A stretch of DNA of 64,000 bases from an uncultured candidatus Porisulfidus sp. (lineage in GTDB: Bacteria; Pseudomonadota; Gammaproteobacteria; Poriferisulfidales; Poriferisulfidaceae), in assembly GCA_965199755.1 (NCBI GenBank), contig CBDASZ010000001.1, positions 256,001 through 320,000 of the forward strand. Reading direction: 5' to 3'. Below the pieces are notes generated by a model. It did not search any database and was not told the DNA's origin. It saw only the letters and a program-made list of their open reading frames with translations. Shown here in pieces: positions 1 to 64,000 of this stretch. Within the stretch, counting starts at the first letter, position 1; each line of letters opens with the position of its first letter. A program made the translations under genes and the position numbers.

Positions 1-987
1 CTCGTGGTCGCTGCGCTCATGGTTGATAACCAGCACCGGGTCATTGCCGCGGTTTCTAGTCCACAGCGTTTTGCGCAAACGGGCCTGATTGTGTTCAATG
101 ACGGCGTTCGCGCAATTCAGAATAGGCGTGGTGGAGCGATAGTTTTGTTCCAGTTTCCACACCTTCAGATCGGGATGCTCTTTCTTGAAGCGCAGCATCA
201 GATCCGGGCGTGCGCCGCGCCAGCCGTAAATGGATTGATCGTCATCGCCGACAGTGAAGATCGGGATCGCGCCGCCGCTTAGCAGTTGCAGCCAGGCATA
301 CTGCAATTCATTGACATCCTGAAATTCATCCACCAGAAGGTGGCGGAGCCGTTGCTGGTAGTGGCCTGCGACCTCAGGGTGTTCGCGCAGCAGTTCCACC
401 GCGCCGAGCAGCAAATCGTCGAAATCCACCACGCCGCTTTCGGCGCAACGTTTTTCGTAGTGTCGCATGACGTCGATCAGATGTCCATCGGCAGGATGGT
501 CTTTCGGCACATGTTTGGCCCGCCGGCCGCGGGATTTTTGCTGGCTGATCCATCTGATCGCACGGTTGATGTCCGCTTTCTTGTGCGGCAGGTGGGCCGC
601 ACTGAGGCTGTCCCGAATCAGGCTCTGCTGATCTGCGCGATCGACAATCTGGAAGGACGGTTTCAGCTTGGCCTCTTTGGGGAAGCGCGCCAGCATGCGG
701 CGGCACAAACTGTGAAACGTGCCAACCCACATCCCGCTTGCCGTGTGACCGGTCAACTGCTGAATGCGCTCGCGCATCTCGGTGGCGGCCTTGTTGGTAA
801 AGGTGACGGCGAGGACCTGATGCGGAGATAGTTGCTGTGTTTCAAGCAGCCATGCGAAACGGTGGGTCAGGACTCGTGTCTTACCGGTGCCTGCACCCGA
901 CAAGACGATGCAATGTTCCTGCGGAGATGACGTGACAGCGTCGCGCTGCACCTCGTTGAGCGGGTCCAGAATGGAGCGGAGACTCAT
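1..987 (-). CDS. uvrD: ATP-dependent DNA helicase UvrD/Rep/PcrA family (5' part; runs off window start)
   Basis: Not in the ORF track. Manual translation from ATG 987 (TGATG overlap with the ubiB stop) gives MSLRSILDPLNEVQRDAV...SGAGTGKTRVLTHR (Walker A)...AVTFTNKAATEMRER...KLEQNYRSTT, the SF1 helicase motifs. Confidence 0.92.
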   Translation of the reverse strand, partial: MSLRSILDPLNEVQRDAVTSSPQEHCIVLSGAGTGKTRVLTHRFAWLLETQQLSPHQVLAVTFTNKAATEMRERIQQLTGHTASGMWVGTFHSLCRRMLARFPKEAKLKPSFQIVDRADQQSLIRDSLSAAHLPHKKADINRAIRWISQQKSRGRRAKHVPKDHPADGHLIDVMRHYEKRCAESGVVDFDDLLLGAVELLREHPEVAGHYQQRLRHLLVDEFQDVNELQYAWLQLLSGGAIPIFTVGDDDQSIYGWRGARPDLMLRFKKEHPDLKVWKLEQNYRSTTPILNCANAVIEHNQARLRKTLWTRNRGNDPVLVINHERSDHE

Positions 988-2516
988 CAGAACAGGCCGG
1001 CCCGATAGGCCAGCCATCCGGTGGCGGCCAGAAGCGCAAGGAGCCAGAATCTGAGCCATCGTGCGCTTCTGCGCTGCTCTTCAATCCGTTGCGTCAGTTT
1101 GCCTTGGACATCTTCAACAGAGGGGGGCGTTGCGAAATACGCGAGCAGTTTGGGAATCCAGTGTGACTGCGCCTCCGACAGCACCGCGCGGATACCGGCT
1201 TGTTCCCGAATCCAGCGCTTGATAAAGGGCGTGGTGGTTGTCCACAAGTTCAACTGCGGATACAACTCCCGGCTGATGCCTTCAATATTGATCAGGGTTT
1301 TTTCCAGCAAGGCCAGTTGCGGCTGAAGGTCCATGTGGAATCGGCGGGTGACCTGAAACAATTGCCACAGCAGGGCACCAAATGAGATTTCTGTGGGGGA
1401 GTACTGGAAAATCGGCTCCGAAACTGTGCGTACGGCCGCTTCGAAGTCCTCAATTCGCGTATCTGGCGGAACCCAGCCGGAACGGACGTGCAATTCGGCG
1501 ATCTGGCGATAGTCGCGCTTCAGCAAGGCGTCAAGGTTGAGCGCCAGATATAACAGATCGAAGCGAGACAGGGATCCGACGATGCCGAAATCGACGAGGT
1601 TGTAGCACGGCTTTTGGGGGTTGTCGATCGAAATGAAAATGTTGCCTGGGTGCATGTCGGCGTGAAACAGGTTGTGGTCGAAAAGTTGTCGGAAGAAGAT
1701 TTCCACCCCTTGTTTGGCGAGTTGCTCCATATCCACGCCGGCCCGCATCATGGCCTCGCGATCTGTTAAGCGGACGCCGGTGATGTGCTCCATGGTTATC
1801 ACATGGCGTGAGGTGTACTCCCAATACACGCGAGGAACGTACAGAAGGTCGCTGTCCTTGAAATTTCGGCGCATCTGGTTAGCGTTGGCCGCCTCGCGTC
1901 GCAGGTCAAGCTCGTCCAGAATGATTTTCTCGTATTCGCCGACCAGTTCCACCGGACGCAGCCGTCGGCTTTCCTTCCACAAAAACTCCAGCGTACGCGC
2001 TAGCGCATACATCAAATTCACGTCCTGATGCACCACTTTCTCAATATTGGGGCGCAGCACCTTAACGATCACGTTGACGCCATGCAGTTGCGCGACGTGG
2101 ACTTGCGCGATTGAAGCTGAGGCCAGCGCCTCTGTTTCAAAAGAGTCAAAAATTTCCGAGACCGGACGCCCCAGAGCCTTTTCGACTTCAGCGCGGGCCT
2201 GATCTCCGTCGAAGGGTGGCACCCGATCCTGCAACAATGCCAACTCGGCCGCCAGATCCCGCGGCAACATGTCGCCGCGTGTAGACAAGATTTGCCCGAA
2301 CTTGATAAACGCCGGGCCCAAATCCTGCAGCGCCAGACGGATGCGTGCTGGCAGTGGGTGGCGTTTCCTTCGATGCCAGTGCCACGGCAGAATACGCACC
2401 ACCCAGTGGACGGGCCGAAACAGCGGCATGGATAGCAGGTACTCGTCGACTTCGTGGCGGGCCAACGTCCACAAGATACGCAACAGTCGTGTCACAACGC
2501 GACCGGGCTGTTTCAT
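987..2516 (-). CDS. ubiB: Ubiquinone biosynthesis atypical kinase UbiB (ABC1 family)
   Basis: LGPAFIKFGQILSTR, LQDRVPPF, ASASIAQVH, VKVLRP, FHADMHPGN, DFGIVG motifs; C-terminal TM segment. Confidence 0.95.
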   Translation of the reverse strand: MKQPGRVVTRLLRILWTLARHEVDEYLLSMPLFRPVHWVVRILPWHWHRRKRHPLPARIRLALQDLGPAFIKFGQILSTRGDMLPRDLAAELALLQDRVPPFDGDQARAEVEKALGRPVSEIFDSFETEALASASIAQVHVAQLHGVNVIVKVLRPNIEKVVHQDVNLMYALARTLEFLWKESRRLRPVELVGEYEKIILDELDLRREAANANQMRRNFKDSDLLYVPRVYWEYTSRHVITMEHITGVRLTDREAMMRAGVDMEQLAKQGVEIFFRQLFDHNLFHADMHPGNIFISIDNPQKPCYNLVDFGIVGSLSRFDLLYLALNLDALLKRDYRQIAELHVRSGWVPPDTRIEDFEAAVRTVSEPIFQYSPTEISFGALLWQLFQVTRRFHMDLQPQLALLEKTLINIEGISRELYPQLNLWTTTTPFIKRWIREQAGIRAVLSEAQSHWIPKLLAYFATPPSVEDVQGKLTQRIEEQRRSARWLRFWLLALLAATGWLAYRAGLF

Positions 2517-2795
2517 AAGATCAGAGTTGTGCGGGACAGTGTATGCACGGGAGACAGAGTGGCAAAAAGCGGGTTATTGTGTCGCAGGCGTAGTGTTTCG
2601 CGCCAAAACAGGGGGTTGCGTGATTAGGGACACAATATTATAAGGCAGGGGCTTGTGGTGTGCATGCGGGTCAGCGGACAAAGTGATAGAGGATGACTGA
2701 TAAAATGGTAGTTGAAGCCACCGACCATATATAAAACTGGTTCTCAGATCATGCCCGAAAACAACGAAAATGACAATGATGGCATAATTCAGGGT

Positions 2796-4538
2796 ATGAA
2801 AGGTCTCATTCATCGCCTGCTTGGGGTGTCATTTGTGTTGGCGCTGGGGGCATTTGGCGTGGTAAGCGCGGACCCGGGCCTCAATATGCCCGAGGGCAGT
2901 TTCGTGGTAGCACTGCGCATAAACCCGCAGGATACAAAGGATTTAGAGCAATCTGATACGCAAGATTCAGGGGGTACACCAACTGACGAAGCCGAAACCG
3001 CGCCGCCGCAGGATCCGCCGGTCAATTCAGGGGATCAGGATGCGGAAAATCAGGAGGGATTGCGCGATTGGTTGGCGCGAGTGCTGTTTCCGCCGCAGTC
3101 TGCAGAGCTGGGGGACGGTGATGAGGCGTCAGAAGACAGTGCGCCGCAGACAGCTGAGGCTGAAGAGCCGGAGCCGTCGCCGCCCGCTGTGACAGAGGCG
3201 CCGCCTGAGGAGCCGGAACCACCCGAAGAGGCTGAAATTCCGCCAGAAGATCCTGCTGATGAAGAATCCGAAGATGTACTAACGCGGGCCGAGCGGGTCT
3301 TGGAAAATCTGGTCGATCTTTTGTTTGGCCTCCTGCCGGAAGAGACGGCCAGTTCACTAGACAGTCAGGATTCTGAGGAAAATCAGAGCGATTCCGAGCC
3401 TTCCGCAAGTGCGGAGGACCAGCAAAGCGCTGAATCCGCGCAAAGCGTACAGCGGGGAGCAGCTCAGCCTGCATCTTCCTTATCGCCTTCCACGCAAGGA
3501 CAGGGGACGGCCGGGACACCCACTAACACGCCAGCCGGCTCTGGGGACGGCGCTGAAGCACCATCAGGCAGTCCAGGCGAGTCGGGCGCTTCACAGGGGC
3601 AAGGCACAGGGCAGGGAGCAGTGTCCTCAGCGCCTTCTTCCTCCCCATCAGACAGCGCCTCCGGCTCCGAAGGGGGCAGTTCCGGGGAATCTTCAGGCGC
3701 ATCGGGATCAACCGAAAGTGCGTCAGGCGATCCGGGCGCTTCATCTGGACAGGGCGCAGCGGCTTCCGCATCCTCTACACCTTCGCAGGGTGCAGCAAAA
3801 GCCGGGGGGGCTGCGGCTGCTGAAGCGGGCAGCGCCTCCGCAGGCAGTGCGGTGGGCGACGTACAAGTCCCAGGGGTGCCAGGAGTACCCGGTTTACCGG
3901 GGCTGAGTCCCGGAGCCGGGCTAGGCCTTGACCTTGATCTGGAGCCAACGGTTTCAGGGGATGTGGGCACAGACGCATCGGGTGACACGGAAGGGACAGG
4001 GCAATCATCAGGCACTTCGGAATCTTCGGCAAGCGCATCAGGTCAGGAGGGCGCTTCGTCTGAACAGAACGCAGGTGCACCGGGCAATGCACCCGCACAG
4101 GGAGGCTTGGAATCAGGCAGTCCTGCAGGACGCGGGGTGACTCAGGCGGAGAAACAGGCCGAGATTGCTACCCGCGCCGGCAAGATCATGGAGAATCTTG
4201 ACGCTGTCTTGTTGCAGTCTCAGAAGGATCTGGAGGCCAGCACTGCGGAAGACGCGGAACTGGTGTCGATCGATGAAAGGTCGGGCTCCGGGGAGAGCGG
4301 CGATACGCAGGCGGAACAGGAGCAAACGGAAGACGGAGAAGAGGAGATGCAGCAGGGATCCAGAGACACAACGCCAGGCAATCAGGCCAGCAAAAGAGGT
4401 TCTGGTGGCGAGCTTGACCCGGAATCGGATATAGTGGTACGCCAAGTATGCGATCTTGCGGAACAAGAAGAGAATCCAGAGGTCAAACAGAAGCTGACAC
4501 AACGTTGTGCGGACATGAAAAAAGATGCGAAAAACTAA
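2796..4538 (+). CDS. Exported, acidic, largely disordered Ser/Gly/Ala/Pro/Glu-rich protein with a short helical C-terminal domain
   Basis: ORF 2712..4538. ATG 2796 gives the signal peptide MKGLIHRLLGVSFVLALGAFGVVSA; start uncertain. Low-complexity middle; C-terminus DIVVRQVCDLAEQEENPEVKQKLTQRC; overlaps the next gene. Confidence 0.75.
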   Translation: MKGLIHRLLGVSFVLALGAFGVVSADPGLNMPEGSFVVALRINPQDTKDLEQSDTQDSGGTPTDEAETAPPQDPPVNSGDQDAENQEGLRDWLARVLFPPQSAELGDGDEASEDSAPQTAEAEEPEPSPPAVTEAPPEEPEPPEEAEIPPEDPADEESEDVLTRAERVLENLVDLLFGLLPEETASSLDSQDSEENQSDSEPSASAEDQQSAESAQSVQRGAAQPASSLSPSTQGQGTAGTPTNTPAGSGDGAEAPSGSPGESGASQGQGTGQGAVSSAPSSSPSDSASGSEGGSSGESSGASGSTESASGDPGASSGQGAAASASSTPSQGAAKAGGAAAAEAGSASAGSAVGDVQVPGVPGVPGLPGLSPGAGLGLDLDLEPTVSGDVGTDASGDTEGTGQSSGTSESSASASGQEGASSEQNAGAPGNAPAQGGLESGSPAGRGVTQAEKQAEIATRAGKIMENLDAVLLQSQKDLEASTAEDAELVSIDERSGSGESGDTQAEQEQTEDGEEEMQQGSRDTTPGNQASKRGSGGELDPESDIVVRQVCDLAEQEENPEVKQKLTQRCADMKKDAKN

Positions 4539-5694
4539 CCAGCTGATCGGCTTGACGCTGCTGTGCGCACTGGCGACGGCCTGCAAAAGCGGGATCTATT
4601 CCGGTGGTTTCCTGTCGCTGGAGGATGATGCTCCCGCGGAGCCGATCCCGGTCGAGGCGTACATTGACGCGGGCATTGTCCGTTTCAAGGGGCCGATTGA
4701 CGAGGATGATCTAGCCGAAGGCAAAGTATTCAAGAAAGTCCGCGAAGCCGAGACGCATTATTTCCCGCAGCAGCTTCGCCAGGCGATGATTCGCAGCGGC
4801 GGCTGGCGACACGTCTGGGTGGTGCCCGAGACGTCGGTGGTGGATCTGAAGGTCGAGGGCTTGATCATCACTTCGGACGGTGAGGATCTGGATTTGCGGA
4901 TTATTGCCACTGATGCGACCGGCCGCAGATGGCTGGACAAAACCTACGACCATGAACTCACGGAGGAGAATTTCGCGCCAAGTCAGGGTGTGCAGATGCC
5001 GGACATGCTGTTTGACCAAATCGCCGCAGACCTGTTGAAGTTGCGCGACCGCCAAGGGGTGGAAGCGCTCAAGGAAATTCGCACGGTGGCGGAGTTGAAG
5101 TTCGCCAGAAATTTCGCACCGGAGGCGTTTGAGCGTTATGTCGGGCGCGATGGTGGCCGAGATTATCTGGTGTCGTTGCCGGCTCAGGACGATCTGAAGT
5201 ACCAGTTGGTGCTGCAGATTCGGGAATACGATGACCGGTTTATGGAGCAGTTGCAGGCCCACTCCATGAAGTTTTCCGACCGGATAGATTCCTCCTATCG
5301 CGATTGGCTCAAGCAAAGTTACTTTGAGCATCGCGCCCGTTCGGAAGAGGTCACCGACAGCGTTGTCCAAGGCGTGCTGAGTGTTTTGGCGCTGGCGGCC
5401 GGGGTGGCGATAGCGGCGGACGGCGGGCATCCTGACACACGCAATGCCGGAGTGTTGCTGGCGGCTGCCGGAGCGTATGGTGCTTACGAAGCGTATGGGA
5501 AATACGAAGGCACTGAAATTCACGACGCCGCATTGAAAGAACTCGGTCACTCACTCAATCTGGAGGTTGAGCCTCAGATCATTGAGATAGAAAGCGAAAC
5601 CTACACGCTTCGCGGTTCGGTCGAGGAGCAATATCAGCAGTGGCGCGACATCCTCAACGACATCTACGCATCGGAACGCGGCCTCCGCAATTGA
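4525..5694 (+). CDS. Putative outer-membrane lipoprotein with hydrophobic Gly/Ala hairpin
   Basis: Lipobox LATA-C20, +2 residue Lys; hydrophobic pair GVLSVLALAAGVAIAA / AGVLLAAAGAYGAY near the C-terminus. Confidence 0.8.
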   Translation: MRKTNQLIGLTLLCALATACKSGIYSGGFLSLEDDAPAEPIPVEAYIDAGIVRFKGPIDEDDLAEGKVFKKVREAETHYFPQQLRQAMIRSGGWRHVWVVPETSVVDLKVEGLIITSDGEDLDLRIIATDATGRRWLDKTYDHELTEENFAPSQGVQMPDMLFDQIAADLLKLRDRQGVEALKEIRTVAELKFARNFAPEAFERYVGRDGGRDYLVSLPAQDDLKYQLVLQIREYDDRFMEQLQAHSMKFSDRIDSSYRDWLKQSYFEHRARSEEVTDSVVQGVLSVLALAAGVAIAADGGHPDTRNAGVLLAAAGAYGAYEAYGKYEGTEIHDAALKELGHSLNLEVEPQIIEIESETYTLRGSVEEQYQQWRDILNDIYASERGLRN

Positions 5695-6425
5695 TCCGCA
5701 CCATCGGGGCGCTTGCGCTGGCGGTTTGGTCGGCGGTTGCGGTCGGCGCGGAATCCGCGGTGCCGCAAGCCGTGCTCGCGGCCATGGCTCGCGGTGACTG
5801 GGCGGAAGCGGCGCGACTGTTGCAGCCGCTTGACGGCGAGCGGGTGCGCGCCTACCGAAGTCAGGCTCTAGCGGAATTGCAGCATCTTGATGCCCGACCG
5901 CATATGCAGCAGGCCGAACAGGCGCGACAAAAACAAGACTGGAACGCTGCGGACGCGGCTTATGGCCGCGCGCTGGCGCGGGCTCCGTTGCTGGCGGCTG
6001 CGCAGAAGGGTCGCGCGCAAATCAAACCCTATATCGATGCGCATCAGCAACTGGCGGCACTGAAAGTGGATGAGGGTTTGTTTGATCCGGTGCTGCGGGC
6101 GCGGGCGCGGGACTGGCTGGCGGCGGTGCAGAAGCAAAAACTTTCAGATCCCAAAATCAATGCGGCGCTACGGGTGATCCCGCAAGTGGTCCAGCGTGCC
6201 GAGACACCGGTGTTTTTCACGCTGACTTCCGACGGCAAATCAGAGGTGGAGATCCATGGTGTGGGCAAGCTCGGACGTCTGCAGGAGCAGACCCTGAAAC
6301 TTGCTCCGGGGGATTATGTGGCGGTAGCGTTTCGTCCCGGCTATCGGGACACGCGCAAAGTCCTGCGGGTGCGACCGGATGAGACGTTGAGCGTGGACAT
6401 CCGCTGTACGGAGGAGATCCGGTGA
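5691..6425 (+). CDS. Exported TPR-like + PEGA-like domain protein
   Basis: TTG 5691 overlaps the upstream stop and gives the signal peptide MIRTIGALALAVWSAVAVGA; TPR-like helices (WNAADAAYGRALARAP); C-terminal beta domain LTSDGKSEVEI...LAPGDYVAVAFRPGYR. Confidence 0.75.
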   Translation: MIRTIGALALAVWSAVAVGAESAVPQAVLAAMARGDWAEAARLLQPLDGERVRAYRSQALAELQHLDARPHMQQAEQARQKQDWNAADAAYGRALARAPLLAAAQKGRAQIKPYIDAHQQLAALKVDEGLFDPVLRARARDWLAAVQKQKLSDPKINAALRVIPQVVQRAETPVFFTLTSDGKSEVEIHGVGKLGRLQEQTLKLAPGDYVAVAFRPGYRDTRKVLRVRPDETLSVDIRCTEEIR

Positions 6426-8236
6426 GCGTTCCGATTCGTGAGCAGCCGTATGTGCCTCCGGCTTCCGGTGGCGGGCCAAGGAAGCGGCGGCGCTGGTGGC
6501 CGGCTTTGCTGGTGTTGCTGGCGGCGCTGGTGGTCGGCGTGCTCGCCGCCACGATGGGGCGATTGCAGACTTTTGAGGTGACCCCGGCTGAGGCGACGGT
6601 GCAACTGGATCCGAAACCGTTGCTATCAGGAGATGACTGGGCCTTGCTGCACTGGCACTGGACCTATCAAGTTGAGGCGACGGCAGAAGGGTATCGTTCC
6701 TTGAAGCAGGAGTTGCTGGTGGATGACAGCAGTCCTTCAGTGTTGCGTCTGGAACTGGAGCCGCTGCTGGGTGCCTTGCGTGTGGTGACAGACCCGAAGG
6801 TGACAGGAGAAGTAAGTCTTGAGGGCAAACGGGTCGGACTGACAGGCAATGTGATTGAGGAGTTGGAGCCTGGAATTTACGACGTAGAGGTACGCGCGCG
6901 CGGTTATGAGCCGGGGCGCGCTGAGGCGAAGGTACATGGCTATGGCGCAGTCGATGAGATCACGCTGGAATTGGTCGCTTTGGCACTGGTTGGGACGCTG
7001 ACGCTCAGCAGCGATCCTGCGGGCGCGGATCTGCTCATCAACGGTGCGGCGCAAGGGCGCGCTCCACAGACGTTGACGGGGGAAGTGGGTGCGAAGTTAC
7101 AGGTGGTGGCGCTGTATCCGGGACATGACGTGGCGCGCGCGACGCTGACTGTGCGCGAAGGGGCGCAGAAACACACTTTGCGTCTGCCGGCGCGTGTCGG
7201 CACAGTGGAGTTGTTTCCGACGCCGACCAATGCGATGATCCGTATTGATGGTGAACTGGAACTGCGCCGAAAACTGGAACTGCCGCAGCGCGAGCACCAG
7301 ATTGAGGTCTCCGCTCCGGGGCATATCACCCGAACCTATCGTCTTACGCCTCATCCAGAGTCTGCGGCGCGGCTGAGCGTTCGTCTGTTGCCGGAGTCCG
7401 TTGCGGCTACGGGACGGCGGCAGAAATGGGAGCAGGAGCAGAAGTTGCAGTTTGTGTCGTATCGGCCTTACGAATCGTTTGCCATTGAGACGACGCGGCG
7501 CAAAATCCCGGTGCGCCTCACCCGTCCGTTCGCGATTCTCGATCGCGAAGTCAGCAACAAGTTGTATCGCAAGTTCCGCGACAGTCATGATTCCGGCAAG
7601 TTCAAGGGCAAGACCCTCGACAACGGGTCGCAACCGGCGGTGCGGATGTCGTGGAATGACGCCGCGCTGTTTGCGAACTGGGCGAGCGAGCAGGCCGGAG
7701 TGGCACCGTTTTATCGAATGAAGGATGGTCAGGTGAGGGGCTTTGATGCCAGTGCCATCGGTTACCGCTTGCCGACGGACGCCGAGTGGGTATGGTTGAC
7801 GCGGCGTGAGGGGCGTTTTGCATGGGGTGATGGCCGGCCGCCAAACCGTTTTGCCAATATGGCGGATCGCACGGCCTCAAAACTGTTGTCGCAGGTGAGC
7901 AAGGAATACACTGACGGATTTGAGGTCAGCGCTCCGGTCGGCAGTTTGCAGCCGGTAACACGAGGGAAGTTGTATGATTTGCCGGGGAATGTGGCGGAAT
8001 GGATACACGACGTGTACGGCAGTGATGTTAAATTGTTGATTGACACGGGGGGCCGCGGCGTTTCCGAGGAACGGGTGGATCCCTTGGGGGTGGCGAAGGG
8101 GCAGTTCCATGTGGTGCGCGGCTTCAGCTGGCGCACTTCAAGCCAGCGAGAACTCAGTCTGGCGTACCGGAATTATGGTGCGAAAGGCAAGCTCGATGTG
8201 GGTTTTCGGCTTGCCTACTATTTGGATCCAAAATGA
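6422..8236 (+). CDS. Membrane-anchored multi-PEGA + FGE/SUMF1-fold protein
   Basis: RKRRR followed by a TM helix; repeated PEGA-like units (LSSDPAGADLLING, EPGIYDVEVRARGY); SUMF1 motifs EVSN..Y, PAVRMSWNDA, YRLPTDAEW, LYDLPGNVAEW, VVRG.SW, VGFR. Confidence 0.88.
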   Translation: MSVPIREQPYVPPASGGGPRKRRRWWPALLVLLAALVVGVLAATMGRLQTFEVTPAEATVQLDPKPLLSGDDWALLHWHWTYQVEATAEGYRSLKQELLVDDSSPSVLRLELEPLLGALRVVTDPKVTGEVSLEGKRVGLTGNVIEELEPGIYDVEVRARGYEPGRAEAKVHGYGAVDEITLELVALALVGTLTLSSDPAGADLLINGAAQGRAPQTLTGEVGAKLQVVALYPGHDVARATLTVREGAQKHTLRLPARVGTVELFPTPTNAMIRIDGELELRRKLELPQREHQIEVSAPGHITRTYRLTPHPESAARLSVRLLPESVAATGRRQKWEQEQKLQFVSYRPYESFAIETTRRKIPVRLTRPFAILDREVSNKLYRKFRDSHDSGKFKGKTLDNGSQPAVRMSWNDAALFANWASEQAGVAPFYRMKDGQVRGFDASAIGYRLPTDAEWVWLTRREGRFAWGDGRPPNRFANMADRTASKLLSQVSKEYTDGFEVSAPVGSLQPVTRGKLYDLPGNVAEWIHDVYGSDVKLLIDTGGRGVSEERVDPLGVAKGQFHVVRGFSWRTSSQRELSLAYRNYGAKGKLDVGFRLAYYLDPK

Positions 8237-8457
8237 AGTACCTCTCTCTCGGCCTGTTGTTGTTCGCGGGGACGGCGATGGCGCAGGAGCCGCCTCCGGC
8301 AAAGGATTTAGACGCGCCGGATACGCCGTTGCTGGTCGATGTGCTCACCGGAGAGGAACTGGAGGAGATCTCGAAGAATCCCTCGCTGGTGCGCGCGCCG
8401 GCGCCGAAAGAGAAAATCACTGCGGATGAAGCAGTGGATATGCCGCGGGACATCTGA
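8233..8457 (+). CDS. Small exported acidic/Pro-rich protein (74 aa)
   Basis: Signal peptide MKYLSLGLLLFAGTAMA; ATGA and TGATG overlaps with both neighbours. Confidence 0.75.
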   Translation: MKYLSLGLLLFAGTAMAQEPPPAKDLDAPDTPLLVDVLTGEELEEISKNPSLVRAPAPKEKITADEAVDMPRDI

Positions 8458-9335
8458 TGCGTTTGCCGAACTGGCGTGACAACGAAGTGGTCTGGCAACT
8501 GCTGGCGCTGTTGCTGAGCATCGTGCTGGTGCATGCGGCGTATGAGCTGGTGGTGCGTCCCACCGCGGCGGTCGAATTGCAGCGTCAGGCGGTGCTGGCG
8601 CAGGCCGAAGCGCCGGCGGATCTGCTGGAGCCGCCTGTGTCAGTGAAGGCGGCGGTTGTGATCAAGGATTACGAACAGGAAGCCTGCTTCATCGCGCTGT
8701 TTTGGGCTTTCGCCATCATGTGGATGAAAGTAATGAAATTACAGTTCTCACGGCGTCTTCTGAGCTGGCCGGGACGCGGTGGAGAGGAGAGTTTTCTGGA
8801 AACCACCGACACGGATGTGATCCTGCCGCAACCGCAGGATCGAGCGCGCTTTGCGGAGATACGCGAACATGCCCGTCAGCATGGCTTCGGCGGCGCGGTG
8901 TTGTTTCAGGCGGTCGATGCCTGTCTGGACCGGTTCTTCACCACGCATTCCGTGTCGGATGCGACCGCGGCGATGAAGGCGCGCTGTGAAATGGAAGCGG
9001 AGCGTCAGGACACCGAACTGGCGCTGGTGCGTTATCTGACCTGGGCGATTCCGTCCTTGGGCTTCATTGGCACGGTTCGCGGCATCAGCGCGGCGCTGGG
9101 ACAGGCGGAAGAGGCGACGCGCGGCAATATTGGGCCGGTGACCGAAAGTCTGGGCGTGGCGTTCAATTCAACCTTTGTCGCCTTGCTGATCAGTCTGATC
9201 ATCATGCTGCTACTGCACAAGTTGCAGGAGGCCCAGGAATCCTTGGTGCTGGATTCGCAGGAACATTGTCAGCATCACCTGTTGCGCTACTTGCGCGGAC
9301 GGGTGCGCGCGGATGAACCCTCTGCTTCGGATTGA
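8457..9335 (+). CDS. MotA/TolQ/ExbB proton channel family protein
   Basis: WAIPSLGFIGTVRGI and LGVAFNSTFVALLISL match the TolQ/ExbB C-terminal TM pair; two additional N-terminal hydrophobic segments. Confidence 0.92.
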   Translation: MRLPNWRDNEVVWQLLALLLSIVLVHAAYELVVRPTAAVELQRQAVLAQAEAPADLLEPPVSVKAAVVIKDYEQEACFIALFWAFAIMWMKVMKLQFSRRLLSWPGRGGEESFLETTDTDVILPQPQDRARFAEIREHARQHGFGGAVLFQAVDACLDRFFTTHSVSDATAAMKARCEMEAERQDTELALVRYLTWAIPSLGFIGTVRGISAALGQAEEATRGNIGPVTESLGVAFNSTFVALLISLIIMLLLHKLQEAQESLVLDSQEHCQHHLLRYLRGRVRADEPSASD

Positions 9336-10275
9336 CGGCTATCTTCTGGCGCACGCCCAAGGCGAGCGTTGGGAGGCCGAATGGTGCGCCGCACATAGGC
9401 TCGAAGGCCGCAAGCGCTGGCAGTTTGGAAGCGGTAGCCTGTTGCCGGTCAAGCATGACGGCAACGAGAACAACAGTTATTTCGAGCGGCTGGAAGCCTA
9501 CGACATCGGTAGTGGTGGCTCCGATCTGGATATGGCGTATTGGCACCTGCAGCAGTTTTCTTCTGCCACGAACGATGCGTCTTTGGATTTACTGGTCAGC
9601 GCGACCTTAAATCAGGCGCGTCTGGAACGTCTGATGGGCGTGCTGTCCGCTTTGGGGCATCGCCCCCGGCGTGTGCTGCCGCATGCGTTGCTGGCCGCAT
9701 GGCAGGAAGCCCGCAGACGGAGTGCCGGGGCTGGCGGCACATATCAACTCATTGAGCTGGGGCGCAGCCACTGCAGCATCAGCACGGTTCGGGTGGATGC
9801 GAATGAGGTGGTGCTGTCCTCTCCGCATGCGCGGGAGTACGAGTTCGGGTTTCAGCAGATCTTCTCGCAATGGATGGAGCAGGCGGCGCAAGAGTTTGCC
9901 GCGCGTCAACGTTTCGACATTCACCGCAATCTGGTGGCGAACCGCGAACGCCTGTTCTTGCAGATGCGCCGGGCATCGTACGACGAGGACGCGCAATCCG
10001 AGTCACTGGAGCTGGACTCTCATGTAATTGCGTTAGATCTGGAGTCTTTCGCAATCAACTGGCCCGCGGATATGCTGGAAGCGGACGCGGACCACTGTTG
10101 GCTAGTGCGGCCCCTGACTCAGGAACTGGCCTTGTACCCGCCCGGCGTTAGTTATCAGGGGAAGGTGTCGTGTCTCTGCCCGGAAGGGTCGGTTGACGCG
10201 GTGCGTCAAGCGTTGGAGAGCGTACCTGAGGGCGATGGGCCTGAGTTGATTACGGAACTGAAACTGGGCTCGTGA
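9313..10275 (+). CDS. Cytoplasmic hypothetical protein, possible actin-like (GspL-cyto/PilM/FtsA-like) fold
   Basis: No signal peptide or TM. LERLMGVLSALGHRPRRVLPHALLAA followed by YQLIELGRSHCSISTV resembles the connect-1/phosphate-2 region of actin-fold proteins. Confidence 0.6.
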   Translation: MNPLLRIDGYLLAHAQGERWEAEWCAAHRLEGRKRWQFGSGSLLPVKHDGNENNSYFERLEAYDIGSGGSDLDMAYWHLQQFSSATNDASLDLLVSATLNQARLERLMGVLSALGHRPRRVLPHALLAAWQEARRRSAGAGGTYQLIELGRSHCSISTVRVDANEVVLSSPHAREYEFGFQQIFSQWMEQAAQEFAARQRFDIHRNLVANRERLFLQMRRASYDEDAQSESLELDSHVIALDLESFAINWPADMLEADADHCWLVRPLTQELALYPPGVSYQGKVSCLCPEGSVDAVRQALESVPEGDGPELITELKLGS

Positions 10276-11315
10276 GTGTTAGAAACCGCCAACGTTTTCT
10301 GAACCCGTTTGGGTTGGCGTTTCTGGATGTGATGTCCTGCGGCCTAGGGGCTGCAGTGCTGTTGTTTCTGATTATTGATCACAACCTGACCGAGCAGGCG
10401 GTGGCCTCGGAGACCGGGGAGGAGGACGTTCAGGTCATTGAGGAGGCCATTGAGCAGCAACAGAAACTTTCTATACAACACCGCTTGCAGACGAAGCAGT
10501 TGCAGAAGGAACTGGAGCAGTTGTCCGATGAGCGCGTGGAGACGTTGGTCGCGCTGGCTGAAGCACGCTCAGGTAGCGCCGAGGAAGTGGATACGGAAGA
10601 ACTTGAGCGTCAGTTGCGAGAGAAGCAAGAGCAACTGCAGCAAGCCAAGGAAAGTCAGCAGTTGCGTGATATTTCCGGGGAAGGGCAAAGGCAGTACGTG
10701 GCGGGGTTTCGGATAACCGGAAAGCGTGTTCTGTTTCTGCTGGATAGATCAGCCAGCATGCAGGATGAGAAGATTGCCACCATCATTTACAACCAGTTTC
10801 TGCCCAATGAAACGCAGCGCCAAAGCTCCAAATGGCTTTGGGCCCGTTCTATTCTGGAGTGGATGTTGGCGGCGCTGCCAAAAGACGCGCAATATCAGGT
10901 CTGGGGTTTCAGCAAGAAATATAGCCCGGTTATTTCGAGCCGTTCCTGGATGAATGCCAGCAATGAAGAGGATATGCGGAAAGTGATTGAGGCGGTGGGC
11001 CGATGGGTGCCCAAAGACGGCACACGTCTGGATAAGATGCTAAACAAGGTCAAGAATATGCGCCCGGCACCGGATACCGTCTACATCATTACAGACGGGC
11101 TGCCGACACAAGGATCCAGTTGGTTTAAAAAATCCAAGGTTAGCCCGGAGAAGCGAAAGGAATTCTTCCTTGAGGCTACAACAAAAATCATGTTTCCAAG
11201 GTTCAATGTGGTGTTGCTGCCGCTGGAAGGAGATCCTGAGGCGGCAGGGTTGTACTGGCGTTTTGCCATGCGAACAGGCGGGCAGTTTCTGGCTCCGTCG
11301 AAGGAATGGCCATGA
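10272..11315 (+). CDS. ExbD/MotB-like TM + coiled coil + VWA domain protein (copy 1)
   Basis: TM LAFLDVMSCGLGAAVLLFLII contains Asp; Q/E-rich coiled coil; MIDAS FLLDRSASM...DGTRL...IITDGLP. Confidence 0.88.
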   Translation: MSVRNRQRFLNPFGLAFLDVMSCGLGAAVLLFLIIDHNLTEQAVASETGEEDVQVIEEAIEQQQKLSIQHRLQTKQLQKELEQLSDERVETLVALAEARSGSAEEVDTEELERQLREKQEQLQQAKESQQLRDISGEGQRQYVAGFRITGKRVLFLLDRSASMQDEKIATIIYNQFLPNETQRQSSKWLWARSILEWMLAALPKDAQYQVWGFSKKYSPVISSRSWMNASNEEDMRKVIEAVGRWVPKDGTRLDKMLNKVKNMRPAPDTVYIITDGLPTQGSSWFKKSKVSPEKRKEFFLEATTKIMFPRFNVVLLPLEGDPEAAGLYWRFAMRTGGQFLAPSKEWP

Positions 11316-12274
11316 AGCGCGCGCGACGTAATCAGGACAACAATTTGTCCTTTCTGGATGTGATCAGTTGCAGCTTTGGCGCAATCATCTTGCTGATCCT
11401 GATCTCCAAACCTGCGGATGGGCCGCCGATTGAGGATTTGAGTCTTGAGATTGAAGCCCTGAAGGAAGCGCTCGTGAAAATCACCAGCATTCGGGAAGCA
11501 CTGGCGGAGGAAGAGGACAAAACCGAGAAAAAACTTCAGGCGCAACGGCAGCAACTGATCGAGGACAAGGAATCTCTGCAGGAAGCGAAGCGCGCGCAGG
11601 CAGGAGCCGAAGCGCAAACCTTGATTGCGGGCACTCTGAAGGCGGCATTGCAGCGCCTTAATGAAGAGATGAAGCGTCTGGATCTGAAGCCGTCGGAGCC
11701 GGATGTGATTGGTGGTATTCCGGCCGATAGTGAGTATCTGATTTTTATTATTGACACTTCAGGGAGCATGAAGCGCTACGTGTGGGAGCGCGCCAAGAAG
11801 CAAATGGTTGAGTTGCTGGATGCGTACCCGAAGGTTCGCGGCATTCAGATCATGAATGATATGGGGGAATATATGTTTAGCGGCTATCGCAGACGCTGGA
11901 TTCCTGACACGCCGTCACGTCGCGAGATCATATTGAAACGCTTCGACAGTTGGAGTTCCTACAGCAACTCCAGTCCAGTTGAAGGGATCTTGGAGGCGAT
12001 TGAGCGCTTTCGCATGAAGTCGGACAAGATCAGTCTATATGTTTTGGGTGATGAGTTCACTGGACAGTCGCTGCAAACAGTGATCGACACCGTTGAGAAA
12101 CTCAACTATCAGGATGGCGAGCGTCAGGTGCGCATTCACGCAATTGGATTCTTCCCACGTGCGGTTGTGGCGCAGTTCCCGGACTATGCGCATACGACGA
12201 CCCGTTACGCCGCATTGATGCGCGAACTGACCCGCCGCAATGGTGGATCATTTTTAGGGGTGCTGGTGAATTAA
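11312..12274 (+). CDS. ExbD/MotB-like TM + coiled coil + VWA domain protein (copy 2)
   Basis: TM LSFLDVISCSFGAIILLILI contains Asp; coiled coil; MIDAS FIIDTSGSM...NSSP...VLGDEF; ATGA overlap at 11312. Confidence 0.88.
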   Translation: MKRARRNQDNNLSFLDVISCSFGAIILLILISKPADGPPIEDLSLEIEALKEALVKITSIREALAEEEDKTEKKLQAQRQQLIEDKESLQEAKRAQAGAEAQTLIAGTLKAALQRLNEEMKRLDLKPSEPDVIGGIPADSEYLIFIIDTSGSMKRYVWERAKKQMVELLDAYPKVRGIQIMNDMGEYMFSGYRRRWIPDTPSRREIILKRFDSWSSYSNSSPVEGILEAIERFRMKSDKISLYVLGDEFTGQSLQTVIDTVEKLNYQDGERQVRIHAIGFFPRAVVAQFPDYAHTTTRYAALMRELTRRNGGSFLGVLVN

Positions 12275-12368
12275 ATGGGGCCTCAAGGCTATGTGTAGGG
12301 TGGAGGTCTTCGATAGAAGTTAGGTCTACTACGGCAGAAGTGGCTAGTCTTTATAAAATCGAATCTGG

Positions 12369-12669
12369 CTATTCGCACTCGTATTGAACTTCTGCCATAT
12401 CGATGACTTCTTGGCGGGAATAGCGACTTAATTCTGCGGCAGTTCTTAAATCCACTTGGCGTCTTCCAAACAAGGCCGATAATTCGATCTCCATGCCGGC
12501 CATACCAAAGAACCCATTCGGTCTGGAGGAATTCAGCCAGCAAGTCAATATCGCTGTTAGGACCAAAATTATCCCGCAATGCTGAACCAAAGATGGAAAG
12601 TTTTCGAATACCGCTATCGCGACAGAACGTACTCAATTCGGCTTCTCGGATCGATAAGTTGGGATTCAT
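12369..12669 (-). pseudogene. Frameshifted minimal nucleotidyltransferase (MNT/MntA-type antitoxin)
   Basis: One frame reads MNPNLSIREAELSTFCRDSGIRKLSIFGSALRDNFGPNSDIDLLAEF (GS...DxD). The C-terminal half GFFGMAGMEIELSALFGRRQVDLRT...RQEVIDMAEVQY is in another frame; the shift is near 12520. Confidence 0.85.
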
Positions 12670-12767
12670 GGCTGGAACCCACAAATTTGGGTTGATAGTG
12701 ATTCTAATTTCACCTTCCAATCAGGATGCAGAGAATTGGGCATCCTTCACTGACTAACAACCTACCG

Positions 12768-13622
12768 TTACTGTACTGGATCGACAGCCACCCAAGTTCC
12801 CAAATCACGCAACAATTCCGCTTCCTCTCCAAACCCTTCCAGCGCGGCCAAAGCCTGTTCTCCCAGCCCGGCAAGAAGCTTGCAGGTTTCCGCGTGTCCG
12901 AGTAAAGAAGGATAAGTCGGACGCTCTTCATCAGTGTCTTGCTCAATATCTTCAAGATCATCGCGCACCTGAAATGCCAGACTGACATTCTCCGCATACT
13001 GTTTGAGTGCTTCGCGACGCGGATCTTCTGGTGGGATCAATGTCGTGGGCATCATCACCGAAGCATAAATCAGACAGCCGGTTTTGAGTCGATAGATCTG
13101 CTCCAGCATTTCCACCGTGCACTCAGGCGCATCCAGCACACTCATATCCAGTTGTTGTCCGCCGATCATGCCGCAAGAGCCGCTGGCCTGACAGAACTGA
13201 TCCAGAATGCTGCGTGCCTCACTGGCGGACAAGTCGGGATCGGAGGCAACTTCATTGAAGGCGCAAATCAGCAAGGCATTGCCGGTCAGCAGGGCGGTGG
13301 CTTCACCGAATGCCTTGTGACAAGACGGTTGGCCGCGCCGGATATCGTCATCGTCCATGCATGGCAAATCATCATGGATCAGAGAGTACGCATGCACCAG
13401 TTCCGTCGCGCAGGCGATGCGGTCCAGACGCGATGCGTCGATGCCGGTCGCTTGGCCTGAGGAGTACACCCAGCAGGCGCGCACACATTTTCCTGGACTG
13501 GCCGCACCATGGCGCATGGCGGCATGCAAGCGTTGTGGTGCTACCTCTGCAGGAGGCAGGACTTCTTCAATGCGAGCAATAACCCGCTGCCGCAGCGGGG
13601 CCAGTTTAGCGATCAGGTCCAT
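12768..13622 (-). CDS. ispA: Farnesyl diphosphate synthase / geranyltranstransferase
   Basis: HAYSLIHDDLPCMDDDDIRRGQP, GGQQLD, KTG, FQVRDD motifs. Confidence 0.93.
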   Translation of the reverse strand: MDLIAKLAPLRQRVIARIEEVLPPAEVAPQRLHAAMRHGAASPGKCVRACWVYSSGQATGIDASRLDRIACATELVHAYSLIHDDLPCMDDDDIRRGQPSCHKAFGEATALLTGNALLICAFNEVASDPDLSASEARSILDQFCQASGSCGMIGGQQLDMSVLDAPECTVEMLEQIYRLKTGCLIYASVMMPTTLIPPEDPRREALKQYAENVSLAFQVRDDLEDIEQDTDEERPTYPSLLGHAETCKLLAGLGEQALAALEGFGEEAELLRDLGTWVAVDPVQ

Positions 13623-13674
13623 ACGAGGAGGCCGCTAGCAGCAGGCAGGTAGTGGCGTTGATTCCAGACCCGGA

Positions 13675-13998
13675 TTACGCCGCGGAGCCGCTACCGCTTT
13701 TCGCTTTAGCGGGTGCTTTCCTGCGTGTGGTTGTTTTCCGTCGTCCGGTGGCGCGTTTTCTAGGAGGCTTGATGGTGTCCAAGCGTTTCTGTATTTCCTG
13801 CACGCGATCGCACATCTGCACCAGCAATTCGGATTGCGCGGAGAATTCTTCGCGGCTCACGATGTTGAGGCGCTTCAGTACTGTGTCAATGCCGCTTTCC
13901 GCAGTCTTTTTAATTTCCTTGCGGGAAGTCTTCAGTATATCTTCGACATCGACTTTGCGCACTAGGTCATTTATTTTGTCCCAGTCTATATTGATCAT
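13675..13998 (-). CDS. UbiK/BMFP-like coiled-coil protein with Lys/Arg-rich tail
   Basis: LKRLNIVSREEFSAQSELL resembles the BMFP/UbiK motif LDLVxREEFDxQ; directly downstream of ubiE; start chosen at MINIDW. Confidence 0.7.
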   Translation of the reverse strand: MINIDWDKINDLVRKVDVEDILKTSRKEIKKTAESGIDTVLKRLNIVSREEFSAQSELLVQMCDRVQEIQKRLDTIKPPRKRATGRRKTTTRRKAPAKAKSGSGSAA

Positions 13999-14050
13999 TT
14001 TGAGCGAGTCCTCTGTTTCACATAAATGAGACAGTGTTGTTATTCCCAAA

Positions 14051-14070
14051 CAAAACGATAATTCGTTTTG
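14051..14070. other. Perfect AT-rich inverted repeat CAAAACGA-TAAT-TCGTTTTG (operator or weak hairpin)
   Basis: Seen directly between the ubiE stop and the ubiK-like gene. Confidence 0.45.
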
Positions 14071-14074
14071 CCTA

Positions 14075-14821
14075 TTATTGTTGGATGGTAGGGGTTACTC
14101 GTGCACCTCGATGAATGGCAACGATACCTGCACTCATATTAGCATATTGGCAAGCATAGAATCCTGCGGCGCGCATCATTTCGCGCATGCTTCGCTGATC
14201 AGGATGCCGATCAATGGATTCGGCAAGGTAGTGATAACTTGCAGAATCATTAGCGATGACCTGCCCCAGAAGCGGCAAGGCGAGATGCCGATACGCATGA
14301 TACCAGGGCGCGAGCCAGGACTCCGGCTTTGAAAACTCCAGCACCAGTGCCCAACCGCCGGGGCGCAGCACGCGGTGCATTTCACGCAGACAGCGTGACG
14401 GCTCGGTGACATTGCGCAGGCCAAACGCGATCAGCACTCGGTCAAAAGAAGCGTTGGGAAATGGCAATTCCGAGGCATCGCCTTGCACAAAAGGCACGTC
14501 CACTATCCCGGAATCCAGCATGCGATCCCGTCCGCGCGCCAGCATGCTTGCGTTAATGTCGCACAGGACAACCTGACCATCGTCGCCCAGCATCGGGCGC
14601 ATCCAGTTTGCAAGATCGCCGGTTCCCCCAGCCAGATCCAGCACGCGATAGCCCGGCCGCAATCGCGCCTGCAGCACCAGCGCTTGCTTCCAGAATCGGT
14701 GCAGTCCGCCCGACATCAGATCGTTCATCAGATCGTAGCGCTGCGCGACGGAATCGAAGACGTCGCCGACCAGATGGGTTTTCTCTTCGGGCGTGACTTC
14801 CGTGTAGCCAAAATGAGCCAT
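14075..14821 (-). CDS. ubiE: Ubiquinone/menaquinone C-methyltransferase UbiE
   Basis: HFGY, VFDSVAQRYDLMNDLMSGGLHRFWK, LDLAGGTGD, FGLRNVT, YLAESI. Confidence 0.96.
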   Translation of the reverse strand: MAHFGYTEVTPEEKTHLVGDVFDSVAQRYDLMNDLMSGGLHRFWKQALVLQARLRPGYRVLDLAGGTGDLANWMRPMLGDDGQVVLCDINASMLARGRDRMLDSGIVDVPFVQGDASELPFPNASFDRVLIAFGLRNVTEPSRCLREMHRVLRPGGWALVLEFSKPESWLAPWYHAYRHLALPLLGQVIANDSASYHYLAESIDRHPDQRSMREMMRAAGFYACQYANMSAGIVAIHRGARVTPTIQQ

Positions 14822-14822
14822 T

Positions 14823-15188
14823 CTAGTTCTCCATGACCTGCCTTGTGACGCCGGCTTCTTTCAGTCGCCGGAGGTAGTCATTCCAGCGTTCGGTGTAGTC
14901 CCGTCCCAGTTCGTACAGATAGTCCCACGAATAAATTCCAGTGTCATGGCCGTCGCTGAACACCAGTTTGACCGCGTAATGGCCCACCGGCTCAATGGCA
15001 TCGATGGCCACGTCTTCCTTGCCGATCTGCAAGGTTTCCTGTCCCGGTCCGTGGCCCATCACTTCGGCGGAAGGGGAATATACACGCAGGTATTCGCAGC
15101 TGAGACGAAAGCGTTCTTCGTGGAACGAAATCTCCAGGACTTTGGAGCGCTGATGCAGATGCAGTTCGGTGGGGGTGTGTTGCGCCAT
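14823..15188 (-). CDS. DUF971 / gamma-butyrobetaine hydroxylase-like N-terminal domain protein
   Basis: EYLRVYSPSAEV.GHG...VGHYAV...FSDGHDTGIYSW; usual position upstream of ubiE. Confidence 0.9.
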   Translation of the reverse strand: MAQHTPTELHLHQRSKVLEISFHEERFRLSCEYLRVYSPSAEVMGHGPGQETLQIGKEDVAIDAIEPVGHYAVKLVFSDGHDTGIYSWDYLYELGRDYTERWNDYLRRLKEAGVTRQVMEN

Positions 15189-15200
15189 GATTCGAGTTCT

Positions 15201-16109
15201 TTAGTTGCGTCGCCGTTGCGCGCGCGGATGCGCGCGGTCGTACGTTTGCGCCAGATGCTGGTAATCGAGGTGTGTGTAGATCTGGGTGGTGCTGATGCGG
15301 CGATGTCCGAGCAACTCCTGCACCGCGCGCAGATCCCCGGAGGATTCCAACAAATGGCTGGCGAAAGAATGGCGCAGCAAATGCGGGTGCAGCGCCTGAT
15401 TGCTTTGATAGTGCAAACCGAAGCGGCGCAGGCGGTACTGTACGCTGCGCGCCGACAATCGCTTGCCGCGTTTGCTGATGAACAAGGCGGGTTCGTCCGC
15501 TGCCGCCCAGGTGTTGCGGATTTTCAGCCAGCGCGTAATGGCCTCATGCGCTTTTTGTCCGATCGGCAGTTTGCGCTCCACACGCCCCTTGCCCATCACC
15601 CGCATCTCATCGCTTTCCAGATCCAGATTCGGACAGTCCAGTCCGACCAGTTCAGATAAACGCAAGCCGCTCGAATACAGCAATTCCAGCATGGCCAGAT
15701 CCCGACTTTCCAGATCATCTTTGGGAGGGGTGTCCAGCAGGCGCATCAGGCCGTCAATGTCCAGTACCTGAGGCAGGTTTCGGGCCGGGTGCGGCACGCT
15801 TACGCCGCGCGCGGGGTTGTCAGCGCGCTGGCCCAAAGCGATCTGGTGCTCGTAGTATCCGCGCAAGGCCGACAGGCAGCGCTGAATGGTGCGCGGGGCA
15901 CGCCCGCGACGAAACAACTGTGCGGTGTAGCGCTGCACATCGTCTTCTTTAGCCTCGGCCAGAGGCAACGATTGATCCTCAAGCCAGGTGGCAAACTTGC
16001 GCAGATCACGCAGATAGTGGTTGCAAGTGTGCGGTGAATAATTGCGCTCCCAACGCAGAAAATCATGGAATTTCTGCAAGGACGCAGCACTCGCGTCACG
16101 GTCGCTCAT
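15201..16109 (-). CDS. xerC: Tyrosine recombinase XerC
   Basis: ELLYSSGLRLSEL, GKG, HPHLLRHSFASHLL, LLGH..ISTTQIYTH; dapF-DUF484-xerC synteny; start at MSDRD (ATGA overlap). Confidence 0.94.
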   Translation of the reverse strand: MSDRDASAASLQKFHDFLRWERNYSPHTCNHYLRDLRKFATWLEDQSLPLAEAKEDDVQRYTAQLFRRGRAPRTIQRCLSALRGYYEHQIALGQRADNPARGVSVPHPARNLPQVLDIDGLMRLLDTPPKDDLESRDLAMLELLYSSGLRLSELVGLDCPNLDLESDEMRVMGKGRVERKLPIGQKAHEAITRWLKIRNTWAAADEPALFISKRGKRLSARSVQYRLRRFGLHYQSNQALHPHLLRHSFASHLLESSGDLRAVQELLGHRRISTTQIYTHLDYQHLAQTYDRAHPRAQRRRN

Positions 16110-16813
16110 GAGGCGTCCTCCGCCAGCGCGCAAAAGCGCTCCAGAGTGGCCGCGATGCACGAGGCCACATGTGTCAGTAGTACAAACCCGTAGGCGTCGT
16201 CCAGTTCCTGTTCAGTGACGGTGCGGCACAACACCCCGTAGCGCCGCTTGCGCTTGAGTGGTGACAAAATCAGCACGTCCGTGTCGCGTTGTTGCTCTGG
16301 CCACAAGGCCGTTGCGGCCTCGGCGCTGCTGAGGCTTTCGGAACCCTTGCGGAACACGGTGCGCGCGGCGCGCTGCAGGTCGGTATGCTCAGGCAGCAGG
16401 AACGCATCCGGTGCGTTTGCGATTTCCGGCAGCAGCCGGATGGCCCAAACCGCCGCGGGGAAATGTCGATTCAATCGCTCCTCATGCGCCGTGAGCATGT
16501 CCTGCAGGGTATCGCCGTTGTCTTCAAGAATTTCTGCCACCATCAGCAGGATGTGATCAATCAGCCGCTCGTTGCGCTGGCCCTGTTCAAGGCAGGCTTC
16601 CAGTTCCTGATTGCGTGCCTGCAGACGTTGCGCCTGGTAGGTCTGAAACGACAAGGTGCCGTTCTCATTCTCGTGGTGTGGCAGGAGCATGTGCTCCAGC
16701 ACTTCCGGGAAAGTGGCCAGAAAGTTCGGATGTGCGGCCAGCCACTGCAACACTTCTTCCGGGTCCAGTTCCGGGGGCTTATCTTCCGCCACCGCGCGGG
16801 CCTTGGTGTTCAT
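16106..16813 (-). CDS. DUF484 (YigA-like) protein
   Basis: V..WLAAHPNFL...PEVL..MLLPH...SFQTYQ..RL; lies between dapF and xerC. Confidence 0.82.
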   Translation of the reverse strand: MNTKARAVAEDKPPELDPEEVLQWLAAHPNFLATFPEVLEHMLLPHHENENGTLSFQTYQAQRLQARNQELEACLEQGQRNERLIDHILLMVAEILEDNGDTLQDMLTAHEERLNRHFPAAVWAIRLLPEIANAPDAFLLPEHTDLQRAARTVFRKGSESLSSAEAATALWPEQQRDTDVLILSPLKRKRRYGVLCRTVTEQELDDAYGFVLLTHVASCIAATLERFCALAEDAS

Positions 16814-17640
16814 AACTGAATGTTTCCGGTGAATGAGTATTCGGCGCTGCCACGCAGTTGCACGGATTGCGTCTCATCGCCACTCCATTGGACTTCCAGA
16901 TCGCCGCCCGGCAGGGAGACAGTGACCGTGTCTTCCAGTTTCTCAAGCAGGCGTCCGGCCACCACCGCGGCGCACGCGCCGGAGCCGCATCCCGGTGTTT
17001 CGCCCACTCCACGCTCCCAGACGCGCAGGCGCACATGGCGCGGCGTGACAATTTCCATGAAGCCGACATTGGTGCGTTGCGGGAATCTGGGATGGGACTC
17101 AATGCGCGAACCGAGGGTGTGCACAGGCGCGCTGTTGGTGCCGTCCACTTCAAGCACGGCGTGCGGGTTGCCGAGCGACACGGCCGAGATCTGATATGAG
17201 TTGTTGCCGAGGTCCAGAGCATAGGAGGGCTGCCGCTCCCGGTGGACGAATGGAATGTCGTCCGGGATCAGTCTGGGCGCGCCCATATCGACGGTCACCG
17301 AGTCATCCTCATGGATGTGTATCGCGATTGGTCCGGCGGGTGAGTCCGCTTGCATTTGCAGTTCGCCATAGCCGCGATCCAGAGCGTAGCGCGCCAGACA
17401 GCGTACGCCGTTGCCGCATTGCTCAACAGACTGGCCGTCGGCGTTGTAGATCAGATAAGAGAAATTCGAGGTCTTGTTCGAGGGAAGGTCAATCACCAAT
17501 ATCTGATCGCAGCCGATGCCGGTGCGGCGGTTGGCCAGATGCTGGATATGATTCAGTGTCAGGATGACGTCTTGCTTGCGCGCGTCAAGCACCACAAAAT
17601 CATTCCCCAAACTTTGCATTTTGGTGAATTGCAGACGCAT
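16810..17640 (-). CDS. dapF: Diaminopimelate epimerase
   Basis: FTKMQSLGNDF, GIGCDQ, EQCGNG, GNPH, RVWERGVGET.GCGSG; start at MRLQFTK. Confidence 0.96.
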   Translation of the reverse strand: MRLQFTKMQSLGNDFVVLDARKQDVILTLNHIQHLANRRTGIGCDQILVIDLPSNKTSNFSYLIYNADGQSVEQCGNGVRCLARYALDRGYGELQMQADSPAGPIAIHIHEDDSVTVDMGAPRLIPDDIPFVHRERQPSYALDLGNNSYQISAVSLGNPHAVLEVDGTNSAPVHTLGSRIESHPRFPQRTNVGFMEIVTPRHVRLRVWERGVGETPGCGSGACAAVVAGRLLEKLEDTVTVSLPGGDLEVQWSGDETQSVQLRGSAEYSFTGNIQL

Positions 17641-17678
17641 GACGGCATTGTACTTGACGCGGCGGTCAAACGCCGTCG

Positions 17679-18350
17679 TCAGACCGCCGCCAGTTCTTCG
17701 CGCATATCGTGCAAAGTGGCGGTGTAGTCGTCGGTACCAAAGATGGCCGAGCCGCACACGAAAGTGTCAGCGCCAGCCTGTTTCACGGCGCGAATATTGT
17801 CGATGTTGATGCCGCCATCGACTTCCAGACGAATGTCCTGATTGGTGGTGTCGAGCAACTGGCGCACCGTGCGCACCTTGTCGTAGGTTTGCGGGATGAA
17901 CTCTTGTCCGCCGAAGCCCGGATTGACCGACATCAGCAGCACCAGGTCGACATTGGGCAGAACGTGATCGAGCGCGTTGATTGGCGTCGCCGGATTCAGC
18001 ACCAGTCCGCTTTTGCAGCCCATGTCCTGAATCAGTTTCAGGCTGCGGTGCACATGCACCGAGGCGTCCGGGTGGAAACTGATGTAACTGGCACCGGCTT
18101 TTGCGAAATCCGCGATCAGACCGTCGACCGGCGTGACCATTAAGTGGACATCGATTGGCGCGGTGACGCCATGCGCGCGCAGGGCCGAGCAGATCATGGG
18201 ACCGAAACTCAGATTCGGCACGTAGTGGTAGTCCATCACGTCGAAGTGAATCATGTCAGCGCCCCCGGCCAGTACTGCATCCACTTCCGCGCCGAGTTTG
18301 GTGAAGTCGGCGGACAGGATGGACGGGGCGATATAGTCGGGCTGAGCCAT
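17679..18350 (-). CDS. rpe: Ribulose-phosphate 3-epimerase
   Basis: [36 protein letters not shown]. Confidence 0.97.
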
Positions 18351-18421
18351 GGTCGAAAAAGCCTTGAAATGCGAGAGTGAGTATACAATGAGCCGCCATT
18401 GAAATTGTATGTTCAGTACGC

Positions 18422-19138
18422 ATGCCGGATCTCACCAACATCTGTTGGAGCTATGTCGGTGCGGAAGGCCCGGAACACTGGGGCGAATTGCATCCCGACT
18501 GGAAGTTATGCGCCGAAGGCTTGCGGCAATCGCCGATTGCGCTGCCGGAAGATTCGACTGCCAACATTTCCGCTGCGCCGCAGGCGTTGCGCTTTGACTA
18601 TGCGCGCGTTGCCGCGCGCCTCACCGAGATGCCTTATCTGGTGCGCGCTGAGGTAGATTCCGGGTTGGGTATTCGTTTGGGGGAGCAGGATTTCGCGTTG
18701 CGGCAATTCCACTTTCACACGCCTGCGGAACACCGCTGGAGGAATAGCACGGATGCCGATCCGGCAGAATTTCATCTGGTGCACCGCAGCGATTCCGGCG
18801 CGATTGTCGTGCTCGGAATCCCGTTACGTTATGATGCGGAACCTCTTTTGTCGCCGGCGCTGTGGGATGATATGCGGACGCACGAATCCGGCGAGTCTTT
18901 CACCGTTGACTTGCTCGAGATGATCCCAGCCACTGCGAGTTACTTCAGTTATTCCGGGTCGCTGACGACGCCGCCGTGCACCGAGGGGGTGCGCTGGTTG
19001 CTGGCTGGCGAGGCGCTGGGGATCAGCCGCGAGAGTGTCACGTGGTTGCAGCGTCAGACCGGTGCCAACGCGCGACCACTGCAGCCGTTGGGAGACCGGA
19101 TGGTGCAGCGGGTCAGCTGTTGCAGTACACATGAGTGA
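18422..19138 (+). CDS. Alpha-class carbonic anhydrase
   Basis: [29 protein letters not shown] (Zn ligands), [23 protein letters not shown]. Confidence 0.93.
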
Positions 19139-19793
19139 CAAGACGCTTGGTTTGAGTGAGACCCTCCGGGAGTATCTGCTGGAGGTCTCGGTACAGGAAG
19201 ATCCGAGTGCGCGGGCTTTGCGCGAGCATACCGCCACCTTGCCGGAGCATTACATGCAGATCAGCGCGGAGCAGGGGCAATTCTTTCGTGTGCTGATTCA
19301 GTTGATTCAGGCGAGGCGCATCATTGAGGTGGGCACCTATACCGGTTACAGCGCCTTGTGCATGGCGCAGGCGGCCGGCCCGGACGGGCGGTTGGTCTGC
19401 TGTGACATCAGTACGGAGTGGACCGATATCGCTCAGGAGTACTGGACGCGCGCCGGGGTGCGCGAGCGCATTGATTTGCGCATTGCGCCAGCACTTGAGA
19501 CCTTGGCGCAGTTGCGCGCGGACGGTGAGCCAGAGGCCTTTGATTTCGCGTTTATTGACGCCGACAAGGAAAACTATGACGCTTACTTCGAGTATCTGCT
19601 GCCGCTGATGCGTCGCGGCGGGCTGATTGCAGTGGACAATACCTTGTGGTCCGGGCGGGTCGCGGATCCGGCTGAGCAGGAAGTCGATACGATGGCCATT
19701 CGCGCGTTCAACCGCAAGTTGGCGCAGGATTCGCGGGTGCTGATCTCATTGATTCCGATCAGTGACGGCGTAACCTTAGCGATCAAGCAGTGA
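19131..19793 (+). CDS. SAM-dependent O-methyltransferase (caffeoyl-CoA OMT family)
   Basis: MQISAEQGQF, EVGTYTGYS, FDFAFIDADK, DNTLWSG. Confidence 0.92.
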   Translation: MSDKTLGLSETLREYLLEVSVQEDPSARALREHTATLPEHYMQISAEQGQFFRVLIQLIQARRIIEVGTYTGYSALCMAQAAGPDGRLVCCDISTEWTDIAQEYWTRAGVRERIDLRIAPALETLAQLRADGEPEAFDFAFIDADKENYDAYFEYLLPLMRRGGLIAVDNTLWSGRVADPAEQEVDTMAIRAFNRKLAQDSRVLISLIPISDGVTLAIKQ

Positions 19794-19829
19794 TCTGACA
19801 TAGAATAGAGCGACACTCACGTTATTGGC

Positions 19830-21482
19830 ATGAAAACTTCCGACCTGTTCGTTCGCTGCCTCGAACTTGAAGGCATTGAATATGTGTTTGGCGTTCCCGG
19901 TGAGGAGAACGCCGACTTCGTGATGTCTTTGGAGCAGTCGGACAAGATTCGCTTTATTCTGACCCGGCATGAGCAAGGCGCGGCGTTCATGGCGGAAGCC
20001 TACGGCCGCTTGACCGGCCAGCCGGCGGGGTGTCTCGGCACGCTGGGGCCGGGCGCGACCAATCTGCTGACGGGTGTCGCCAACGCCAATATGGATCACT
20101 CGCCGCTGCTGGTGCTGACCGGGCAGGGTTCCACCGCCCGCATCCACAAGGAGTCGCATCAGATTATGGATGCGATCGGGATGTTTCGGCCGATCACCAA
20201 ATGGACCACCAGCATCATTCAGCCCTCAGCGCTGCCGGAGATTGTTCGCAAGGCGGTGCGCATTGCGCGCAGTGAGAAGCCCGGTGCCGTGCATCTGGAG
20301 TTGCCGGAAGATATTGCCAAGCGTGACACTGATGTCGAGCCGATTGACCCAGTGCGGTTTCGCCGCCCGGTACCGGCGGCGGAACAGGTGGATAAGGCTT
20401 TTGACATGCTGGCGCGGGCGAGTCGCCCGGTGATTCTGGCGGGCAACGGTTGCATCCGCATTCGGGCCAGCCAGCAGTTGCGCATGTTCTGCGAGACTAC
20501 CGGGGCGGGCGTGATGAGCACCTTCATGGCGAAAGGCTGTGTGGATATGGACGAAGACTACTGCCTGTTCACCATTGGATTGGGAGCCAAGGATCTGGTG
20601 ACGTGCGCGATCGATGCGGCGGATGTGGTGTTGACGCTGGGCTACGACATGGTGGAATACCACCCGCACTTGTGGAACCCGGATGGCACCAAGACCATTA
20701 TTCACGCGGATTATGAACCGGCGGAAATTGACTTCCACTACCACCCTGATGTGGAACTGGTCGGCGATCTGGCGCAGACGCTGGCGATGCTCAATGAGCG
20801 GGCGCGCGAGCATGGCAGCATGGGTTGGGACCTGGATCAACAGTTGTGGGTGCGCAATGGCATGCTCGAAGAGCTGGCTCAGTACAAGGACGATGATGCG
20901 ACAGGTGCGCTGAAGCCGCAGAAGGTGCTGTGGGACGTGCGCGAGGTGATGGGGCCGGAGGATGTGCTGCTGTCCGATGTGGGCGCGCACAAGATGTGGA
21001 TCGCGCGTCATTACCCCTGTCACGAACCGAACACCTGCCTGATTCCGAACGGCTTCTGCTCAATGGGGTTCGCGCTGCCGGGCTCAATTGCCGCGCACCT
21101 GGTGCATCCGAGTCGCCACATTCTGGCGATCTGCGGTGACGGCGGGTTCATGATGAATGTGCAGGAGATGGAAACGGCGAAACGGCTGAATGCCGACATC
21201 ACGGTGATGATCTGGGAGGATGGCGGCTATGGACTGATTTCCTGGAAGCAGGAGCAGGAGTTCAAGCACCACACGGTGCTGGAGTTCGGCAATCCGGACT
21301 GGATGCAACTGGCGGCCGCCTTCGGCTGGCATGGACATCATGTCACTGAAAGCCAGCAATTGCTGCCGACGCTGCGCACCGCACTCGAAGAATCCGGGCC
21401 CTCGCTGATCGTGGTGCCGATTGATTACGAAGAGAACATGCGTCTGACCAAGCACTTGGGCGAGATCGTCTGTCGCATTTAG
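19830..21482 (+). CDS. Acetolactate synthase large subunit-like ThDP enzyme
   Basis: FGVPGEEN, RHEQGAAFMA, TLGPGATN, GDGGFMMN ThDP motif; no small regulatory subunit adjacent. Confidence 0.9.
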   Translation: MKTSDLFVRCLELEGIEYVFGVPGEENADFVMSLEQSDKIRFILTRHEQGAAFMAEAYGRLTGQPAGCLGTLGPGATNLLTGVANANMDHSPLLVLTGQGSTARIHKESHQIMDAIGMFRPITKWTTSIIQPSALPEIVRKAVRIARSEKPGAVHLELPEDIAKRDTDVEPIDPVRFRRPVPAAEQVDKAFDMLARASRPVILAGNGCIRIRASQQLRMFCETTGAGVMSTFMAKGCVDMDEDYCLFTIGLGAKDLVTCAIDAADVVLTLGYDMVEYHPHLWNPDGTKTIIHADYEPAEIDFHYHPDVELVGDLAQTLAMLNERAREHGSMGWDLDQQLWVRNGMLEELAQYKDDDATGALKPQKVLWDVREVMGPEDVLLSDVGAHKMWIARHYPCHEPNTCLIPNGFCSMGFALPGSIAAHLVHPSRHILAICGDGGFMMNVQEMETAKRLNADITVMIWEDGGYGLISWKQEQEFKHHTVLEFGNPDWMQLAAAFGWHGHHVTESQQLLPTLRTALEESGPSLIVVPIDYEENMRLTKHLGEIVCRI

Positions 21483-21488
21483 GGGGAG

Positions 21489-21564
21489 TGGTGCCCCCAG
21501 GTGGGCTCGAACCACCAGTCCGGGATTAGGAATCCCGTGGTTTATCCAGTTAACCGATGGGGGC
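21489..21564 (-). tRNA. tRNA-Arg (CCT)
   Basis: Reverse complement GCCCCCA...CGGGA-TT-CCT-AA-TCCCG...GGTTCGAGCC...TGGGGGC-A-CCA folds as a cloverleaf. Confidence 0.92.
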
Positions 21565-21597
21565 GTATCCGCAGAATCTGTTGTGACGCCGCAGGCG

Positions 21598-21672
21598 TGG
21601 TGGGCGATGCTGGGATTGAACCAGCGACCTCTGCCGTGTGAAGGCAGCGCTCTCCCGCTGAGCTAATCGCCC
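21598..21672 (-). tRNA. tRNA-Val (CAC)
   Basis: Reverse complement GGGCGATTAGCTCAGCGGGAGAGC...CTGCC-TT-CAC-AC-GGCAG...GGTTCAATCC...CGCCC-A-CCA. Confidence 0.95.
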
Positions 21673-22029
21673 TGCCGCACAGTCTAGCAAAATTGGGGGT
21701 CGGAGCACCGGTTCAACTTCAGCCCGTTTGCGGAAATCCCATCCCTGTCACGCTTAATCGGGTGTGACATCAAGGCAATACATCGGCTACACGTGTAAGT
21801 TCATTTCCGTATAATCGCCCGCCCAAGCAAAGTCATGTCCGCAGTTGCGCGCGAGAGTTAGGTGGCGCTTGGGATGCTGTCTCCATTTAATTTAATGAGG
21901 GGTGTGGGGGTGGTGCCTGTGTGGCGCTGCGCGGATCAATCTGAATCTGCAGTGGTAGGGCACGATTGACAAGACCCCCTCCATAGCTCCCGGCATTCCG
22001 GGTGTGCAACAAGATCTTGGTATTTGGCG

Positions 22030-22038
22030 TGTTAGAAT
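22030..22038 (+). promoter_or_regulatory. Putative extended -10 promoter (TGn-TAGAAT) of the sox operon
   Basis: TGTTAGAAT about 30 bp upstream of the likely soxX start. Confidence 0.4.
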
Positions 22039-22069
22039 TTTCGCCATGGATTCAGTCACCGCACCTGTG

Positions 22070-22423
22070 ATGCGTCGTACACTATTCACCCTGACCTTGA
22101 TGGGAGCCATTGTGTCTTCTCTGGCACAGGCCGATGACGCAGGCAGCAGCGCGGCGGTTGAGGTGGGACGTGAGATCGCCTTCGATGTCAAGAAGGGCAA
22201 CTGCCTGTCCTGTCATGTAATCCCCGGAGGAGAGTCACCGGGCAGCATCTCCGTGGCGCTGGTGGCTATGAAAACTCGGTTCCCGGACAAACAGGTGTTG
22301 CGTGCCAATGTCTGGGATCAGACTCAATTTCGCCCACATGCCATGATGCCGCCGTTCGGCAAGCACGGCATCTTGACGGAAGAAGATATTGACAATATTG
22401 TAGAGTTCCTCTACACCCTGTAA
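22070..22423 (+). CDS. soxX: Sulfur oxidation c-type cytochrome SoxX
   Basis: Signal peptide, KGNCLSCH heme motif, MMPPFG; first gene of the sox cluster. Confidence 0.93.
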   Translation: MRRTLFTLTLMGAIVSSLAQADDAGSSAAVEVGREIAFDVKKGNCLSCHVIPGGESPGSISVALVAMKTRFPDKQVLRANVWDQTQFRPHAMMPPFGKHGILTEEDIDNIVEFLYTL

Positions 22424-22433
22424 CATTGGAGCC

Positions 22434-22874
22434 ATGCTTATGAATCTGAATCGCAGAACTTTTATCGCAGCGGGATTGGGCGTGCTGTGCGCGCCGGTGC
22501 TGGTGCGAGCGTGGCCGCAAAAGGCGTTTGAGGCTGAAAAGGCTGACGAGGTGCTGGCGGAACTGGTAAAAAACACACCGGAACACAGCGACGCGATCAC
22601 CATCACCGCACCCGACATTGCGGAGAATGGCGCAGTGGTCCCGATATCGGTTTCAACCAGTCATGAAGAGGTCACCCGGATCAGCATTCTGGTGGAGAGC
22701 AATCCGCTGCCGTTGACCTCAAGTTACGAGTTGAGCGCAAATGCCGTGCCTTACGTTTCTACCCGCGTGAAAATGCTCAAGACATCAAACGTGGTCGCGC
22801 TCGTGGATGCGGGCGGCAAGACCTATACCGAAAGCCGTGAAATCAAGGTCACGATAGGTGGCTGCGGCGGCTAA
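22434..22874 (+). CDS. soxY: Sulfur carrier SoxY
   Basis: Tat signal NRRTFI; APDIAENGAVVP; C-terminal VTIGGCGG. Confidence 0.97.
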   Translation: MLMNLNRRTFIAAGLGVLCAPVLVRAWPQKAFEAEKADEVLAELVKNTPEHSDAITITAPDIAENGAVVPISVSTSHEEVTRISILVESNPLPLTSSYELSANAVPYVSTRVKMLKTSNVVALVDAGGKTYTESREIKVTIGGCGG

Positions 22875-22903
22875 ACAACAACCAGTCACAAGGAGTCGAT
22901 ACG

Positions 22904-23212
22904 ATGGCAAAAACAATGCGCGTGCGGGCCAAGGAAAAGGACGGCATCGTGACCGTCAAGGCCCTCATAACCCACCCGATGGAAACCGGCCTGCGCAAGG
23001 ACAGCGACGGCGAGATCATTCCGGCGCACTTCATCAAGGAAGTCACCGCTACCGTCGGTGACAAGACGGTGTTCACGGCGAACTGGGGCACTGGGGTGTC
23101 GAAGAACCCGTATTTGTCGTTCAAATATCGAGGTTCAAGCGGTGACGTACTGACCCTGAGTTGGACCGACAACAAGGATGAATCTGACTCAATTGAGGCG
23201 ACCGTCAAGTGA
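22904..23212 (+). CDS. soxZ: SoxZ
   Basis: HPMETGLRKD, IPAHFI, SKNPY, WTDN. Confidence 0.97.
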   Translation: MAKTMRVRAKEKDGIVTVKALITHPMETGLRKDSDGEIIPAHFIKEVTATVGDKTVFTANWGTGVSKNPYLSFKYRGSSGDVLTLSWTDNKDESDSIEATVK

Positions 23213-24057
23213 CAACACGCCTCGCCATAGCCGGTGTGCTGGCGGCGGCCTTGACAGCCGCGGCGACGCTCGGCGTGAGCGCGGACGCCATTGATCCGCA
23301 AAAGGATCTGGAGAAGATACACGGCTTCTTCAAGGAAAAATTCCCGTCCCTTCCTTGGGAGGAGTTTGCAAATGGCTCCTACGCGCTGGATCCGTCCTGG
23401 CGTGCCAACTGGGAATTAATCGAAGAGTTCCCGCCGTATGAAGTCGCCATTTCAGCCGGTGAGGAAATGTGGAACATCCCGTTCGCCAACGGCAAGACTT
23501 ACGCCGACTGTTTCGGCGAGCCGGGCGTGCAGCATCACTATCCGCGCTGGGACAGCGAACAGGGCCAAGTGGTCACATTGGCGCTGGCCATCAACCAGTG
23601 CCGCGAGGCGAACGGCGAGGATCTTTTGCAATACAAGAACGGCGCGATCGTAGACATTCTGGCCTATATGGCCTACGAGTCCCGTGGTCAGATCATCAAT
23701 GTGGTGGTGCCGAAAGACGCCCCTGGCGCACTGGAAGCCTACCAAAAGGGTCGCGAGTTCTACTTCACGCGCCGCGGCCAGTTGAATTTCGCTTGTGCCC
23801 ACTGCCATTTCAGCATGGCTGGGCGCAAGCTGCGCACGGAATCTCTTTCTCCGGCCCTCGGACAAGCGACGGGCTGGCCGGTGTACCGCTCCAAATGGGG
23901 TGCCATCGGTACTCTGCATCGCCGCTACACTGGCTGCAACAAACAGGTGCGCGCCAAACCATTTGAGGCGCAGGGCGAAGAGTACCGCAATCTTGAGTAC
24001 TTCCACACGCACATGAGCAATGGGCTGCCTCTGAATGGCCCGGCCGCGAGGAAGTAG
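23209..24057 (+). CDS. soxA: SoxA cytochrome c (monoheme type)
   Basis: RRGQLNFACAHCH, WPVYRSKW, GCNKQVRA (Cys ligand); first heme site degenerate (YADCF). Confidence 0.96.
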   Translation: MTTRLAIAGVLAAALTAAATLGVSADAIDPQKDLEKIHGFFKEKFPSLPWEEFANGSYALDPSWRANWELIEEFPPYEVAISAGEEMWNIPFANGKTYADCFGEPGVQHHYPRWDSEQGQVVTLALAINQCREANGEDLLQYKNGAIVDILAYMAYESRGQIINVVVPKDAPGALEAYQKGREFYFTRRGQLNFACAHCHFSMAGRKLRTESLSPALGQATGWPVYRSKWGAIGTLHRRYTGCNKQVRAKPFEAQGEEYRNLEYFHTHMSNGLPLNGPAARK

Positions 24058-24061
24058 TCAA

Positions 24062-24382
24062 ATGAGACTACGCTATCTGCACTCCGCTCTGATCGCTCTG
24101 GCGTTGTGCGGTATCGTGCCGGGTGCGCTTCAGGCGGCGGATCAGGAAAGTTTTGATGATGCGCTTGCGGTGGCGCTGGCTGCGCAGGAGAAAGCCGCGT
24201 CCGTCAGTGGTGAGTGGCGCGATGTTGGCCAGTTCCTCAAGGATGCTCAGGAGAAAGCGGCCGCGGGTGATTTTGCTGGTGCCATCGCCCTAGCGAAGAA
24301 GGCCGAGCATCAATCCTTGCGAGGCTATGAGCAGATGACCTCGCAAGCCGGAAAGGTCGGTCTGGACCCCTACCTGCAATAA
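24062..24382 (+). CDS. soxK: SoxXA-binding protein (SoxK-like)
   Basis: Signal peptide, Ala-rich helical protein with GEWRD motif, located between soxA and soxB. Confidence 0.8.
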   Translation: MRLRYLHSALIALALCGIVPGALQAADQESFDDALAVALAAQEKAASVSGEWRDVGQFLKDAQEKAAAGDFAGAIALAKKAEHQSLRGYEQMTSQAGKVGLDPYLQ

Positions 24383-24396
24383 GCCACAGGCCGAAC

Positions 24397-26139
24397 ATGA
24401 GCCTGAGCCGACGCGAATTCCTGTCGGTGATGATGGCCGCCTCAGCGGCCGGCATGTTGCCGCACCGTGGTGCACTGGCCGCGGATTCCCTCTACGATCT
24501 CCCGCCCTTCGGCGATGTGCGTTTGCTGCATTTCACTGATTGTCATGCGCAACTGCTGCCAGTTTATTTCCGCGAACCGAGCACCAATCTGGGCGTGGGC
24601 GCGGCGTTCGGGCGTCCGCCGCATCTGGTCGGTCAGGCTTTCCTGGAGCACTTTGGAGTCACGCCCGGAACGCCGGAAGCGTATGCGCTGACGCATTTGG
24701 ATTTCTCCGAAATGGCGCGCCGGTACGGAAAACTTGGAGGATTCGCGCATTTGACGACACTGGTGCGTCGACTGCGTGAAGAAGTCGGTGAGGGGCGCAG
24801 CCTGCTGCTCGACGGCGGTGATACCTGGCAAGGCTCCGCCACCTCCTTGTGGACGCGCGGCTCGGATATGGTGGAAGCCTGCAACCGTTTGGGTGTGGAC
24901 GTTATGACCGGACACTGGGAGTTCACTTATGGTGAGGAGTCCGTGCGCAAGAATATCGAGCAGTCTCAGGCCGCGTTCGTCGCGCAAAATGTCCGCCTGA
25001 CAGAAGAGGCGTTGTTTGACGAACAACCGGCTTACGATGAGGAGACCGGACATGCGTTCGCGCCATACACCTTGCGCGAATGCGCGGGTCACCAGATCGC
25101 GGTGATCGGACAAGCCTTTCCATACACGCCGGTCGCGAATCCGGGTCGCTTTGTGCCGAACTGGAGCTACGGCATTCAGGAGGCGGCGCTGCAGGCGCTC
25201 ATTGAGACCATTCAGGTACAGCACAACCCGGCCTTGATTGTGCTGTTGTCGCACAACGGCATGGACGTGGATCTCAAGTTAGCGTCTCGCGTATCGGGGC
25301 TGGACGCGATCTTCGGTGGGCACACGCACGACGGGGTGCCTGAGGCGATCGAAGTCGCCAACCCCGGTGGCATGACGCTGGTGACCAATGCGGGATCCAA
25401 CGGCAAGTTTTTGGGCGTCATGGATATTGAGTTGCGCAACGGTCGCCGCGCCGGCGTGCGGTATCGACTGCTGCCTGTGTTCTCTTCCCTGTTGCCGGCA
25501 GACCCGGAAATGCGTGACTGGATTGAGGAGGTACGTGCGCCGTATCTGGACAAACTGAGCCAGCCGTTGTCGGTGGCTGGTCAGACCCTGTACCGCCGTG
25601 GCAATTTCAATGGCAGTTTCGATCAGGTGATCTGCGAGGCCTTGCTGGAGCACTATGACGCGGAGATCGCGCTGTCGCCCGGATTCCGGTGGGGTCCCAG
25701 CGTGCTGCCGGGAGATGTGCTGACCGTGGAAGACGTTATGGCGCAGACCGCGATCACGTACCCTGAGACCTATATGAACGAAATGAGCGGTGAGATGATC
25801 AAGTTAATTCTTGAGGATGTCGCCGATAATCTGTTCAATCCAGACCCGTATCAGCAGCAGGGCGGTGATATGGTGCGTACTGCGGGGCTGGAATACAGTC
25901 TGGACGCCACGGCGGACATTGGGAATCGGGTTCGGGATTTGCGCCTGCGCGGCGGTGAGCCAATATCTGACACGCGTCAGTACAAAGTGACTGGCTGGGG
26001 TGTGGTCGGACAGGTGGCACCTGGCCCGCCGGTGTGGGAGATCGTCACCGACTGGCTAAAAGGGCGCGAGGAGGTCAACCTTCTGCACCTGCACACTCCG
26101 CGTCTGCTGAACTTGCGCGACAATCCGGGAATCGGGTGA
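24397..26139 (+). CDS. soxB: Thiosulfohydrolase SoxB
   Basis: Tat signal SRREFL; HFTDCHAQL, DGGDTWQG, TGHWEF, LSHNG, GGHTHD, NPDPYQQQGGDM. Confidence 0.97.
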   Translation: MSLSRREFLSVMMAASAAGMLPHRGALAADSLYDLPPFGDVRLLHFTDCHAQLLPVYFREPSTNLGVGAAFGRPPHLVGQAFLEHFGVTPGTPEAYALTHLDFSEMARRYGKLGGFAHLTTLVRRLREEVGEGRSLLLDGGDTWQGSATSLWTRGSDMVEACNRLGVDVMTGHWEFTYGEESVRKNIEQSQAAFVAQNVRLTEEALFDEQPAYDEETGHAFAPYTLRECAGHQIAVIGQAFPYTPVANPGRFVPNWSYGIQEAALQALIETIQVQHNPALIVLLSHNGMDVDLKLASRVSGLDAIFGGHTHDGVPEAIEVANPGGMTLVTNAGSNGKFLGVMDIELRNGRRAGVRYRLLPVFSSLLPADPEMRDWIEEVRAPYLDKLSQPLSVAGQTLYRRGNFNGSFDQVICEALLEHYDAEIALSPGFRWGPSVLPGDVLTVEDVMAQTAITYPETYMNEMSGEMIKLILEDVADNLFNPDPYQQQGGDMVRTAGLEYSLDATADIGNRVRDLRLRGGEPISDTRQYKVTGWGVVGQVAPGPPVWEIVTDWLKGREEVNLLHLHTPRLLNLRDNPGIG

Positions 26140-26208
26140 ACCATATACTGCCGATCAGGTCAAAACCCAGAGGACATTCCATTCACTTCGATTCACACGG
26201 AGATTCTT

Positions 26209-26676
26209 ATGTACCGAATTCTGACCTCTTTTCTGATCCTTTTGCTAACCGGTCCAGCCGCGGCATCCAACACCGTGTCGCTCAAGTTGATGAGCGTGGA
26301 CATCGTCCACAGAATCGCACAGCACGCACTGCAACATTGCGCTAATGAAGGCTATCAGGTGAGCGTGGTTGTGGTGGGCAGAGACGCCCGTCCGCGCGCC
26401 TTGCTGCGTCATGCGCTAGCTTCTCCGGTCAGCTGCAAGATTGCGGTCAGGAAAGCCAAAACCGCAGCCAATATGCGCATCCCCAGCGCCGATCTCGACG
26501 AAGCACTGGCTCGCGCCAGCCGCAAACTGGTACGGATGCGCGGCGGCTTGCCGATTGAAGCCGGCGGGCATTTCTATGGCGGTGTTGGGGTCTCCGGTGC
26601 GACCGGTGAGATTGATGAGGCGTGTGCTCAGGCTGGTATTGACGCGGTTCTCGATGATCTGGAGTTTGAGGAATAA
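26209..26676 (+). CDS. Exported GlcG/HbpS (DUF336) heme-binding family protein
   Basis: Signal peptide; VSVVVV, IAVRKAKTA, GGLPI, GGVGVSGA...DEACA.AG. Confidence 0.88.
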   Translation: MYRILTSFLILLLTGPAAASNTVSLKLMSVDIVHRIAQHALQHCANEGYQVSVVVVGRDARPRALLRHALASPVSCKIAVRKAKTAANMRIPSADLDEALARASRKLVRMRGGLPIEAGGHFYGGVGVSGATGEIDEACAQAGIDAVLDDLEFEE

Positions 26677-26682
26677 CGTGCC

Positions 26683-27717
26683 TTGAAGACATCGGCGCTC
26701 CCGTTTGTTCTGGTTGGCATTCTGATCGGAGCGTCGGGTCCTGCACTCGCGCAGGAGGAGAAGTTGTCTGCGGACATGAGCAATTCGGGCTATGTACCGC
26801 ACCCGGAGTGGTTCAAGCAGTCATTTCTGGAGTTATCTGAGGATATTGAAGAGGCGAGCGATGCCGGCCGCCATTTGATGCTGTATTTCTATCAGGACGG
26901 CTGTCCGTACTGCAAGATGTTTGTCGAGAACGGCCTGGGACAGCATGACATTGCCGCATATGTGCGCACGCATCTGGATATGGTAGCGATCAACATCTTC
27001 GGCTCGCTTGACGTCGTGGATGTGGACGGCGAAGCGTTGCCTGAGCGAGACTTCGCAATGAAAATCGGCGTAATGTTCACGCCGACGCTGGTGGCGTTTG
27101 CGCCGGACGGTTCGGTCGCGTTTCGCATCAATGGCTACTATCCGCCGCCGAAGTTTCGTGCGGCGATGCGCTTTGTCGCGGAGAAGCGCTATGCGACGGA
27201 CGAGCGCTTTGTCGAGTTTTATCGCACTGCGGACAAGCGCGCCGGAAGCGGCACCCTCCATGTGCAAAGCGCGACCATCGATGGGCCGCCTTATGACTTG
27301 TCAAATCACGACAAGCCCCTGATGGTCATGTTCGAGCAGCAGGAATGTCTGGCTTGCGACGAATTGCACGAGGATCTTCTGCGTCGGGAAGAGACGCAGG
27401 CGCTGTTGCAGTCACTGGAAGTCGCGGTGCTTGATATTCGCGTACGGGAGCCGCTGGTGACCCCCAAAGGCAAGCAGACCAATGTGCTCGACTGGGCAAG
27501 GGAGTTAGGTATTCAGGCGGTGCCGACTCAGGTGTTTTTTGACGGGGAGGTGGAAGCGATCCGCAATGAAGGCCATATCAAGGCTTTTCACATGCAATCG
27601 ATCATGGACTATGTGATCTCCGGGGACTGGCGCGAGGTGGAGAATTTTCAGCGTTGGCTGCAAGAGCGCGCGGATCATTTGCGCGAGCAGGGCGTGGACA
27701 TCGACTTGATGCAGTAG
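26683..27717 (+). CDS. SoxW-like tandem thioredoxin-fold periplasmic protein
   Basis: Signal peptide; PEWFKQSFLEL.ED; CPYC and CLAC motifs; FTPT and VPT cis-Pro loops. Confidence 0.85.
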   Translation: MKTSALPFVLVGILIGASGPALAQEEKLSADMSNSGYVPHPEWFKQSFLELSEDIEEASDAGRHLMLYFYQDGCPYCKMFVENGLGQHDIAAYVRTHLDMVAINIFGSLDVVDVDGEALPERDFAMKIGVMFTPTLVAFAPDGSVAFRINGYYPPPKFRAAMRFVAEKRYATDERFVEFYRTADKRAGSGTLHVQSATIDGPPYDLSNHDKPLMVMFEQQECLACDELHEDLLRREETQALLQSLEVAVLDIRVREPLVTPKGKQTNVLDWARELGIQAVPTQVFFDGEVEAIRNEGHIKAFHMQSIMDYVISGDWREVENFQRWLQERADHLREQGVDIDLMQ

Positions 27718-27727
27718 TCGTGTCCAG

Positions 27728-28978
27728 TCAGAAACTGTAATTCAGCCGAAACTCGAAGTAACTGTCGCGGCGGATGCCGTGCATGAGAATGTCCCGTTCA
27801 TCGGCACTCAGCACGTGTAAGGATTCCGCCACGATAGACCACTGTTCGGTCATTCTCCAGTTCGCTTCCGTGGTCATAATCGTGCTTGAGTGATGGCGGT
27901 CGGTCAGAAAACTCAGATAGAACTCCGTGTCGTCAGCATCATTGAGCGCGTAACGGAAGGCGAGCAACAGGTCGTCATTAAACAGCATGGTCGCTTTGTC
28001 GCCGCGCTCGTCGTAGTTCCACTCTGCAAGCACACTGATGTCCGCGTCTGAATCAAACACGCCGTAGAAGGTGTATTCCGTGCCCAATGCCAAAGCGGCG
28101 TAATCATCCTCTTGGAGGAGCAGATTCTGCATGCCGGCGCGGTGGATGGCTTCGAGTTTGAACAGCCAGGACTCCGTGGTCATTTGCGCGTCCAGACCGT
28201 ACTGGCGGATCTGTTCGTAATGCGGCACCGCCACAAGTTCAGTCCCGCGTAAGGTCGGGCGCAGCGTCGGCTCTCTGCCGGTGCCGTCGAACACGCTGAG
28301 TCCGATATCAAAAGGCCCGGCGCTGACGCTATAACGAAACGCGAAATCCGTGTGCCATTGCTCCGCGGAACTCTCATAGGTCGGATGGTCTGAATCCACT
28401 GCCAGACCGCCGCGCAGACGGCCTTCCACGCCGCCGTAGGTGCGTTCGCGATGATGCGGCAGCACAAAAAACTCCGCTGTTCCCCACTCGCCATTGAGGT
28501 TGAGGTAAGCCATCAGTTGTCCGAGTTCGTCTTCCAGGTCCGGCTGCTCAACCTGATCCACCTGATTGATGATGTCGACCAGATGATTGGCTTCAACCAC
28601 GCCCCAGAACACGCGATCCACACCCACGCGAACCTCCCATCCCCCTTCGCCCAACTCGCCGTAGAACAGGAAATACGCCTCGCGAATATCCGCATGCGTA
28701 CGCTCCGCATCACCGCTGTCATAGCGCAGAAATGGCACAAAACTGAACTCCCAGTCATCGGTGTAGACGTCAAACTCCGGCTCCAGCACTACGCCGCTGC
28801 CGTAATTGGACTGCCGATCATCGGATGCGGGATCGTGATACCAGCGGTTCTCGATGCCGATCTTGCCGGACAGCTCCCACTCAATATCAGATTCCGCTAG
28901 CGCCTCCGATGTGCTCAATGCTCCGGCGCATACCGCTGTCAGGGTGAGCGCGATGGTCGCGACGTTCCAGACGTGCAT
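27728..28978 (-). CDS. Outer-membrane beta-barrel protein of unknown function
   Basis: Signal peptide from ATG 28978 (TGATG-coupled to dsrN); amphipathic strands; C-terminal YFEFRLNYSF beta-signal. Confidence 0.8.
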   Translation of the reverse strand: MHVWNVATIALTLTAVCAGALSTSEALAESDIEWELSGKIGIENRWYHDPASDDRQSNYGSGVVLEPEFDVYTDDWEFSFVPFLRYDSGDAERTHADIREAYFLFYGELGEGGWEVRVGVDRVFWGVVEANHLVDIINQVDQVEQPDLEDELGQLMAYLNLNGEWGTAEFFVLPHHRERTYGGVEGRLRGGLAVDSDHPTYESSAEQWHTDFAFRYSVSAGPFDIGLSVFDGTGREPTLRPTLRGTELVAVPHYEQIRQYGLDAQMTTESWLFKLEAIHRAGMQNLLLQEDDYAALALGTEYTFYGVFDSDADISVLAEWNYDERGDKATMLFNDDLLLAFRYALNDADDTEFYLSFLTDRHHSSTIMTTEANWRMTEQWSIVAESLHVLSADERDILMHGIRRDSYFEFRLNYSF

Positions 28979-30357
28979 CAGTGCTTGTGCCCCTTCGCGC
29001 AGTCTCGAACAAAATCGACAAAGTACTGCACCCATGCGCACCGCTGCGTATGGCGCAAGTGACAGTAGTTCGCGAACAGATTGCCGAGCACCATCCCGTC
29101 CTTGCCGCCAGTCGCGCCGACGCCCCGCGTCACCTGCCAGCCCCAGCGCAAGTTTGCGTCCAGATTCTCCAGGCGCGAATAATGAAATTCATGCGCCGGT
29201 ATGCGGGAGCCTGCGGCAATGCCCGGCCAAAGGAAGTCGGATGAGGCTTCCAGTGTAACCAGTCCGCGCCCTTGGGGTCGTTCGTTCATAATGCAATCGC
29301 CGGGAATGAAACCCACCATTCTATGGGTTTGCCCTTGCCACGTCAGATTTTGGCACAGATACATGAGTCCGCCGCACTCCGCATAAGTTGGCAGACCGGC
29401 GCTGATTTGCTCATGCAACTGCGATTTGAGCGCTGTATTGGCGGCCAATGCGCCGGCTTGAGTCTCCGGGAAGCCGCCACCGAGCCACAGTCCGTCAATC
29501 TTCGGCAGTGTCTGTGCCTGCAGCGTGTCCACAGGCACCAGTTCCACGCCCTGTTGCGCGAACTGCTCCAGATCGTCCGCGTAATAAAACCCGAATGCCG
29601 CATCCCGCGCATAGCCGATGCGCAGATCCGGCTTCGTCGAGGGCGCAACTTGCGGTGAGAGCTGTATTTGCGGGCCGTTCGCTTGCTCCAGCAGCCGCTC
29701 CAGTTCCACGCCTTCGGCAACACAGCGCCCCATCGCGGTGATGCAGAAATCCGCATCATCGTGTTCAGAGTCAGTAATCAGTCCTAGATGGCGTTCGCTC
29801 AGTTGCATGTCGGAGGACTTGCCAACCGCACCGAGCACTGCAAGATCGGTGTGTTGTTCTATTGCCTGCACCAGCTTGGATTCATGACGGCTGCCGCCGG
29901 TGCGGTTGAGAATAATGCCGGCCCACTGCAAGTCTGTATCGAATTGCTGATACCCCAGCACTAGTGGGGCAACGCCGCGCGTCATGCCGTCGCAGTCAAG
30001 CGTCAGCAGAACGGGTGCCTGTAACAGTTTGGCCATGGCGGCATTGCTGTCGGAGCCGTCTTCGGCCACGCCGTCGAACAATCCCTTGGTGCCTTCAATC
30101 AGCGCTGCGTCCTCCCCATTGCGCGCGGCAGTACGTTGGATTTCCTCCGGCTCTTGCGTGTTGAAGTCCAGGTTGTAGCACGGCCTTCCCGCGGCCCGCG
30201 CAAGCCACGCGGGGTCAATGTAATCCGGGCCTTTTTTGAACGGCTGAATCGCAATGTTCTGTGCGCGCCACGCATGCAGCAAGCCCAGCGCCAGACACGT
30301 TTTACCGCTTGATTTGCGGCTGGCGGTGAGGTAGAGCCGGCGGTATTGGCCGGACAT
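28978..30357 (-). CDS. dsrN: Siroheme amidase DsrN (cobyrinate a,c-diamide synthase family)
   Basis: KSSGKT, FKKGPDYIDP, ERHLGL, GGGFPE, YAECGG, HEFHYS; follows dsrP. Confidence 0.92.
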   Translation of the reverse strand: MSGQYRRLYLTASRKSSGKTCLALGLLHAWRAQNIAIQPFKKGPDYIDPAWLARAAGRPCYNLDFNTQEPEEIQRTAARNGEDAALIEGTKGLFDGVAEDGSDSNAAMAKLLQAPVLLTLDCDGMTRGVAPLVLGYQQFDTDLQWAGIILNRTGGSRHESKLVQAIEQHTDLAVLGAVGKSSDMQLSERHLGLITDSEHDDADFCITAMGRCVAEGVELERLLEQANGPQIQLSPQVAPSTKPDLRIGYARDAAFGFYYADDLEQFAQQGVELVPVDTLQAQTLPKIDGLWLGGGFPETQAGALAANTALKSQLHEQISAGLPTYAECGGLMYLCQNLTWQGQTHRMVGFIPGDCIMNERPQGRGLVTLEASSDFLWPGIAAGSRIPAHEFHYSRLENLDANLRWGWQVTRGVGATGGKDGMVLGNLFANYCHLRHTQRCAWVQYFVDFVRDCAKGHKH

Positions 30358-30361
30358 GAGA

Positions 30362-31555
30362 TCAGTCCGCTGGTTGCGGATCAGACAGATCTTCCGGCAG
30401 GAATCCCAAGGCTCCCATCCCGGCAAGCAGCGCCATCAAGCTGATGGTCACACCCATGACACCAAGCATGAATTCCCAGAAACTCGGAATATAGGAAGCG
30501 ATCACGCCGTCGAAGAAGCTGCTGCTTTCAATCATGCCGGGGAACATCACCAGCGGATACGCCTGCCCGCCAATGATGATGACGTACAACTGAAACATTC
30601 CGCCGACGATGACCAGCACCGCACCGACCATGGTGCTAACACGGCAGTGGCGTGTTTTGGGGGAGTAGAACAGCGCCAGCGGCAGCAGCGCGCCGATGCC
30701 AATCTGGCCGAGCCAGAAGATTTTCGAGTACAGGCTCTCGAAGTTTAGAATAAACGCCTCGTAGCCGTGGTGCTCGGTCGCGTACAGATTGGTCAGGTGG
30801 TAGGCCAGCACGAAATACAGCACGGTCGCGACGAAGATGCCCAGCAGGTTTTTGAGGCGCAGCACCAAAGCATCGCCCAGCGCACGGCCTGAGGCGCGGC
30901 AGCTGAACTCCAGAACCAGCAGAAAGACCGCGGTGCCGAAGGAGAACGACATCATAATGAACAGCGGTGCCATAATTGCCGCGTCGTACCCCTGTCGCGC
31001 CACCAGAAACCCGAAGATCGCACCGGTACCAGTGGTGAGGATCAGACGCCAGAGCAGGGCGAGGATGCCGGCGGCGCGGGTGTAGCGCGCTAGCGCGGGT
31101 TGAAACAGCACCCACAAGTACACCGCAATGACCGCCAGCAGGCCGGTATACAGGAAAATATTCCAGGCGAAAATGGACTTGAAGTTGTAGTAGGTCATCG
31201 CCACGATCAGACGATCCGGGCGACCCAGGTCCAGCACCAGAATGGTCAGTCCGCCGATCAGCAAGGCACCCGCCAGCAACCCGGACAGGCGCGCCAGCGG
31301 CTTGTAGTCAACTTTACCGAATACCGAAGCGATAGAGGCGACATTCAGCGCGCCGGAGGCAGCGACAATCAGGAACACCGCAAACACGTGCGGAATGCCC
31401 CACACGATCTGATTGTTCATGCCGGTGATCCAGTGGCCTTCATGCTCCAGATGCAGAAATCCCAGAAAGCCCAGCCCCAGCAGTGCGCCCATCACCGCGA
31501 GCGTACCCCAGTAAGGACGCCCGGTATCCAGCGTGGCATAGCGAACCGGTACCAT
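30362..31555 (-). CDS. dsrP: DsrP (NrfD-family membrane protein)
   Basis: WGIPHVFAVFL, DLGRPDRL, many TM helices. Confidence 0.94.
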   Translation of the reverse strand: MVPVRYATLDTGRPYWGTLAVMGALLGLGFLGFLHLEHEGHWITGMNNQIVWGIPHVFAVFLIVAASGALNVASIASVFGKVDYKPLARLSGLLAGALLIGGLTILVLDLGRPDRLIVAMTYYNFKSIFAWNIFLYTGLLAVIAVYLWVLFQPALARYTRAAGILALLWRLILTTGTGAIFGFLVARQGYDAAIMAPLFIMMSFSFGTAVFLLVLEFSCRASGRALGDALVLRLKNLLGIFVATVLYFVLAYHLTNLYATEHHGYEAFILNFESLYSKIFWLGQIGIGALLPLALFYSPKTRHCRVSTMVGAVLVIVGGMFQLYVIIIGGQAYPLVMFPGMIESSSFFDGVIASYIPSFWEFMLGVMGVTISLMALLAGMGALGFLPEDLSDPQPAD

Positions 31556-32280
31556 CAAAATAGTCCCTGATAGCGCACGCCGGTATTCAGTCGCAGATCA
31601 GCACGGATCTGGGTCGCGCCGAACTGCGCGATGCGCTTGGCAATCTCACTGTCCGGATCGTTCAGATCGCCGAACAAAATAGCCTGATGGCCGGCCTTCG
31701 TGCAGGCATCGGCACAGGCCGTGCTGTGGTCGTTTTCATCTTGCCGGTGCACGCACAGTGTGCAACTCTCCACGCAGCCCTTGCCGCGTGGCGCATGCGG
31801 CAGTTGCTCGTCCAGATTCTCGTGAATGAAGGACCGCGCCTTGTACGGGCAGGCCATCATGCAGTAGCGACAGCCGATGCAGGTGTGCTTGTCCACCAGT
31901 ACGATACCGTCTTCGCGGCGAAACGACGCGCCGGTCGGGCAGACGTCCACGCAGGGCGGGTGTTCGCAGTGCTGACACATCATCGGCATGGAGACGCTGC
32001 GCTGTGACAGCGGGTCGCGCACATTGAGTTTGCGGATCCATTGCGCGTCCGTCTCCGGGCGGCCCAGATCCTGCAGGTTGTGTTCGGTGTTGCAGGCATC
32101 CACGCAGTCGTGACAGTCTTCGTGACATTGCCGCGTGTCGATCAGCATGCCCCAGCGGACCGCGTCTGTTACTTCCTCATCGGGAGCGCGGGCGTACAGC
32201 AGCACACCGGGGGCGAGCGTCAGCGCGCTGGCCGCGCCGGCGTTTTGCAGGAAGTCGCGGCGGCTGTGATTGATGCTCAC
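31555..32280 (-). CDS. dsrO: DsrO periplasmic Fe-S protein
   Basis: Tat signal SRRDFL; CQHCEHPPCVDVCP, CIGCRYCMMACPY. Confidence 0.95.
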   Translation of the reverse strand: MSINHSRRDFLQNAGAASALTLAPGVLLYARAPDEEVTDAVRWGMLIDTRQCHEDCHDCVDACNTEHNLQDLGRPETDAQWIRKLNVRDPLSQRSVSMPMMCQHCEHPPCVDVCPTGASFRREDGIVLVDKHTCIGCRYCMMACPYKARSFIHENLDEQLPHAPRGKGCVESCTLCVHRQDENDHSTACADACTKAGHQAILFGDLNDPDSEIAKRIAQFGATQIRADLRLNTGVRYQGLF

Positions 32281-32705
32281 GGCGTGAACTCCGGCTGTTT
32301 TATGTCTTCGGCGCGCAATCGTTCATGGTGCCGCAAGGCATCGTAGGCTTTCGCCGGGCGGTCGGCATGGCATTCAAAGCAATCAATGCGGACACCCGCA
32401 TAGATATGGCAGGCGGAGCAGAAATGCTGCTCGCTGCTGGCGCGGGGATAGCTGCCGGCCTCATCGGCGCGGACATGGCATTCCAGACAATTCTTCAGCG
32501 AATGCTTCGTTGTGCGGATGCCGCGATGCACGGTTTCGTCACGTTGATGCAGGATGAACTCCCAATGGCGTTCCCGCATTACGTCAGTTGGCTCCACGCA
32601 TTGCTCTCCCAAAGGTTTCGGGAGGACAGGACGGGGCGCGTCCGCTTCCAGAGGAGTGCTCACCATCAGTATGAGCATTGGCAGCACCAGCAACGAATGG
32701 CGCAT
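32277..32705 (-). CDS. dsrJ: DsrJ triheme cytochrome c
   Basis: Signal peptide from ATG 32705; CLECH, CSACH, CFECH; MRERH motif. Confidence 0.93.
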   Translation of the reverse strand: MRHSLLVLPMLILMVSTPLEADAPRPVLPKPLGEQCVEPTDVMRERHWEFILHQRDETVHRGIRTTKHSLKNCLECHVRADEAGSYPRASSEQHFCSACHIYAGVRIDCFECHADRPAKAYDALRHHERLRAEDIKQPEFTP

Positions 32706-32725
32706 GGGGTTTTGACCCGTGCGGA

Positions 32726-34681
32726 TTAATGATCGCCCAGCGCCATATCGATGTAGCCAGTCGGACAGACATCTGCACAAATATGGCAGCCGATGCAGCG
32801 GTCGTAGTCGGTGTCGACATAGCGGCCCGTGGTCTGCTTGTCTTTCTTGACCCGGAACACCGCGTCTTGCGGGCAGAACACCACGCAGTTGTCGCACTCA
32901 AAGCACATGCCGCAACTCATGCAGCGGCCGGCCTCGGCGACGGCCTGTTCCTCCGACAGTCCTTCGATCCGCTCCTCGAAATGACCCAGTACGGCTTCGC
33001 TGTCCGGCCCGGTTTCGGAGCGCAGGTTGCGCTCGGAGTAGGGGAAGTGCGCCAGAAACAGTTTTTCATGGCTGATGATTTCCTGACTGGAACGATCCTC
33101 ATAGTTGTGCACCGAGAAATCGCGGTCGCAGGTGCCGCGCGTCTCGCCGACCTCGTAGTCCTCCGGCGAGAGACCGGATTCGGACAGTTTGGCGAGCAGA
33201 TCGAAGTGATGCACATCCACTTTCGGACGTTTGCGCAGTTCCGCCTGCTTCAGATAGTTGTTGATGCCCTCGGCGGCAATGGAGGCCTGACCGATGGCGG
33301 TGGTCAGCAGGTGCGGGCGAATGATGTCGCCGGCGACGAAGTGTCCGGGGCGATCCGTCACTTCAAAGAACTTGCTGGCATCAATCAGACCGCGGCCATT
33401 GTCAAAGTCTTCCAGCCCGCTCAAATCGCCGCCCTGACCGATCGCGGAAACCACCAGGTCGGCTTCGATCTCGTATTCGGTGCCTTCGACGGGAACCGGA
33501 CGGCCTTCTTCCATCTGGCATTTCGCCATTTTCAGCGCGCGGGCCCGGCCATCGTCATCCAGCAGCACTTCCATTGGCATCACGCTGTCGTGAATGTCCA
33601 CACCTTCGTGCAGTGCGTCGTGCACCTCGTGCTCGGCTGCCGTCATCTCATCTTGCGGGAATAGCGATGTCAGTACCACCTGAGCCCCTTCGCGGGCCGC
33701 CGCCATGGCGGAATCATGCGCGACGTAACCGCCGACTACATGCTCCGGGCGCAGCGACTCGTCCATACCGGTAATCTTGCCGAGGCGTCGTGCGACCGAC
33801 ACCACGTCAATTGAGGTATCGCCGCCGCCGACGCAGACCACACGGTCCGCGGTGACCTGAACGTGTCCCTTGTTGAAGGCTTCAAGGAAGGCGACGCCGG
33901 AGATGCAATTCGGCGCGTCGCTGTTGGGGACCGGCAGTTTGCGTCCGGTCTGACAGCCAATCGCCCACAGGATCGCATCGAACTCTTCCTCAATGGCCGC
34001 GACCTCGACGTCCTCGCCGACGCGCGTGTTGTTGCGTACTTCAATGTCGCCCATTTCCAGGATGCGTTCGATCTCCCGATCCAGGTAGTCGCGCGGCGTG
34101 CGATAGCCCGGAATGCCATAGCGCATCATGCCGCCGAGTTCTTCCTGACCCTCGAAAATGGTGCTGGCATGGCCCATGCGGCGCAGCTGATATGCGGCCG
34201 CCAGACCCGCCGGGCCGCCGCCGATGATGGCGACGCGCTTGCCGCTGAGCTCATCAGGGCAGGAGAATTTGAAGCCTTCCGTGTAGGCGGTGTCGCCAAT
34301 GTACTGCTCCACCGAATTGATGCCGACGAAGTCTTCCACGTGATTGCGGTTGCAGCCGTCCTGACAAGGTGCCGGACAGACACGTCCCATCATTGACGGG
34401 AACGGATTGGCGGTGGTGGAGCGCTGGAACGCATATTCCTGCATGCTGATGCCTTCCGGCGGGGTCTCGATGCCGCGCACAATGTCCAGCCAGCCGCGAA
34501 TGTCCTCACCGGACGGGCAACTGCCCTGACATGGCGGGGTGCGATGCACGTAAGTGGGGCACTTGTGCGAGTGATCGGCCTCGAAGATCGAGTCGCCCGG
34601 TCGGCTCCACGTGTAATCATCATCCTCGAAGCGACGAAACGTCAACTTCTGTTCTGAGGGGGTCTGTTCGGTCGTGCTCAT
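32726..34681 (-). CDS. dsrL: DsrL iron-sulfur flavoprotein (DsrL-1 type)
   Basis: PPCQGSCP, GRVCPAPC, GGGPAG, GGGDTSID, C-terminal 2x[4Fe-4S]; TSLF in place of YRR. Confidence 0.96.
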   Translation of the reverse strand: MSTTEQTPSEQKLTFRRFEDDDYTWSRPGDSIFEADHSHKCPTYVHRTPPCQGSCPSGEDIRGWLDIVRGIETPPEGISMQEYAFQRSTTANPFPSMMGRVCPAPCQDGCNRNHVEDFVGINSVEQYIGDTAYTEGFKFSCPDELSGKRVAIIGGGPAGLAAAYQLRRMGHASTIFEGQEELGGMMRYGIPGYRTPRDYLDREIERILEMGDIEVRNNTRVGEDVEVAAIEEEFDAILWAIGCQTGRKLPVPNSDAPNCISGVAFLEAFNKGHVQVTADRVVCVGGGDTSIDVVSVARRLGKITGMDESLRPEHVVGGYVAHDSAMAAAREGAQVVLTSLFPQDEMTAAEHEVHDALHEGVDIHDSVMPMEVLLDDDGRARALKMAKCQMEEGRPVPVEGTEYEIEADLVVSAIGQGGDLSGLEDFDNGRGLIDASKFFEVTDRPGHFVAGDIIRPHLLTTAIGQASIAAEGINNYLKQAELRKRPKVDVHHFDLLAKLSESGLSPEDYEVGETRGTCDRDFSVHNYEDRSSQEIISHEKLFLAHFPYSERNLRSETGPDSEAVLGHFEERIEGLSEEQAVAEAGRCMSCGMCFECDNCVVFCPQDAVFRVKKDKQTTGRYVDTDYDRCIGCHICADVCPTGYIDMALGDH

Positions 34682-34701
34682 GGTATTCTCCTAATGATGG
34701 G

Positions 34702-36240
34702 TCAAGCGGCCTCGTCCAGTTCGGCCTCGGTGTCGTCGGTATCAGTGGTGCTCCCGGTGAGCACAATGGCGTTGCTCACCAACTGGTGCACACTCACAAT
34801 TTGGTCCATGCGGAATCCGTAATAGGCCATAACCTTGGCGAACTGGCTCTTGCAGATCGCGCAGATCGCGGCCATGTGGGTGACGCCGTGGTGCTCCACG
34901 ACGTGCTGCAAGGCTTCCATGCGCGGTAGCGCACCCTTGACGCGCAACTCAATCAGATCATCGGTCAGCAATCCGCCGCCACCACCGCAGCAGTAGGTGC
35001 CTTCGCGTATCGTATCCGCCGGCATGTCATAAAAGTGATTGCAACTGGCGCGGATGATGTCGCGCGGGATGCTGAACTGTCCGCCCGGAGTGTCGCCCAT
35101 GCGCGAGGCGCGTGCGACATTGCAGGAATCATGATAGGTCAGCACCATGTCATCGTTTTCGGACGGATCAAGGTTCAGGCAGCCTTCCTGAATCAGGCCG
35201 TGAGTGACTTCGCAGATGTGCTGCGGCACCGGATATTCGGGGTCCAGAAAATCAAACGGACCAGCCAGTGTGTTGAGGAAACTGTAGGCGACGCGCCAGG
35301 CATGCCCGCACTCGCCGAAGACAATGCGCTTGACGCCCAGTTCGATCGCCGCTTCGCGGATGCGCAGGGCCAGTTTGCGCATGTTCTCGTAGCTGCCAAT
35401 GAACATGCCGAAGTTGGCCGCCTCAGAGGCGCTGGAACTCAAAGTCCAGGACAGCCCGGCTTCATGGAAGACCTTGGCGTAGCCGATCAGACCGTCGACA
35501 TGCGGTTCAGCAAAAAAGTCAGCCGAAGGCGTAATCAGCAGAATGTCAGCGCCTTTCTCATCCAGCGGGAAGCGTACCGTGACACCGGTGTCTTCCTCCA
35601 CATCTTCCTCCAGCCCCTCCAGCGTGTCTTTCAGCGCTGGCTCAGGTAGGCCGAGGTTGTTGCCGATGACATGCACCTTGCCGATAATTTCGTTGCAGTA
35701 CTTCTGTCCCTTGCCGATGGTGTCCATGACTTCACGCGCGGCCATGGAGATCTCGGCGGTGTCAATGCCGTAAGGGCAGTATACCGAGCAGCGGCGGCAC
35801 TGCGAACACTGATGAAAATACTTGTACCAGTCATCCAGCACCTCTTCAGTCAGATCCTCCGCGCCGACCAGCCACGGCAGGTAGCGCCCGGCCAATGTGA
35901 AGTGGCGGCGATATACCTTGCGGAACAGATCCTGACGCGCGACCGGCATATTCTTGGGATCGGTGGTGCCCAGATAGTAGTGGCACTTGTCGGTGCAGGC
36001 ACCGCACTTGACGCAGGAGTCCAGAAACACCTGCAGTGAGCGATAGCGCTTGGTCAGATCGCCCATCTTCTCGATAGCCACGTCATGCCAGTTGTCGACC
36101 AGTTCGCCGGGGAAGCCCAGCGGCTCCTGAAAGTCCGGCTTCGCCTCATACGGCTGGCTGTGCGCCATGGCGTCTTCCACCAGCTTTGGAATCACCGGAT
36201 AGGGCTTGAGCGTTGGGACGTCGAATTCGGGTTCAGCCAT
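34702..36240 (-). CDS. dsrK: DsrK heterodisulfide reductase-like Fe-S subunit
   Basis: CVKCGACTDKC, CSQCRRCSVYCP, ECGHAW, CCGGGGG, CAIC. Confidence 0.96.
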   Translation of the reverse strand: MAEPEFDVPTLKPYPVIPKLVEDAMAHSQPYEAKPDFQEPLGFPGELVDNWHDVAIEKMGDLTKRYRSLQVFLDSCVKCGACTDKCHYYLGTTDPKNMPVARQDLFRKVYRRHFTLAGRYLPWLVGAEDLTEEVLDDWYKYFHQCSQCRRCSVYCPYGIDTAEISMAAREVMDTIGKGQKYCNEIIGKVHVIGNNLGLPEPALKDTLEGLEEDVEEDTGVTVRFPLDEKGADILLITPSADFFAEPHVDGLIGYAKVFHEAGLSWTLSSSASEAANFGMFIGSYENMRKLALRIREAAIELGVKRIVFGECGHAWRVAYSFLNTLAGPFDFLDPEYPVPQHICEVTHGLIQEGCLNLDPSENDDMVLTYHDSCNVARASRMGDTPGGQFSIPRDIIRASCNHFYDMPADTIREGTYCCGGGGGLLTDDLIELRVKGALPRMEALQHVVEHHGVTHMAAICAICKSQFAKVMAYYGFRMDQIVSVHQLVSNAIVLTGSTTDTDDTEAELDEAA

Positions 36241-36970
36241 CGCTTCGCTCCAGTTTCATGGCCCATGCGGCGACGTGGCGACGCTCGCGCGGATTGTCAG
36301 CTTGATTGCGGGTCGGACTGAAGAATACGCCGGGCGCGTGCAGCAATTTGCTGAACGGAAAGATCAGCATCAGCAAGGCGACCAGAATAAGATGAGAGTG
36401 CAGCAGGGGATCCATCGGTAGCGGCTGCCAGTCAAACCACATCAGGCCCAGAAAAAAGGCTTTCACGGCCACCACATCGGTGCCGACCGAATAACTCATG
36501 GCGATGCCAGTCAGCCCAATGGCGATCAGCAGCGCCAGCATCAGATGATCCGACAGGGCGGAGATATAGCGCACCCGGTCCACCACAATGCGCCGCAGCG
36601 CCAGACCGGCCAGTCCGATCACCATGGGGATGGCGGCGTATTTGCCGAACGGCTGCAGAAAGGCCACCCATGCCCAGACCGGTTCAATGAAATAGCGCAG
36701 GTGGCGCAACAGCACCAGCAGCAATCCGAAATGAAACAGCCAGCCGAACAGCCAGGTCCATTTGTTGGACTTGAACAGACTCTCGAACAGGGTGAGTTCG
36801 CGCAGCATGCGCAACGCGACACCGCTGCGGGTGGTCGGCGCGGGCGTGGTCGGGATCTTTAGTGGTGCGGGCGTGGTCGCGTAGCGGCGAATGCGCAAGG
36901 CAAGGCCGAGGCCCAGCACCAGCGCGGCACTGTAATACAACAGCGTCATCGCCCAGCTTGCGAAATCCAC
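36233..36970 (-). CDS. dsrM: DsrM membrane cytochrome b (NarI-like)
   Basis: FHFG...RH, H..L, PFSKLLH; five TM helices. Confidence 0.95.
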   Translation of the reverse strand: MDFASWAMTLLYYSAALVLGLGLALRIRRYATTPAPLKIPTTPAPTTRSGVALRMLRELTLFESLFKSNKWTWLFGWLFHFGLLLVLLRHLRYFIEPVWAWVAFLQPFGKYAAIPMVIGLAGLALRRIVVDRVRYISALSDHLMLALLIAIGLTGIAMSYSVGTDVVAVKAFFLGLMWFDWQPLPMDPLLHSHLILVALLMLIFPFSKLLHAPGVFFSPTRNQADNPRERRHVAAWAMKLERSDG

Positions 36971-37015
36971 AACAGTCCCCGGTGATGCGGCGCATCGCGC
37001 CTGAACCGGGTCTCC

Positions 37016-37348
37016 TTAGACGCAGCCCGTGGGCTTCGGCAGTCCGGCGTACTTACAAGCCTGTTTGGCCGGGCCGTACGGGAACAGTTCGTACAGGTAC
37101 TTGCTGTTGCCCTTGTCTTTGCCGAGCTTCTTGCCGATCGCCTTGGTCAGGACCCGTACCGCCGGAGCAATTTGATACTCCTCGTAGTACTCACGCAGGA
37201 AATTAATCACTTCCCAGTGGTTGTCGCTGAGTTCAGCGCCGTCGGCCGCAGCCATGGCGTCGGCCAGAGCCGGTTCCCATTCGTTGATGTTGGCCAGATA
37301 GCCTTCTTCATCGGTTTCGTAAGTTTTGCCATTGACGTCAAGTGACAT
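37016..37348 (-). CDS. dsrC: DsrC sulfur carrier
   Basis: C-terminal ACKYAGLPKPTGCV (Cx10C). Confidence 0.97.
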   Translation of the reverse strand: MSLDVNGKTYETDEEGYLANINEWEPALADAMAAADGAELSDNHWEVINFLREYYEEYQIAPAVRVLTKAIGKKLGKDKGNSKYLYELFPYGPAKQACKYAGLPKPTGCV

Positions 37349-37379
37349 AGTCTTATCCTCCCATCTTCTTGGGGGTTAT

Positions 37380-37682
37380 TTATAACCAGGATTGAGTGCT
37401 TTCGTGCTTGCAGGCGAGCGCGACAAAGCGTTCATAATCGACGACTTCCATACCGTCGATCACGCGATCTTGGGACAAGCCCCGTGCCGCCAGATCGGGA
37501 CCCAGAACATACACGGACAGGCGTGACATCGCCTGCTTGATCCGATCCGTTTGTTCACTACCATCCAATGCCGCGACTACGGCATCCTCAAACAGCAGCA
37601 CGGCATGGCCGTCCGCCGCTAGCCGCAGGCAAGAGTCAAGCGCATTGCGCTCAAACGGAGACTTGTTGATCAGGTGCAGCAT
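37380..37682 (-). CDS. dsrH: DsrH
   Basis: MLHLINKSP...LLFEDAV...DLAARGL...YERFV...QSWL. Confidence 0.95.
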   Translation of the reverse strand: MLHLINKSPFERNALDSCLRLAADGHAVLLFEDAVVAALDGSEQTDRIKQAMSRLSVYVLGPDLAARGLSQDRVIDGMEVVDYERFVALACKHESTQSWL

Positions 37683-37688
37683 GATGCT

Positions 37689-38102
37689 TCAAAAACTGAA
37701 GACCACGTCCTGATCCGCCATCAGCGCGCTCAACTCGTCGCTGCTGACTACGTGCAGAGAAGGCTTCTCCGCCCAGTCGTCGTCCTCATCCTCATATGTG
37801 AGCGTCTGCAGATCGTCTTCGTTGAGTCCGCGCGCCTGCAGGGATTCGCGCTCGACATAAATGCGGGTGACATCGTAGTCGCCCAGCGCCGAATAGGTGC
37901 GCGAGAAATTTTTCATGCCAATGCCGTCGGTGTCCTGATTCTCGGTCAACTGGAAGACCCCGTCGTCGACAAAAGCCAGACATACATCCTGATCGAAAGC
38001 CGCGCCGATCAGCACCACTTCCAGCGACTCCAGCGCGTAAATCGTGCCGTAGGGTGCTTTGCGGTTGACGTACATCAACTTTTTGATGGTGCCTTCGCTC
38101 AT
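37689..38102 (-). CDS. dsrF: DsrF
   Basis: RKAPYGTIYALESLEVVLIGAAFDQ, DDGVFQL. Confidence 0.95.
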   Translation of the reverse strand: MSEGTIKKLMYVNRKAPYGTIYALESLEVVLIGAAFDQDVCLAFVDDGVFQLTENQDTDGIGMKNFSRTYSALGDYDVTRIYVERESLQARGLNEDDLQTLTYEDEDDDWAEKPSLHVVSSDELSALMADQDVVFSF

Positions 38103-38103
38103 G

Positions 38104-38496
38104 TCAGTCTCCGAAGGTCACCAGACGATCCGATTGGACAGCCGCCTCGATCAATTGTCCGAGGCCGGAGATCCGAAAGCCCGGCGCGATATTGTCGGCG
38201 TCCTTGCCGTTGCGTTTGGCTTCGCTTTCATCCAGCAGGCCGCGGCGCTGCGCCGCCGCTACGCATAACACCAGATCCAGTTCGTGCTCTTGCGCCAGTT
38301 GTGACCAGCGCTCGACGATATTGCGATCGTCTTGCGGCGGCACGGTCAGTCGGGTGCCGTTGTTGACGCCGTCGTGATAGAAGAACACGCGGAAAATCTC
38401 GTGACCGGCATCCAGCACGGCTTGCGTGAACTGATATGCGCTGTCAGAAGCCTGATGCTGGTATGGCCCCTCGTTGACCACGATTCCGAATTTCAC
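38104..38496 (-). CDS. dsrE: DsrE sulfurtransferase subunit
   Basis: VFFYHDGV, CVAAAQRRG (active Cys), SGLGQL. Confidence 0.96.
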   Translation of the reverse strand: MKFGIVVNEGPYQHQASDSAYQFTQAVLDAGHEIFRVFFYHDGVNNGTRLTVPPQDDRNIVERWSQLAQEHELDLVLCVAAAQRRGLLDESEAKRNGKDADNIAPGFRISGLGQLIEAAVQSDRLVTFGD

Positions 38497-38523
38497 AACA
38501 AACCGCCTGTGCCAGTGCTCGCT

Positions 38524-39597
38524 TCAAAAGCGAATATGAGCAGAGGCATTGAGGCTGGAGCGGGAGCCGCGCCAGTTATCGATGTGAAACTTGGTGAACG
38601 GCAGACCAGTGGCCTCGAAAAACTGTGGCCAGCCAATACGCTCCACCCAGTCATTGATTCGCTCCCAGTCACGGGCGTCATCGCGATAGGCGCGCAGGAT
38701 GCGCTTGACTACTGCGGTCGCTTCCGGCCAGCGCGGCGGATTGTTGGGGATGCCGGCAGCAACCAGTTTCTGGAAGGTCGGCTTACCACGCGCGTTGGAG
38801 TGATTGCCGCCCACCCAGATGGCCAGTTTGGTGTGTTCCGGGTCGTTGATCTGCATCGGCGGGCAGGGTGGGTAGCAGGCCCCGCAGCAGATACATTTTT
38901 TCTCGTCGACTTCCAGCGAGGGCTTGTTGTTGACCAGTGCCGGGCGGATTGCCGCGACCGGGCAGCGGGCCACTACAGACGGGCGCTCGCAGACGTTGGA
39001 GACCAGATCATGGTTGATCTTGGGCGGTTTGGTGTGCTGCACATTGATGGCAATGTCGCCTTGACCGCCACAGTTGATCTGACAACAGGAGGTGGTGATG
39101 TGCACCCGGTTCGGCATGTTCCAGCCGCGGAATTCCTCAATCAGCTCATCCATCATCGCCTTTACCACGCCGGAGGCGTCGGTGCCAGGGATGTCGCAAT
39201 GCAGCCAGCCTTGGGTATGCGAGATCATGGCGACCGAGTTCTTGGTGCCGCCGACCACGAAGCCGGAATCTTCCAGCGCGTTGATCAGAGGCTCGACCCG
39301 AGACTGATCCGCCACCATGTATTCAATGTTGCTGCGAATCGTGAAACGGACATACCCTTCGCCGTACTGGTCGCCGATGTCACACAACTTGCGCAGGGTG
39401 AACACATCCAGAATACGCTGGGTGCCGGCGCGGACGGTCCAGATGGCCTCGCCGTTGTGTGCGACGTGGCGCAATACGCCAGGACGCGGGTCTTCGTGAT
39501 AGGCCCAGTTCCCGTAATGCTTACGCATCAGGGGATGCAGGTACTGGAAGCCGTCAGGGCATCCAGACTCAATGGGCGGGCGATGCTGTTGTACCAT
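38524..39597 (-). CDS. dsrB: Reverse dissimilatory sulfite reductase beta subunit
   Basis: HTQGWLHCDIP, SCCQINCG, CICCGACYPPCP, PNNPPRWPE. Confidence 0.97.
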   Translation of the reverse strand: MVQQHRPPIESGCPDGFQYLHPLMRKHYGNWAYHEDPRPGVLRHVAHNGEAIWTVRAGTQRILDVFTLRKLCDIGDQYGEGYVRFTIRSNIEYMVADQSRVEPLINALEDSGFVVGGTKNSVAMISHTQGWLHCDIPGTDASGVVKAMMDELIEEFRGWNMPNRVHITTSCCQINCGGQGDIAINVQHTKPPKINHDLVSNVCERPSVVARCPVAAIRPALVNNKPSLEVDEKKCICCGACYPPCPPMQINDPEHTKLAIWVGGNHSNARGKPTFQKLVAAGIPNNPPRWPEATAVVKRILRAYRDDARDWERINDWVERIGWPQFFEATGLPFTKFHIDNWRGSRSSLNASAHIRF

Positions 39598-39615
39598 GCT
39601 GTGTCTCCCTCCCCG

Positions 39616-40872
39616 TCAAGCCGCTTGTGATTCGGCTTTGTTCTGGAACCACTTCTCGGCTTCTTCTTCCCAGGAGTCAGTGCGCACGTAAGAACTGGTG
39701 CGTGGCTCGTTGATCATGTTGGGGTCAACTTCAACCCCTACGCCTTCGAGGAAGTTGACCAGCCCGATGCGCTCGATCATCTCGCCGCAACGTTCATGCT
39801 CCAGTCCGTTCTCGGCCCAGAAGTCAATGGTCTCTTCCGCCAGTTCCACCAGACGCTCGTAGTCTTCTTCCGACTCCAGTTTCATAAACGGAACCACCAT
39901 GGTGCCCATCAGGTCACCAATCTTCAGGGTGCGTTTGCCGCCGATCAGAATTGACACACCCTTGTCATCCCCCGGCGAGAGCGCCTTGGGCAGGACATTC
40001 AGGCAGTGCATGCAACGTACGCAGTTGCGATTGTCGACTTCCAGCTGATCATCGTCAGTCAGGGACAGCGCGTTGCTTGGACAGCGTGCGATGACGTTGT
40101 CGACCAGATACTGGCGGCCCTTGCTCTCCAGATAGCCCGCGATGGCGTCCTGATCCACTTTCATGTCGTCGCGCCAGGTGCCGATGATGGCGAAGTCGGA
40201 ACGCTCAATGGAATTCATGCAATCGTTGGAGCAGCCGGAGACCTTGAACTTGAACTTGTACGGCAGCGCCGGGCGATGCACATCATCAGTGAAGTTGTTG
40301 AGCAAGGTGCGGTGAACGCGCATCTCATCGGTGTTGGATTGCTCGCAACGGGCCGCGCCGACACAGGACATGCCGGTGCGGACGCAGGGGCCTGCGCCAC
40401 CTAAGTCAAATCCGTAATCGTTGATTTCGTCAAAAAAGTGCTGGGTATTTTCCGTGCTGGCACCGATAAACATGATGTTGCCGGTTTGCCCGTGGAAGGT
40501 CACCAGACCTGAACCCCAGCGCTCCCAACTGTCGCCGAGCTGGCGCAGAATGTCGGTGCTGTAGTAGTTGCCCGCGGGGGGTTGGACGCGCAAGGTGTGG
40601 AATTCCTTGGAGGCCGGGAATGTTGCGCCGACTTCCGAGAAGCGAGGGATGATGCCGCTTCCGTAGCCGAACACGCTGACCGTGCCGCCTTTCCAGTATC
40701 CCTTGCGGGTTTCGTATGAATGTTCGAGTTGGCCAAGCAGGTCGTTAGCTACTCCGTTGATGCGCTCATCAGGATGTTGATCGCGCAGTCGCTTGATGCC
40801 TGAAATAAAGCTGGGCCAAGGGCCGTGCTCCAGTTCGTCCAGCATTGGCGTGTCATGTTTTTGGTCGGTCAT
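39616..40872 (-). CDS. dsrA: Reverse dissimilatory sulfite reductase alpha subunit
   Basis: TPMLDELEHGPWPSF, WKGG, CVGAARCE, PYKFKFKVSGCSNDC, CVRCMHCLN; start at MTDQKH. Confidence 0.97.
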   Translation of the reverse strand: MTDQKHDTPMLDELEHGPWPSFISGIKRLRDQHPDERINGVANDLLGQLEHSYETRKGYWKGGTVSVFGYGSGIIPRFSEVGATFPASKEFHTLRVQPPAGNYYSTDILRQLGDSWERWGSGLVTFHGQTGNIMFIGASTENTQHFFDEINDYGFDLGGAGPCVRTGMSCVGAARCEQSNTDEMRVHRTLLNNFTDDVHRPALPYKFKFKVSGCSNDCMNSIERSDFAIIGTWRDDMKVDQDAIAGYLESKGRQYLVDNVIARCPSNALSLTDDDQLEVDNRNCVRCMHCLNVLPKALSPGDDKGVSILIGGKRTLKIGDLMGTMVVPFMKLESEEDYERLVELAEETIDFWAENGLEHERCGEMIERIGLVNFLEGVGVEVDPNMINEPRTSSYVRTDSWEEEAEKWFQNKAESQAA

Positions 40873-40923
40873 GGATCCGTTCCTCCAGTTGTTCACTATC
40901 TGGGGCTTTCCGCCATTCAATAG

Positions 40924-40961
40924 GATAAATTATTTTTGGGCAAAGATAAATTCCACTTGGG
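40924..40961. promoter_or_regulatory. Tandem direct repeat GATAAATT-N4-TTGGG (21-bp period) upstream of dsrA
   Basis: Copies at 40924-40940 and 40945-40961, read directly; AT-rich divergent intergenic region. Confidence 0.5.
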
Positions 40962-41241
40962 GGGTAAATCAATGTTCGTTGCATCTATCCCATTGGGGTT
41001 AAAGCATCGGCTCTCCACACCGGAGATCCGAACCCTCCATTATAGAGAATGGAGCGCGATTCGGGGGCGGCTTTTTGCCAAGTTAATTAGGTGCAAAGCT
41101 ATCTTCTCTAGGTAGTGCAGGATGCGATCCGGGAACAATTCAGTGTGTGTTGGTATTGCGTTTGGCAATATAATTGGTTCCCGCTGAACATATTTTCTGC
41201 TTCGCAATTTTTTTGGATGACCGTGAAAGGAGGGATTCAAA

Positions 41242-42357
41242 ATGCTTGAAGAGAATAAACATGACGTGTTGGTTCAAAAAATTGAGAGCATAAGGGACAG
41301 GGCATTACGGAGTAAGAAGCCGATGAGTGAGGGCACGGTCATATTGGCTCGTGTGATGCCGATATTGAATATTTTGGGTTGGAATTCGGAGGATTCGAAT
41401 GCGGTGGTGCGGGAATATTCAGTCAGAGGTTACAAAGACAAGCGGGCAGATATTGCGCTGGGAGAAAATATGGAAGAATCTGACGGTAAGGTTCTTGTTT
41501 TCATTGAGGCCAAGGCTTCGAAGGAGTCGTTGCGCAATGCTAAATACATTAGCCAGTTGGAAGATTATTGCCTAAAGCAACATGTTGATCTGGGGGTTTT
41601 GACCAACGGTACCAAATGGGATTTTTATCTGTATCCAAGAGGTGCAGAGCCTCTTCTTGCAGAAGAAATTGATATAAGGCAGGATACAGTTGATTCTGCG
41701 TCAAAAACATTCGATCAAATCCTGAGTCACAAGCACATTTCCGAAAAACGGCATCTACAATTTGCGAACAAGGCCGCGTTTTGCAGATTGACCGAACAGG
41801 TGTGGGAGACCTTTCTCAAGGATCGCGAAGACATGAGGCGTCTAGTGCAAGGACGCCTGCGTAAGAAGCGTGGGAAGCCAGTTATTACAAAGAAGGAGAA
41901 GGGATGGCTTGAGGAATGGCTTGAAAAAAAGATTACGGAATTGCATTCTGTGGCCTCTGAAGAGAAGGTGGAGGAAGCCGCCAATATCAGCAAGAGTGTT
42001 TCTGTGGTCAAGTCTAAAGATAAACCCTCCAAAGCCAGACCCTCTGAAATAACGCATATTATGATGCTCGGGAAGCAGATTAATGTGGAGACCTTCAGAG
42101 AGGCCAAAGTTGCTTGTTTAGAGGAATTAGAGTCGAAACGTCCCGGGTCACTTGAACGGTTGTCAACAGAGCCTCGGCCTGTTTGTTCCAAAGATAAAAC
42201 AGAGTTCCGAGTTCCGAGACAAATTGGAAGCCTGCCGTACTGGACAGATGTGCATGGAAGTGCTGACAGCCATCGGAGGAAATGCCGCAAAGCCTTGGAT
42301 GCCTTGGGCTTGCGGCCGGGCTCTGTTCGGTTCTTTAATGGCGATGGTGAGTGTTAA
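41242..42357 (+). CDS. HsdR_N-like PD-(D/E)xK nuclease with SeqA-C-like C-terminal domain (copy 1)
   Basis: LNILGW, VVREY, RADIAL, FIEAK, QLEDY, GVLTNG.KWDFY; C-terminus RPVCSKDKTEFRVPRQIGSLPYWTDVHGSA...ALDALGL. Confidence 0.8.
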   Translation: MLEENKHDVLVQKIESIRDRALRSKKPMSEGTVILARVMPILNILGWNSEDSNAVVREYSVRGYKDKRADIALGENMEESDGKVLVFIEAKASKESLRNAKYISQLEDYCLKQHVDLGVLTNGTKWDFYLYPRGAEPLLAEEIDIRQDTVDSASKTFDQILSHKHISEKRHLQFANKAAFCRLTEQVWETFLKDREDMRRLVQGRLRKKRGKPVITKKEKGWLEEWLEKKITELHSVASEEKVEEAANISKSVSVVKSKDKPSKARPSEITHIMMLGKQINVETFREAKVACLEELESKRPGSLERLSTEPRPVCSKDKTEFRVPRQIGSLPYWTDVHGSADSHRRKCRKALDALGLRPGSVRFFNGDGEC

Positions 42358-43800
42358 GGGCCGAAGCACCGTCAGGGCTGGAGTTTTAGCGGACTTGATC
42401 TTTGTGATTTCTTGGGTCGCTTCCTATCAAGTGGCTCTGATCCACGCCATTGTTCCAGCCAGTCTTTGCAATGGATTGGTTTTGTTGCAATTGAGGGTTT
42501 CTCCGTGAAAACACTGCGGCTAGGACAATATCATGCTGTGCCTCATATGTATGACGGAATTATTGACATGGGTCAGGGGATTTGGCAATATGGGGCTACT
42601 TAATTGAACAAGTTGATCTGTCACGTGCGGCAGAAATTTCCTTAACTGAACACAATAGGGGTGGGGCATATGTCTGAAGAAAACAATCGCGTTGTCGAAT
42701 TGACTCAAAAGGTTGAAGAACTGAAAGACAAGGCCTCACGAAGCAAGAGACCGATGAGTGAGGCTACAGTGATATCGGCTCGTGTGATGCCGATATTGAA
42801 TATTTTGGGCTGGGATTCAGAGGAGACGAATGCGGTGGTGCGAGAATATTCTGTCAGAGGCTACAAAGACAAGCGGGCAGATATTGCGCTGGGAGAAAAT
42901 ATGGAGGAATCTGACGGTAAGGTTCTCGTTTTCATTGAAGCCAAGGCTTCGAAGGAGTCGCTGCACAATGGCAAATATATTAGCCAGTTGGAAGATTATT
43001 GCCTAAAGCAACATGTTGATCTGGGGGTTCTGACCAACGGTACCAAATGGGATTTTTATCTGTATCCAAGAGGTGCAGAGCCTCTTCTTGCAGAAGAAAT
43101 TGATATGGAGAATAGTACTGAAACCTGTGTGTCAAAATTTGTTCAAATCCTGAGTCACAAGCACATTTCCGAAAAGCGACATCTACAATTTGCGAACAAA
43201 GCCGCGTTTTGCAGACTGACCGATCAAGTATGGGAGATTTTGCTCAAGGATCGTAAAGACATCAGAGGCCTAGTGCAAAGACACTTGTCTAAGAAGCGTG
43301 GGAAGCCAGTTGCAAAGAAGGAGGAGAAGAAATGGCTTGAAGAGTGGCTTGAAGACAAGATTACGGAATTGCATTCTGTAGCATCTGAAGGGAGGTCGGA
43401 GGAATCCGTCACATCCATCAAGAGTGAGTCTGATGCCAAGCCTAAAGATAAGCCATCCAAAGCTGCCGCATCTAAAGTGACGCATATTGTGGCATTTGGG
43501 GAGCAAATTGAGGTAGAGAAATTTACAGAGGCCCAACTTGCTTTTTTACAAAAATTAGAGTCGGAACATCCGGGCTCACTTGAGCGGTTGGCCCAAGAGC
43601 CTAGGCCTGTTTGCTTTAAGAATACTAACCAGATGAGGGAGAAGGGTGTACCGAAGCAGATTGGGAATATGCCGTATTGGGCCGAAATGCACCGAAGTGC
43701 CGTTGCGCATCGGCAGACATGCCATAAAGCCTTGAAAGCCCTAGGCTTGCCCTTGGGCTCTATTCGGTTTTTTAATGGCGACCATGAGTATAAAGATTGA
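41320..43800 (+). repeat. Tandem gene duplication (~1.1-kb units, offset ~1.43 kb)
   Basis: For example TGACCAACGGTACCAAATGGGATTTTTATCTGTATCCAAGAGGTGCAGAGCCTCTTCTTGCAGAAGAAATTGATAT occurs at ~41600 and ~43031. Confidence 0.92.
42670..43800 (+). CDS. HsdR_N-like PD-(D/E)xK nuclease with SeqA-C-like C-terminal domain (copy 2, tandem paralogue)
   Basis: Same motifs as copy 1; long stretches of DNA identical to 41242..42357. Confidence 0.8.
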   Translation: MSEENNRVVELTQKVEELKDKASRSKRPMSEATVISARVMPILNILGWDSEETNAVVREYSVRGYKDKRADIALGENMEESDGKVLVFIEAKASKESLHNGKYISQLEDYCLKQHVDLGVLTNGTKWDFYLYPRGAEPLLAEEIDMENSTETCVSKFVQILSHKHISEKRHLQFANKAAFCRLTDQVWEILLKDRKDIRGLVQRHLSKKRGKPVAKKEEKKWLEEWLEDKITELHSVASEGRSEESVTSIKSESDAKPKDKPSKAAASKVTHIVAFGEQIEVEKFTEAQLAFLQKLESEHPGSLERLAQEPRPVCFKNTNQMREKGVPKQIGNMPYWAEMHRSAVAHRQTCHKALKALGLPLGSIRFFNGDHEYKD

Positions 43801-43907
43801 AGGGGCGGGCAGGACTGGTGCGTGCAGAGCGGGGGGATGGCTCGCTGGTCGTTATAATTTAAACTCGAACCCGTATCTCTAATTCTCGCCATATCTCAGG
43901 AGGGAAC

Positions 43908-44246
43908 ATGGGCATTGAATTTGACGGAAAGACTATCGAAGCCACCCCCAACGGCTATCTGACCAATGCCGATGATTGGAGTGAAGCGTTAGCGGAGCAC
44001 ATTGCGCAATCAGAGGATCTGGAATTGACCTCGCGTCACTGGGACGTGATCAACCATTTGCGCGAGGAGTTCTTCCAGCGCGGTGGCAATCAACCGAACA
44101 CGCGCAATTTGGTGAAACATTTCAGCAAGTTATGGGGAGAGAAAATCAGCGCGAAGACGTTGTATGACCTGTTTCCGGGGGACCCGAGCAAGCAGGGCGG
44201 GCGCATCTCCGGCTTACCGGAGAGTCGCCGCAAGGGCGGCTATTGA
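43908..44246 (+). CDS. DsrC/TusE-family paralogue lacking cysteines (RspA-like)
   Basis: GYL...DDWSE, HWDVINHLR, LYDLFPGDPSKQGGRISGLP; ends ESRRKGGY with no Cys. AGGAGG RBS; TATAAT at 43853. Confidence 0.88.
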   Translation: MGIEFDGKTIEATPNGYLTNADDWSEALAEHIAQSEDLELTSRHWDVINHLREEFFQRGGNQPNTRNLVKHFSKLWGEKISAKTLYDLFPGDPSKQGGRISGLPESRRKGGY

Positions 44247-44270
44247 TTGCGCCAAAACGGGTTTATTTCT

Positions 44271-45959
44271 TCAGGATTCTGCGGCATCGGTGACAGCACC
44301 TTCCGATGCCGAGATCACACTGCGGGCGTATTTAGCCAGCACTCCGGTTTGATAGCGCGGTTTGTGCAGCTTGAGGTTTTCACGCCGTTGATTGAGTTCT
44401 CGCTTGGGCACTAACAAATTCATCTCCTGCTTGACTGCGTCAATGGAGATTGTGTCGCCGTTGCGCACTAGTGCAAGCGGGCCGCCGACTGCGGCCTCTG
44501 GGGTCACGTGACCGATCACGAACCCGTGTGAGCCACCTGAAAACCGTCCGTCTGTAATGAGCGCCACTTTATCGCCAAGGCCGCAGCCCATGATGGCGGA
44601 GGTTGGAGACAGCATTTCGCGCATGCCTGGTCCGCCGCGTGGTCCCTCGAAGCGGATCACGATGACATCGCCGGCACGGATGCGTCCATCCAGAATTGCG
44701 CGTAGGGCGCGTTCTTCGGAATCAAACGTGCGGGCTCGTCCGGTGAAAGTTTCGCCTTCCTTACCGCTGATTTTGGCAACTGCGCCTTCCGGGGCGAGGT
44801 TGCCGCGCAGGATGACCAGATGTCCGTCAGCCTTGATTGGGTCATTGAGCGGGCGGATGATTTGCTGGCGTTCGGGGTAGTCGGCGACTTCTGCCAGATC
44901 TTCCGCAAGGGTTTTGCCTGTCACCGTCCGGCAACCGCCGTACAGCAGGCCTGCATCCAGCAACCGCTTCATCAGAGGACGGATGCCACCGATGCGCACC
45001 AGTTCCGACATCATGTAGCGTCCGGACGGGCGCAGGTCAGCCAGCACTGGGGTTTTCTCACCGATGCGGGAGAAGTCGTCCAGCGCCAATGGCACGCGCA
45101 TGGAGTGGGCCATTGCCAGCAAGTGCAACACGGCATTGGTGGAGCCGCCGAGTGCGGTGACCACAGTGATCGCATTCAGAAACGCCCGGCGTGTCATGAT
45201 TTTGCGGGGTGTGATACCGAGGCTGAGGAGATTGATGGCAGCCGCGCCGGCGCGTTCACAGTCTTCCCGTTTGGCGCGTGAGGTTGCCATTTGCGCGGAG
45301 CTTCCAGGCAGGCTCATGCCGAGTGTTTCGATAGCCGAAGCCATGGTGTTTGCGGTGTACATGCCGCCGCAGGAGCCGGGGCCGGGGATCGCGCAGGATT
45401 CAATTGCGTTGAGTTCTTTGTTGCTGATTTTTCCTTGCGCGTGTTCGCCGACCGCCTCGAATACCGAGATCACATCAATCTTCTTGCCGCGGTGGTGTCC
45501 TGGTGCGATGGTGCCGCCGTAGACGAATACGGCGGGACGATTCAAGCGGGCGATAGCCATTAGGCAACCGGGCATGTTCTTGTCGCAACCACCGATAGCG
45601 ACCAGCGCGTCGAATCCTTCAGCCGCGGTCACAGTCTCGATGGTGTCGGCGATGAGTTCACGCGACACCAGTGAATATTTCATGCCCTCCGTACCCATCG
45701 AGATACCGTCCGACACGGTGATGGTATTGAAGGTGACGGCCTTGCCGCCTGCGTCATTAGCCCCGGTGGCCGCGTGCTTGGCCAGCTTGTTGATGTGCAT
45801 GTTGCACGGCGTGACTTCGCTCCAGGTCGACGCAATACCAACTTGCGGACGCTGGAAGTCTTTGCTTTCGAAGCCGACGGCGCGCAGCATGGAGCGCGAC
45901 GGCGCGCGCTCAATACCATCGACCAGAATGCTTGAATGGGGGCGGGGAAGTTTGGCCAT
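44271..45959 (-). CDS. ilvD: Dihydroxy-acid dehydratase
   Basis: PCNMH, SDGISMG, GCDKNMPG, CGGMYTANTM, GGSTN, GPGMREM, TDGRFSG. Confidence 0.97.
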   Translation of the reverse strand: MAKLPRPHSSILVDGIERAPSRSMLRAVGFESKDFQRPQVGIASTWSEVTPCNMHINKLAKHAATGANDAGGKAVTFNTITVSDGISMGTEGMKYSLVSRELIADTIETVTAAEGFDALVAIGGCDKNMPGCLMAIARLNRPAVFVYGGTIAPGHHRGKKIDVISVFEAVGEHAQGKISNKELNAIESCAIPGPGSCGGMYTANTMASAIETLGMSLPGSSAQMATSRAKREDCERAGAAAINLLSLGITPRKIMTRRAFLNAITVVTALGGSTNAVLHLLAMAHSMRVPLALDDFSRIGEKTPVLADLRPSGRYMMSELVRIGGIRPLMKRLLDAGLLYGGCRTVTGKTLAEDLAEVADYPERQQIIRPLNDPIKADGHLVILRGNLAPEGAVAKISGKEGETFTGRARTFDSEERALRAILDGRIRAGDVIVIRFEGPRGGPGMREMLSPTSAIMGCGLGDKVALITDGRFSGGSHGFVIGHVTPEAAVGGPLALVRNGDTISIDAVKQEMNLLVPKRELNQRRENLKLHKPRYQTGVLAKYARSVISASEGAVTDAAES

Positions 45960-46021
45960 AAAGGTGCTGCGGGCACGAAGTGCGGTTAAAAAGCCCGCCT
46001 ATTCTAGTCTCATACGTTTGC

Positions 46022-46945
46022 TCAGGCGGCTTTGGCGGACGTAGTCATCTCGTGCATTTCGAGTAGCACGCCTTCACGGATTGAACCGTTAGCCGGCTTC
46101 AGCCGCTTGACTTCCAGCAATTCGAACAGCGCATGCAAAATTGCAAGTCCGCCCAGAAACACCTCGACCCGATAGTGATCCAGATGCGTCAGGCGCGCGC
46201 AGACGCGCTTATCAACCAGCACCGCCACCAGTCGATCAATCGCTTCGGCATCAATAGTGCCGTCGGTGTAGCCGAGTTTAATCAGGGTGTTGCTGATGGC
46301 GCGGATGGCCCCGGAGGTGCCGTACAAGACCTGAATGCCTGGAAGATGAATATGCGCCTTGCCGGTCGGCGCGATAATCTCATCGGTGTATTCGATGGCC
46401 GCGTTCCAGTTGTTGAGTCTGAGTCGATCCGTGTGAAAGAAGCGCTCCGTTAATACGGCGCTTCCGACCTGCCAGCTCAGAATGCAACTCGGCCGCGCGG
46501 TGCTGCCGAGAATGAATTCAGTGCTGCTGCCGCCAATATCCAGAATGCAGTTGTCCGGGCCTTGCATGCGCGTGGTTTGCACCGCGCCGCGGTAGATGTA
46601 GTCGCCTTCTTCCTCACTGCTGATCACCCGGATCGGGTGTCCGAGCGCCCGTTCACAGCCGAGCAGAAACCGGTCGTTGCGCTGCAAGCGAAACGCATTG
46701 GTGGCGATGGCGGCGAAGCAGTCAGGTTTGTGCTGCCGGACTACACGAGAGGCTTCTCTCAGACAGTTGAACGCAGCGTGTTGGTACTTGCGGCGCAGAT
46801 CGCCGTTCTTCTTCAGTCCTGAGCCCAGCGAGACGTACTGCTTGAACTTGTCCAGTATCTTGATCTGTCCGTCGTCGTTGACCTGGGCATAGATCATGTG
46901 GAAGCTGTTCGAGCCCAGATCCAGAACGCTATAAGTAGGTTTCAT
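46022..46945 (-). CDS. ppx: Ppx/GppA exopolyphosphatase (short form)
   Basis: DLGSNSFH, ATNAFR, ISSEEEG, DIGGSSTE, IREG; overlaps ppk1. Confidence 0.9.
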   Translation of the reverse strand: MKPTYSVLDLGSNSFHMIYAQVNDDGQIKILDKFKQYVSLGSGLKKNGDLRRKYQHAAFNCLREASRVVRQHKPDCFAAIATNAFRLQRNDRFLLGCERALGHPIRVISSEEEGDYIYRGAVQTTRMQGPDNCILDIGGSSTEFILGSTARPSCILSWQVGSAVLTERFFHTDRLRLNNWNAAIEYTDEIIAPTGKAHIHLPGIQVLYGTSGAIRAISNTLIKLGYTDGTIDAEAIDRLVAVLVDKRVCARLTHLDHYRVEVFLGGLAILHALFELLEVKRLKPANGSIREGVLLEMHEMTTSAKAA

Positions 46946-49022
46946 CAAGGGTTCCGTGTGTGTGCATCAGGGCTTCTTGCGCAGCGTAGCGCTTGTGGCC
47001 GCGGCCAATCGCGGGCTGCACGTAGTTGCCGTCCGGCTGCAACTCCCAACTCTGGCAGTTGTCCCGGAAATAAACCTCAAAACTTTCATGCATGATGCGT
47101 TTGCGGATGTCTTGATCCAGCACCGGGAACATGGTCTCGACGCGATTGTGGATATTGCGCGTCATCCAGTCGGCGCTCGACAGATACATTTCCTCGCTGT
47201 CCGGGGTTTTGAAGTAGAACACCCGTGTGTGTTCCAGAAAGCGGCCGATGAGGGCGCGGATGCGGATGTTGTCTGACAGGCCGGGCAAGCCGGGACGCAA
47301 GCGGCATTCGCCGCGCACCAGCAATTCAATGGTGACGCCGGCCTGTGATGCTTCATAAAGCGCGTCAACAACCTGATATTCGGTTAGCGCGTTCATTTTG
47401 GCATACAGGATTGCCTCGCCACCTTCCCGGGCGACCTCAGCCAGCGCGTCAATCTTCTCGAGCAGGCCCTTGCCCAAAGTCAGCGGTGACTGGTACATCA
47501 GACGCAGCTGCGGTGCGCGGCCGAGACTGGCGACCTGCAGGAAGATTTTCTGCACGTCCTCGCACAATTCCTGATTGGACGTCAGCAAGCCATAGTCGGT
47601 GTAGAGCCGGGTGGTGACCGGATGGTAGTTGCCGGTGCCGAGATGCGCGTAGCGACGCAGGCCATGCGCGCTGCGGCGTACCACCAGAATCATCTTGGCA
47701 TGGGTTTTGTGCCCGACCACGCCATACAGGACCTGCGCGCCCGCTTGCTCCAGACGATGCGCGAGCTGAATGTTCGCTTCCTCATCAAACCGCGCGCTCA
47801 ATTCAACAATCACGGTCACCTCTTTGCCGGAGCGTGAGGCGGACTCCAGAATGTCGGCGAGTTCGGAACTCAGACCGGTGCGATAGATGGTCTGCTTGAT
47901 CGCGACCACTTGCGGGTCTGCGGCGGCTTCGCGCAAGAAGCGAATGGTGTGCTCGAAGGAGTCAAACGGATGGTGCAGCAGCAAGTCGCGTTGATCCAGC
48001 ATGCGGAACATGGACGCCTGCTTTTGCACCGTGGTCTGCGGCAGGTTGCTGGGGCGATAGGGCGGGTAGCGCAAATCCGGGCGGTCGATCATCTCCGGGA
48101 AAGTCATCAGGCGGTACAGATTGACCGGCCCGTTGACCTCGTAGACGCTGTCGCTGTCGAGTTGATACTGATCGCACAAAAAGTCGATCACGTCGCGCGG
48201 ACAGTCATCCACCACTTCCAGTCGCACGGCTTCGCCGTACTGGCGTTCCGGCAATACGCCGGCCAGCACATCGCGTAGCGACTCCACTTCCTCCTCATCG
48301 ACGAACAGATTGCTGTCCATGGTGACCCGAAACTGGTGGCAGCCCTTAATTTTCAGGCCGGGGAACAATTCGTTGAGGTTGTCGTGGATGATCGAGGATA
48401 GGAACACGTAGTTGTCGCCGCCGGGGCTGACTTCATCCGGCAGACGCACGATGCGCGGGAGTGAGCGCGGCGCGGTGACGACCGCATACTCCGTACTGCG
48501 TCCGTACGCATCCTTGCCAGACAACTTCACCATGAAGTTGAGACTTTTGTTTTGTACGCGCGGGAACGGATGGCGACTGTCGAGTCCAAGCGGTGACAGT
48601 ACCGGCAGGATGTTACGCTGGAAATACTCTGCGACCCAGGCGCGCTGTTCCGGGTTCCACTCGCGCCGCCGCAAGAAGTTGATGTTGCGCGCGCGTAGCG
48701 CCATCAGTACGCTTTTCTGCAACAGACGGTACTGCACCTTCACGATGTCGTGCGCCTCACGGGAGATTTCCTCCAGTATTTCGCGCGCCGACAAGCCTTC
48801 GCCGCTTTTGCGCTCGGTGCCGTATTTGACCAGTTGTCGCAGCGCCGCCACACGCACCTCGAAGAACTCATCAAGGTTGCGGCTCGCGATGCATAAAAAG
48901 CGCAGTCGCTCCAGAATCGGGGTTCCCTTGTCTGCCCCCTGCATGACCACGCGGCGGTTGAACTGCAACTGTGAGATTTCGCGGCAGTTGTAGCGCTTCT
49001 CAGGCGGACTCTCAGGGGTCAT
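46929..49022 (-). CDS. ppk1: Polyphosphate kinase 1
   Basis: NLDEFFEVRVA, HHPFDSF, IKQTIYR, ARFDEEANI, KTHAK, GTGNY, GRFLEH, SSADWMTRN. Confidence 0.97.
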   Translation of the reverse strand: MTPESPPEKRYNCREISQLQFNRRVVMQGADKGTPILERLRFLCIASRNLDEFFEVRVAALRQLVKYGTERKSGEGLSAREILEEISREAHDIVKVQYRLLQKSVLMALRARNINFLRRREWNPEQRAWVAEYFQRNILPVLSPLGLDSRHPFPRVQNKSLNFMVKLSGKDAYGRSTEYAVVTAPRSLPRIVRLPDEVSPGGDNYVFLSSIIHDNLNELFPGLKIKGCHQFRVTMDSNLFVDEEEVESLRDVLAGVLPERQYGEAVRLEVVDDCPRDVIDFLCDQYQLDSDSVYEVNGPVNLYRLMTFPEMIDRPDLRYPPYRPSNLPQTTVQKQASMFRMLDQRDLLLHHPFDSFEHTIRFLREAAADPQVVAIKQTIYRTGLSSELADILESASRSGKEVTVIVELSARFDEEANIQLAHRLEQAGAQVLYGVVGHKTHAKMILVVRRSAHGLRRYAHLGTGNYHPVTTRLYTDYGLLTSNQELCEDVQKIFLQVASLGRAPQLRLMYQSPLTLGKGLLEKIDALAEVAREGGEAILYAKMNALTEYQVVDALYEASQAGVTIELLVRGECRLRPGLPGLSDNIRIRALIGRFLEHTRVFYFKTPDSEEMYLSSADWMTRNIHNRVETMFPVLDQDIRKRIMHESFEVYFRDNCQSWELQPDGNYVQPAIGRGHKRYAAQEALMHTHGTLDETYL

Positions 49023-49082
49023 GTTCAGAATCGACGTATAGAGTGGCGGGATACTCTCATGTCGGGAGGTGCTGGTACGGTA

Positions 49083-50111
49083 TCAGAATTTTCGTAGTAC
49101 CGAGAAGTTAGCGACTTCATTGAGGGCATCGCGCCACCGCGTGTCGCCGATCACATCGAGATTCTGCCGGGCGCGCTGCGCGAATCCTTGCGCACGCTCC
49201 AGCGAGTAGTCGATCGCGCCACAACGATGCATGATGGCATTGACTTCGCTGATCTGTTCGCGCTGGCCGTCCTGAATGACATGCTCCAGAAATTCTCGAT
49301 CGGCGGATTCCGCCTGCCTCAGGGCATAAATATACGGCAGCGTCATGCGGCCACCTGCCAGGTCGTCGCCGATGCTCTTGTCCGCTTCTCCATTGTGCTC
49401 CAGGTAGTCAATGGCGTCATCGGCGATTTGGAACGCGGCACCAAGCAGGCGACCGTAATCCGCCAGCGCCTCAATATGCGCGGATTCCGCCTCTTCAATA
49501 CAGGCGGCGGCTTTACAGGAGGCCTCAAAAAGTTTGGCTGTCTTGCCTTCAATGATGATCAGGTAGTCTTCTTCGCTGAGCGCGATCTGGCGCGCATGCA
49601 TCAACTCCATCAGTTCGCCTTCAGCGATTGCCTTGCTCGCGTCGGCCAGAATCTGAGTTAGTCGGGCGCGGTTGATTTCCGCGATCATGCCGAAGGCGCG
49701 CGCGAAGAAGAAGTCTCCGGTCAGCACGCTGGCGTCATTGCCCCACAAGACATGGGCGGTGTCGCGTCCGCGCCGCATCACGGATTCATCAACGACATCG
49801 TCATGCAGCAGTGTGGCCGTGTGGATGAACTCCACTACGCTCGCCAGCAACAAGGTTGCTTTACGATCGCGCAGGCCACCGAGCGCGTAACCGCACAACA
49901 CCACCAGCGCCGCGCGCAGGCGCTTGCCGCCTGCCTCCACGATATGGCTTGCGATGCGGTTGGCCAGTTCCACGTCCGAGGCCATGTGCTCGCGTGCCAA
50001 CTGATCGACTTCCAGCAGGTCTTTCTCGATCAGTTTGCGTATTTTCTGCAGGCCGATGCGTGAGCGCGGCAAGGTCATGTCCGAGGTGATTTCAGCGGTG
50101 CTTGGACTCAT
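49083..50111 (-). CDS. ispB: Octaprenyl-diphosphate synthase
   Basis: GGKRLR, EFIHTATLLHDDVVDES.MRRG, KTA.LF, FQIADD, GDDL; start uncertain. Confidence 0.92.
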   Translation of the reverse strand: MSPSTAEITSDMTLPRSRIGLQKIRKLIEKDLLEVDQLAREHMASDVELANRIASHIVEAGGKRLRAALVVLCGYALGGLRDRKATLLLASVVEFIHTATLLHDDVVDESVMRRGRDTAHVLWGNDASVLTGDFFFARAFGMIAEINRARLTQILADASKAIAEGELMELMHARQIALSEEDYLIIIEGKTAKLFEASCKAAACIEEAESAHIEALADYGRLLGAAFQIADDAIDYLEHNGEADKSIGDDLAGGRMTLPYIYALRQAESADREFLEHVIQDGQREQISEVNAIMHRCGAIDYSLERAQGFAQRARQNLDVIGDTRWRDALNEVANFSVLRKF

Positions 50112-50131
50112 GGTGCTTGGGTATTTTCGGG

Positions 50132-50527
50132 TTATTCCTGTGCGCGCGCCCAGGAGAAGGAGCAGTCCAGTTCGGCGCGCACGCGGCACAGGCCATTGAT
50201 GCCATCATCCAGCATCAATGATAACGGGGTGCGGCTTCTGAAGCGTCGGTGCGGCGTGACCAGCCAGCGTGCGCCAATCTTGCTGTTGCGCGGAAACGAA
50301 GTGCGCAAGGCCTCGGCAATGCCGATGATGTGCTGCGCGCGAGTCAGCAGGGAAGACACCTCCGGCAGCGGCTTGCCAGAGCGAAACTGATCGAGTTGCC
50401 GGCGTCGGGTCGCGCCGCTGAGGTCCAGCAGTGAGACGATTTCATCCGTACTGAGGCTCCATTGATCCAGAGCCGCCATAACTTGACGCGCCATCAGTTC
50501 CCGGTTGACCTCAACGGTGTCGCTCAT
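50132..50527 (-). CDS. DUF2384 / Xre-MbcA-ParS C-terminal-like conserved protein
   Basis: LDQW.LS..EIVSLL HTH-like start; WLVTPHRRFRSRTPL.LM; ends LDCSFSW. Confidence 0.7.
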   Translation of the reverse strand: MSDTVEVNRELMARQVMAALDQWSLSTDEIVSLLDLSGATRRRQLDQFRSGKPLPEVSSLLTRAQHIIGIAEALRTSFPRNSKIGARWLVTPHRRFRSRTPLSLMLDDGINGLCRVRAELDCSFSWARAQE

Positions 50528-50817
50528 GTGTCTCGCGGCACCTTTGTGCCGGGCATGGAGACGCTGTGCGTGGTCTTTGGTTCATCACCATAGCGTGGAC
50601 GCTCTGAGGCTTCAAGCCCGCCTTCTTCAAGCAGTTCGCGCTCTCGCGCGGCAATCAACTCGAAGGCTTTGCGGATGTCCTGAATGGTGGATTCGGACAA
50701 CGGATGCTTCATGCCGGGCTGCGGCGTCACCTCGCGTACAATCTGCGACAGCAACTTGCGCATACTGACCAGAATTCGTTGTTCGATGCTTCGTTCCATG
50801 AGCGCAGTGCCGGACAT
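50524..50817 (-). CDS. Conserved small hypothetical protein
   Basis: EQRIL..MRK.L..IVREVTP.PGMKHPLS..TIQDIR..F.LI.ARE.EL...RP.Y.DEP; ATGA-coupled to the next gene. Confidence 0.75.
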   Translation of the reverse strand: MSGTALMERSIEQRILVSMRKLLSQIVREVTPQPGMKHPLSESTIQDIRKAFELIAARERELLEEGGLEASERPRYGDEPKTTHSVSMPGTKVPRDT

Positions 50818-50872
50818 CCAAAGCAGTATAGCAATCTAGGCCGGAATCAGGCAGTAAAGACTGGCACGGCGG

Positions 50873-50948
50873 TGGTGGCCAGAGACGGAATCGAACCGCC
50901 GACACGAGGATTTTCAGTCCACTGCTCTACCGACTGAGCTATCTGGCC
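50873..50948 (-). tRNA. tRNA-Phe (GAA)
   Basis: Reverse complement GGCCAGATAGCTCAGTCGGTAGAGCAGTGGA-CT-GAA-AA-TCCTC...GGTTCGATTCC...CTGGCC-A-CCA. Confidence 0.95.
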
Positions 50949-50995
50949 ACAAATCTTGGGGATGCCCCGTCCAGATAAGGCGCACAATTATACGT

Positions 50996-51946
50996 TCAGG
51001 CGCGTGTCAGCTGCGCGTGCATTTCCCGAGTGGCTCCCACCAGCGCCGTAGTAATGCCCTGTTCAAGTGCCGAATGGCCGGCTTCCGCGACCAGGTCCAG
51101 CCGCGCACTGGGCCACACCTGATGCAAGGCAAAAGCCTGATCAATCGGGCACACAATATCGTAGCGCCCGTGCACAATCACACCAGGAATCTTCTGCAGC
51201 CGATCTGCCTGCTGCAGTAACTGGTTTTCCGGCAGAAAGATGTCATTGACAAAATAGTGACACTCGATTCGCGCCAGTGACAAGGCGGTATGCGGCTCCG
51301 TAAAACTTTCAATGACACGCGCGTTGTGCTGCAGGTTGGAGCAGCGCGCCTCCCACAACGACCATGCCTTGGCAGCCTTCATGCACACCAGTTCATCATC
51401 GCCAGTCAGACGCTGGTAGTACGCCGCCATCATGTCGCCGCGTTCCGACTCAGGGATAGGCTCCAGATAATCTTCCCAGTAATCAGGGAACAGAATATCC
51501 GCGCCGTCTTGATAAAACCACAGCAAGTCGCGTCTCCGGCACAGGAAAATGCCGCGCAGGATCAGGCCCAGCACCCGCTCACTGTGCGCCTCGGCGTAGG
51601 CGAGCGCCAGCGTGGAACCCCAGGAGCCTCCAAAAATGAGCCATTCATTGATGCGCAATTCTTCGCGGATGCGTTCAATGTCGGCGACCAAATGCGGGGT
51701 AGTGTTGTCGGTCAGATCCGCATGCGGCGTGGACTGGCCGCAGCCGCGCTGATCAAACAGGATGATGCGGTAGTTTTCAGGGTCAAAAAACTGACGGTGA
51801 TACTCTTCGCACCCGGCTCCCGGTCCACCGTGTAAAAATAACACTGGCAAGCCGTCCGCACTTCCGCACTCCTCCAAGTACAGCGTATGCCGCGCGTCCA
51901 CCTGTAGATGATGTGTGGCGTAGGGGCGGATGGCAGGATAGAGCAT
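50996..51946 (-). CDS. pip: Proline iminopeptidase
   Basis: LHGGPG, FDQRGCG.STP, FGGSWGSTL, GRYD, AGHS. Confidence 0.95.
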   Translation of the reverse strand: MLYPAIRPYATHHLQVDARHTLYLEECGSADGLPVLFLHGGPGAGCEEYHRQFFDPENYRIILFDQRGCGQSTPHADLTDNTTPHLVADIERIREELRINEWLIFGGSWGSTLALAYAEAHSERVLGLILRGIFLCRRRDLLWFYQDGADILFPDYWEDYLEPIPESERGDMMAAYYQRLTGDDELVCMKAAKAWSLWEARCSNLQHNARVIESFTEPHTALSLARIECHYFVNDIFLPENQLLQQADRLQKIPGVIVHGRYDIVCPIDQAFALHQVWPSARLDLVAEAGHSALEQGITTALVGATREMHAQLTRA

Positions 51947-51997
51947 GAGCAAGCAGGACTTTCCCGGACATTCTATACCTGAATGCCGCGCTGTCGT

Positions 51998-52885
51998 ATG
52001 AGTTCCCCTGATTCACGTCTGTCGCTCGGACTGCTGGCGGTGCTGGCACGTCTGCCACTGAGCGTGTTGCGCCTGATAGGGGGTGTGGCCGGGCTGGTCG
52101 CGGTAGTGCTCAGCCGTCGGCGGCGGCGTATCTGCATGAAGAATTTACGGGCGTGCTACCCGAACCGGAATCATATCTGGCGCTGGTGCATGGCGTGCCG
52201 GAGTCTGATCCATGAGATGTGCACCCTGTTGGAGATGCCTCATCTGTGGCGTTGCTCACTTGAGCAAATCAACGCATTGGTGGTGCGCCAGTCCGGCATG
52301 GAGTTGCTTGAAGCGCAGCGCCAGCGTGGCGCGGGTGTGATTTTCATTACGCCGCACTTCGGCAGTTGGGAGATGAGCGGACTGTACCTGAGCGGACAGA
52401 CGCGACTGTTTTCAATGTATCGCCCCTTGAAGTCGCAAGTGCTTAATCAGTTCGTCAAGCAGGGGCGACAGCAGGTTGGTGCCACGCTGGTGCCGGCTGA
52501 TCGAACCGGGATTCGGGAGTTGATGCAGGCTCTGGATGACGGGCATGCCGTTGGAATACTGCCGGATCATGTGCCGAGACACAAGGGGGAAGGGGTGCTT
52601 GCGCCATTTTTTGGAGTGCCGGCGAGTACTGCCGTGCTGGTTTCGAGTTTGGCGCGACGCAAGGATGTAACGGTGTTGATGGCGCTGTCACAGCGTTGCC
52701 GAGGAGGTTACGCATTCAGCTTGCAGGAAGTGGACCCACGTGTGTATGCGGAGGATCGCGTGGAGGCCGCGACTGGGATCAATGCGACAGTGGAGATGGG
52801 AGTCTCCTGCGATGTGGCGCAGTACTGGTGGAGTTATCCGCGATTCCGCAAGCGGCTCATGGAACCGGAGTCTTTGTATCGGTAG
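51998..52885 (+). CDS. Lipid A late acyltransferase (LpxL/HtrB family)
   Basis: TPHFGSWE, GILPDH, APFFG, QYWWSYPRFR. Confidence 0.9.
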   Translation: MSSPDSRLSLGLLAVLARLPLSVLRLIGGVAGLVAVVLSRRRRRICMKNLRACYPNRNHIWRWCMACRSLIHEMCTLLEMPHLWRCSLEQINALVVRQSGMELLEAQRQRGAGVIFITPHFGSWEMSGLYLSGQTRLFSMYRPLKSQVLNQFVKQGRQQVGATLVPADRTGIRELMQALDDGHAVGILPDHVPRHKGEGVLAPFFGVPASTAVLVSSLARRKDVTVLMALSQRCRGGYAFSLQEVDPRVYAEDRVEAATGINATVEMGVSCDVAQYWWSYPRFRKRLMEPESLYR

Positions 52886-52982
52886 TTTGCATTGTGTATC
52901 AGGGTAGTGTGGCCGTCGACATTGTTGCGGAGCACTGTGCAGGATACAATTTCATCATCTGGTGTTTAGCGAGGTGATACCT

Positions 52983-53264
52983 ATGTCTGAAAAAATGATC
53001 CCGAAGCCGCTTGCGCGTTCGGGGGACTCCCATTCCAATAAATTGCATATCACCGGGCCTGTGATGGCGGTTGATGTTCGCGCCACGTGCTTCCGACTCT
53101 GGGAAGATGATGAGGCCAGCGTGTGGGTTGAGTTTTCAGAAGGGCAAGAATCAGATGTCATCAGAGAAATTTTCAGTACGGTGCCTGATAAGGAATTGGA
53201 TAAATTGCCGACAGATTTGTCATATCAACTTGATCACTATCTTTATGGAGCGGACAAGCGGTGA
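52983..53264 (+). CDS. Putative antitoxin-like small protein
   Basis: GAGGTG RBS; C-terminal LPTDLSYQLDHYLYG motif of the kind seen in partners of PIN toxins; GTGA overlap with the PIN remnant. Confidence 0.65.
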   Translation: MSEKMIPKPLARSGDSHSNKLHITGPVMAVDVRATCFRLWEDDEASVWVEFSEGQESDVIREIFSTVPDKELDKLPTDLSYQLDHYLYGADKR

Positions 53265-53377
53265 AGACTGTTTTTGCTGATGCTTCGCATTGGGTTGCCA
53301 CCGCCAACCCTAATGATCAATGGCATAAGACATTGCTTAATGACAGATACATATTGGAATCGTACAGTCCACTGTGA
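53261..53377 (+). pseudogene. Truncated PIN/VapC toxin remnant (38 aa)
   Basis: Manual translation (M)KTVFADASHWVATANPNDQWHKTLL...stop matches a VapC N-terminus (VFxD...DxxH). Confidence 0.75.
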
Positions 53378-53450
53378 TGCACTTGAACCACATAAATTTC
53401 TTGTTACCACTTTGCAGGGTGCCAGTAGGGGAATCCCCATCTTGGTGACA

Positions 53451-53476
53451 AAGCACCCGTGAATACAAGGGTGCTT
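53451..53476. terminator. Hairpin between convergent genes (putative bidirectional terminator)
   Basis: AAGCACCC-N10-GGGTGCTT followed by ACTTTT. Confidence 0.6.
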
Positions 53477-53480
53477 ACTT

Positions 53481-54005
53481 TTATGAGGCGCTATCCGCCG
53501 CTTCATGCTCTTCAACCTCGTCGTCATCTTCCTCCTCCTGCAGCCTGCGTTTAATGTCCTGGATTCTTTCATTGAAGAGTTGCATGGTGGCGCGAAAACT
53601 GATCTCGGCTTCCTCGAAGTTGTCTGTTTCTATGGTGTCCCAATCCATCCCTGAGCGGCGTTCGCGCTCGTCTTTCATCTCGCGCATAAGGCGCAGGTAT
53701 TTACTCATGTCATCTTCCAGGCGCGTCAGCAGTTCAATGTCCACCTCATCGCCGATGGTCTGACCATCGTCGTCCTTGCACTGCACGACTTCCACCAGCG
53801 ACTTCGCAGACTGCACCAGATCTTCGGCATCATGGATTATCTGCACGCGCCGTGCTTGTTCCTCAACCCAGTCCTGCTGTTCGTCCTTGGCGACCATTCG
53901 CTCCCAGGATGCTTCAAACCCTGAAAATACAGCCTTAATCAGCCAGTGCACAATAAAAAAAGACAGGATCCAGATACCGATCCAAAACAGAATTACAACA
54001 TCCAT
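53481..54005 (-). CDS. Hypothetical membrane-anchored acidic coiled-coil protein
   Basis: GAGGAG RBS; N-terminal TM helix; D/E-rich helical remainder. Confidence 0.72.
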   Translation of the reverse strand: MDVVILFWIGIWILSFFIVHWLIKAVFSGFEASWERMVAKDEQQDWVEEQARRVQIIHDAEDLVQSAKSLVEVVQCKDDDGQTIGDEVDIELLTRLEDDMSKYLRLMREMKDERERRSGMDWDTIETDNFEEAEISFRATMQLFNERIQDIKRRLQEEEDDDEVEEHEAADSAS

Positions 54006-54215
54006 AATTGCTCCTCAAATGGCCCAAATCCCACGGCCGCACCCACACACTGTCGCATTGCTTTGATGCCTTTAATAATACCACTTCACTGATGCGTCGT
54101 TGCGAGCACACAGCATCCCGTACAATGCCAATGAGAGCATTTCGACCCTGATGTTGCGCCTGCGTGTCCCGATCATGTCACCGGTTCTGCCGTAACGCCA
54201 CCCGGAAACTTTCCC

Positions 54216-56165
54216 ATGTCTGCTCCTGAGCGTGTGTTTCCGGTCTTGCCCGAGACAGCGTGCGCCGCACTGATCAATGAAGAGCGGTATGGCGAACTGT
54301 ACCGCCATTCGATTGAAAACCCGGAAGCGTTCTGGCGCGAGCAGGGACGCTGTCTGGACTGGAGCCGTCCGTACACGCAGGTTCGGGATGTATCCTGGGA
54401 TGCCTCAGATTTGCACATTCGCTGGTTTCATGACGGGCGGCTGAATGCCTGTTACAACTGCATTGACCGGCACCTTGGTGATCGCGGTGATCAGATCGCC
54501 ATTTTGTGGGAGGGGGATGAGCCGGATCAGCAGCGCTCCCTCACATATCGCGAACTGCATGAGCAGACTTGCCGTTTCGCCAATGCGCTGAAGAAGGCGG
54601 GCGTGGCCAAGGGGGACCGAGTCACGATTTACATGCCGATGATTCCTGAGGCGGCCATTGCGATGTTGGCTTGCGCACGCATCGGCGCGATTCACTCGGT
54701 GGTGTTCGGCGGCTTCTCGCCGGAGGCGCTGGCGGGGCGCATTCAGGATGCCGACAGCACCTTGCTGATTACGGCGGATGAAGGTGTGCGCGGCGGGCGC
54801 AAGGTGCCTCTGAAAGCGAATGCGGATGCCGCGCTTGAGGCCTGTCCCGGAGTTCGCCACGTTGTGGTGGCGCGCAACACAGGTGGTGACATTGACTGGC
54901 GCGAAGGCCGTGATCTGTGGTGCCATGAACTGATGGCGGAGGTTTCAGCGGACTGTCCGGTGGAGGAAATGGATGCCGAGGATCCGTTGTTTATTCTGTA
55001 TACCTCTGGCTCGACCGGCAAGCCCAAGGGGGTGCTGCACACTACGGGTGGCTATCTGGTTTATGCGTCATTGACCCACCGTTATGTCTTTGACTATCAC
55101 GATCGGGAAATCTACTGGTGCACGGCGGATGTGGGCTGGGTGACCGGACACAGTTACATTGTGTACGGCCCGCTCGCCAACGGTGCCACCACACTGATGT
55201 TCGAGGGAGTGCCGAATTACCCGGACGCGGGACGTTTCTGGCAGATCTGCGACAAGCATCAGGTTGAATTGTTTTACACCGCGCCGACCGCCATTCGGGC
55301 CTTGATGCGCGAGGGCGAGGAACCTGTGCGGCGCAGTTCGCGCCAGTCATTGCGTGTTTTGGGGACGGTGGGAGAGCCGATCAATCCCGAGGCCTGGATG
55401 TTCTACCATCAGGTCATCGGCGACGGGCGCTGTCCGGTTGTGGATACGTGGTGGCAAACCGAAACCGGCGGCATGATGATCACGCCGCTGCCGGGCGCGA
55501 CGCCTCTGAAACCGGGCTCGGCGACTCGCCCGTTCTTCGGGATTCGTCCGATGCTGGTGGATGACGAGGGCCAGGAACTTGAAGGTGCCGCGGCGGGCAA
55601 TCTGTGCATCGCCGACAGTTGGCCGGGACAGATGCGCACGGTGTACGGCAGTCACGAACGCTTTGTGGACACGTACTTCCGCACCTATCCGGGGCGTTAT
55701 TTCACCGGCGACGGTGCGCGGCGGGACGCGGACGGATACTACTGGATCACCGGACGGGTCGATGATGTTTTGATGGTGTCTGCGCATCGCATGGGCACGG
55801 CGGAAGTGGAATCAGCGCTGGTGGCGCACGCGCAGGTGGCGGAAGCGGCTGTGGTGGGTTTTCCGCACAGCATCAAGGGTCAGGGAATCTACGTGTATGT
55901 CACTTTGCTCGCAGGGGTGGAGCCGACCGAGGATCTGCGCGAGGAATTGCGCCAGTGGGTGCGCGATGCCATCGGCCCGATCGCCACGCCAGATGTGATC
56001 CAGTGGGCCCCGGGGTTGCCGAAGACCCGTTCCGGCAAGATCATGCGGCGCATTCTGCGCAAAATTGCGACTGGCGAGTACGCGGACTTGGGCGACACCT
56101 CGACGTTGGCGGACCCGGCCGTGGTGGAAGAACTGATCGCCAACCGTGTGAGCCCGGAGGAGTAA
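54216..56165 (+). CDS. acs: Acetyl-CoA synthetase
   Basis: [37 protein letters not shown]. Confidence 0.97.
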
Positions 56166-56172
56166 GGGTCTG

Positions 56173-57210
56173 ATGCGCGCTTCTACCGCTTTGTGTGAAC
56201 GGGTGCAGGCGAATTGCGACATCGCGGATGCGCGCCACGCCGGTTCGCTGACGATGTGCGTGTATTTGATGAAGATGCGCGAGTATTTCCGCTGGGAGAT
56301 GGGGCTGGATTTTGGTGCCAGTCTGCCGGGCGACGCGGTGGGCAAATGGATTCAGGAACGCGAGCGGCACTGGGAGGCTCTGGAAGACGAGACCTATCAG
56401 CCCTTGCGCATTCAGGGTCGGGACTACGATCCGTTCGATGCGGAGGGCATTAACCGGGCCTTGCTGCATGACGGTTATGTGTACAGCGCGGGTCTGGGTG
56501 CGCACGGGGTGCCGCATTTCTTTCTGGCGCGTTTAGAAGAGCGGCAGGAACGGGATCACTGTCAGATTTATGAAGCGCGCGAGGAATGCGCGCGGGATCT
56601 GACTGCGCCGCCAGCGATGAGTCTGGGTCGGACGATTTTCGTGCGCCGTGAATCCTTGCGCCGCATGCTGTGGGAGCGCCTGCAGGAATGGCGCTGGGAC
56701 CGGCGCGAAGGTGCCTTGGGTGAGGCGCTGGCGTGCTACCCCTTTGATGAGGATCTGGAAGGCGCGCTGGAGGCGATGACGCAGCGCGAGGCGCGCACTG
56801 CGGTGCTGCATGAGCTCGGCGAAATTGAAGTGGGTCGTGAACTGGGCGAGGACTGGCATGAGTTGCTGCATGCCTTGCCGCGCGGGCCGGTGGAATTGGG
56901 TCTGCGCGCGATGCGCGATCACTGGGCTGATTGTCAGTTCACGTTGCCGGCGCTTCTGGAAGCCGGAGATCGTCAGGCGCTGCTGTTCTATCGCGCCAGC
57001 CTGACGGCGATGCGGCGGCAGTTGTTTCCGGCGCTGGACACGGCCTTTGCGCAATGGCGCAAGAGTGATGATGTGCGCGTGCTGCAGGACACCCTCGCCC
57101 GCGGGCGGGAGCACTGGCGCGTGGCGGTGCCGCGACTGATGCGTCTGGGTTTGCAGAGTGCGGATACGGTCGCGACACTGACCCGGGAGATTGAGGTCGA
57201 GACCTTGTGA
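56173..57210 (+). CDS. Conserved hypothetical protein (Sfum_1244-like)
   Basis: VQANCDIADA...CVYLMKMREYFRWE, YDPFD, YSAGLG...PHFFL, E.ARDL.APPAM, LHELGE, RDHWAD. Confidence 0.75.
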   Translation: MRASTALCERVQANCDIADARHAGSLTMCVYLMKMREYFRWEMGLDFGASLPGDAVGKWIQERERHWEALEDETYQPLRIQGRDYDPFDAEGINRALLHDGYVYSAGLGAHGVPHFFLARLEERQERDHCQIYEAREECARDLTAPPAMSLGRTIFVRRESLRRMLWERLQEWRWDRREGALGEALACYPFDEDLEGALEAMTQREARTAVLHELGEIEVGRELGEDWHELLHALPRGPVELGLRAMRDHWADCQFTLPALLEAGDRQALLFYRASLTAMRRQLFPALDTAFAQWRKSDDVRVLQDTLARGREHWRVAVPRLMRLGLQSADTVATLTREIEVETL

Positions 57211-57803
57211 GCGAGGAATCCGGCGTGCTGCAGGAGTTGGCGGCAGGCAGTTTCATTTGGCAGCGCGAAGGCGCGTTGTCACCTGAGCAGTGTGAGTCTT
57301 TAATCGCGCGTTTTGAGGTGCACCCGGACAAGGTGGCAGGCCGCGCCGGTGCCGAGACGCGGCACCAGCCCGAACTCAAGCGTTCCACCGATCTGGTGCT
57401 GCATGGCGATGAGTGGGAGGACGCTGACCAGTGGTTGTTTGCGTCTCTGTCTGGCGCGATGCGGGAATTACGCCAGAGTTATCCGTATTTTCGCGGGCGG
57501 TTCAAGGACCAGGGCTATGCGATCCAGCGCACTGAGCCCGGTGAGTACTATCACTGGCACGTGGATGCCGACAGCACGGCGTTGGCGTCACGACAACTGG
57601 TCGCGATTTGGTATCTCAACGATGTGCCGGCTCCCGGCGGGGAGACGGAGTTTCTGCATCAGGGTGTCGCGGTGTCGCCGCGGGCGGGGCGTTTGATCCT
57701 GTTTCCGCCGTTCTGGACGCATCAGCATCGCGGGGTGACGGTGCGCGACGGGGTCAAGTACATCGCCACGACTTGGATTGTGTTTGCTGATTCGGAGAGA
57801 TAA
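57207..57803 (+). CDS. 2OG-Fe(II) oxygenase (prolyl-4-hydroxylase-like)
   Basis: WHVD (HxD), WYLND, GGETEF, THQHRG, KY. Confidence 0.9.
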   Translation: MSEESGVLQELAAGSFIWQREGALSPEQCESLIARFEVHPDKVAGRAGAETRHQPELKRSTDLVLHGDEWEDADQWLFASLSGAMRELRQSYPYFRGRFKDQGYAIQRTEPGEYYHWHVDADSTALASRQLVAIWYLNDVPAPGGETEFLHQGVAVSPRAGRLILFPPFWTHQHRGVTVRDGVKYIATTWIVFADSER

Positions 57804-57836
57804 TCCGCTATATTTATAGGAGAGAAATAAACACCT

Positions 57837-58826
57837 TTGCCTCACGCCATGTCTGCCGTATCATTTGACTCTGTCCGTGACCAGGTAGTGGTGGTGGGTA
57901 AACGATCTCTGACATGGTTCGCGGCGCTGTGGGCGCGGCTGTATGCCAGCAGCGAACGGAGCTGTGACTGGGCCAGTGAGCGTCTGGTGAGATGGCTGGC
58001 TCGGGAGAGCCGCAAGCCCGGTGCGCACTCGCCAATTAATTTCGAACATCTTCAGAAAGAGGCGCGCATGGGCGATGTGCTGCTGGTCGAAGGGCGCACG
58101 CAGGTGTCGCGCGCGGTGCGCGCTATCACGCACAGCATCTGGACGCATTCGGCGCTGGTGATTGGCACGCTGGATGAGTTGCGCGACCCGGCCCTGCGCG
58201 CGATCGCGCGAGGCTATCTGAATGAGGATGAATTGAAAGCGCCACTGGTGGTGGAATCCGAACTCGGCCGCGGCACCGTGGTCTCCTCAATCCTGCGCTA
58301 TCGCGATGCCCATTTGCGTCTGTGTCGGCCGATTGGCTTGATGGAGCATGACGCCCGTCGCGTCGCCACCTTCGCCATGTTGCATGTGGGGACGGAATAC
58401 GATGTGCGACATATTCTGGATCTGGCCCGCTTTCTGGTACCGTGGTGGTGGATTATTCCGCGGCGTTGGCATTCCTCCTTGTTTGAGCACAACCATCAGG
58501 ATCCGACCCGGCAGATCTGTTCGACCATGATCGCGCGCGCGTTCAGTCGGGTGCGCTTTCCGGTGTGCGCGCTGATTGTCGAGCGCGAGGGCAAACTGAG
58601 TCTGCTGAGGCGCAATTCCCGATTGGTCACACCGAGCGAATTCGACCAGTCACCGTACTTCGCGGTGATCAAGTACCCGTTGATGGGTGACGATGATCTG
58701 GGTTTCTACCGGACACTGCCGTGGTCGGATGAAGGCCCGGTGGTGGAGCAGTTGGAAGAGTATCTGGATGACTTGCAGGTTCGGCGCGTGCGGTTGGAAG
58801 ACACGGTGCAGGACGGGGCGGGATGA
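57837..58826 (+). CDS. YiiX/YebB-like permuted papain-like (NlpC/P60) amidase
   Basis: GDVLLVEG, WTHSAL (His) precedes ICSTMIA (Cys); G.EYD; VTPSEFD. Confidence 0.82.
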   Translation: MPHAMSAVSFDSVRDQVVVVGKRSLTWFAALWARLYASSERSCDWASERLVRWLARESRKPGAHSPINFEHLQKEARMGDVLLVEGRTQVSRAVRAITHSIWTHSALVIGTLDELRDPALRAIARGYLNEDELKAPLVVESELGRGTVVSSILRYRDAHLRLCRPIGLMEHDARRVATFAMLHVGTEYDVRHILDLARFLVPWWWIIPRRWHSSLFEHNHQDPTRQICSTMIARAFSRVRFPVCALIVEREGKLSLLRRNSRLVTPSEFDQSPYFAVIKYPLMGDDDLGFYRTLPWSDEGPVVEQLEEYLDDLQVRRVRLEDTVQDGAG

Positions 58827-61276
58827 TGGATATGCTGTCGGGTCTGCTGGCGCAAGTGTTCTTCCTGGTCTTGCTGCTGGGCGGCTGGGTGGTGATTACG
58901 CTCCACGCCGAGACTCCGCGGATCTGGCTGCTGAGTTCCGCGCTGGCGCTGCTGCTGTGGATGATTACCTCAGGGGCGTCGGGGCTGTGGTGGCTGTTGG
59001 TGCTGTTGTTATGGGCGGCACCGGTGTTGTTGTGGGGCGTGCCGGAGTTGCGCCAGAGTCTGATTACGCAACCGCTGTGGCGGCACATGCGCAAGGCTTT
59101 ACCGCCGTTATCCGAGACCGAGCGCGAGGCGCTGGAGGCTGGGCAGGAAGGCTGGGAGGCGGCGTTGTTCGCAGGCTCCGCGCCGTGGTCGAGTTTGTTG
59201 CGCGGTGAGGATGCGCCGCTGGATGCGCGAGAACAGGAATTTCTGGATGGTCCGGTCGCGCAGTTGTGCGCGATGCTGGATGACTGGCGAATTTCAACGC
59301 AGGATTTGGATCTTCCGCCTGCGGTGTGGGCGAAGTTGCGTGAGGATCGCTTCTTCGGCATGGTGATTCCGCAGCGCTACGACGGTCTGGAGTTCTCCGC
59401 GCGGGCGCATTCCGAAGTGGTCATGAAGATTGCCGCGCGCAGTGTGACGGCGGCGGTCACGGTGATGGTGCCGAACTCGCTGGGTCCGGGCAAGTTGTTA
59501 TTGCGCTATGGCACGGATGCGCAGAAAGAACGTTATCTGTCGGCGCTCGCGTGCGGCGAGCAGACGCCGTGTTTCGGTTTGACTGGCCCACGTGCGGGTT
59601 CGGACGCCGCGTCCTTGCGTGATATCGGCGTCGTGTGCATGCAAGAGGTTGATGGCGAGGAAGTACTGGGCATTCGTCTGAACTGGGAGAAGCGCTACAT
59701 CACGCTGGCACCAGTGGCGACCTTGATCGGATTGGCGTTTCGTCTGTACGACCCGGACGGCCTGCTGGGTGAGGAGCGGGATCTGGGCATTACGCTGGCG
59801 CTGGTGCCGGCGGATACGCCGGGAGTGGAGATTGGACGGCGGCATTTGCCGATGCAGGTGCCGTTTATGAATGGGCCGATTGTTGGACGCGACGTGTTCG
59901 TGCCTTTGGAGCAAGTGATTGGTGAGCGTGAGGGCGTAGGGCGCGGTTGGGAGATGTTGATGGCATGTCTCGGTGAAGGTCGCGCGATTTCGCTGCCGGC
60001 GCTGTCGGTGGCGGCGGCCAAGCATGCGGTGCGGCAAACCGGTGCGTACGCCGCGGTGCGTCGCCAGTTCTCCTTGCCGCTGGCGCGTTTCGAGGGGGTG
60101 CAGGAAGCGCTGGCGCGGATTGCTGGAAATGCTTATTTAATGGATGCGGTGCGTGTGGAAATAGCGCGGCTGGAGCAGCGTGAGGAATGCTCTTCGGTGG
60201 CGTCCGCCATTGCCAAGCAGCAGTTGACGGAACGTATGCGACAAGTGGTCAATGACAGTATGGATGTGCATGCTGGCGCGGGCATTTGTTCAGGGCCGCG
60301 CAATCCGGTGTCGCGACTGTATCAGGCCGCCCCGATTGCGATCACGGTGGAAGGCGCGAATATTCTGACGCGCAACATGATTATTTTCGGACAGGGCCTG
60401 ATGCGCTGTCATCCGCATCTGCTCGATGAGATGCGCTGCCTGCAGGCAGAGGATGCGGAACTTGCGGTGCAGGAGTTTGACGCTTTGCTATGTCGTCATG
60501 CGGGAGGCACGGTGCGCAATCTGTGCCGCTTGCTGGCGCTGAACTGGAGTGGGGCGCGCTATCCCGACTCCGGCGTGCCGGGACCGTTCCGGGCGCTGGC
60601 GCGACAAAGTATGTGCTTCGCCTGGGTGGTGGATGTCATGCTGCTGCGTTACGGCGGTTCACTCAAGCGGCGCGAACGGCTGTCGGCGCGACTGGCGGAC
60701 ATGCTCTCAGCGTTGTATCTGGCAGTGTGCGTGATGCGGCGTCATACGGCATTGGGAGAGCCGAAAGAAGACCTCCCCTTGCGTGACTGGGCACTTAAGG
60801 AATGCCAGCGCGACTTTGAGGGCGCGCTCACTGATCTGATCGACAATCTGGAGGACTGCGCCTTGCGGGTGGCGTTGCGACTCACCCGAATGCACATCGG
60901 TGGCGGCGCGGCGTCTTCGGCGGATGCGCTGGATTCGAAGGTGGCGGCGCTGATGGCGGCACCAGGGCCAGCGCGTGAGCGCCTGTGCGCGGGTCTTCCT
61001 GATCTGGCGGAGGGGACGTTGGGTGCCAAACTGGAGCAGGCGTTCGCGGCGGAAGTGGAGTTGGAACCCGTGCGTCGGGCTTTGCGCGAGGCGATGCGTT
61101 CTGGCGCGGTGCGGGAGGATGAGACCTTGAGCGAATTGCAGCAGGCGGTGAAGTGCGGCGCGGTGACTGCTGATCAGGCGGAGCAGTTGCGGGAAGTGGA
61201 AGAATGGCTGGATGATATTCTCGCGGTGGATGCGTTTGAGCCGGGTGAGTTGTCGCGCGAGCGTGCGGATTCATGA
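58823..61276 (+). CDS. fadE: Acyl-CoA dehydrogenase FadE
   Basis: N-terminal TMs; MVPNSLGPG, CFGLT.P.AGSDA, GRAISLP, ITVEGANILTR. Confidence 0.94.
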   Translation: MMDMLSGLLAQVFFLVLLLGGWVVITLHAETPRIWLLSSALALLLWMITSGASGLWWLLVLLLWAAPVLLWGVPELRQSLITQPLWRHMRKALPPLSETEREALEAGQEGWEAALFAGSAPWSSLLRGEDAPLDAREQEFLDGPVAQLCAMLDDWRISTQDLDLPPAVWAKLREDRFFGMVIPQRYDGLEFSARAHSEVVMKIAARSVTAAVTVMVPNSLGPGKLLLRYGTDAQKERYLSALACGEQTPCFGLTGPRAGSDAASLRDIGVVCMQEVDGEEVLGIRLNWEKRYITLAPVATLIGLAFRLYDPDGLLGEERDLGITLALVPADTPGVEIGRRHLPMQVPFMNGPIVGRDVFVPLEQVIGEREGVGRGWEMLMACLGEGRAISLPALSVAAAKHAVRQTGAYAAVRRQFSLPLARFEGVQEALARIAGNAYLMDAVRVEIARLEQREECSSVASAIAKQQLTERMRQVVNDSMDVHAGAGICSGPRNPVSRLYQAAPIAITVEGANILTRNMIIFGQGLMRCHPHLLDEMRCLQAEDAELAVQEFDALLCRHAGGTVRNLCRLLALNWSGARYPDSGVPGPFRALARQSMCFAWVVDVMLLRYGGSLKRRERLSARLADMLSALYLAVCVMRRHTALGEPKEDLPLRDWALKECQRDFEGALTDLIDNLEDCALRVALRLTRMHIGGGAASSADALDSKVAALMAAPGPARERLCAGLPDLAEGTLGAKLEQAFAAEVELEPVRRALREAMRSGAVREDETLSELQQAVKCGAVTADQAEQLREVEEWLDDILAVDAFEPGELSRERADS

Positions 61277-62565
61277 GTGATGCGTGCACAGTCTATGTAG
61301 TCGATGGTCGGCGTACGCCGATCCTGAAAGCGCGCGGGGTTCCCGGACCGTTTAAGGCCAGCGATCTGGCGGTGTCTTGCGCGCGCGACTTGCTGTTGCG
61401 CTATGCCCACATTCGCGGCGACATTGATGAGAGCATCTGGGGCTGCGTGATGCCGGCTGCGGACGAGACCAATATTGCGCGCGTGATCAGTTTGCGCCTT
61501 GGGATAGACGCGAGTGTGCCTGCGCACACAGTGCAGCGCAACTGTGCTTCCGGCTTACAGGCGCTGGATGCGGCCGCGCAACAGATAAGACATGGGTATG
61601 CGGATCTGGTGCTGGCGGGCGGCACCGAGTCGATGAGTCATTTCCCGTTGCTGGCGCGACCGCAATATGCGCGGTGGCTTGCCGCACTGTATCGGGCGCG
61701 AGGCCCGTGGGCATGGCTTGGGGCCGCACGGCGATTTCGACTCTCCATGCTGAAACCGATCATTGGATTGCAACAGGGGCTGTGTGATCCGGTGGTTGGA
61801 TTGAACATGGGCGAGACGGCGGAAGAAATCGCGCATCTGCTGCAGATTCCTCGCGCGGCCATGGATCAGTTCGCGCTGGAGAGTCACGAACTCGCGGCGC
61901 GCGCCCAGCAAACCGGAATATTTGAAGACGAGATCGCGCCGCTGTACGACACGCGCGGCAAGGCATACGTGCACGATGACGGCGTGCGGGTGGATACGTC
62001 ACTGGCGCAACTTGAGCAGCTCAAGCCGGTGTTTGATCGGGTCTCCGGCGCGGTGACGGCGGGCAACAGCGCGCAGATCAGTGATGGCGCGGCGGCCTTG
62101 CTGTTGGCGTCTCGGGACGCGGTCGAGCGTCATCGTCTGCCGACTCTGGGCATGCTGCATCAGGTTCGTTGGGCCGGACTGGAGCCGCGCATCATGGGCT
62201 TGGGGCCGGTGCATGCGATGCGCGATCTGCTGGAGGACGCCGAACTCAAGGTGGCGGACATTGACTGCTTCGAAATCAATGAGGCGTTCGCCGCGCAAGT
62301 GCTGGGCTGTCTGGAAGCCTGGCGCAGCGAGTGGTATCAGAGCGAACAGTTGGGTCGGGATGACTGCATGGAGCCGATCGAGAAAGACCGCCTGAATCCG
62401 CATGGCGGCAGCATCGCGGTGGGTCATCCGGTAGGTATGTCCGGCGCGCGCATTGTGCTGCATCTGCTGAAGCACCTCAAGCGCATGGGCGGGCGTTACG
62501 GGGTGGCTAGTTTGTGCATTGGCGGCGGTCAGGGTGGGGCCGCGCTGCTGGAGCGTGCGTCATGA
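61273..62565 (+). CDS. 3-ketoacyl-CoA thiolase (FadI/FadA type)
   Basis: QRNCASG, TAGNSAQISDGA, EINEAFA, GHPVG, SLCIGGGQG. Confidence 0.94.
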   Translation: MSDACTVYVVDGRRTPILKARGVPGPFKASDLAVSCARDLLLRYAHIRGDIDESIWGCVMPAADETNIARVISLRLGIDASVPAHTVQRNCASGLQALDAAAQQIRHGYADLVLAGGTESMSHFPLLARPQYARWLAALYRARGPWAWLGAARRFRLSMLKPIIGLQQGLCDPVVGLNMGETAEEIAHLLQIPRAAMDQFALESHELAARAQQTGIFEDEIAPLYDTRGKAYVHDDGVRVDTSLAQLEQLKPVFDRVSGAVTAGNSAQISDGAAALLLASRDAVERHRLPTLGMLHQVRWAGLEPRIMGLGPVHAMRDLLEDAELKVADIDCFEINEAFAAQVLGCLEAWRSEWYQSEQLGRDDCMEPIEKDRLNPHGGSIAVGHPVGMSGARIVLHLLKHLKRMGGRYGVASLCIGGGQGGAALLERAS

Positions 62566-64000
62566 ATCAGTGGCGGCACTGGCAACTGGACTGGGACGAG
62601 ACGCGCATCGTCTACTTAATACTGAAGGTGGAGGACCGTTCGGCCAATGTGCTGCATCAGGGCGTCCTTGGAGAATTGAATGAAGTGATGGAGTGGTTGG
62701 CGGAGGTCGAGCCGCACGCGGTGGTGGTCAGCACGCAACCGAGGGATTCGTTTGCGCTGGGCGCGGACGTGGCTGAATTTGAGCAGTTGCAAGGAAAGGA
62801 GCAGGTGCTGGGAATGGTGCGCGCCGGCCAAGCGGTGTTTGAGCGCTGGAGCGCGCAGAAATTCCCAACAGTGGCGGCTATACGCGGCTATTGTCTCGGC
62901 GGCGGGCTGGAGTTCGCGCTGGCCTGTGATTACCGACTGGTGGAGGACAGCCCGGACGTGCGTCTGGGCTTGCCGGAAGTGCTGCTGGGCATTCATCCGG
63001 GCTATGGCGGTACCGTGCGGCTGCCACCGTTGATTGGCGATTTCGCGGCGCTCAAGATGATGCTGTCGGGCAAGACGGTATCCGCCTCTGCCGCGGCCGC
63101 TTTAGGTTTGGTGGATGCGGTGGTGCCGGGGCGGCAGTTGTTGCCGCGCGCCTTGCAGTTGCTGCAGGAGCCAAAGCGACGCGCGGCACGCGCGCGCTGG
63201 TACCAGCGCTGTCCTCATCTGTCCATGTTGCGGCGATTGCTGAGCATTCCGTACGCACGAGCGACGCGCAGTCGGGCGCGCCCGGAACACTACCCGGCCC
63301 CGTATCAGTTGCTGCGGCTTTGGCAGCGCCTTGCGCGCAACCCGACCCGCGCGCTAGAGGCCGAGGCGAACTCCATAGCCGAACTGGTGGACTCATCAGC
63401 GAGTCGGCAGTTGGTGCGGGTGTTTCTGCTGCGAGAGCGACTCAAGCGTCAGTACGCGGACGGGGAACGGGTCCAGCAGTTGCATGTGGTGGGCGGGGGT
63501 GTGATGGGTGGTGACATCGCGGCGTGGTGCGCACTGCGCGGTCTTCGGGTTACGCTGCAAGATACTGACCCTGAGCGATTGGCCGCGGCGATGGTGCGGG
63601 CGCACAAGTTATTCGCACGATACAAGCATCTTCAACGCGACGCCTGGGATCGGCTGCAGCCGGATGTGGAGGGTTGCGGCGCGGCGAGCGCTCAGTTGGT
63701 GATTGAGGCGATCCCTGAAGATCTGGAACTCAAGCAGGAGTTGTACCGCTGGCTGGAGGAGCGCATGTCCCCGAATGCGATTCTGGCCACCAACACGTCG
63801 AGTCTGCCGCTCGAGGCGCTGGCCGCTGGGTTGCAGAGGCCAGAGCGACTGATCGGCGTGCACTTTTTCAATCCGGTGGCGCGCATGCCGCTGGTTGAAC
63901 TGATTCATCACTGCGAAGGACAAGAGGAGCTGCTGGCGCGCGCCGGACGTTTTGTGCGGCAGATCAATCGCATCAGCGTGGTGGTGCGTTCATCGCCGGG
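62562..64000 (+). CDS. Multifunctional enoyl-CoA hydratase / 3-hydroxyacyl-CoA dehydrogenase (FadJ/FadB type), runs off window end
   Basis: Manual translation from ATG 62562: MNQWRHW...FALGADV...CLGGGLEFALAC...GLPEVLLGIHPG...VVGGGVMGGDIA...ATNTSSL...HFFNPV. Confidence 0.93.
   Translation, partial: MNQWRHWQLDWDETRIVYLILKVEDRSANVLHQGVLGELNEVMEWLAEVEPHAVVVSTQPRDSFALGADVAEFEQLQGKEQVLGMVRAGQAVFERWSAQKFPTVAAIRGYCLGGGLEFALACDYRLVEDSPDVRLGLPEVLLGIHPGYGGTVRLPPLIGDFAALKMMLSGKTVSASAAAALGLVDAVVPGRQLLPRALQLLQEPKRRAARARWYQRCPHLSMLRRLLSIPYARATRSRARPEHYPAPYQLLRLWQRLARNPTRALEAEANSIAELVDSSASRQLVRVFLLRERLKRQYADGERVQQLHVVGGGVMGGDIAAWCALRGLRVTLQDTDPERLAAAMVRAHKLFARYKHLQRDAWDRLQPDVEGCGAASAQLVIEAIPEDLELKQELYRWLEERMSPNAILATNTSSLPLEALAAGLQRPERLIGVHFFNPVARMPLVELIHHCEGQEELLARAGRFVRQINRISVVVRSSP

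Follow-up and report, generated by a model that had tools for sequence, protein, structure and literature searches.

A nine-gene operon of a sponge-associated gammaproteobacterium as a candidate ion-driven envelope machine with paired vWA subunits

What kind of machine is encoded by nine tightly packed genes that combine a MotA/TolQ/ExbB-family channel subunit with two membrane-anchored vWA proteins and a set of envelope proteins? The genes lie in a 64,000-nucleotide stretch of an uncultured candidatus Porisulfidus sp. (contig CBDASZ010000001.1, positions 256,001 to 320,000), the whole of which is referred to as the window. Our preferred answer, with a probability of roughly 0.7, is that they specify the motor and force-transduction core of an envelope machine of the 5:2 MotA/ExbB/TolQ type that is driven by ions, probably protons.

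Operon layout and genome setting

Nine co-directional open reading frames occupy positions 2796-12274 of the + strand and every junction between them is an overlap, just as a previous sequence-only reading had described. Two small corrections to it concern starts: the codon of g3 at 5691 is TTG, for which an in-frame GTG at 5640 is an alternative, and g9 has a further ATG at 11306. The genes and their junctions are as follows:

g1, 2796..4538, + strand: secreted, acidic, largely disordered protein, 580 aa from ATG 2796 (TTG 2712 is also open); overlaps g2 at 4525-4538
g2, 4525..5694, + strand: lipoprotein of 389 aa with invariant Cys20; joined to g3 by TTGA at 5691-5694
g3, 5691..6425, + strand: secreted helical protein with PEGA-like domain, 244 aa from TTG 5691 or 261 aa from GTG 5640; joined to g4 by GTGA at 6422
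g4, 6422..8236, + strand: bitopic inner-membrane protein of 604 aa with TM helix, PEGA repeats and FGE/SUMF1-fold domain; joined to g5 by ATGA at 8233
g5, 8233..8457, + strand: small secreted peptide of 74 aa with signal-like N-terminus; joined to g6 by TGATG at 8457
g6, 8457..9335, + strand: MotA/TolQ/ExbB-family ion-channel subunit, 292 aa; overlaps g7 at 9313-9335
g7, 9313..10275, + strand: cytoplasmic Hsp70/actin-fold (ASKHA) protein, 320 aa; joined to g8 by GTGA at 10272
g8, 10272..11315, + strand: first "B" subunit, 347 aa, with basic tail, Asp-bearing TM helix, coiled coil and vWA domain with MIDAS; joined to g9 by ATGA at 11312
g9, 11306..12274, + strand: second, paralogous "B" subunit of the same architecture, 322 aa from ATG 11306, with a second ATG at 11312

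Promoter and terminator scans of the operon gave nothing above shuffled sequences. Contigs from RNA libraries (at least 99% identity) cover parts of g1-g7, with two on g1 (3282-3535 and 3911-4018) and one bridging the g4/g5 junction (8151-8310); they stem from two runs of one study, in which carry-over of DNA is possible. The operon has been retained in a 1.39-Mb genome of 98.9% completeness. The host is a small-genome bacterium associated with a sponge. Elsewhere, this genome holds separate Tol-Pal and Ton loci in addition to the operon, and its four other MotA_ExbB genes are distributed over three loci, each with an ExbD-family gene, whereas the operon has none.

The channel subunit and its paired vWA partners

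The domain calls made earlier (FGE and PEGA in g4, MotA_ExbB in g6, VWA_2 in g8) hold. g6 matches MotA_ExbB at 6.4e-12 (45.8 bits, cut-off 22.9) and carries four hydrophobic segments, at residues 15-33, 77-95 and 234-252 plus the helix containing "GTV". The Thr of this motif and that of "NST" align with the pore-helix Thr of PomA and TolQ. Its description as a TolQ/ExbB motor subunit stands at the level of the family; the protein resembles PomA/MotA just as much as TolQ, and among solved structures PomA is closest to it in sequence (E 0.038). We presume that g6 is the pentameric "A" part of a 5:2 motor.

In place of TolR or ExbD, the operon encodes two vWA-fused, Asp-bearing ExbD-like partners, g8 and g9, in agreement with the sequence-only reading. 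The N-termini of both consist of a basic tail, the sequence ..FLDV.. and then about 16 hydrophobic residues, and this helix matches the ..P.IDV.. of the genome's TolR and two ExbD proteins, a short motif compared by eye. Within g8 (TM helix at 17-35, FLDVMSCG...), D19 is near-invariant and D158, S160, S162, T251 and D275 are invariant across 18 sequences, while D18, D150, S152, S154 and D249 of g9 are invariant across 52. The MIDAS residues, DxSxS...T...D in g8 and DxSxS...D in g9, are included in these sets. g8 matches VWA_2 at 3.4e-6 (28.1 bits, cut-off 27) and has 952 relatives at E<=1e-3. The match of g9 to Pfam VWA (4.5e-4, 20.9 bits) stays below the cut-off of 23.8, but its alignment shows the invariant DxSxS, and g9 shares 25% identity with g8 over 158 aa (E 5e-7).

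Complex modelling on alignments that we built ourselves supports a g8-g9 heterodimer, the pairing that was modelled. The complex scored 0.74 (three runs: 0.74, 0.74 and 0.76) against 0.02 for the best of three controls, although paralogues and coiled coils can score high and such a score expresses model confidence, not a measurement; 58 of 80 solved complexes, and 2 of 110 mismatched pairs, attain the mark applied. At least 70% of the contacts agree between runs, with a partner pLDDT of at least 74. The predicted interface is a heptad-spaced coiled coil, residues 49-99 of g8 with 45-98 of g9, and also takes in the C-terminal edges of the vWA domains.

These data bear on a reading without any motor, in which the vWA and PEGA/FGE proteins would form a static trans-envelope scaffold or a metal-dependent adhesion complex, likened to the membrane-anchored BatA/BatB vWA proteins, with g6 as a mere ion channel or regulator. 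TM-anchored vWA domains do occur in non-motor systems, Pfam ExbD gave no match to g8 or g9 in the profile search, and the B-type helix likeness is a short motif. However, the Asp of the TM helix is kept in g8 and g9 across distant genomes, which argues against a plain anchor, since an anchor would not need it. The pore Thr residues are likewise retained in g6, the genes g6, g8 and g9 occur together in 59 of 59 related loci, and a profile search of the nine proteins showed neither a MoxR ATPase nor a BatA N-domain. We consider this reading improbable. More remote still is a Zorya-kind anti-phage defence, in which a MotAB-like complex would sense envelope perturbation. It draws on matches of g6 to ZorA (PADLOC 0.0051, 13.8 bits; NCBIfam ZorA_4 0.05) that are at noise level, and profile searches revealed neither a peptidoglycan-binding domain of the ZorB type nor nuclease or helicase partners like ZorC/ZorD. 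Unlike patchy defence islands, g6 is present throughout the genus (15 of 15 genomes), and the flanking gene families (an ABC1/UbiB-type kinase upstream, a UbiE-type methyltransferase downstream) are the same in the five nearest loci whose flanks are long enough.

Accessory proteins and their conservation

Pfam and NCBIfam profile searches of the nine proteins reported no TonB_C, TolA, TolB, OmpA/Pal, ExbD or receptor domains, in agreement with the earlier reading that the operon has no TonB, TolA, TolB, Pal or receptor of its own. g1 has a signal-like hydrophobic segment (residues 8-26), a composition of D 7, E 11, S 14, G 13 and A 13%, and no Pfam or NCBIfam family. It may be the counterpart of the acidic "F8" lipoproteins of longer clusters, which adjoin g2 on its upstream side in other genomes and whose conserved C-terminal motif resembles, by eye, the C-terminal stretch of g1. 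The lipoprotein g2 is probably located in the outer membrane; all 49 sequences compared have its Cys20 (consensus L..GC). The fold model (pLDDT 77.2, pTM 0.74) suggests three parts: an N-domain resembling FlgT, PelC, TolB-N and LptE, a long helical hairpin that includes a hydrophobic stretch rich in Gly and Ala, and a small domain at the C-terminus. Foldseek returned two matches at E<=1e-3, the LPHT flagellar ring 8z5n (2.5e-4) and FlgT 3w1e (9e-4), followed by PelC (1.5e-3, TMt 0.55), then TolB and LptE; the nearest Atlas clusters are annotated "lipoprotein family/hypothetical" and are without a Pfam family.

g3 combines a signal-like N-terminus with a C-terminal beta domain that matches PEGA (0.079) and CarboxypepD_reg (0.058) weakly. 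Its residues 70-243 align with about 320-510 of long homologues carrying TPR repeats, so that g3 is, judged by this alignment, a shortened form of a TPR-PEGA protein of about 510 aa. In g4, a short cytoplasmic tail precedes the TM helix (28-46), and the profile matches are FGE-sulfatase (3.6e-24) and PEGA (3.6e-15); PDB sequence matches comprise 5aoh (2.2e-14) and PorK/GldK (3e-7). With zero cysteines, its FGE/SUMF1-fold domain is, by sequence, of the non-catalytic PorK/GldK type. g5 is 38-53% identical in the six closest loci and ends in a conserved ..MP.DI, and small ORFs ("F11") at its position in long clusters end in ..FPVDI (three sequences, by eye).

g7 lacks a TM segment and had been called actin-like, which is correct at fold level, but its closest matches are Hsp70 nucleotide-binding domains: these make up all Foldseek top matches (E 5.8e-7 and up, TMq 0.36-0.48) of a model with pLDDT 72.3 and pTM 0.71 that is poor at residues 1-69. 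Atlas lists Hsp70/MreB clusters for it at 0.90-0.91, and the match to GspL is weak (18.4 bits of 65). The nucleotide loops are degenerate and the C-terminal domain (~120 aa) of the ~440-aa homologues is missing. Clustering placed a positional homologue in 52 of 62 long loci, and a Maricurvus protein matches g7 pairwise at E 3e-5. g7 is probably a non-catalytic scaffold.

Conservation was analyzed in 59 related loci, each extending at least 8 kb upstream and 1.1 kb downstream from the g8 match, scoring presence by tblastn (E<=1e-3, at least 30% of the query). g4, g6 and g9 are each present in all 59, g2 in 57 and g3 in 51; 57 loci also keep the order g2, g4, g6, g8, g9. Co-occurrence and gene order are far beyond chance, but the loci were picked by g8 similarity and are kin, so they are not independent. 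About 9% of sampled Gammaproteobacteria carry the cluster. The claim that nine genes form a self-contained unit did not survive: most carriers have a longer form of roughly 13 conserved genes, and the host genome has a reduced one. The host genome lacks one TPR protein and two lipoproteins that most other carriers have retained, and its lineage encodes shortened versions of g3 and g7, so the host version may work differently or be partly decayed.

With the same motor core, the output could instead lie in transport or in movement on a surface, and not in envelope maintenance: the PorK-like domain of g4 would form, with g2 and g3, a periplasmic or outer-membrane ring, and the vWA rotor would power secretion, gliding or the translocation of a polymer or adhesin at the surface, comparable to GldLM-T9SS and AglRQS-Glt. 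The order FGE protein, channel, B subunits recalls gldK-L-M. Among named models, g4 is nearest to PorK/GldK (TIGR03525, 3.2e-13), and the N-domain of g2 resembles the ring-forming lipoproteins FlgT and PelC. vWA adhesins function in Myxococcus gliding, according to the account in PMC9946355. Nevertheless, the GldK match of g4 reaches 49.8 bits against a cut-off of 350, its anchor is a TM helix without lipobox, and profile searches of the nine proteins turned up neither a secretin nor an outer-membrane beta-barrel, and neither GldL/M/N nor a cargo signal. Among the carriers are genomes of 1.4-2.0 Mb from a genus associated with sponges, for which we know of no motility report. In sum, we regard such an output as unlikely, though less so than the two alternatives above.

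Proposed mechanism and comparison with known systems

For the ion-driven machine that we favor, g6 would form a pentameric channel ring in the inner membrane, its pore holding the Asp-bearing N-terminal helices of the g8-g9 heterodimer. Ion flow at the Asp/Thr site would turn or pull this pair, and the movement would be carried into the periplasm by their parallel coiled coil, some 50 residues long or more. There, the two MIDAS metal sites of the paired vWA head could grip an acidic ligand, most likely a co-encoded one (the lipoprotein g2; g4 together with g3; g1, which is acidic; or the C-terminus of g5 with its Asp), while g7 would dock at the cytoplasmic face as scaffold or regulator. As for the output, our guess, a tentative one at clearly worse than even odds, is force on, or tethering or remodelling of, the outer membrane in a Tol-Pal-like maintenance role.

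ExbB-ExbD-TonB and TolQ-TolR-TolA/Pal share with the operon the channel family, the Asp-bearing partner helix and a presumed trans-periplasmic force transfer. They pass force to a third protein, whereas here the partner itself carries the output domain (coiled coil and vWA), and the ExbD periplasmic domain, TonB_C, TolA, TolB and Pal are lacking. MotAB/PomAB and Zorya ZorAB have the four-segment topology of g6; in contrast to their B subunits, g8 and g9 have no OmpA-like peptidoglycan-binding domain, and flagellar genes are absent nearby.

The links to gliding and type 9 secretion drawn earlier are analogies. The T9SS/gliding motor is of the 5:2 type, with inner subunits reaching into the periplasm, and GldK-L-M-N (PorK-L-M-N) likewise places a cysteine-free FGE-fold protein beside it. 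The operon differs in a g4 far below the GldK cut-off, TM-anchored and bearing PEGA repeats, in B subunits ending in vWA, in its Pseudomonadota hosts and in showing no match to GldL, GldM or GldN in the profile searches. Myxococcus Agl-Glt is said to use a TolQR-like motor with two different B-type subunits, TPR proteins and a vWA adhesin; compared by description, its vWA domain sits on the outer-membrane lipoprotein CglB, whereas in the operon it is fused to the B subunits.

Closest are the TolQ-like motors with paired "transpore-helix" vWA proteins, the second vWA family of Williams-Jones et al. (Mol Biol Evol 2025, PMC12204202). The motor core is hence not new, having been published there as a computational prediction; "uncharacterised" remains apt insofar as our literature search found no experimental study of this motor type. 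As described there, the family shares with the operon a TolQ/ExbB/MotA-family gene without adjacent tolR/exbD, two heterologous TM-tethered vWA proteins whose TolR/ExbD-like helix has a conserved Asp, the absence of an SHLS motif, the channel pore Thr and the occurrence in Proteobacteria; the link to this family, whose seed is from Idiomarina, is drawn from these described features. AF3 models of this gene class, given in section 8 of that work, have the two Asp residues enclosed by the Thr ring of a TolQ-like pentamer. No accessory genes are named in that section or in the Fig. 4 legend. In the present operon and its related loci, by contrast, the motor genes are conserved together with a lipoprotein, proteins of the PEGA and PEGA-FGE kinds, an Hsp70-fold protein, a small peptide and an acidic disordered protein.

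Layout, flanks and transcription signals

Nine forward-strand ORFs (g1 to g9) run from position 2796 to 12274 of the window, each overlapping its successor, and all junctions agreed with the sequence-only reading, which had described nine co-directional overlapping genes. The start codon of g3 at 5691 is a TTG, an in-frame GTG also occurring at 5640; g9 offers two ATGs (11306 and 11312). The operon and its flanks comprise:

987-2516, reverse strand, ABC1/UbiB-type kinase (upstream flank)
2796-12274, forward strand, nine-gene operon g1 to g9
12289-12720, reverse strand, small ORF with nucleotidyltransferase domain (directly downstream of the operon)
14075-14821, reverse strand, UbiE-type methyltransferase (downstream flank)
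15201-16160, strand opposite to the operon, tyrosine recombinase (Phage_integrase 2e-48; downstream flank)

A polyprenyl synthase gene, likewise on the opposite strand, is also found in the downstream flank. Since the flanking genes are unrelated and lie on the other strand, the operon is bounded by 2796 and 12274. It is placed between ubiquinone-pathway genes, with the ABC1/UbiB-type kinase on its 5' side and the UbiE-type methyltransferase on its 3' side; the flanking gene families are identical in the five closest related loci with enough flank (L017-L021). Between strains, the region 12037-12744 appears variable: in one run its DNA contigs are fragmented into short variant-bearing pieces, and in another they carry an 11-nt deletion at 12516.

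Scanning for promoters returned six promoter-like sites, compared with 3.2 +/- 2.1 in shuffles and none of them on the forward strand upstream of g1, while nine terminator-like sites were obtained compared with 9.4 +/- 2.6 in shuffles. Metatranscriptome contigs from two runs of one study (160-515 nt, at least 99% identical) lie on parts of g1 to g7 and span the g4/g5 and g5/g6 junctions. They provide a weak hint that g1 to g7 are expressed, giving neither strand nor level and being open to DNA carry-over. Positions 10088-12900 (g8, g9) and 2300-3007 are uncovered, and the contigs alone are uninformative on expression there.

Domain composition and the probable motor core

Pfam assigned FGE-sulfatase (3.6e-24) and PEGA (3.6e-15) to g4, MotA_ExbB to g6 (6.4e-12, above cut-off), VWA_2 to g8 (3.4e-6) and VWA to g9 (4.5e-4, under the gathering cut-off). 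For g3 there were weak PEGA-like matches and nothing else, for g2 nothing credible in Pfam or NCBIfam, and for g1, g5 and g7 no family in either database. Sub-threshold NCBIfam matches likened g6 to PomA and TolQ and g7 to GspL (18.4 bits, cut-off 65). As judged from simple hydropathy and N-termini read by eye, the N-termini of g1, g3 and g5 are signal-like; g2 has a lipobox-like ..ATAC whose Cys is invariant across 49 homologues, g4 a single TM helix behind a short basic tail, g6 four hydrophobic segments, g7 none, and g8 and g9 one TM helix each, immediately after a basic tail. The proposal that the products span the envelope is thereby borne out for cytoplasm, inner membrane and periplasm by topology, and for the outer membrane by inference from g2.

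The channel gene g6 precedes g8 by 937 nt, g7 alone separating the two. In the g6 product, two threonines, that of "GTV" and one in the last helix, line up with Thr residues of the PomA and TolQ pore helices. A flag for one internal TAG in g6 of same-genus genomes was traced to the gene's own stop codon being read through, not to a broken gene. Five MotA_ExbB genes are present in the genome; the other four reside in three loci, each with an ExbD-family gene, one of the loci carrying TolB and another TonB_C. TolB_N occurs together with the TolQ/TolR pair on contig 2, and a genome-wide ExbD search returned three loci, all other than the operon. The genome thus has Tol-Pal and Ton besides, and g6 alone is without its ordinary partner. 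The third ExbB/ExbD-type pair is located on contig 1 of the window's genome at about 802600-803400, giving four MotA/ExbB-family systems in a genome of 1.39 Mb that is 98.9% complete.

With 25% identity over 158 aa, g8 and g9 are distant paralogues. Their N-termini share ..(A/S)FLDV(M/I)SC.., after which come about 16 hydrophobic residues; the TM helices are FLDVMSCGLGAAVLLFLII in g8 and FLDVISCSFGAIILLILI in g9. The helix Asp is near-invariant in g8 (D19, 18 sequences) and invariant in g9 (D18, 52 sequences), and an SHLS motif is absent from both helices. In this genome, the corresponding helices of TolR and of two ExbD proteins read ..P(L/Y)IDV.. and then a hydrophobic run. Compared by eye, this short motif makes the g8/g9 helices resemble the helix with which B-type subunits bind the ion; neither g8 nor g9 matches the ExbD model of Pfam. 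Both vWA domains carry MIDAS residues, DxSxS ... T ... D in g8 and DxSxS ... D in g9, with D158, S160, S162, T251 and D275 invariant in g8 (18 sequences) and D150, S152, S154 and D249 invariant in g9 (52 sequences). A sequence search of g8 against the PDB yielded nothing meaningful (best E 0.82).

Full-length fold modelling of g8 with g9 scored 0.74 (median of three runs) compared with 0.02 for the best of three controls, on alignments that we built ourselves and in a comparison of the heterodimer with these three controls only, which paralogues can pass. In calibration, 58 of 80 solved complexes reached the mark for such complex scores, as did 2 of 110 mismatched pairs. Between runs, contacts agree to at least 70%; partner pLDDT is at least 74. 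The modelled interface pairs residues 49-99 of g8 with 45-98 of g9 in a parallel coiled coil of heptad spacing and also includes the C-terminal edges of both vWA domains. The model supports binding of g8 to g9. The best-supported mechanism, to which we assign a probability of roughly 0.7, is an ion motor of the 5:2 type with a g8/g9 heterodimer in place of TolR/ExbD. The output domain would be part of the heterodimer itself: a stalk of coiled coil leading to paired MIDAS vWA heads, and these heads would act on co-encoded envelope proteins.

Accessory proteins, conservation and possible output

The nearest named structures to the FGE-fold domain of g4 are 5aoh (2.2e-14) and PorK/GldK (3e-7). 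This likeness bears on the main rival for the output, a T9SS- or gliding-like transport role, which we regard as unlikely: against NCBIfam GldK/PorK, g4 reaches a sub-threshold 49.8 bits (cut-off 350), it differs in having a TM anchor and not a lipobox, and no GldL/M/N match was obtained. Catalytic formylglycine-generating enzymes need a catalytic cysteine pair; g4 contains no cysteine at all and therefore cannot be one.

Modelling of g7 from 52 sequences gave a model of moderate quality (pLDDT 72.3, pTM 0.71, first 69 residues poor), which Foldseek matched to Hsp70 nucleotide-binding domains (E 5.8e-7 and up, TMq 0.36-0.48); in the protein atlas, Hsp70 and MreB clusters appear at 0.90-0.91. 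The designation of g7 as actin-like therefore held at the level of the ASKHA fold, via these Hsp70 matches. ASKHA phosphate-binding loops are glycine-rich, of the DxG / DxGGGT type. At the expected loop positions, assigned by eye and not by structural superposition, the g7 family alignment shows ..ELND.. and ..D/E-[IL]-x-L-x-[HQ].. and no conserved Gly-rich loop, because of which g7 is probably a pseudo-ATPase scaffold.

The g2 model (49 sequences, pLDDT 77.2) comprises an N-terminal alpha/beta domain and, behind it, a long hairpin of helices that includes a hydrophobic stretch rich in Gly and Ala. At E<=1e-3, Foldseek matched the N-terminal domain only to a Vibrio LPHT ring entry and FlgT; PelC (TMt 0.55), TolB and LptE follow beyond this threshold. 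These matches weakly suggest a domain-level kinship to envelope lipoprotein or ring components. The acidic secreted protein g1 (580 residues, Ser/Gly/Ala-rich) has a short C-terminal stretch resembling the conserved C-terminus of acidic lipoproteins directly upstream of g2 elsewhere, and the small secreted peptide g5 shares an extreme C-terminus ..(F/M)P.DI with same-position small ORFs (three sequences, by eye).

Close relatives of the window's genes are from Candidatus Porisulfidus of sponge metagenomes. With g6 as query, all 15 same-genus genomes (1.2-2.0 Mb) were matched at E<=1e-128; in one sister family, 7 of 12 were matched at E<=1e-36, and in a family of ~1-Mb genomes a single genome of 12 gave a weak match (1.2e-4). 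The g8 family is found in 36 of 400 sampled Gammaproteobacteria genomes (E<=1e-20; one of the 36, G079, is unpublished). Its search in species-representative genomes returned at least 590 stretches matching the patterns, at least 588 of them confirmed. The g9 family occurs in 20 of 401 genomes of a phylum sample, 16 of which belong to one family from a different class of that phylum (E 1e-70 to 1e-96); this suggests lateral spread or ancient patchy retention. Taken together, the operon family is widespread. Microbulbifer, Maricurvus, Kineobactrum, Parahaliea, Pseudohongiella, Halieaceae, Porticoccaceae and Cellvibrionaceae are represented among the 80 loci kept. There are cultured carriers, which make the function directly testable: several Microbulbifer species, Maricurvus nonylphenolicus KU41E, Kineobactrum sediminis and Parahaliea mediterranea.

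Co-conservation, proposed as the check on the operon, was confirmed for five genes: among 59 loci picked by their g8 match and with enough flank (tblastn), g4, g6, g9 and the heterologous g8/g9 pair are present in all 59 and g2 in 57, with colinear gene order in 57; g3 is present in 51. In distant loci, g1, g5 and g7 were mostly missed by direct tblastn (hits in 2, 5 and 6 of 59), and their counterparts there were found by position, through ORF clustering and by eye. The usual long cluster encodes a TPR protein (F9), the acidic lipoprotein corresponding to g1 (F8), g2, a ~510-aa TPR form of g3, g4, the g5 counterpart (F11), g6, a ~440-aa g7, g8, g9 and two lipoproteins (F7, F6). Over 15 kb, 32 of the 62 loci continue with an M48 peptidase (F10, ~490 aa; Pfam 1.3e-37 in Maricurvus), a count from a crude longest-ORF caller which undercounts. 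F7 and F6 are ~220 aa each, with a lipobox Cys near the N-terminus and no Pfam family, and lie past g9, as in the stretch 12103-15063 of locus L073 and at the same positions in most of the loci L025-L095. The window's lineage is without F9, F7 and F6, neither these two lipoproteins nor the M48 peptidase being found downstream of g9 in the window; it retains only the C-terminal third of g3 and a g7 without the C-terminal ~120 residues. The extra C-terminal domain of the ~440-aa g7 homologues (e.g., L073:8682-9992), missing in the window's g7, has a ..NG........L..GD.I.. pattern and looks FHA-like by eye; Pfam at E<=0.1 returned nothing for it.

This accessory set provides concrete candidates for the target of the motor. 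As its accessory set is lipoprotein-rich, as it is kept in reduced genomes and as the cluster holds no secretion or motility parts, we lean tentatively toward outer-membrane tethering or maintenance as the output. A bolder reading, which we consider doubtful, sees a distinct class of trans-envelope machine and not a Ton/Tol variant. Its rotor would be an obligate heterodimer with integrin-like MIDAS "hands" on a 5:2 ion motor. The machine would work against a periplasmic scaffold of PorK-like/PEGA kind and an outer-membrane lipoprotein of ring type, under cytoplasmic control by a pseudo-Hsp70; as ligand it would have an acidic tail encoded in the operon, from the disordered region of g1 or from the ..P.DI C-terminus of g5. 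If true, such a class would drive an as yet undescribed surface process, kept by a sponge-associated genus in genomes of 1.2-2.0 Mb.

Relation to known envelope motors

5:2 ion motors are known from flagella, Ton uptake, Tol-Pal, gliding, T9SS and Zorya, which they power. To these, the operon family would add a 5:2 motor whose inner subunit itself bears a metal-dependent vWA binding head. In line with the sequence-only reading, no canonical TonB, TolA, TolB, Pal or TonB-dependent receptor appears in the Pfam/NCBIfam results of the nine proteins. Unlike the Ton system, the operon thus lacks the ExbD periplasmic domain, TonB_C and a receptor, ExbD and TonB_C being encoded elsewhere in the genome; unlike Tol-Pal, it has no TolA, TolB or Pal beside TolQR. 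With catalytic FGE, g4 shares the fold (3.6e-24) but not the catalytic cysteine pair. Zorya comprises a long-tailed ZorA, a ZorB bearing a peptidoglycan-binding domain and ZorC/D or ZorE partners. A Zorya or defence assignment was dropped, PADLOC giving 13.8 bits (E 0.0051) for ZorA and matching no other Zor model; its ZorA, WYL and LmuB matches on the operon are all noise-level.

Our literature search found no paper on the combination of ExbB/TolQ, vWA, PEGA and FGE/sulfatase-modifying proteins and no experimental work on a paired vWA/TolQ-like motor. The term "transpore helix" was found in PMC12204202 only (Williams-Jones et al., Mol Biol Evol 2025); a 2026 Ton/Tol review citing it (PMC12905483) does not mention vWA, and PMC12505986 on MotAB evolution contains no von Willebrand, FGE or PEGA. 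The operon had been called uncharacterised, which stands for experimental description but not for the motor core, already predicted computationally in PMC12204202.

The description in PMC12204202 presents a "second family" of TM-tethered vWA proteins, mainly from Proteobacteria and Verrucomicrobia and with function given as unknown, which co-occur tightly with tolQ homologues without tolR/exbD, form mostly heterologous pairs and are placed inside a TolQ-like pentamer by AF3 models, in a predicted 5:2 complex whose Thr ring encloses the Asp pair. In this TPH-vWA/TolQ-like motor, a TolQ/ExbB/MotA gene adjoins the vWA genes, as g6 does here; tolR, exbD and motB are missing, and no ExbD or OmpA family is found among the nine proteins; the Asp helix is TolR/ExbD-like without SHLS, as in g8 and g9; and the vWA proteins form a heterologous pair, as do g8 and g9. 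The operon fits in each feature compared with this description, whose seed proteins are from Idiomarina and which names no accessory genes. The operon is a reduced-form member of this computationally predicted motor kind.

Follow-up and report, generated by a model that had tools for sequence, protein, structure and literature searches.

Two paralogous VWA-domain proteins as putative axle subunits of a TolQ-like ion-driven motor

What might two adjacent genes for paralogous, membrane-tethered VWA proteins do close to a gene for an A-subunit of the MotA/TolQ/ExbB family? The three genes lie in the window, a stretch of 64,000 nucleotides (positions 256,001 to 320,000 of contig CBDASZ010000001.1) from an uncultured Candidatus Porisulfidus species, and all features discussed below are on its + strand. 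We consider it probable that the two products, VWA1 and VWA2, are the heterodimeric B-type (axle) subunits of an ion-driven "5:2" motor of the MotAB/ExbBD/TolQR kind, with VWA domains for heads. VWA1 (10272..11315, 347 aa) comprises a basic tail (residues 1–14), a putative trans-pore helix (~15–35), a stalk (~36–142) and a VWA domain (150–347), and VWA2 (11306..12274, 322 aa) a putative trans-pore helix (~13–33), a stalk and a VWA domain; the preliminary description had placed both reading frames, and their two-paralogue architecture, correctly. VWA1 begins with a GTG, in a 4-nt overlap with the stop codon of the preceding ORF. Translation of VWA2 may start at a second ATG (11312), with which the overlap takes the usual ATGA form and the N-termini of the orthologues agree better. 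The two proteins are distant paralogues (hhalign probability 99.5%, E = 4.4e-22 over 249 columns, the alignment spanning the VWA domain), with about 25% identity and differing conserved C-termini, that of VWA1 ending in ...DWP. VWA2 directly follows VWA1 in 78 of 80 loci, the remaining two contigs breaking off at that point, and a scan of a genome collection recovered 580 species-level genome matches, a conservation that rules out a chance origin.

Each protein has a single hydrophobic segment (residues 17–35 in VWA1 and 15–33 in VWA2), and the two helices are nearly identical in the motif FLD-x3-C-G-x-G-A, which reads LAFLDVMSCGLGA in VWA1 and LSFLDVISCSFGA in VWA2. The motif had been claimed from the window by itself; as a regular expression it matches 79/79 VWA1 and 75/76 VWA2 orthologues from the 80 loci, the sole miss being a shortened VWA2 ORF in locus L063. 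On alignment, D19 of VWA1 shares a column with the essential trans-membrane Asp of E. coli TolR, ExbD and MotB, and the residue is retained in all 123 evaluable representatives (from the best 150 of 2997 clusters). Loss of this Asp from homologues had been named beforehand as fatal to the motor reading, and its conservation held up. The putative proton-carrying Asp and a conserved Cys span 10326..10340 in VWA1 (D19, 10326–10328; C23, 10338–10340) and 11357..11371 in VWA2 (D18, 11357–11359; C22, 11369–11371), the latter pair being invariant in 18 orthologues. The local sequence FLDVM compares with FIDVM and LLDVL in ExbD/TolR. A profile of the trans-membrane region alone retrieved no ExbD, TolR or MotB chain from the PDB at E ≤ 10, and the likeness to ExbD/TolR is thus one of a short motif that is not statistically significant. 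The Cys lies at Asp+4, one helical turn further out. It had been suggested to be functional: its conservation is indeed high, but S, V, N or A takes its place in 5/123 representatives, and it is therefore not indispensable.

Charge bias points to an N-in orientation. The N-termini are net positive in 80/80 VWA1 and 74/76 VWA2 sequences, those of the window included, as had been described, and the 20 residues following the VWA1 helix are acidic (on average 4.7 D/E versus 1.2 K/R). A cytoplasmic location of the VWA domains had been named beforehand as fatal to the motor reading; the bias places them outside the cytoplasm, and on this sequence evidence they are predicted to be periplasmic. Between helix and head, about 100 helical residues form the stalk in each protein, and the coiled coil proposed for it is in keeping with the AlphaFold2 model of VWA1, which has helices at 25–48, 51–101 and 108–142.

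The VWA1 head is well supported as a VWA domain. It matches Pfam VWA_2 (E = 3.4e-6, 28.1 bits versus a cut-off of 27), residues 150–347 are modeled mostly with a pLDDT > 90, and at least 290 PDB chains match the model at E ≤ 0.001; among the 50 matches listed, the recognized titles are VWA-containing entries, namely ITIH1, CaV alpha2delta, BatB (3ibs) and integrin I domains. VWA2 by itself scores 21.6 bits, below the Pfam cut-off of 27, only 6/18 of its orthologues have a Pfam VWA match at E ≤ 0.01, and its profile retrieved no match from the PDB by sequence; its assignment as a VWA domain comes through the profile alignment with VWA1. Metal coordination at a MIDAS involves the set D-x-S-x-S ... 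T ... D. In VWA1 it corresponds to D158-R-S160-A-S162 (10743..10757) together with T251 and D275, and across 24 sequences D158, S160, S162 and D275 are invariant and T251 is kept in 90% or more. In VWA2 the equivalents are D150-T-S152-G-S154, S223 and D249, a Ser replacing the Thr of VWA1, and the D/S residues are invariant in 18 sequences. The D-x-[ST]-x-S pattern recurs in 143/150 representatives. The MIDAS-type residues first reported from the window are present in both proteins.

The presumed pentameric stator ring would be supplied by g6 (8457..9335), a 292-aa A-subunit of the MotA/TolQ/ExbB family encoded two genes upstream of VWA1 (Pfam MotA_ExbB, PF01618; E = 6.4e-12, 45.8 bits versus a cut-off of 22.9). 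In comparison with E. coli TolQ, ExbB and MotA, residues P199, G202, V207, G209, A235 and T239 are invariant and T206 is conserved in at least 90%; both pore threonines, T206 and T239, are thus kept. They lie in the motifs G-T-V-x-G and A-F-N-S-T, which align with the TolQ/ExbB threonines and are present in 75/75 g6 orthologues. The gene is co-linear in 75/80 loci, and the misses in co-linearity across these loci concern mostly short contigs. As a PomA or TolQ equivalog g6 was rejected (18.6 and 18.4 bits versus cut-offs of 341 and 221). A Zorya ZorAB system was likewise set aside: PADLOC returned only ZorA for g6 (E = 0.0051, 13.8 bits), and its ZorB model matched neither VWA1 nor VWA2.

Start and stop codons overlap along the whole operon, which has nine genes in the window and up to 13 in Halieaceae. 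Its first product, g1 (2712..4538, 608 aa), has an N-terminal hydrophobic anchor (segment 36–54) followed by a long, extremely acidic, low-complexity body rich in S/G/A/E/D; it is probably periplasmic and a candidate for an acidic ligand. Searches of Pfam and NCBIfam returned no family for it, and tblastn matched it only in the 6 closest loci. By eye, its C-terminus resembles that of the "u2" lipoprotein of locus L019; tblastn of u2 against the window gave no match at E ≤ 0.01. The family-unassigned g2 (4525..5694, 389 aa) is a putative lipoprotein, with a signal sequence ending in ...ATAC and a C-terminal Gly/Ala-rich hydrophobic segment (280–298); it is co-linear in 66/80 loci, and its nearest ESM Atlas clusters are labeled "Lipoprotein family protein" or hypothetical, without a Pfam family. 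The 261-aa g3 (5640..6425) has the signal-like N-terminus of a secreted protein and no family in a Pfam search, reaches ~500 aa in its Halieaceae orthologues and is co-linear in 63/80 loci. With g4 (6422..8236, 604 aa; co-linear in 74/80 loci) the operon codes for a single-pass protein (TM at 28–46) with PEGA repeats (Pfam, 3.6e-15) and a C-terminal FGE-sulfatase-fold domain (3.6e-24). Judged by sequence, this protein resembles GldK/PorK and TagR without belonging to them: membership in the GldK/PorK family was rejected at 49.8 bits for NCBIfam TIGR03525 (GldK) versus a cut-off of 350. A small secreted acidic protein follows, g5 (8233..8457, 74 aa), with a signal peptide and an acidic mature part; tblastn found an ORF at its position in 3 loci when the query came from the window and in 32 when it came from L019. 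Between g6 and VWA1 lies g7 (9313..10275), a 320-aa cytoplasmic protein in which no TM segment was detected, with the Hsp70 nucleotide-binding-domain (actin-like ATPase) fold. Its AlphaFold2 model (pLDDT 82.8, pTM 0.84) has at least 500 PDB matches at E ≤ 0.001, and 50/50 of those listed are Hsp70-family chains (DnaK, mortalin, BiP and Hsc70), mostly ATPase domains. Most g7 orthologues are ~430 aa long and carry an extra C-terminal domain. An ORF occupies this position in all loci holding both g6 and VWA1 except L028 and L049. Across the nine operon proteins of the window and 13 proteins of L019, Pfam gave no match to the ExbD, TolR, MotB or OmpA families.

The core of this interpretation is already published as an in-silico hypothesis. 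In the main text of a Mol Biol Evol 2025 paper (PMC12204202), "TPH-vWA" pairs, occurring mainly in Proteobacteria, are proposed to partner TolQ-like pentamers as a dimer, with AF3 models of a pentamer plus a dimer from another species. The window pair is likened to TPH-vWA by described features and gene context rather than by the sequence of the seed used there, a vWA protein of Idiomarina loihiensis. Shared features are a single N-terminal helix tethering the vWA domain to the inner membrane, an Asp in a TolR/ExbD-like trans-pore helix with a Thr ring in the A-subunit, heterologous pairs, and tight co-occurrence with a tolQ-like gene that has no tolR/exbD gene alongside. Full-text literature searches returned no experiment on any member of the family, nor does the main text of PMC12204202 contain one. 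None of the terms cysteine, MIDAS, heterodimer, coiled, Hsp70, sulfatase and PEGA occurs in that text, which makes the Cys at Asp+4, the contact between the heads and the broader operon additions of the present analysis; literature searches likewise found in print neither a near-invariant Asp+4 Cys, nor a predicted VWA–VWA head contact, nor the conserved operon of 9–13 genes with its PEGA/FGE-sulfatase, lipoprotein, acidic and Hsp70-NBD-like products.

Were VWA1 and VWA2 each homodimeric, the locus would provide a choice of two motors, A5:VWA1x2 and A5:VWA2x2, each acting on a periplasmic target of its own. MotB, ExbD and TolR, the known B-subunits, are homodimers, and with such similar trans-membrane motifs either helix could self-pair in the pore; we nevertheless regard this arrangement as unlikely. 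In 78/78 loci with downstream sequence the genes sit side by side in one fixed order, with translational coupling, and their products have stayed distinct in both overall sequence and C-termini. A model of the VWA1–VWA2 heterodimer reached an ipSAE of 0.81 (0.82, 0.80 and 0.81 in the runs) versus 0.01 for the best control, the runs sharing at least 54% of contacts with a partner pLDDT of at least 74. The ipSAE mark was reached by 116/157 solved complexes and 2/215 mismatched pairs, counts that are rough because the alignments were made for this analysis; in this calibration close relatives of the true partner also pass, which leaves room for homodimers. The predicted interface combines the coiled coil, with a heptad-like contact pattern across residues 49–125 and 45–125, and a confident contact between the two heads through conserved, paralogue-specific C-terminal segments (VWA1 315–346 with VWA2 276–320), and the MIDAS residues are absent from the interface residues listed. 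The stalks also change length together, being shorter in the clade of the window than in most other loci (Asp-to-MIDAS spacings of 139 and 132 residues versus 154 and 142); this covariation counts as one or two events in evolution and speaks weakly for a joint axle. Of the heterodimeric motor core put forward in the preliminary description, the B-subunit role is supported, and the pairing as a heterodimer draws its backing from the model.

Two further readings leave the pair outside the pore or make the complex something other than a motor. VWA1 and VWA2 might be BatA/BatB-type or TonB/TolA-like transducers, with the true B-subunit encoded elsewhere. BatB (3ibs) and the aerotolerance VWA protein of B. 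fragilis (4jdu) are indeed among the structural matches listed, the main text of PMC12204202 describes a separate, TonB/TolA-like vWA family, and a tolR/exbD gene could lie in the genome beyond the 64-kb view. We think this very unlikely, since an invariant Asp stands where TolR, ExbD and MotB have theirs. Furthermore, the VWA helices lack a His or the SHLS-type motif quoted in PMC12204202, and no tolR/exbD gene lies beside the tolQ-like gene in L019, as the same text says of its TPH-vWA family. Neither the window nor L019 has a MoxR or DUF58 neighbor. Alternatively, the complex could be mainly a sensor, the heads reporting the state of an envelope ligand and the ring passing on proton flux or a change of conformation as a signal to the g7 protein, with its FHA domain where present. 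That almost every locus encodes an Hsp70-NBD-fold protein between its A and B genes would suit such a relay, as would the Pfam FHA match in 2/23 g7 homologues. There is also a parallel: TagQ is a lipoprotein, and the TagR/TagQ signaling route ends at an FHA protein. According to PMC13713981, TagR of P. aeruginosa, a periplasmic protein of the FGE-sulfatase family, acts in signaling with TagQ. Yet g7 of the window has no FHA-like C-terminal domain, g7 is absent altogether from L028 and L049, and neither the operon of the window nor that of L019 contains a kinase or phosphatase. The proton-relay residues are strictly conserved, which speaks for an energized device, and we hold a primarily sensory role to be quite improbable.

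We therefore return to the heterodimeric axle, for which homology suggests the following mechanism. Each B-subunit would have its short basic tail in the cytoplasm and its single helix in the pore of the g6 ring; that both helices sit inside this ring is suggested by homology and by the published AF3 model of another species. Asp19 of VWA1 and Asp18 of VWA2 would exchange protons against the conserved threonine ring. VWA1 and VWA2 most likely pair as a heterodimer, whose axle is modeled as a parallel coiled coil of ~75–100 residues, roughly 11–16 nm long, with the heads packed together and holding two MIDAS-type sites out in the periplasm. The probable ligand of the heads would be an acidic side chain on an envelope partner, which the MIDAS sites may grip in a metal-dependent manner. 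The preliminary description had set such a grip in place of a peptidoglycan-binding or ExbD domain, and in agreement with it Pfam at E ≤ 0.01 matched neither kind of domain in VWA1 or VWA2. Proton flow could then turn or pull the partner, or anchor the axle while the ring turns. The likeliest partners would be the same-operon products g1, g2, g3, g4 and g5, with g7 a candidate cytoplasmic partner of the ring; we take envelope tethering or remodeling to be the likeliest cellular purpose. More tentatively, and with doubts of our own, we envisage that the conserved operon as a whole encodes an undescribed trans-envelope machine comprising the TolQ-like ring, the VWA-headed axle, a MIDAS clutch on g1/g5/g4, g7 as a pseudo-ATPase at the cytoplasmic face, and the Cys tuning or gating the ions. 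If true, such a machine would add a fifth functional class to the 5:2 motors, alongside Mot, Ton/Tol, Gld/Agl and Zor, and would be the first of them to grip in a metal-dependent, catch-type fashion.

Several known systems share parts of this arrangement. Like BatA/BatB, VWA1 and VWA2 are membrane-anchored bacterial VWA proteins; unlike them, they occur without a MoxR or DUF58 context, have a coiled-coil stalk and carry an Asp in their ExbD-like helix. GldM reaches the GldK/N ring, and the GldL-GldM motor with GldK/PorK resembles the window system in its 5:2 type, the long periplasmic extension of its B-subunit and the FGE-sulfatase-fold neighbor gene. However, g4 is TM-anchored with PEGA repeats and not a lipoprotein, the B-subunit heads are of the VWA type where GldM has domains of its own, and Pfam and NCBIfam detected no other T9SS family in the operon. 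In AglR-AglQ-AglS, the Myxococcus gliding motor, one A gene is accompanied by two different B-type genes. Clusters of the PVC group described in the main text of PMC12204202 similarly have one tolQ-like and two tolR-like genes. The window operon shares this gene logic with both, but their B-subunits are short, TolR-like and without VWA heads (the Agl system being compared by description). With MotA-MotB and PomA-PomB it shares the A/B logic and the Asp. The topology of MotA is one of four hydrophobic helices, and g6 probably has four as well. In contrast to MotB/PomB, the window B-subunits have no OmpA-like peptidoglycan-binding domain and no MotB_plug Pfam match; no flagellar genes lie near the operon, and the surroundings of the first pore Thr of g6 are TolQ-type and not MotA-type. 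ExbB-ExbD/TolQ-TolR have the same A-subunit pore motifs with both Thr, and B-subunits with the same basic N-tail and single helix, in which the essential trans-membrane Asp of the ExbD/TolR family (PF02472) lies near the cytoplasmic end of an N-in helix. The helix beyond the Asp is aliphatic in ExbD/TolR, whereas the VWA pair has the small residues S-C-G-x-G-A; the ExbD/TolR periplasmic domain is missing from the window B-subunits, as is a TonB/TolA-like gene from the operon, and g6 bears an extra N-terminal hydrophobic helix relative to ExbB/TolQ. What the window system has instead is a long coiled-coil stalk, a VWA head and two paralogous B genes.

Two adjacent + strand genes at 10272–11315 and 11306–12274 of the window code for proteins of 347 and 322 residues (hereafter VWA1 and VWA2) that share one architecture: a basic N-terminal tail, a single hydrophobic helix (residues 17–35 and 15–33, respectively), a long helical region modelled as a coiled coil, and a VWA domain with MIDAS-type residues. 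The preliminary description had read this same layout in both proteins, and it is borne out. VWA1 clears the Pfam VWA_2 cut-off narrowly (28.1 bits versus 27). In its AlphaFold2 model most 10-residue blocks of the head (150–347) score above 90, and the whole chain has a mean of 75.3 and a pTM of 0.59, with low values in the transmembrane (TM) helix and parts of the stalk. In Foldseek searches with this model, no fewer than 290 chains of the PDB matched at E ≤ 0.001; among the matches listed, those with recognised titles are VWA-containing entries, namely the inter-alpha-inhibitor heavy chain, CaV alpha2delta, BatB and integrin I domains. VWA2 on its own stays below the Pfam cut-offs, and its profile retrieved nothing at E ≤ 0.01 from the PDB sequences; we accept its VWA domain only because of its profile alignment to VWA1. 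That alignment (hhalign; 24 VWA1 versus 18 VWA2 orthologues) covers 249 columns with 99.5% probability and E = 4.4e-22, and pairs the MIDAS residues D158/S160/S162/T251/D275 of VWA1 with D150/S152/S154/S223/D249 of VWA2. By BLASTP the two are only 25% identical across their first 158 residues (E = 5e-7). Judged from these alignments, the two are old paralogues of common architecture.

The VWA genes close a series of nine + strand ORFs spanning 2712–12274, in which neighbouring starts and stops overlap or abut. The preceding genes are g1 (2712–4538), g2 (4525–5694), g3 (5640–6425), g4 (6422–8236), g5 (8233–8457), g6 (8457–9335) and g7 (9313–10275), and the GTG start of VWA1 lies within the stop of g7. 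The true start of VWA2 may be the second ATG, at 11312, because this gives an ATGA overlap with the VWA1 stop and fits the N-termini of the orthologues. The coding strand switches 3' of VWA2, where a small ORF with a nucleotidyltransferase domain (12289–12720, − strand; NTP_transf_2 1.8e-5, Polbeta 3.4e-4) converges on its end; in the Halieaceae this position is taken by a continuation of the operon, with genes for two lipoproteins and an M48 peptidase. The GC content is 0.53 over 10001–14000, which takes in both VWA genes and the next 2 kb, versus ~0.60 over the upstream operon genes, a dip that the Glu/Lys/Gln-rich stalks, or a separate history of this stretch, may explain.

Of 4817 candidates in a search with VWA1, 952 proteins scored E ≤ 0.001. 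A genome scan gave hits in 580 species-level genomes. In a profile run against 1.84 billion cluster representatives, 2997 clusters reached E ≤ 0.001; 1183 of them passed E ≤ 1e-10, and 423, counted as 50% identity clusters, passed E ≤ 1e-30. The family is large and is common in marine Gammaproteobacteria, including the Halieaceae, Arenicella and sponge-symbiont sulfur oxidisers, and the nearest loci belong to Candidatus Porisulfidus MAGs (VWA1 identity 61–63%). The best 150 of the 2997 clusters comprise 118 representatives with the full hydrophobic-hydrophobic-D-x3-C-x2-G motif, 5 with an intact helix and Asp in which the Cys is replaced by S, V, N or A, 7 gene calls that start at a Met right after the Asp, and 20 fragments or sequences with another N-terminus. 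From this breakdown, the Asp is present in 123/123 and the Cys in 118/123 evaluable sequences. Likewise, the motif is found in 79/79 VWA1 and 75/76 VWA2 ORFs from the best 80 of the 580 loci. Across both paralogues (28 sequences) F17, L18, D19, C23, G26 and L30 are invariant, and the stretch after the Asp (S/C/T-C-G-x-G-A) holds many small residues.

In an N-terminal alignment with the products of E. coli tolQRA, exbBD and motAB, the Asp of VWA1 and VWA2 shares a column with the one in the TM helix of TolR, ExbD and MotB; around it, FLDVM resembles FIDVM of ExbD and LLDVL of TolR, a likeness at the level of the motif. A TM-only profile (48 columns, 28 N-termini) searched against all PDB sequences at E ≤ 10 returned no ExbD, TolR or MotB; its only matches were two chance ones, to a mitochondrial complex I subunit. 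Hence, we reject a sequence-level link of the helix to these families and take the likeness as one of aligned motif. The N-terminal tail carries a net positive charge in 80/80 VWA1 and 74/76 VWA2 sequences, and the 20 residues past the VWA1 helix hold on average 4.7 acidic versus 1.2 basic residues. By the positive-inside rule, this bias makes it likely that the VWA heads are periplasmic, with the N-terminus inside as in MotB, ExbD and TolR. Thus, the proposal of motor B-subunits with a conserved, ExbD/TolR-aligned TM Asp and periplasmic VWA domains agrees with the homologues on the Asp, the alignment and the topology.

The candidate A-subunit, g6, belongs to the MotA_ExbB family (Pfam, 6.4e-12) and is not an equivalog of TolQ or PomA. 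In its alignment with E. coli TolQ, ExbB and MotA, P199, G202, V207, G209, A235 and T239 are invariant and T206 is kept in at least 90% of the rows; T206 and T239 occupy the columns of the two pore threonines of TolQ and ExbB. Both pore motifs are present in 75/75 orthologues. The protein also features an extra N-terminal hydrophobic helix. No member of the ExbD, TolR, MotB or OmpA families was found among the operon proteins of the window or of L019, a comparison locus.

Synteny was traced by tblastn with the window proteins across the best 80 of the 580 confirmed loci. VWA2 directly follows VWA1 in 78/80, the contigs ending there in the other two (L001 and L046). Always co-linear and on the same strand are g6 (75 loci), g4 (74), g2 (66) and g3 (63), the missing cases being largely short contigs. 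A gap of 1.3 kb separates g6 from VWA1 and holds a divergent g7 homologue in all loci with both genes except L028 and L049. In the Halieaceae and others the cluster is longer, with an upstream TPR protein and acidic lipoprotein, and the two lipoproteins and M48 peptidase downstream (44 to 64 loci each). With the L019 versions of these five proteins as tblastn queries, the window gave no hit at E ≤ 0.01; a C-terminal resemblance seen by eye suggests that g1 may be the counterpart of the acidic lipoprotein, u2.

Among the other operon products, g4 combines a TM anchor, PEGA repeats and a domain of the FGE-sulfatase fold; g2, which belongs to no known family, is a putative lipoprotein for which the ESM Atlas gives only unnamed or 'lipoprotein' clusters; and g5 is a secreted, acidic protein of 74 residues. 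g1 (608 residues) is extremely acidic and consists largely of S/G/A/E/D low-complexity sequence after a hydrophobic anchor, a composition unusual for a bacterial envelope protein; its conservation by tblastn is limited to the closest loci. The model of g7 (pLDDT 82.8, pTM 0.84) adopts the fold of the Hsp70 nucleotide-binding domain; 500 or more matches in the PDB reach E ≤ 0.001, and each of the 50 listed is an Hsp70-family chain (DnaK, mortalin, BiP, Hsc70). This fold match supersedes a weak NCBIfam match to GspL, a reading that we reject. In the alignment, the sites that correspond to the two phosphate-binding loops of Hsp70 look degenerate, and g7 may therefore lack ATP hydrolysis. Most g7 homologues are ~110 residues longer; those outside the window's clade end in an FHA or FHA-like domain (e.g., L060:1968–3347 and L075:3183–4529), with Pfam FHA recognised in 2/23, a C-terminal part that the window's g7 does not have.

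The suggestion that the two B-subunits form a heterodimeric core gained support from one complex model, of full-length VWA1 and VWA2, each with its own alignment. The median ipSAE was 0.81 (runs 0.82, 0.80 and 0.81) versus 0.01 for the best control, with a contact agreement of at least 54% and a partner pLDDT of at least 74; the calibration mark for this score is reached by 116/157 solved complexes and 2/215 mismatched pairs, and is only a rough guide because own alignments were used. Paralogues are also able to pass such a test, and the model supports rather than shows a heterodimer. The modelled contacts fall into two interfaces, namely a parallel coiled coil (VWA1 49–125 with VWA2 45–125, at every third or fourth residue) and a head-to-head contact (VWA1 315–346 with VWA2 276–320) between the most conserved, paralogue-specific segments. 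The MIDAS residues are absent from the listed interface residues, unlisted ones being merely uncertain, which is consistent with free ligand sites. Further, the window's clade has 139 and 132 residues between Asp and MIDAS, compared with 154 and 142 in most other loci, a joint shift that fits paired stalks and amounts to one or two events only. Apparent VWA1–VWA2 fusions were discarded as Rosetta-stone evidence: a TM-motif profile searched against longer proteins gave doubled scores for ten fusion-like proteins (P0121–P0130, 412–855 residues) among the best 120 of 8000 scored candidates, those sharing most words. In the 7/10 inspected, VWA1 lacks its proper end and instead passes through an out-of-frame stretch rich in R/P/G/A into the VWA2 frame. 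These are frameshifted gene calls, and a true fusion would be topologically awkward. With two apparent trans-pore helices, such calls could mislead domain-architecture surveys.

To the architecture, paralogy, conserved Asp, Cys and MIDAS residues, g6 pore motifs, operon and likely N-in topology, all read from sequences and models, homology adds a putative mechanism. Five g6 subunits would surround the two B-helices, and protonation and deprotonation of both Asp residues would drive relative rotation. The axle would be the VWA1/VWA2 heterodimer, with a stalk of ~11–16 nm in the one model (75–107 helical residues × 0.15 nm). Lying a single turn away from the Asp and facing the same side of the helix, the Cys might affect packing or ion passage. 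The ligand of the MIDAS sites could be an acidic residue on a partner in the envelope, probably one among g1–g5, and the ring could engage g7 in the cytoplasm.

Motors with MotA/ExbB-type rings also serve in other settings, and two of these were considered for the operon. A role in anti-phage defence could draw on two PADLOC hits, to ZorA (0.0051) and LmuB (0.0045), but both are marginal, the operon is surrounded by housekeeping genes (ubiB-like, ispA-like, ubiE, xerC, dapF), and it is syntenic across families; we do not favour this reading. Membership in a T9SS/gliding apparatus is hinted at by a sub-threshold GldK/GldJ likeness of the g4 FGE-sulfatase domain, which lies far below the GldK cut-off, and we do not count the operon as a member.

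Elsewhere in the window, 22004–26139 and 31555–40920 hold sox genes (cytochrome c, SoxY, SoxZ, SoxA-type and a SoxB-like 5'-nucleotidase-domain protein) and dsr-type genes (DsrC, DsrH, Fe-S and nitrate-reductase-gamma-like subunits, and a sulfite-reductase-type protein). Together with the Candidatus Porisulfidus affinity of the nearest loci, these genes place the window in a sulfur-oxidising gammaproteobacterium, probably of a sponge-associated lineage. A low-GC island at 40001–44000 (0.475–0.507 versus ~0.59 elsewhere), between a sulfite-reductase-type gene and a second DsrC-like gene, carries two paralogous + strand ORFs (41242–42357 and 42661–43800), both having an HSDR_N-like domain of the type I restriction kind; it may have been inserted as a mobile or defence element. 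At 50132–50817 on the − strand, an ORF whose C-terminal domain is of the Xre/MbcA/ParS antitoxin type adjoins a 97-residue ORF without a family, the two possibly forming a toxin–antitoxin pair.

To our knowledge, few uses of the MotA/ExbB-type 5:2 motor (five A-subunits around two B-subunits) are understood: flagella, Ton, Tol, gliding/T9SS and Zorya. An axle ending in two VWA/MIDAS heads would, if real, link the flow of protons to a protein grip that depends on metal, a new way of transmitting force across the periplasm. VWA1 and VWA2 are a real, well-conserved feature and belong to a kind that a 2025 paper proposed (Mol Biol Evol 2025, msaf138; PMC12204202). As described there, vWA proteins with a TolR/ExbD-like trans-pore helix and a conserved Asp co-occur tightly with tolQ homologues in the absence of tolR/exbD, 'predominantly in heterologous pairs' and mainly in Proteobacteria and Verrucomicrobia; AF3 models place them within the pentamer, with threonines ringing the Asp, and for another vWA family no deletion phenotypes are reported. 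The main text of that paper makes no mention of cysteine, MIDAS, heterodimer, coiled, Hsp70, sulfatase or PEGA, and no other description of such a VWA motor pair was found among the papers listed by full-text searches of literature outside subscription journals. The conserved operon offers a short list of candidate partners, with which the published hypothesis can be put to a direct test in cultured hosts such as Kineobactrum, Parahaliea, Pseudohaliea and Thalassomonas. Compared by description, the window genes match every stated feature of the published pairs; the idea in the preliminary description is that same hypothesis, reached independently, to which the present analysis makes modest additions in the Cys, the head-to-head contact and the wider operon.
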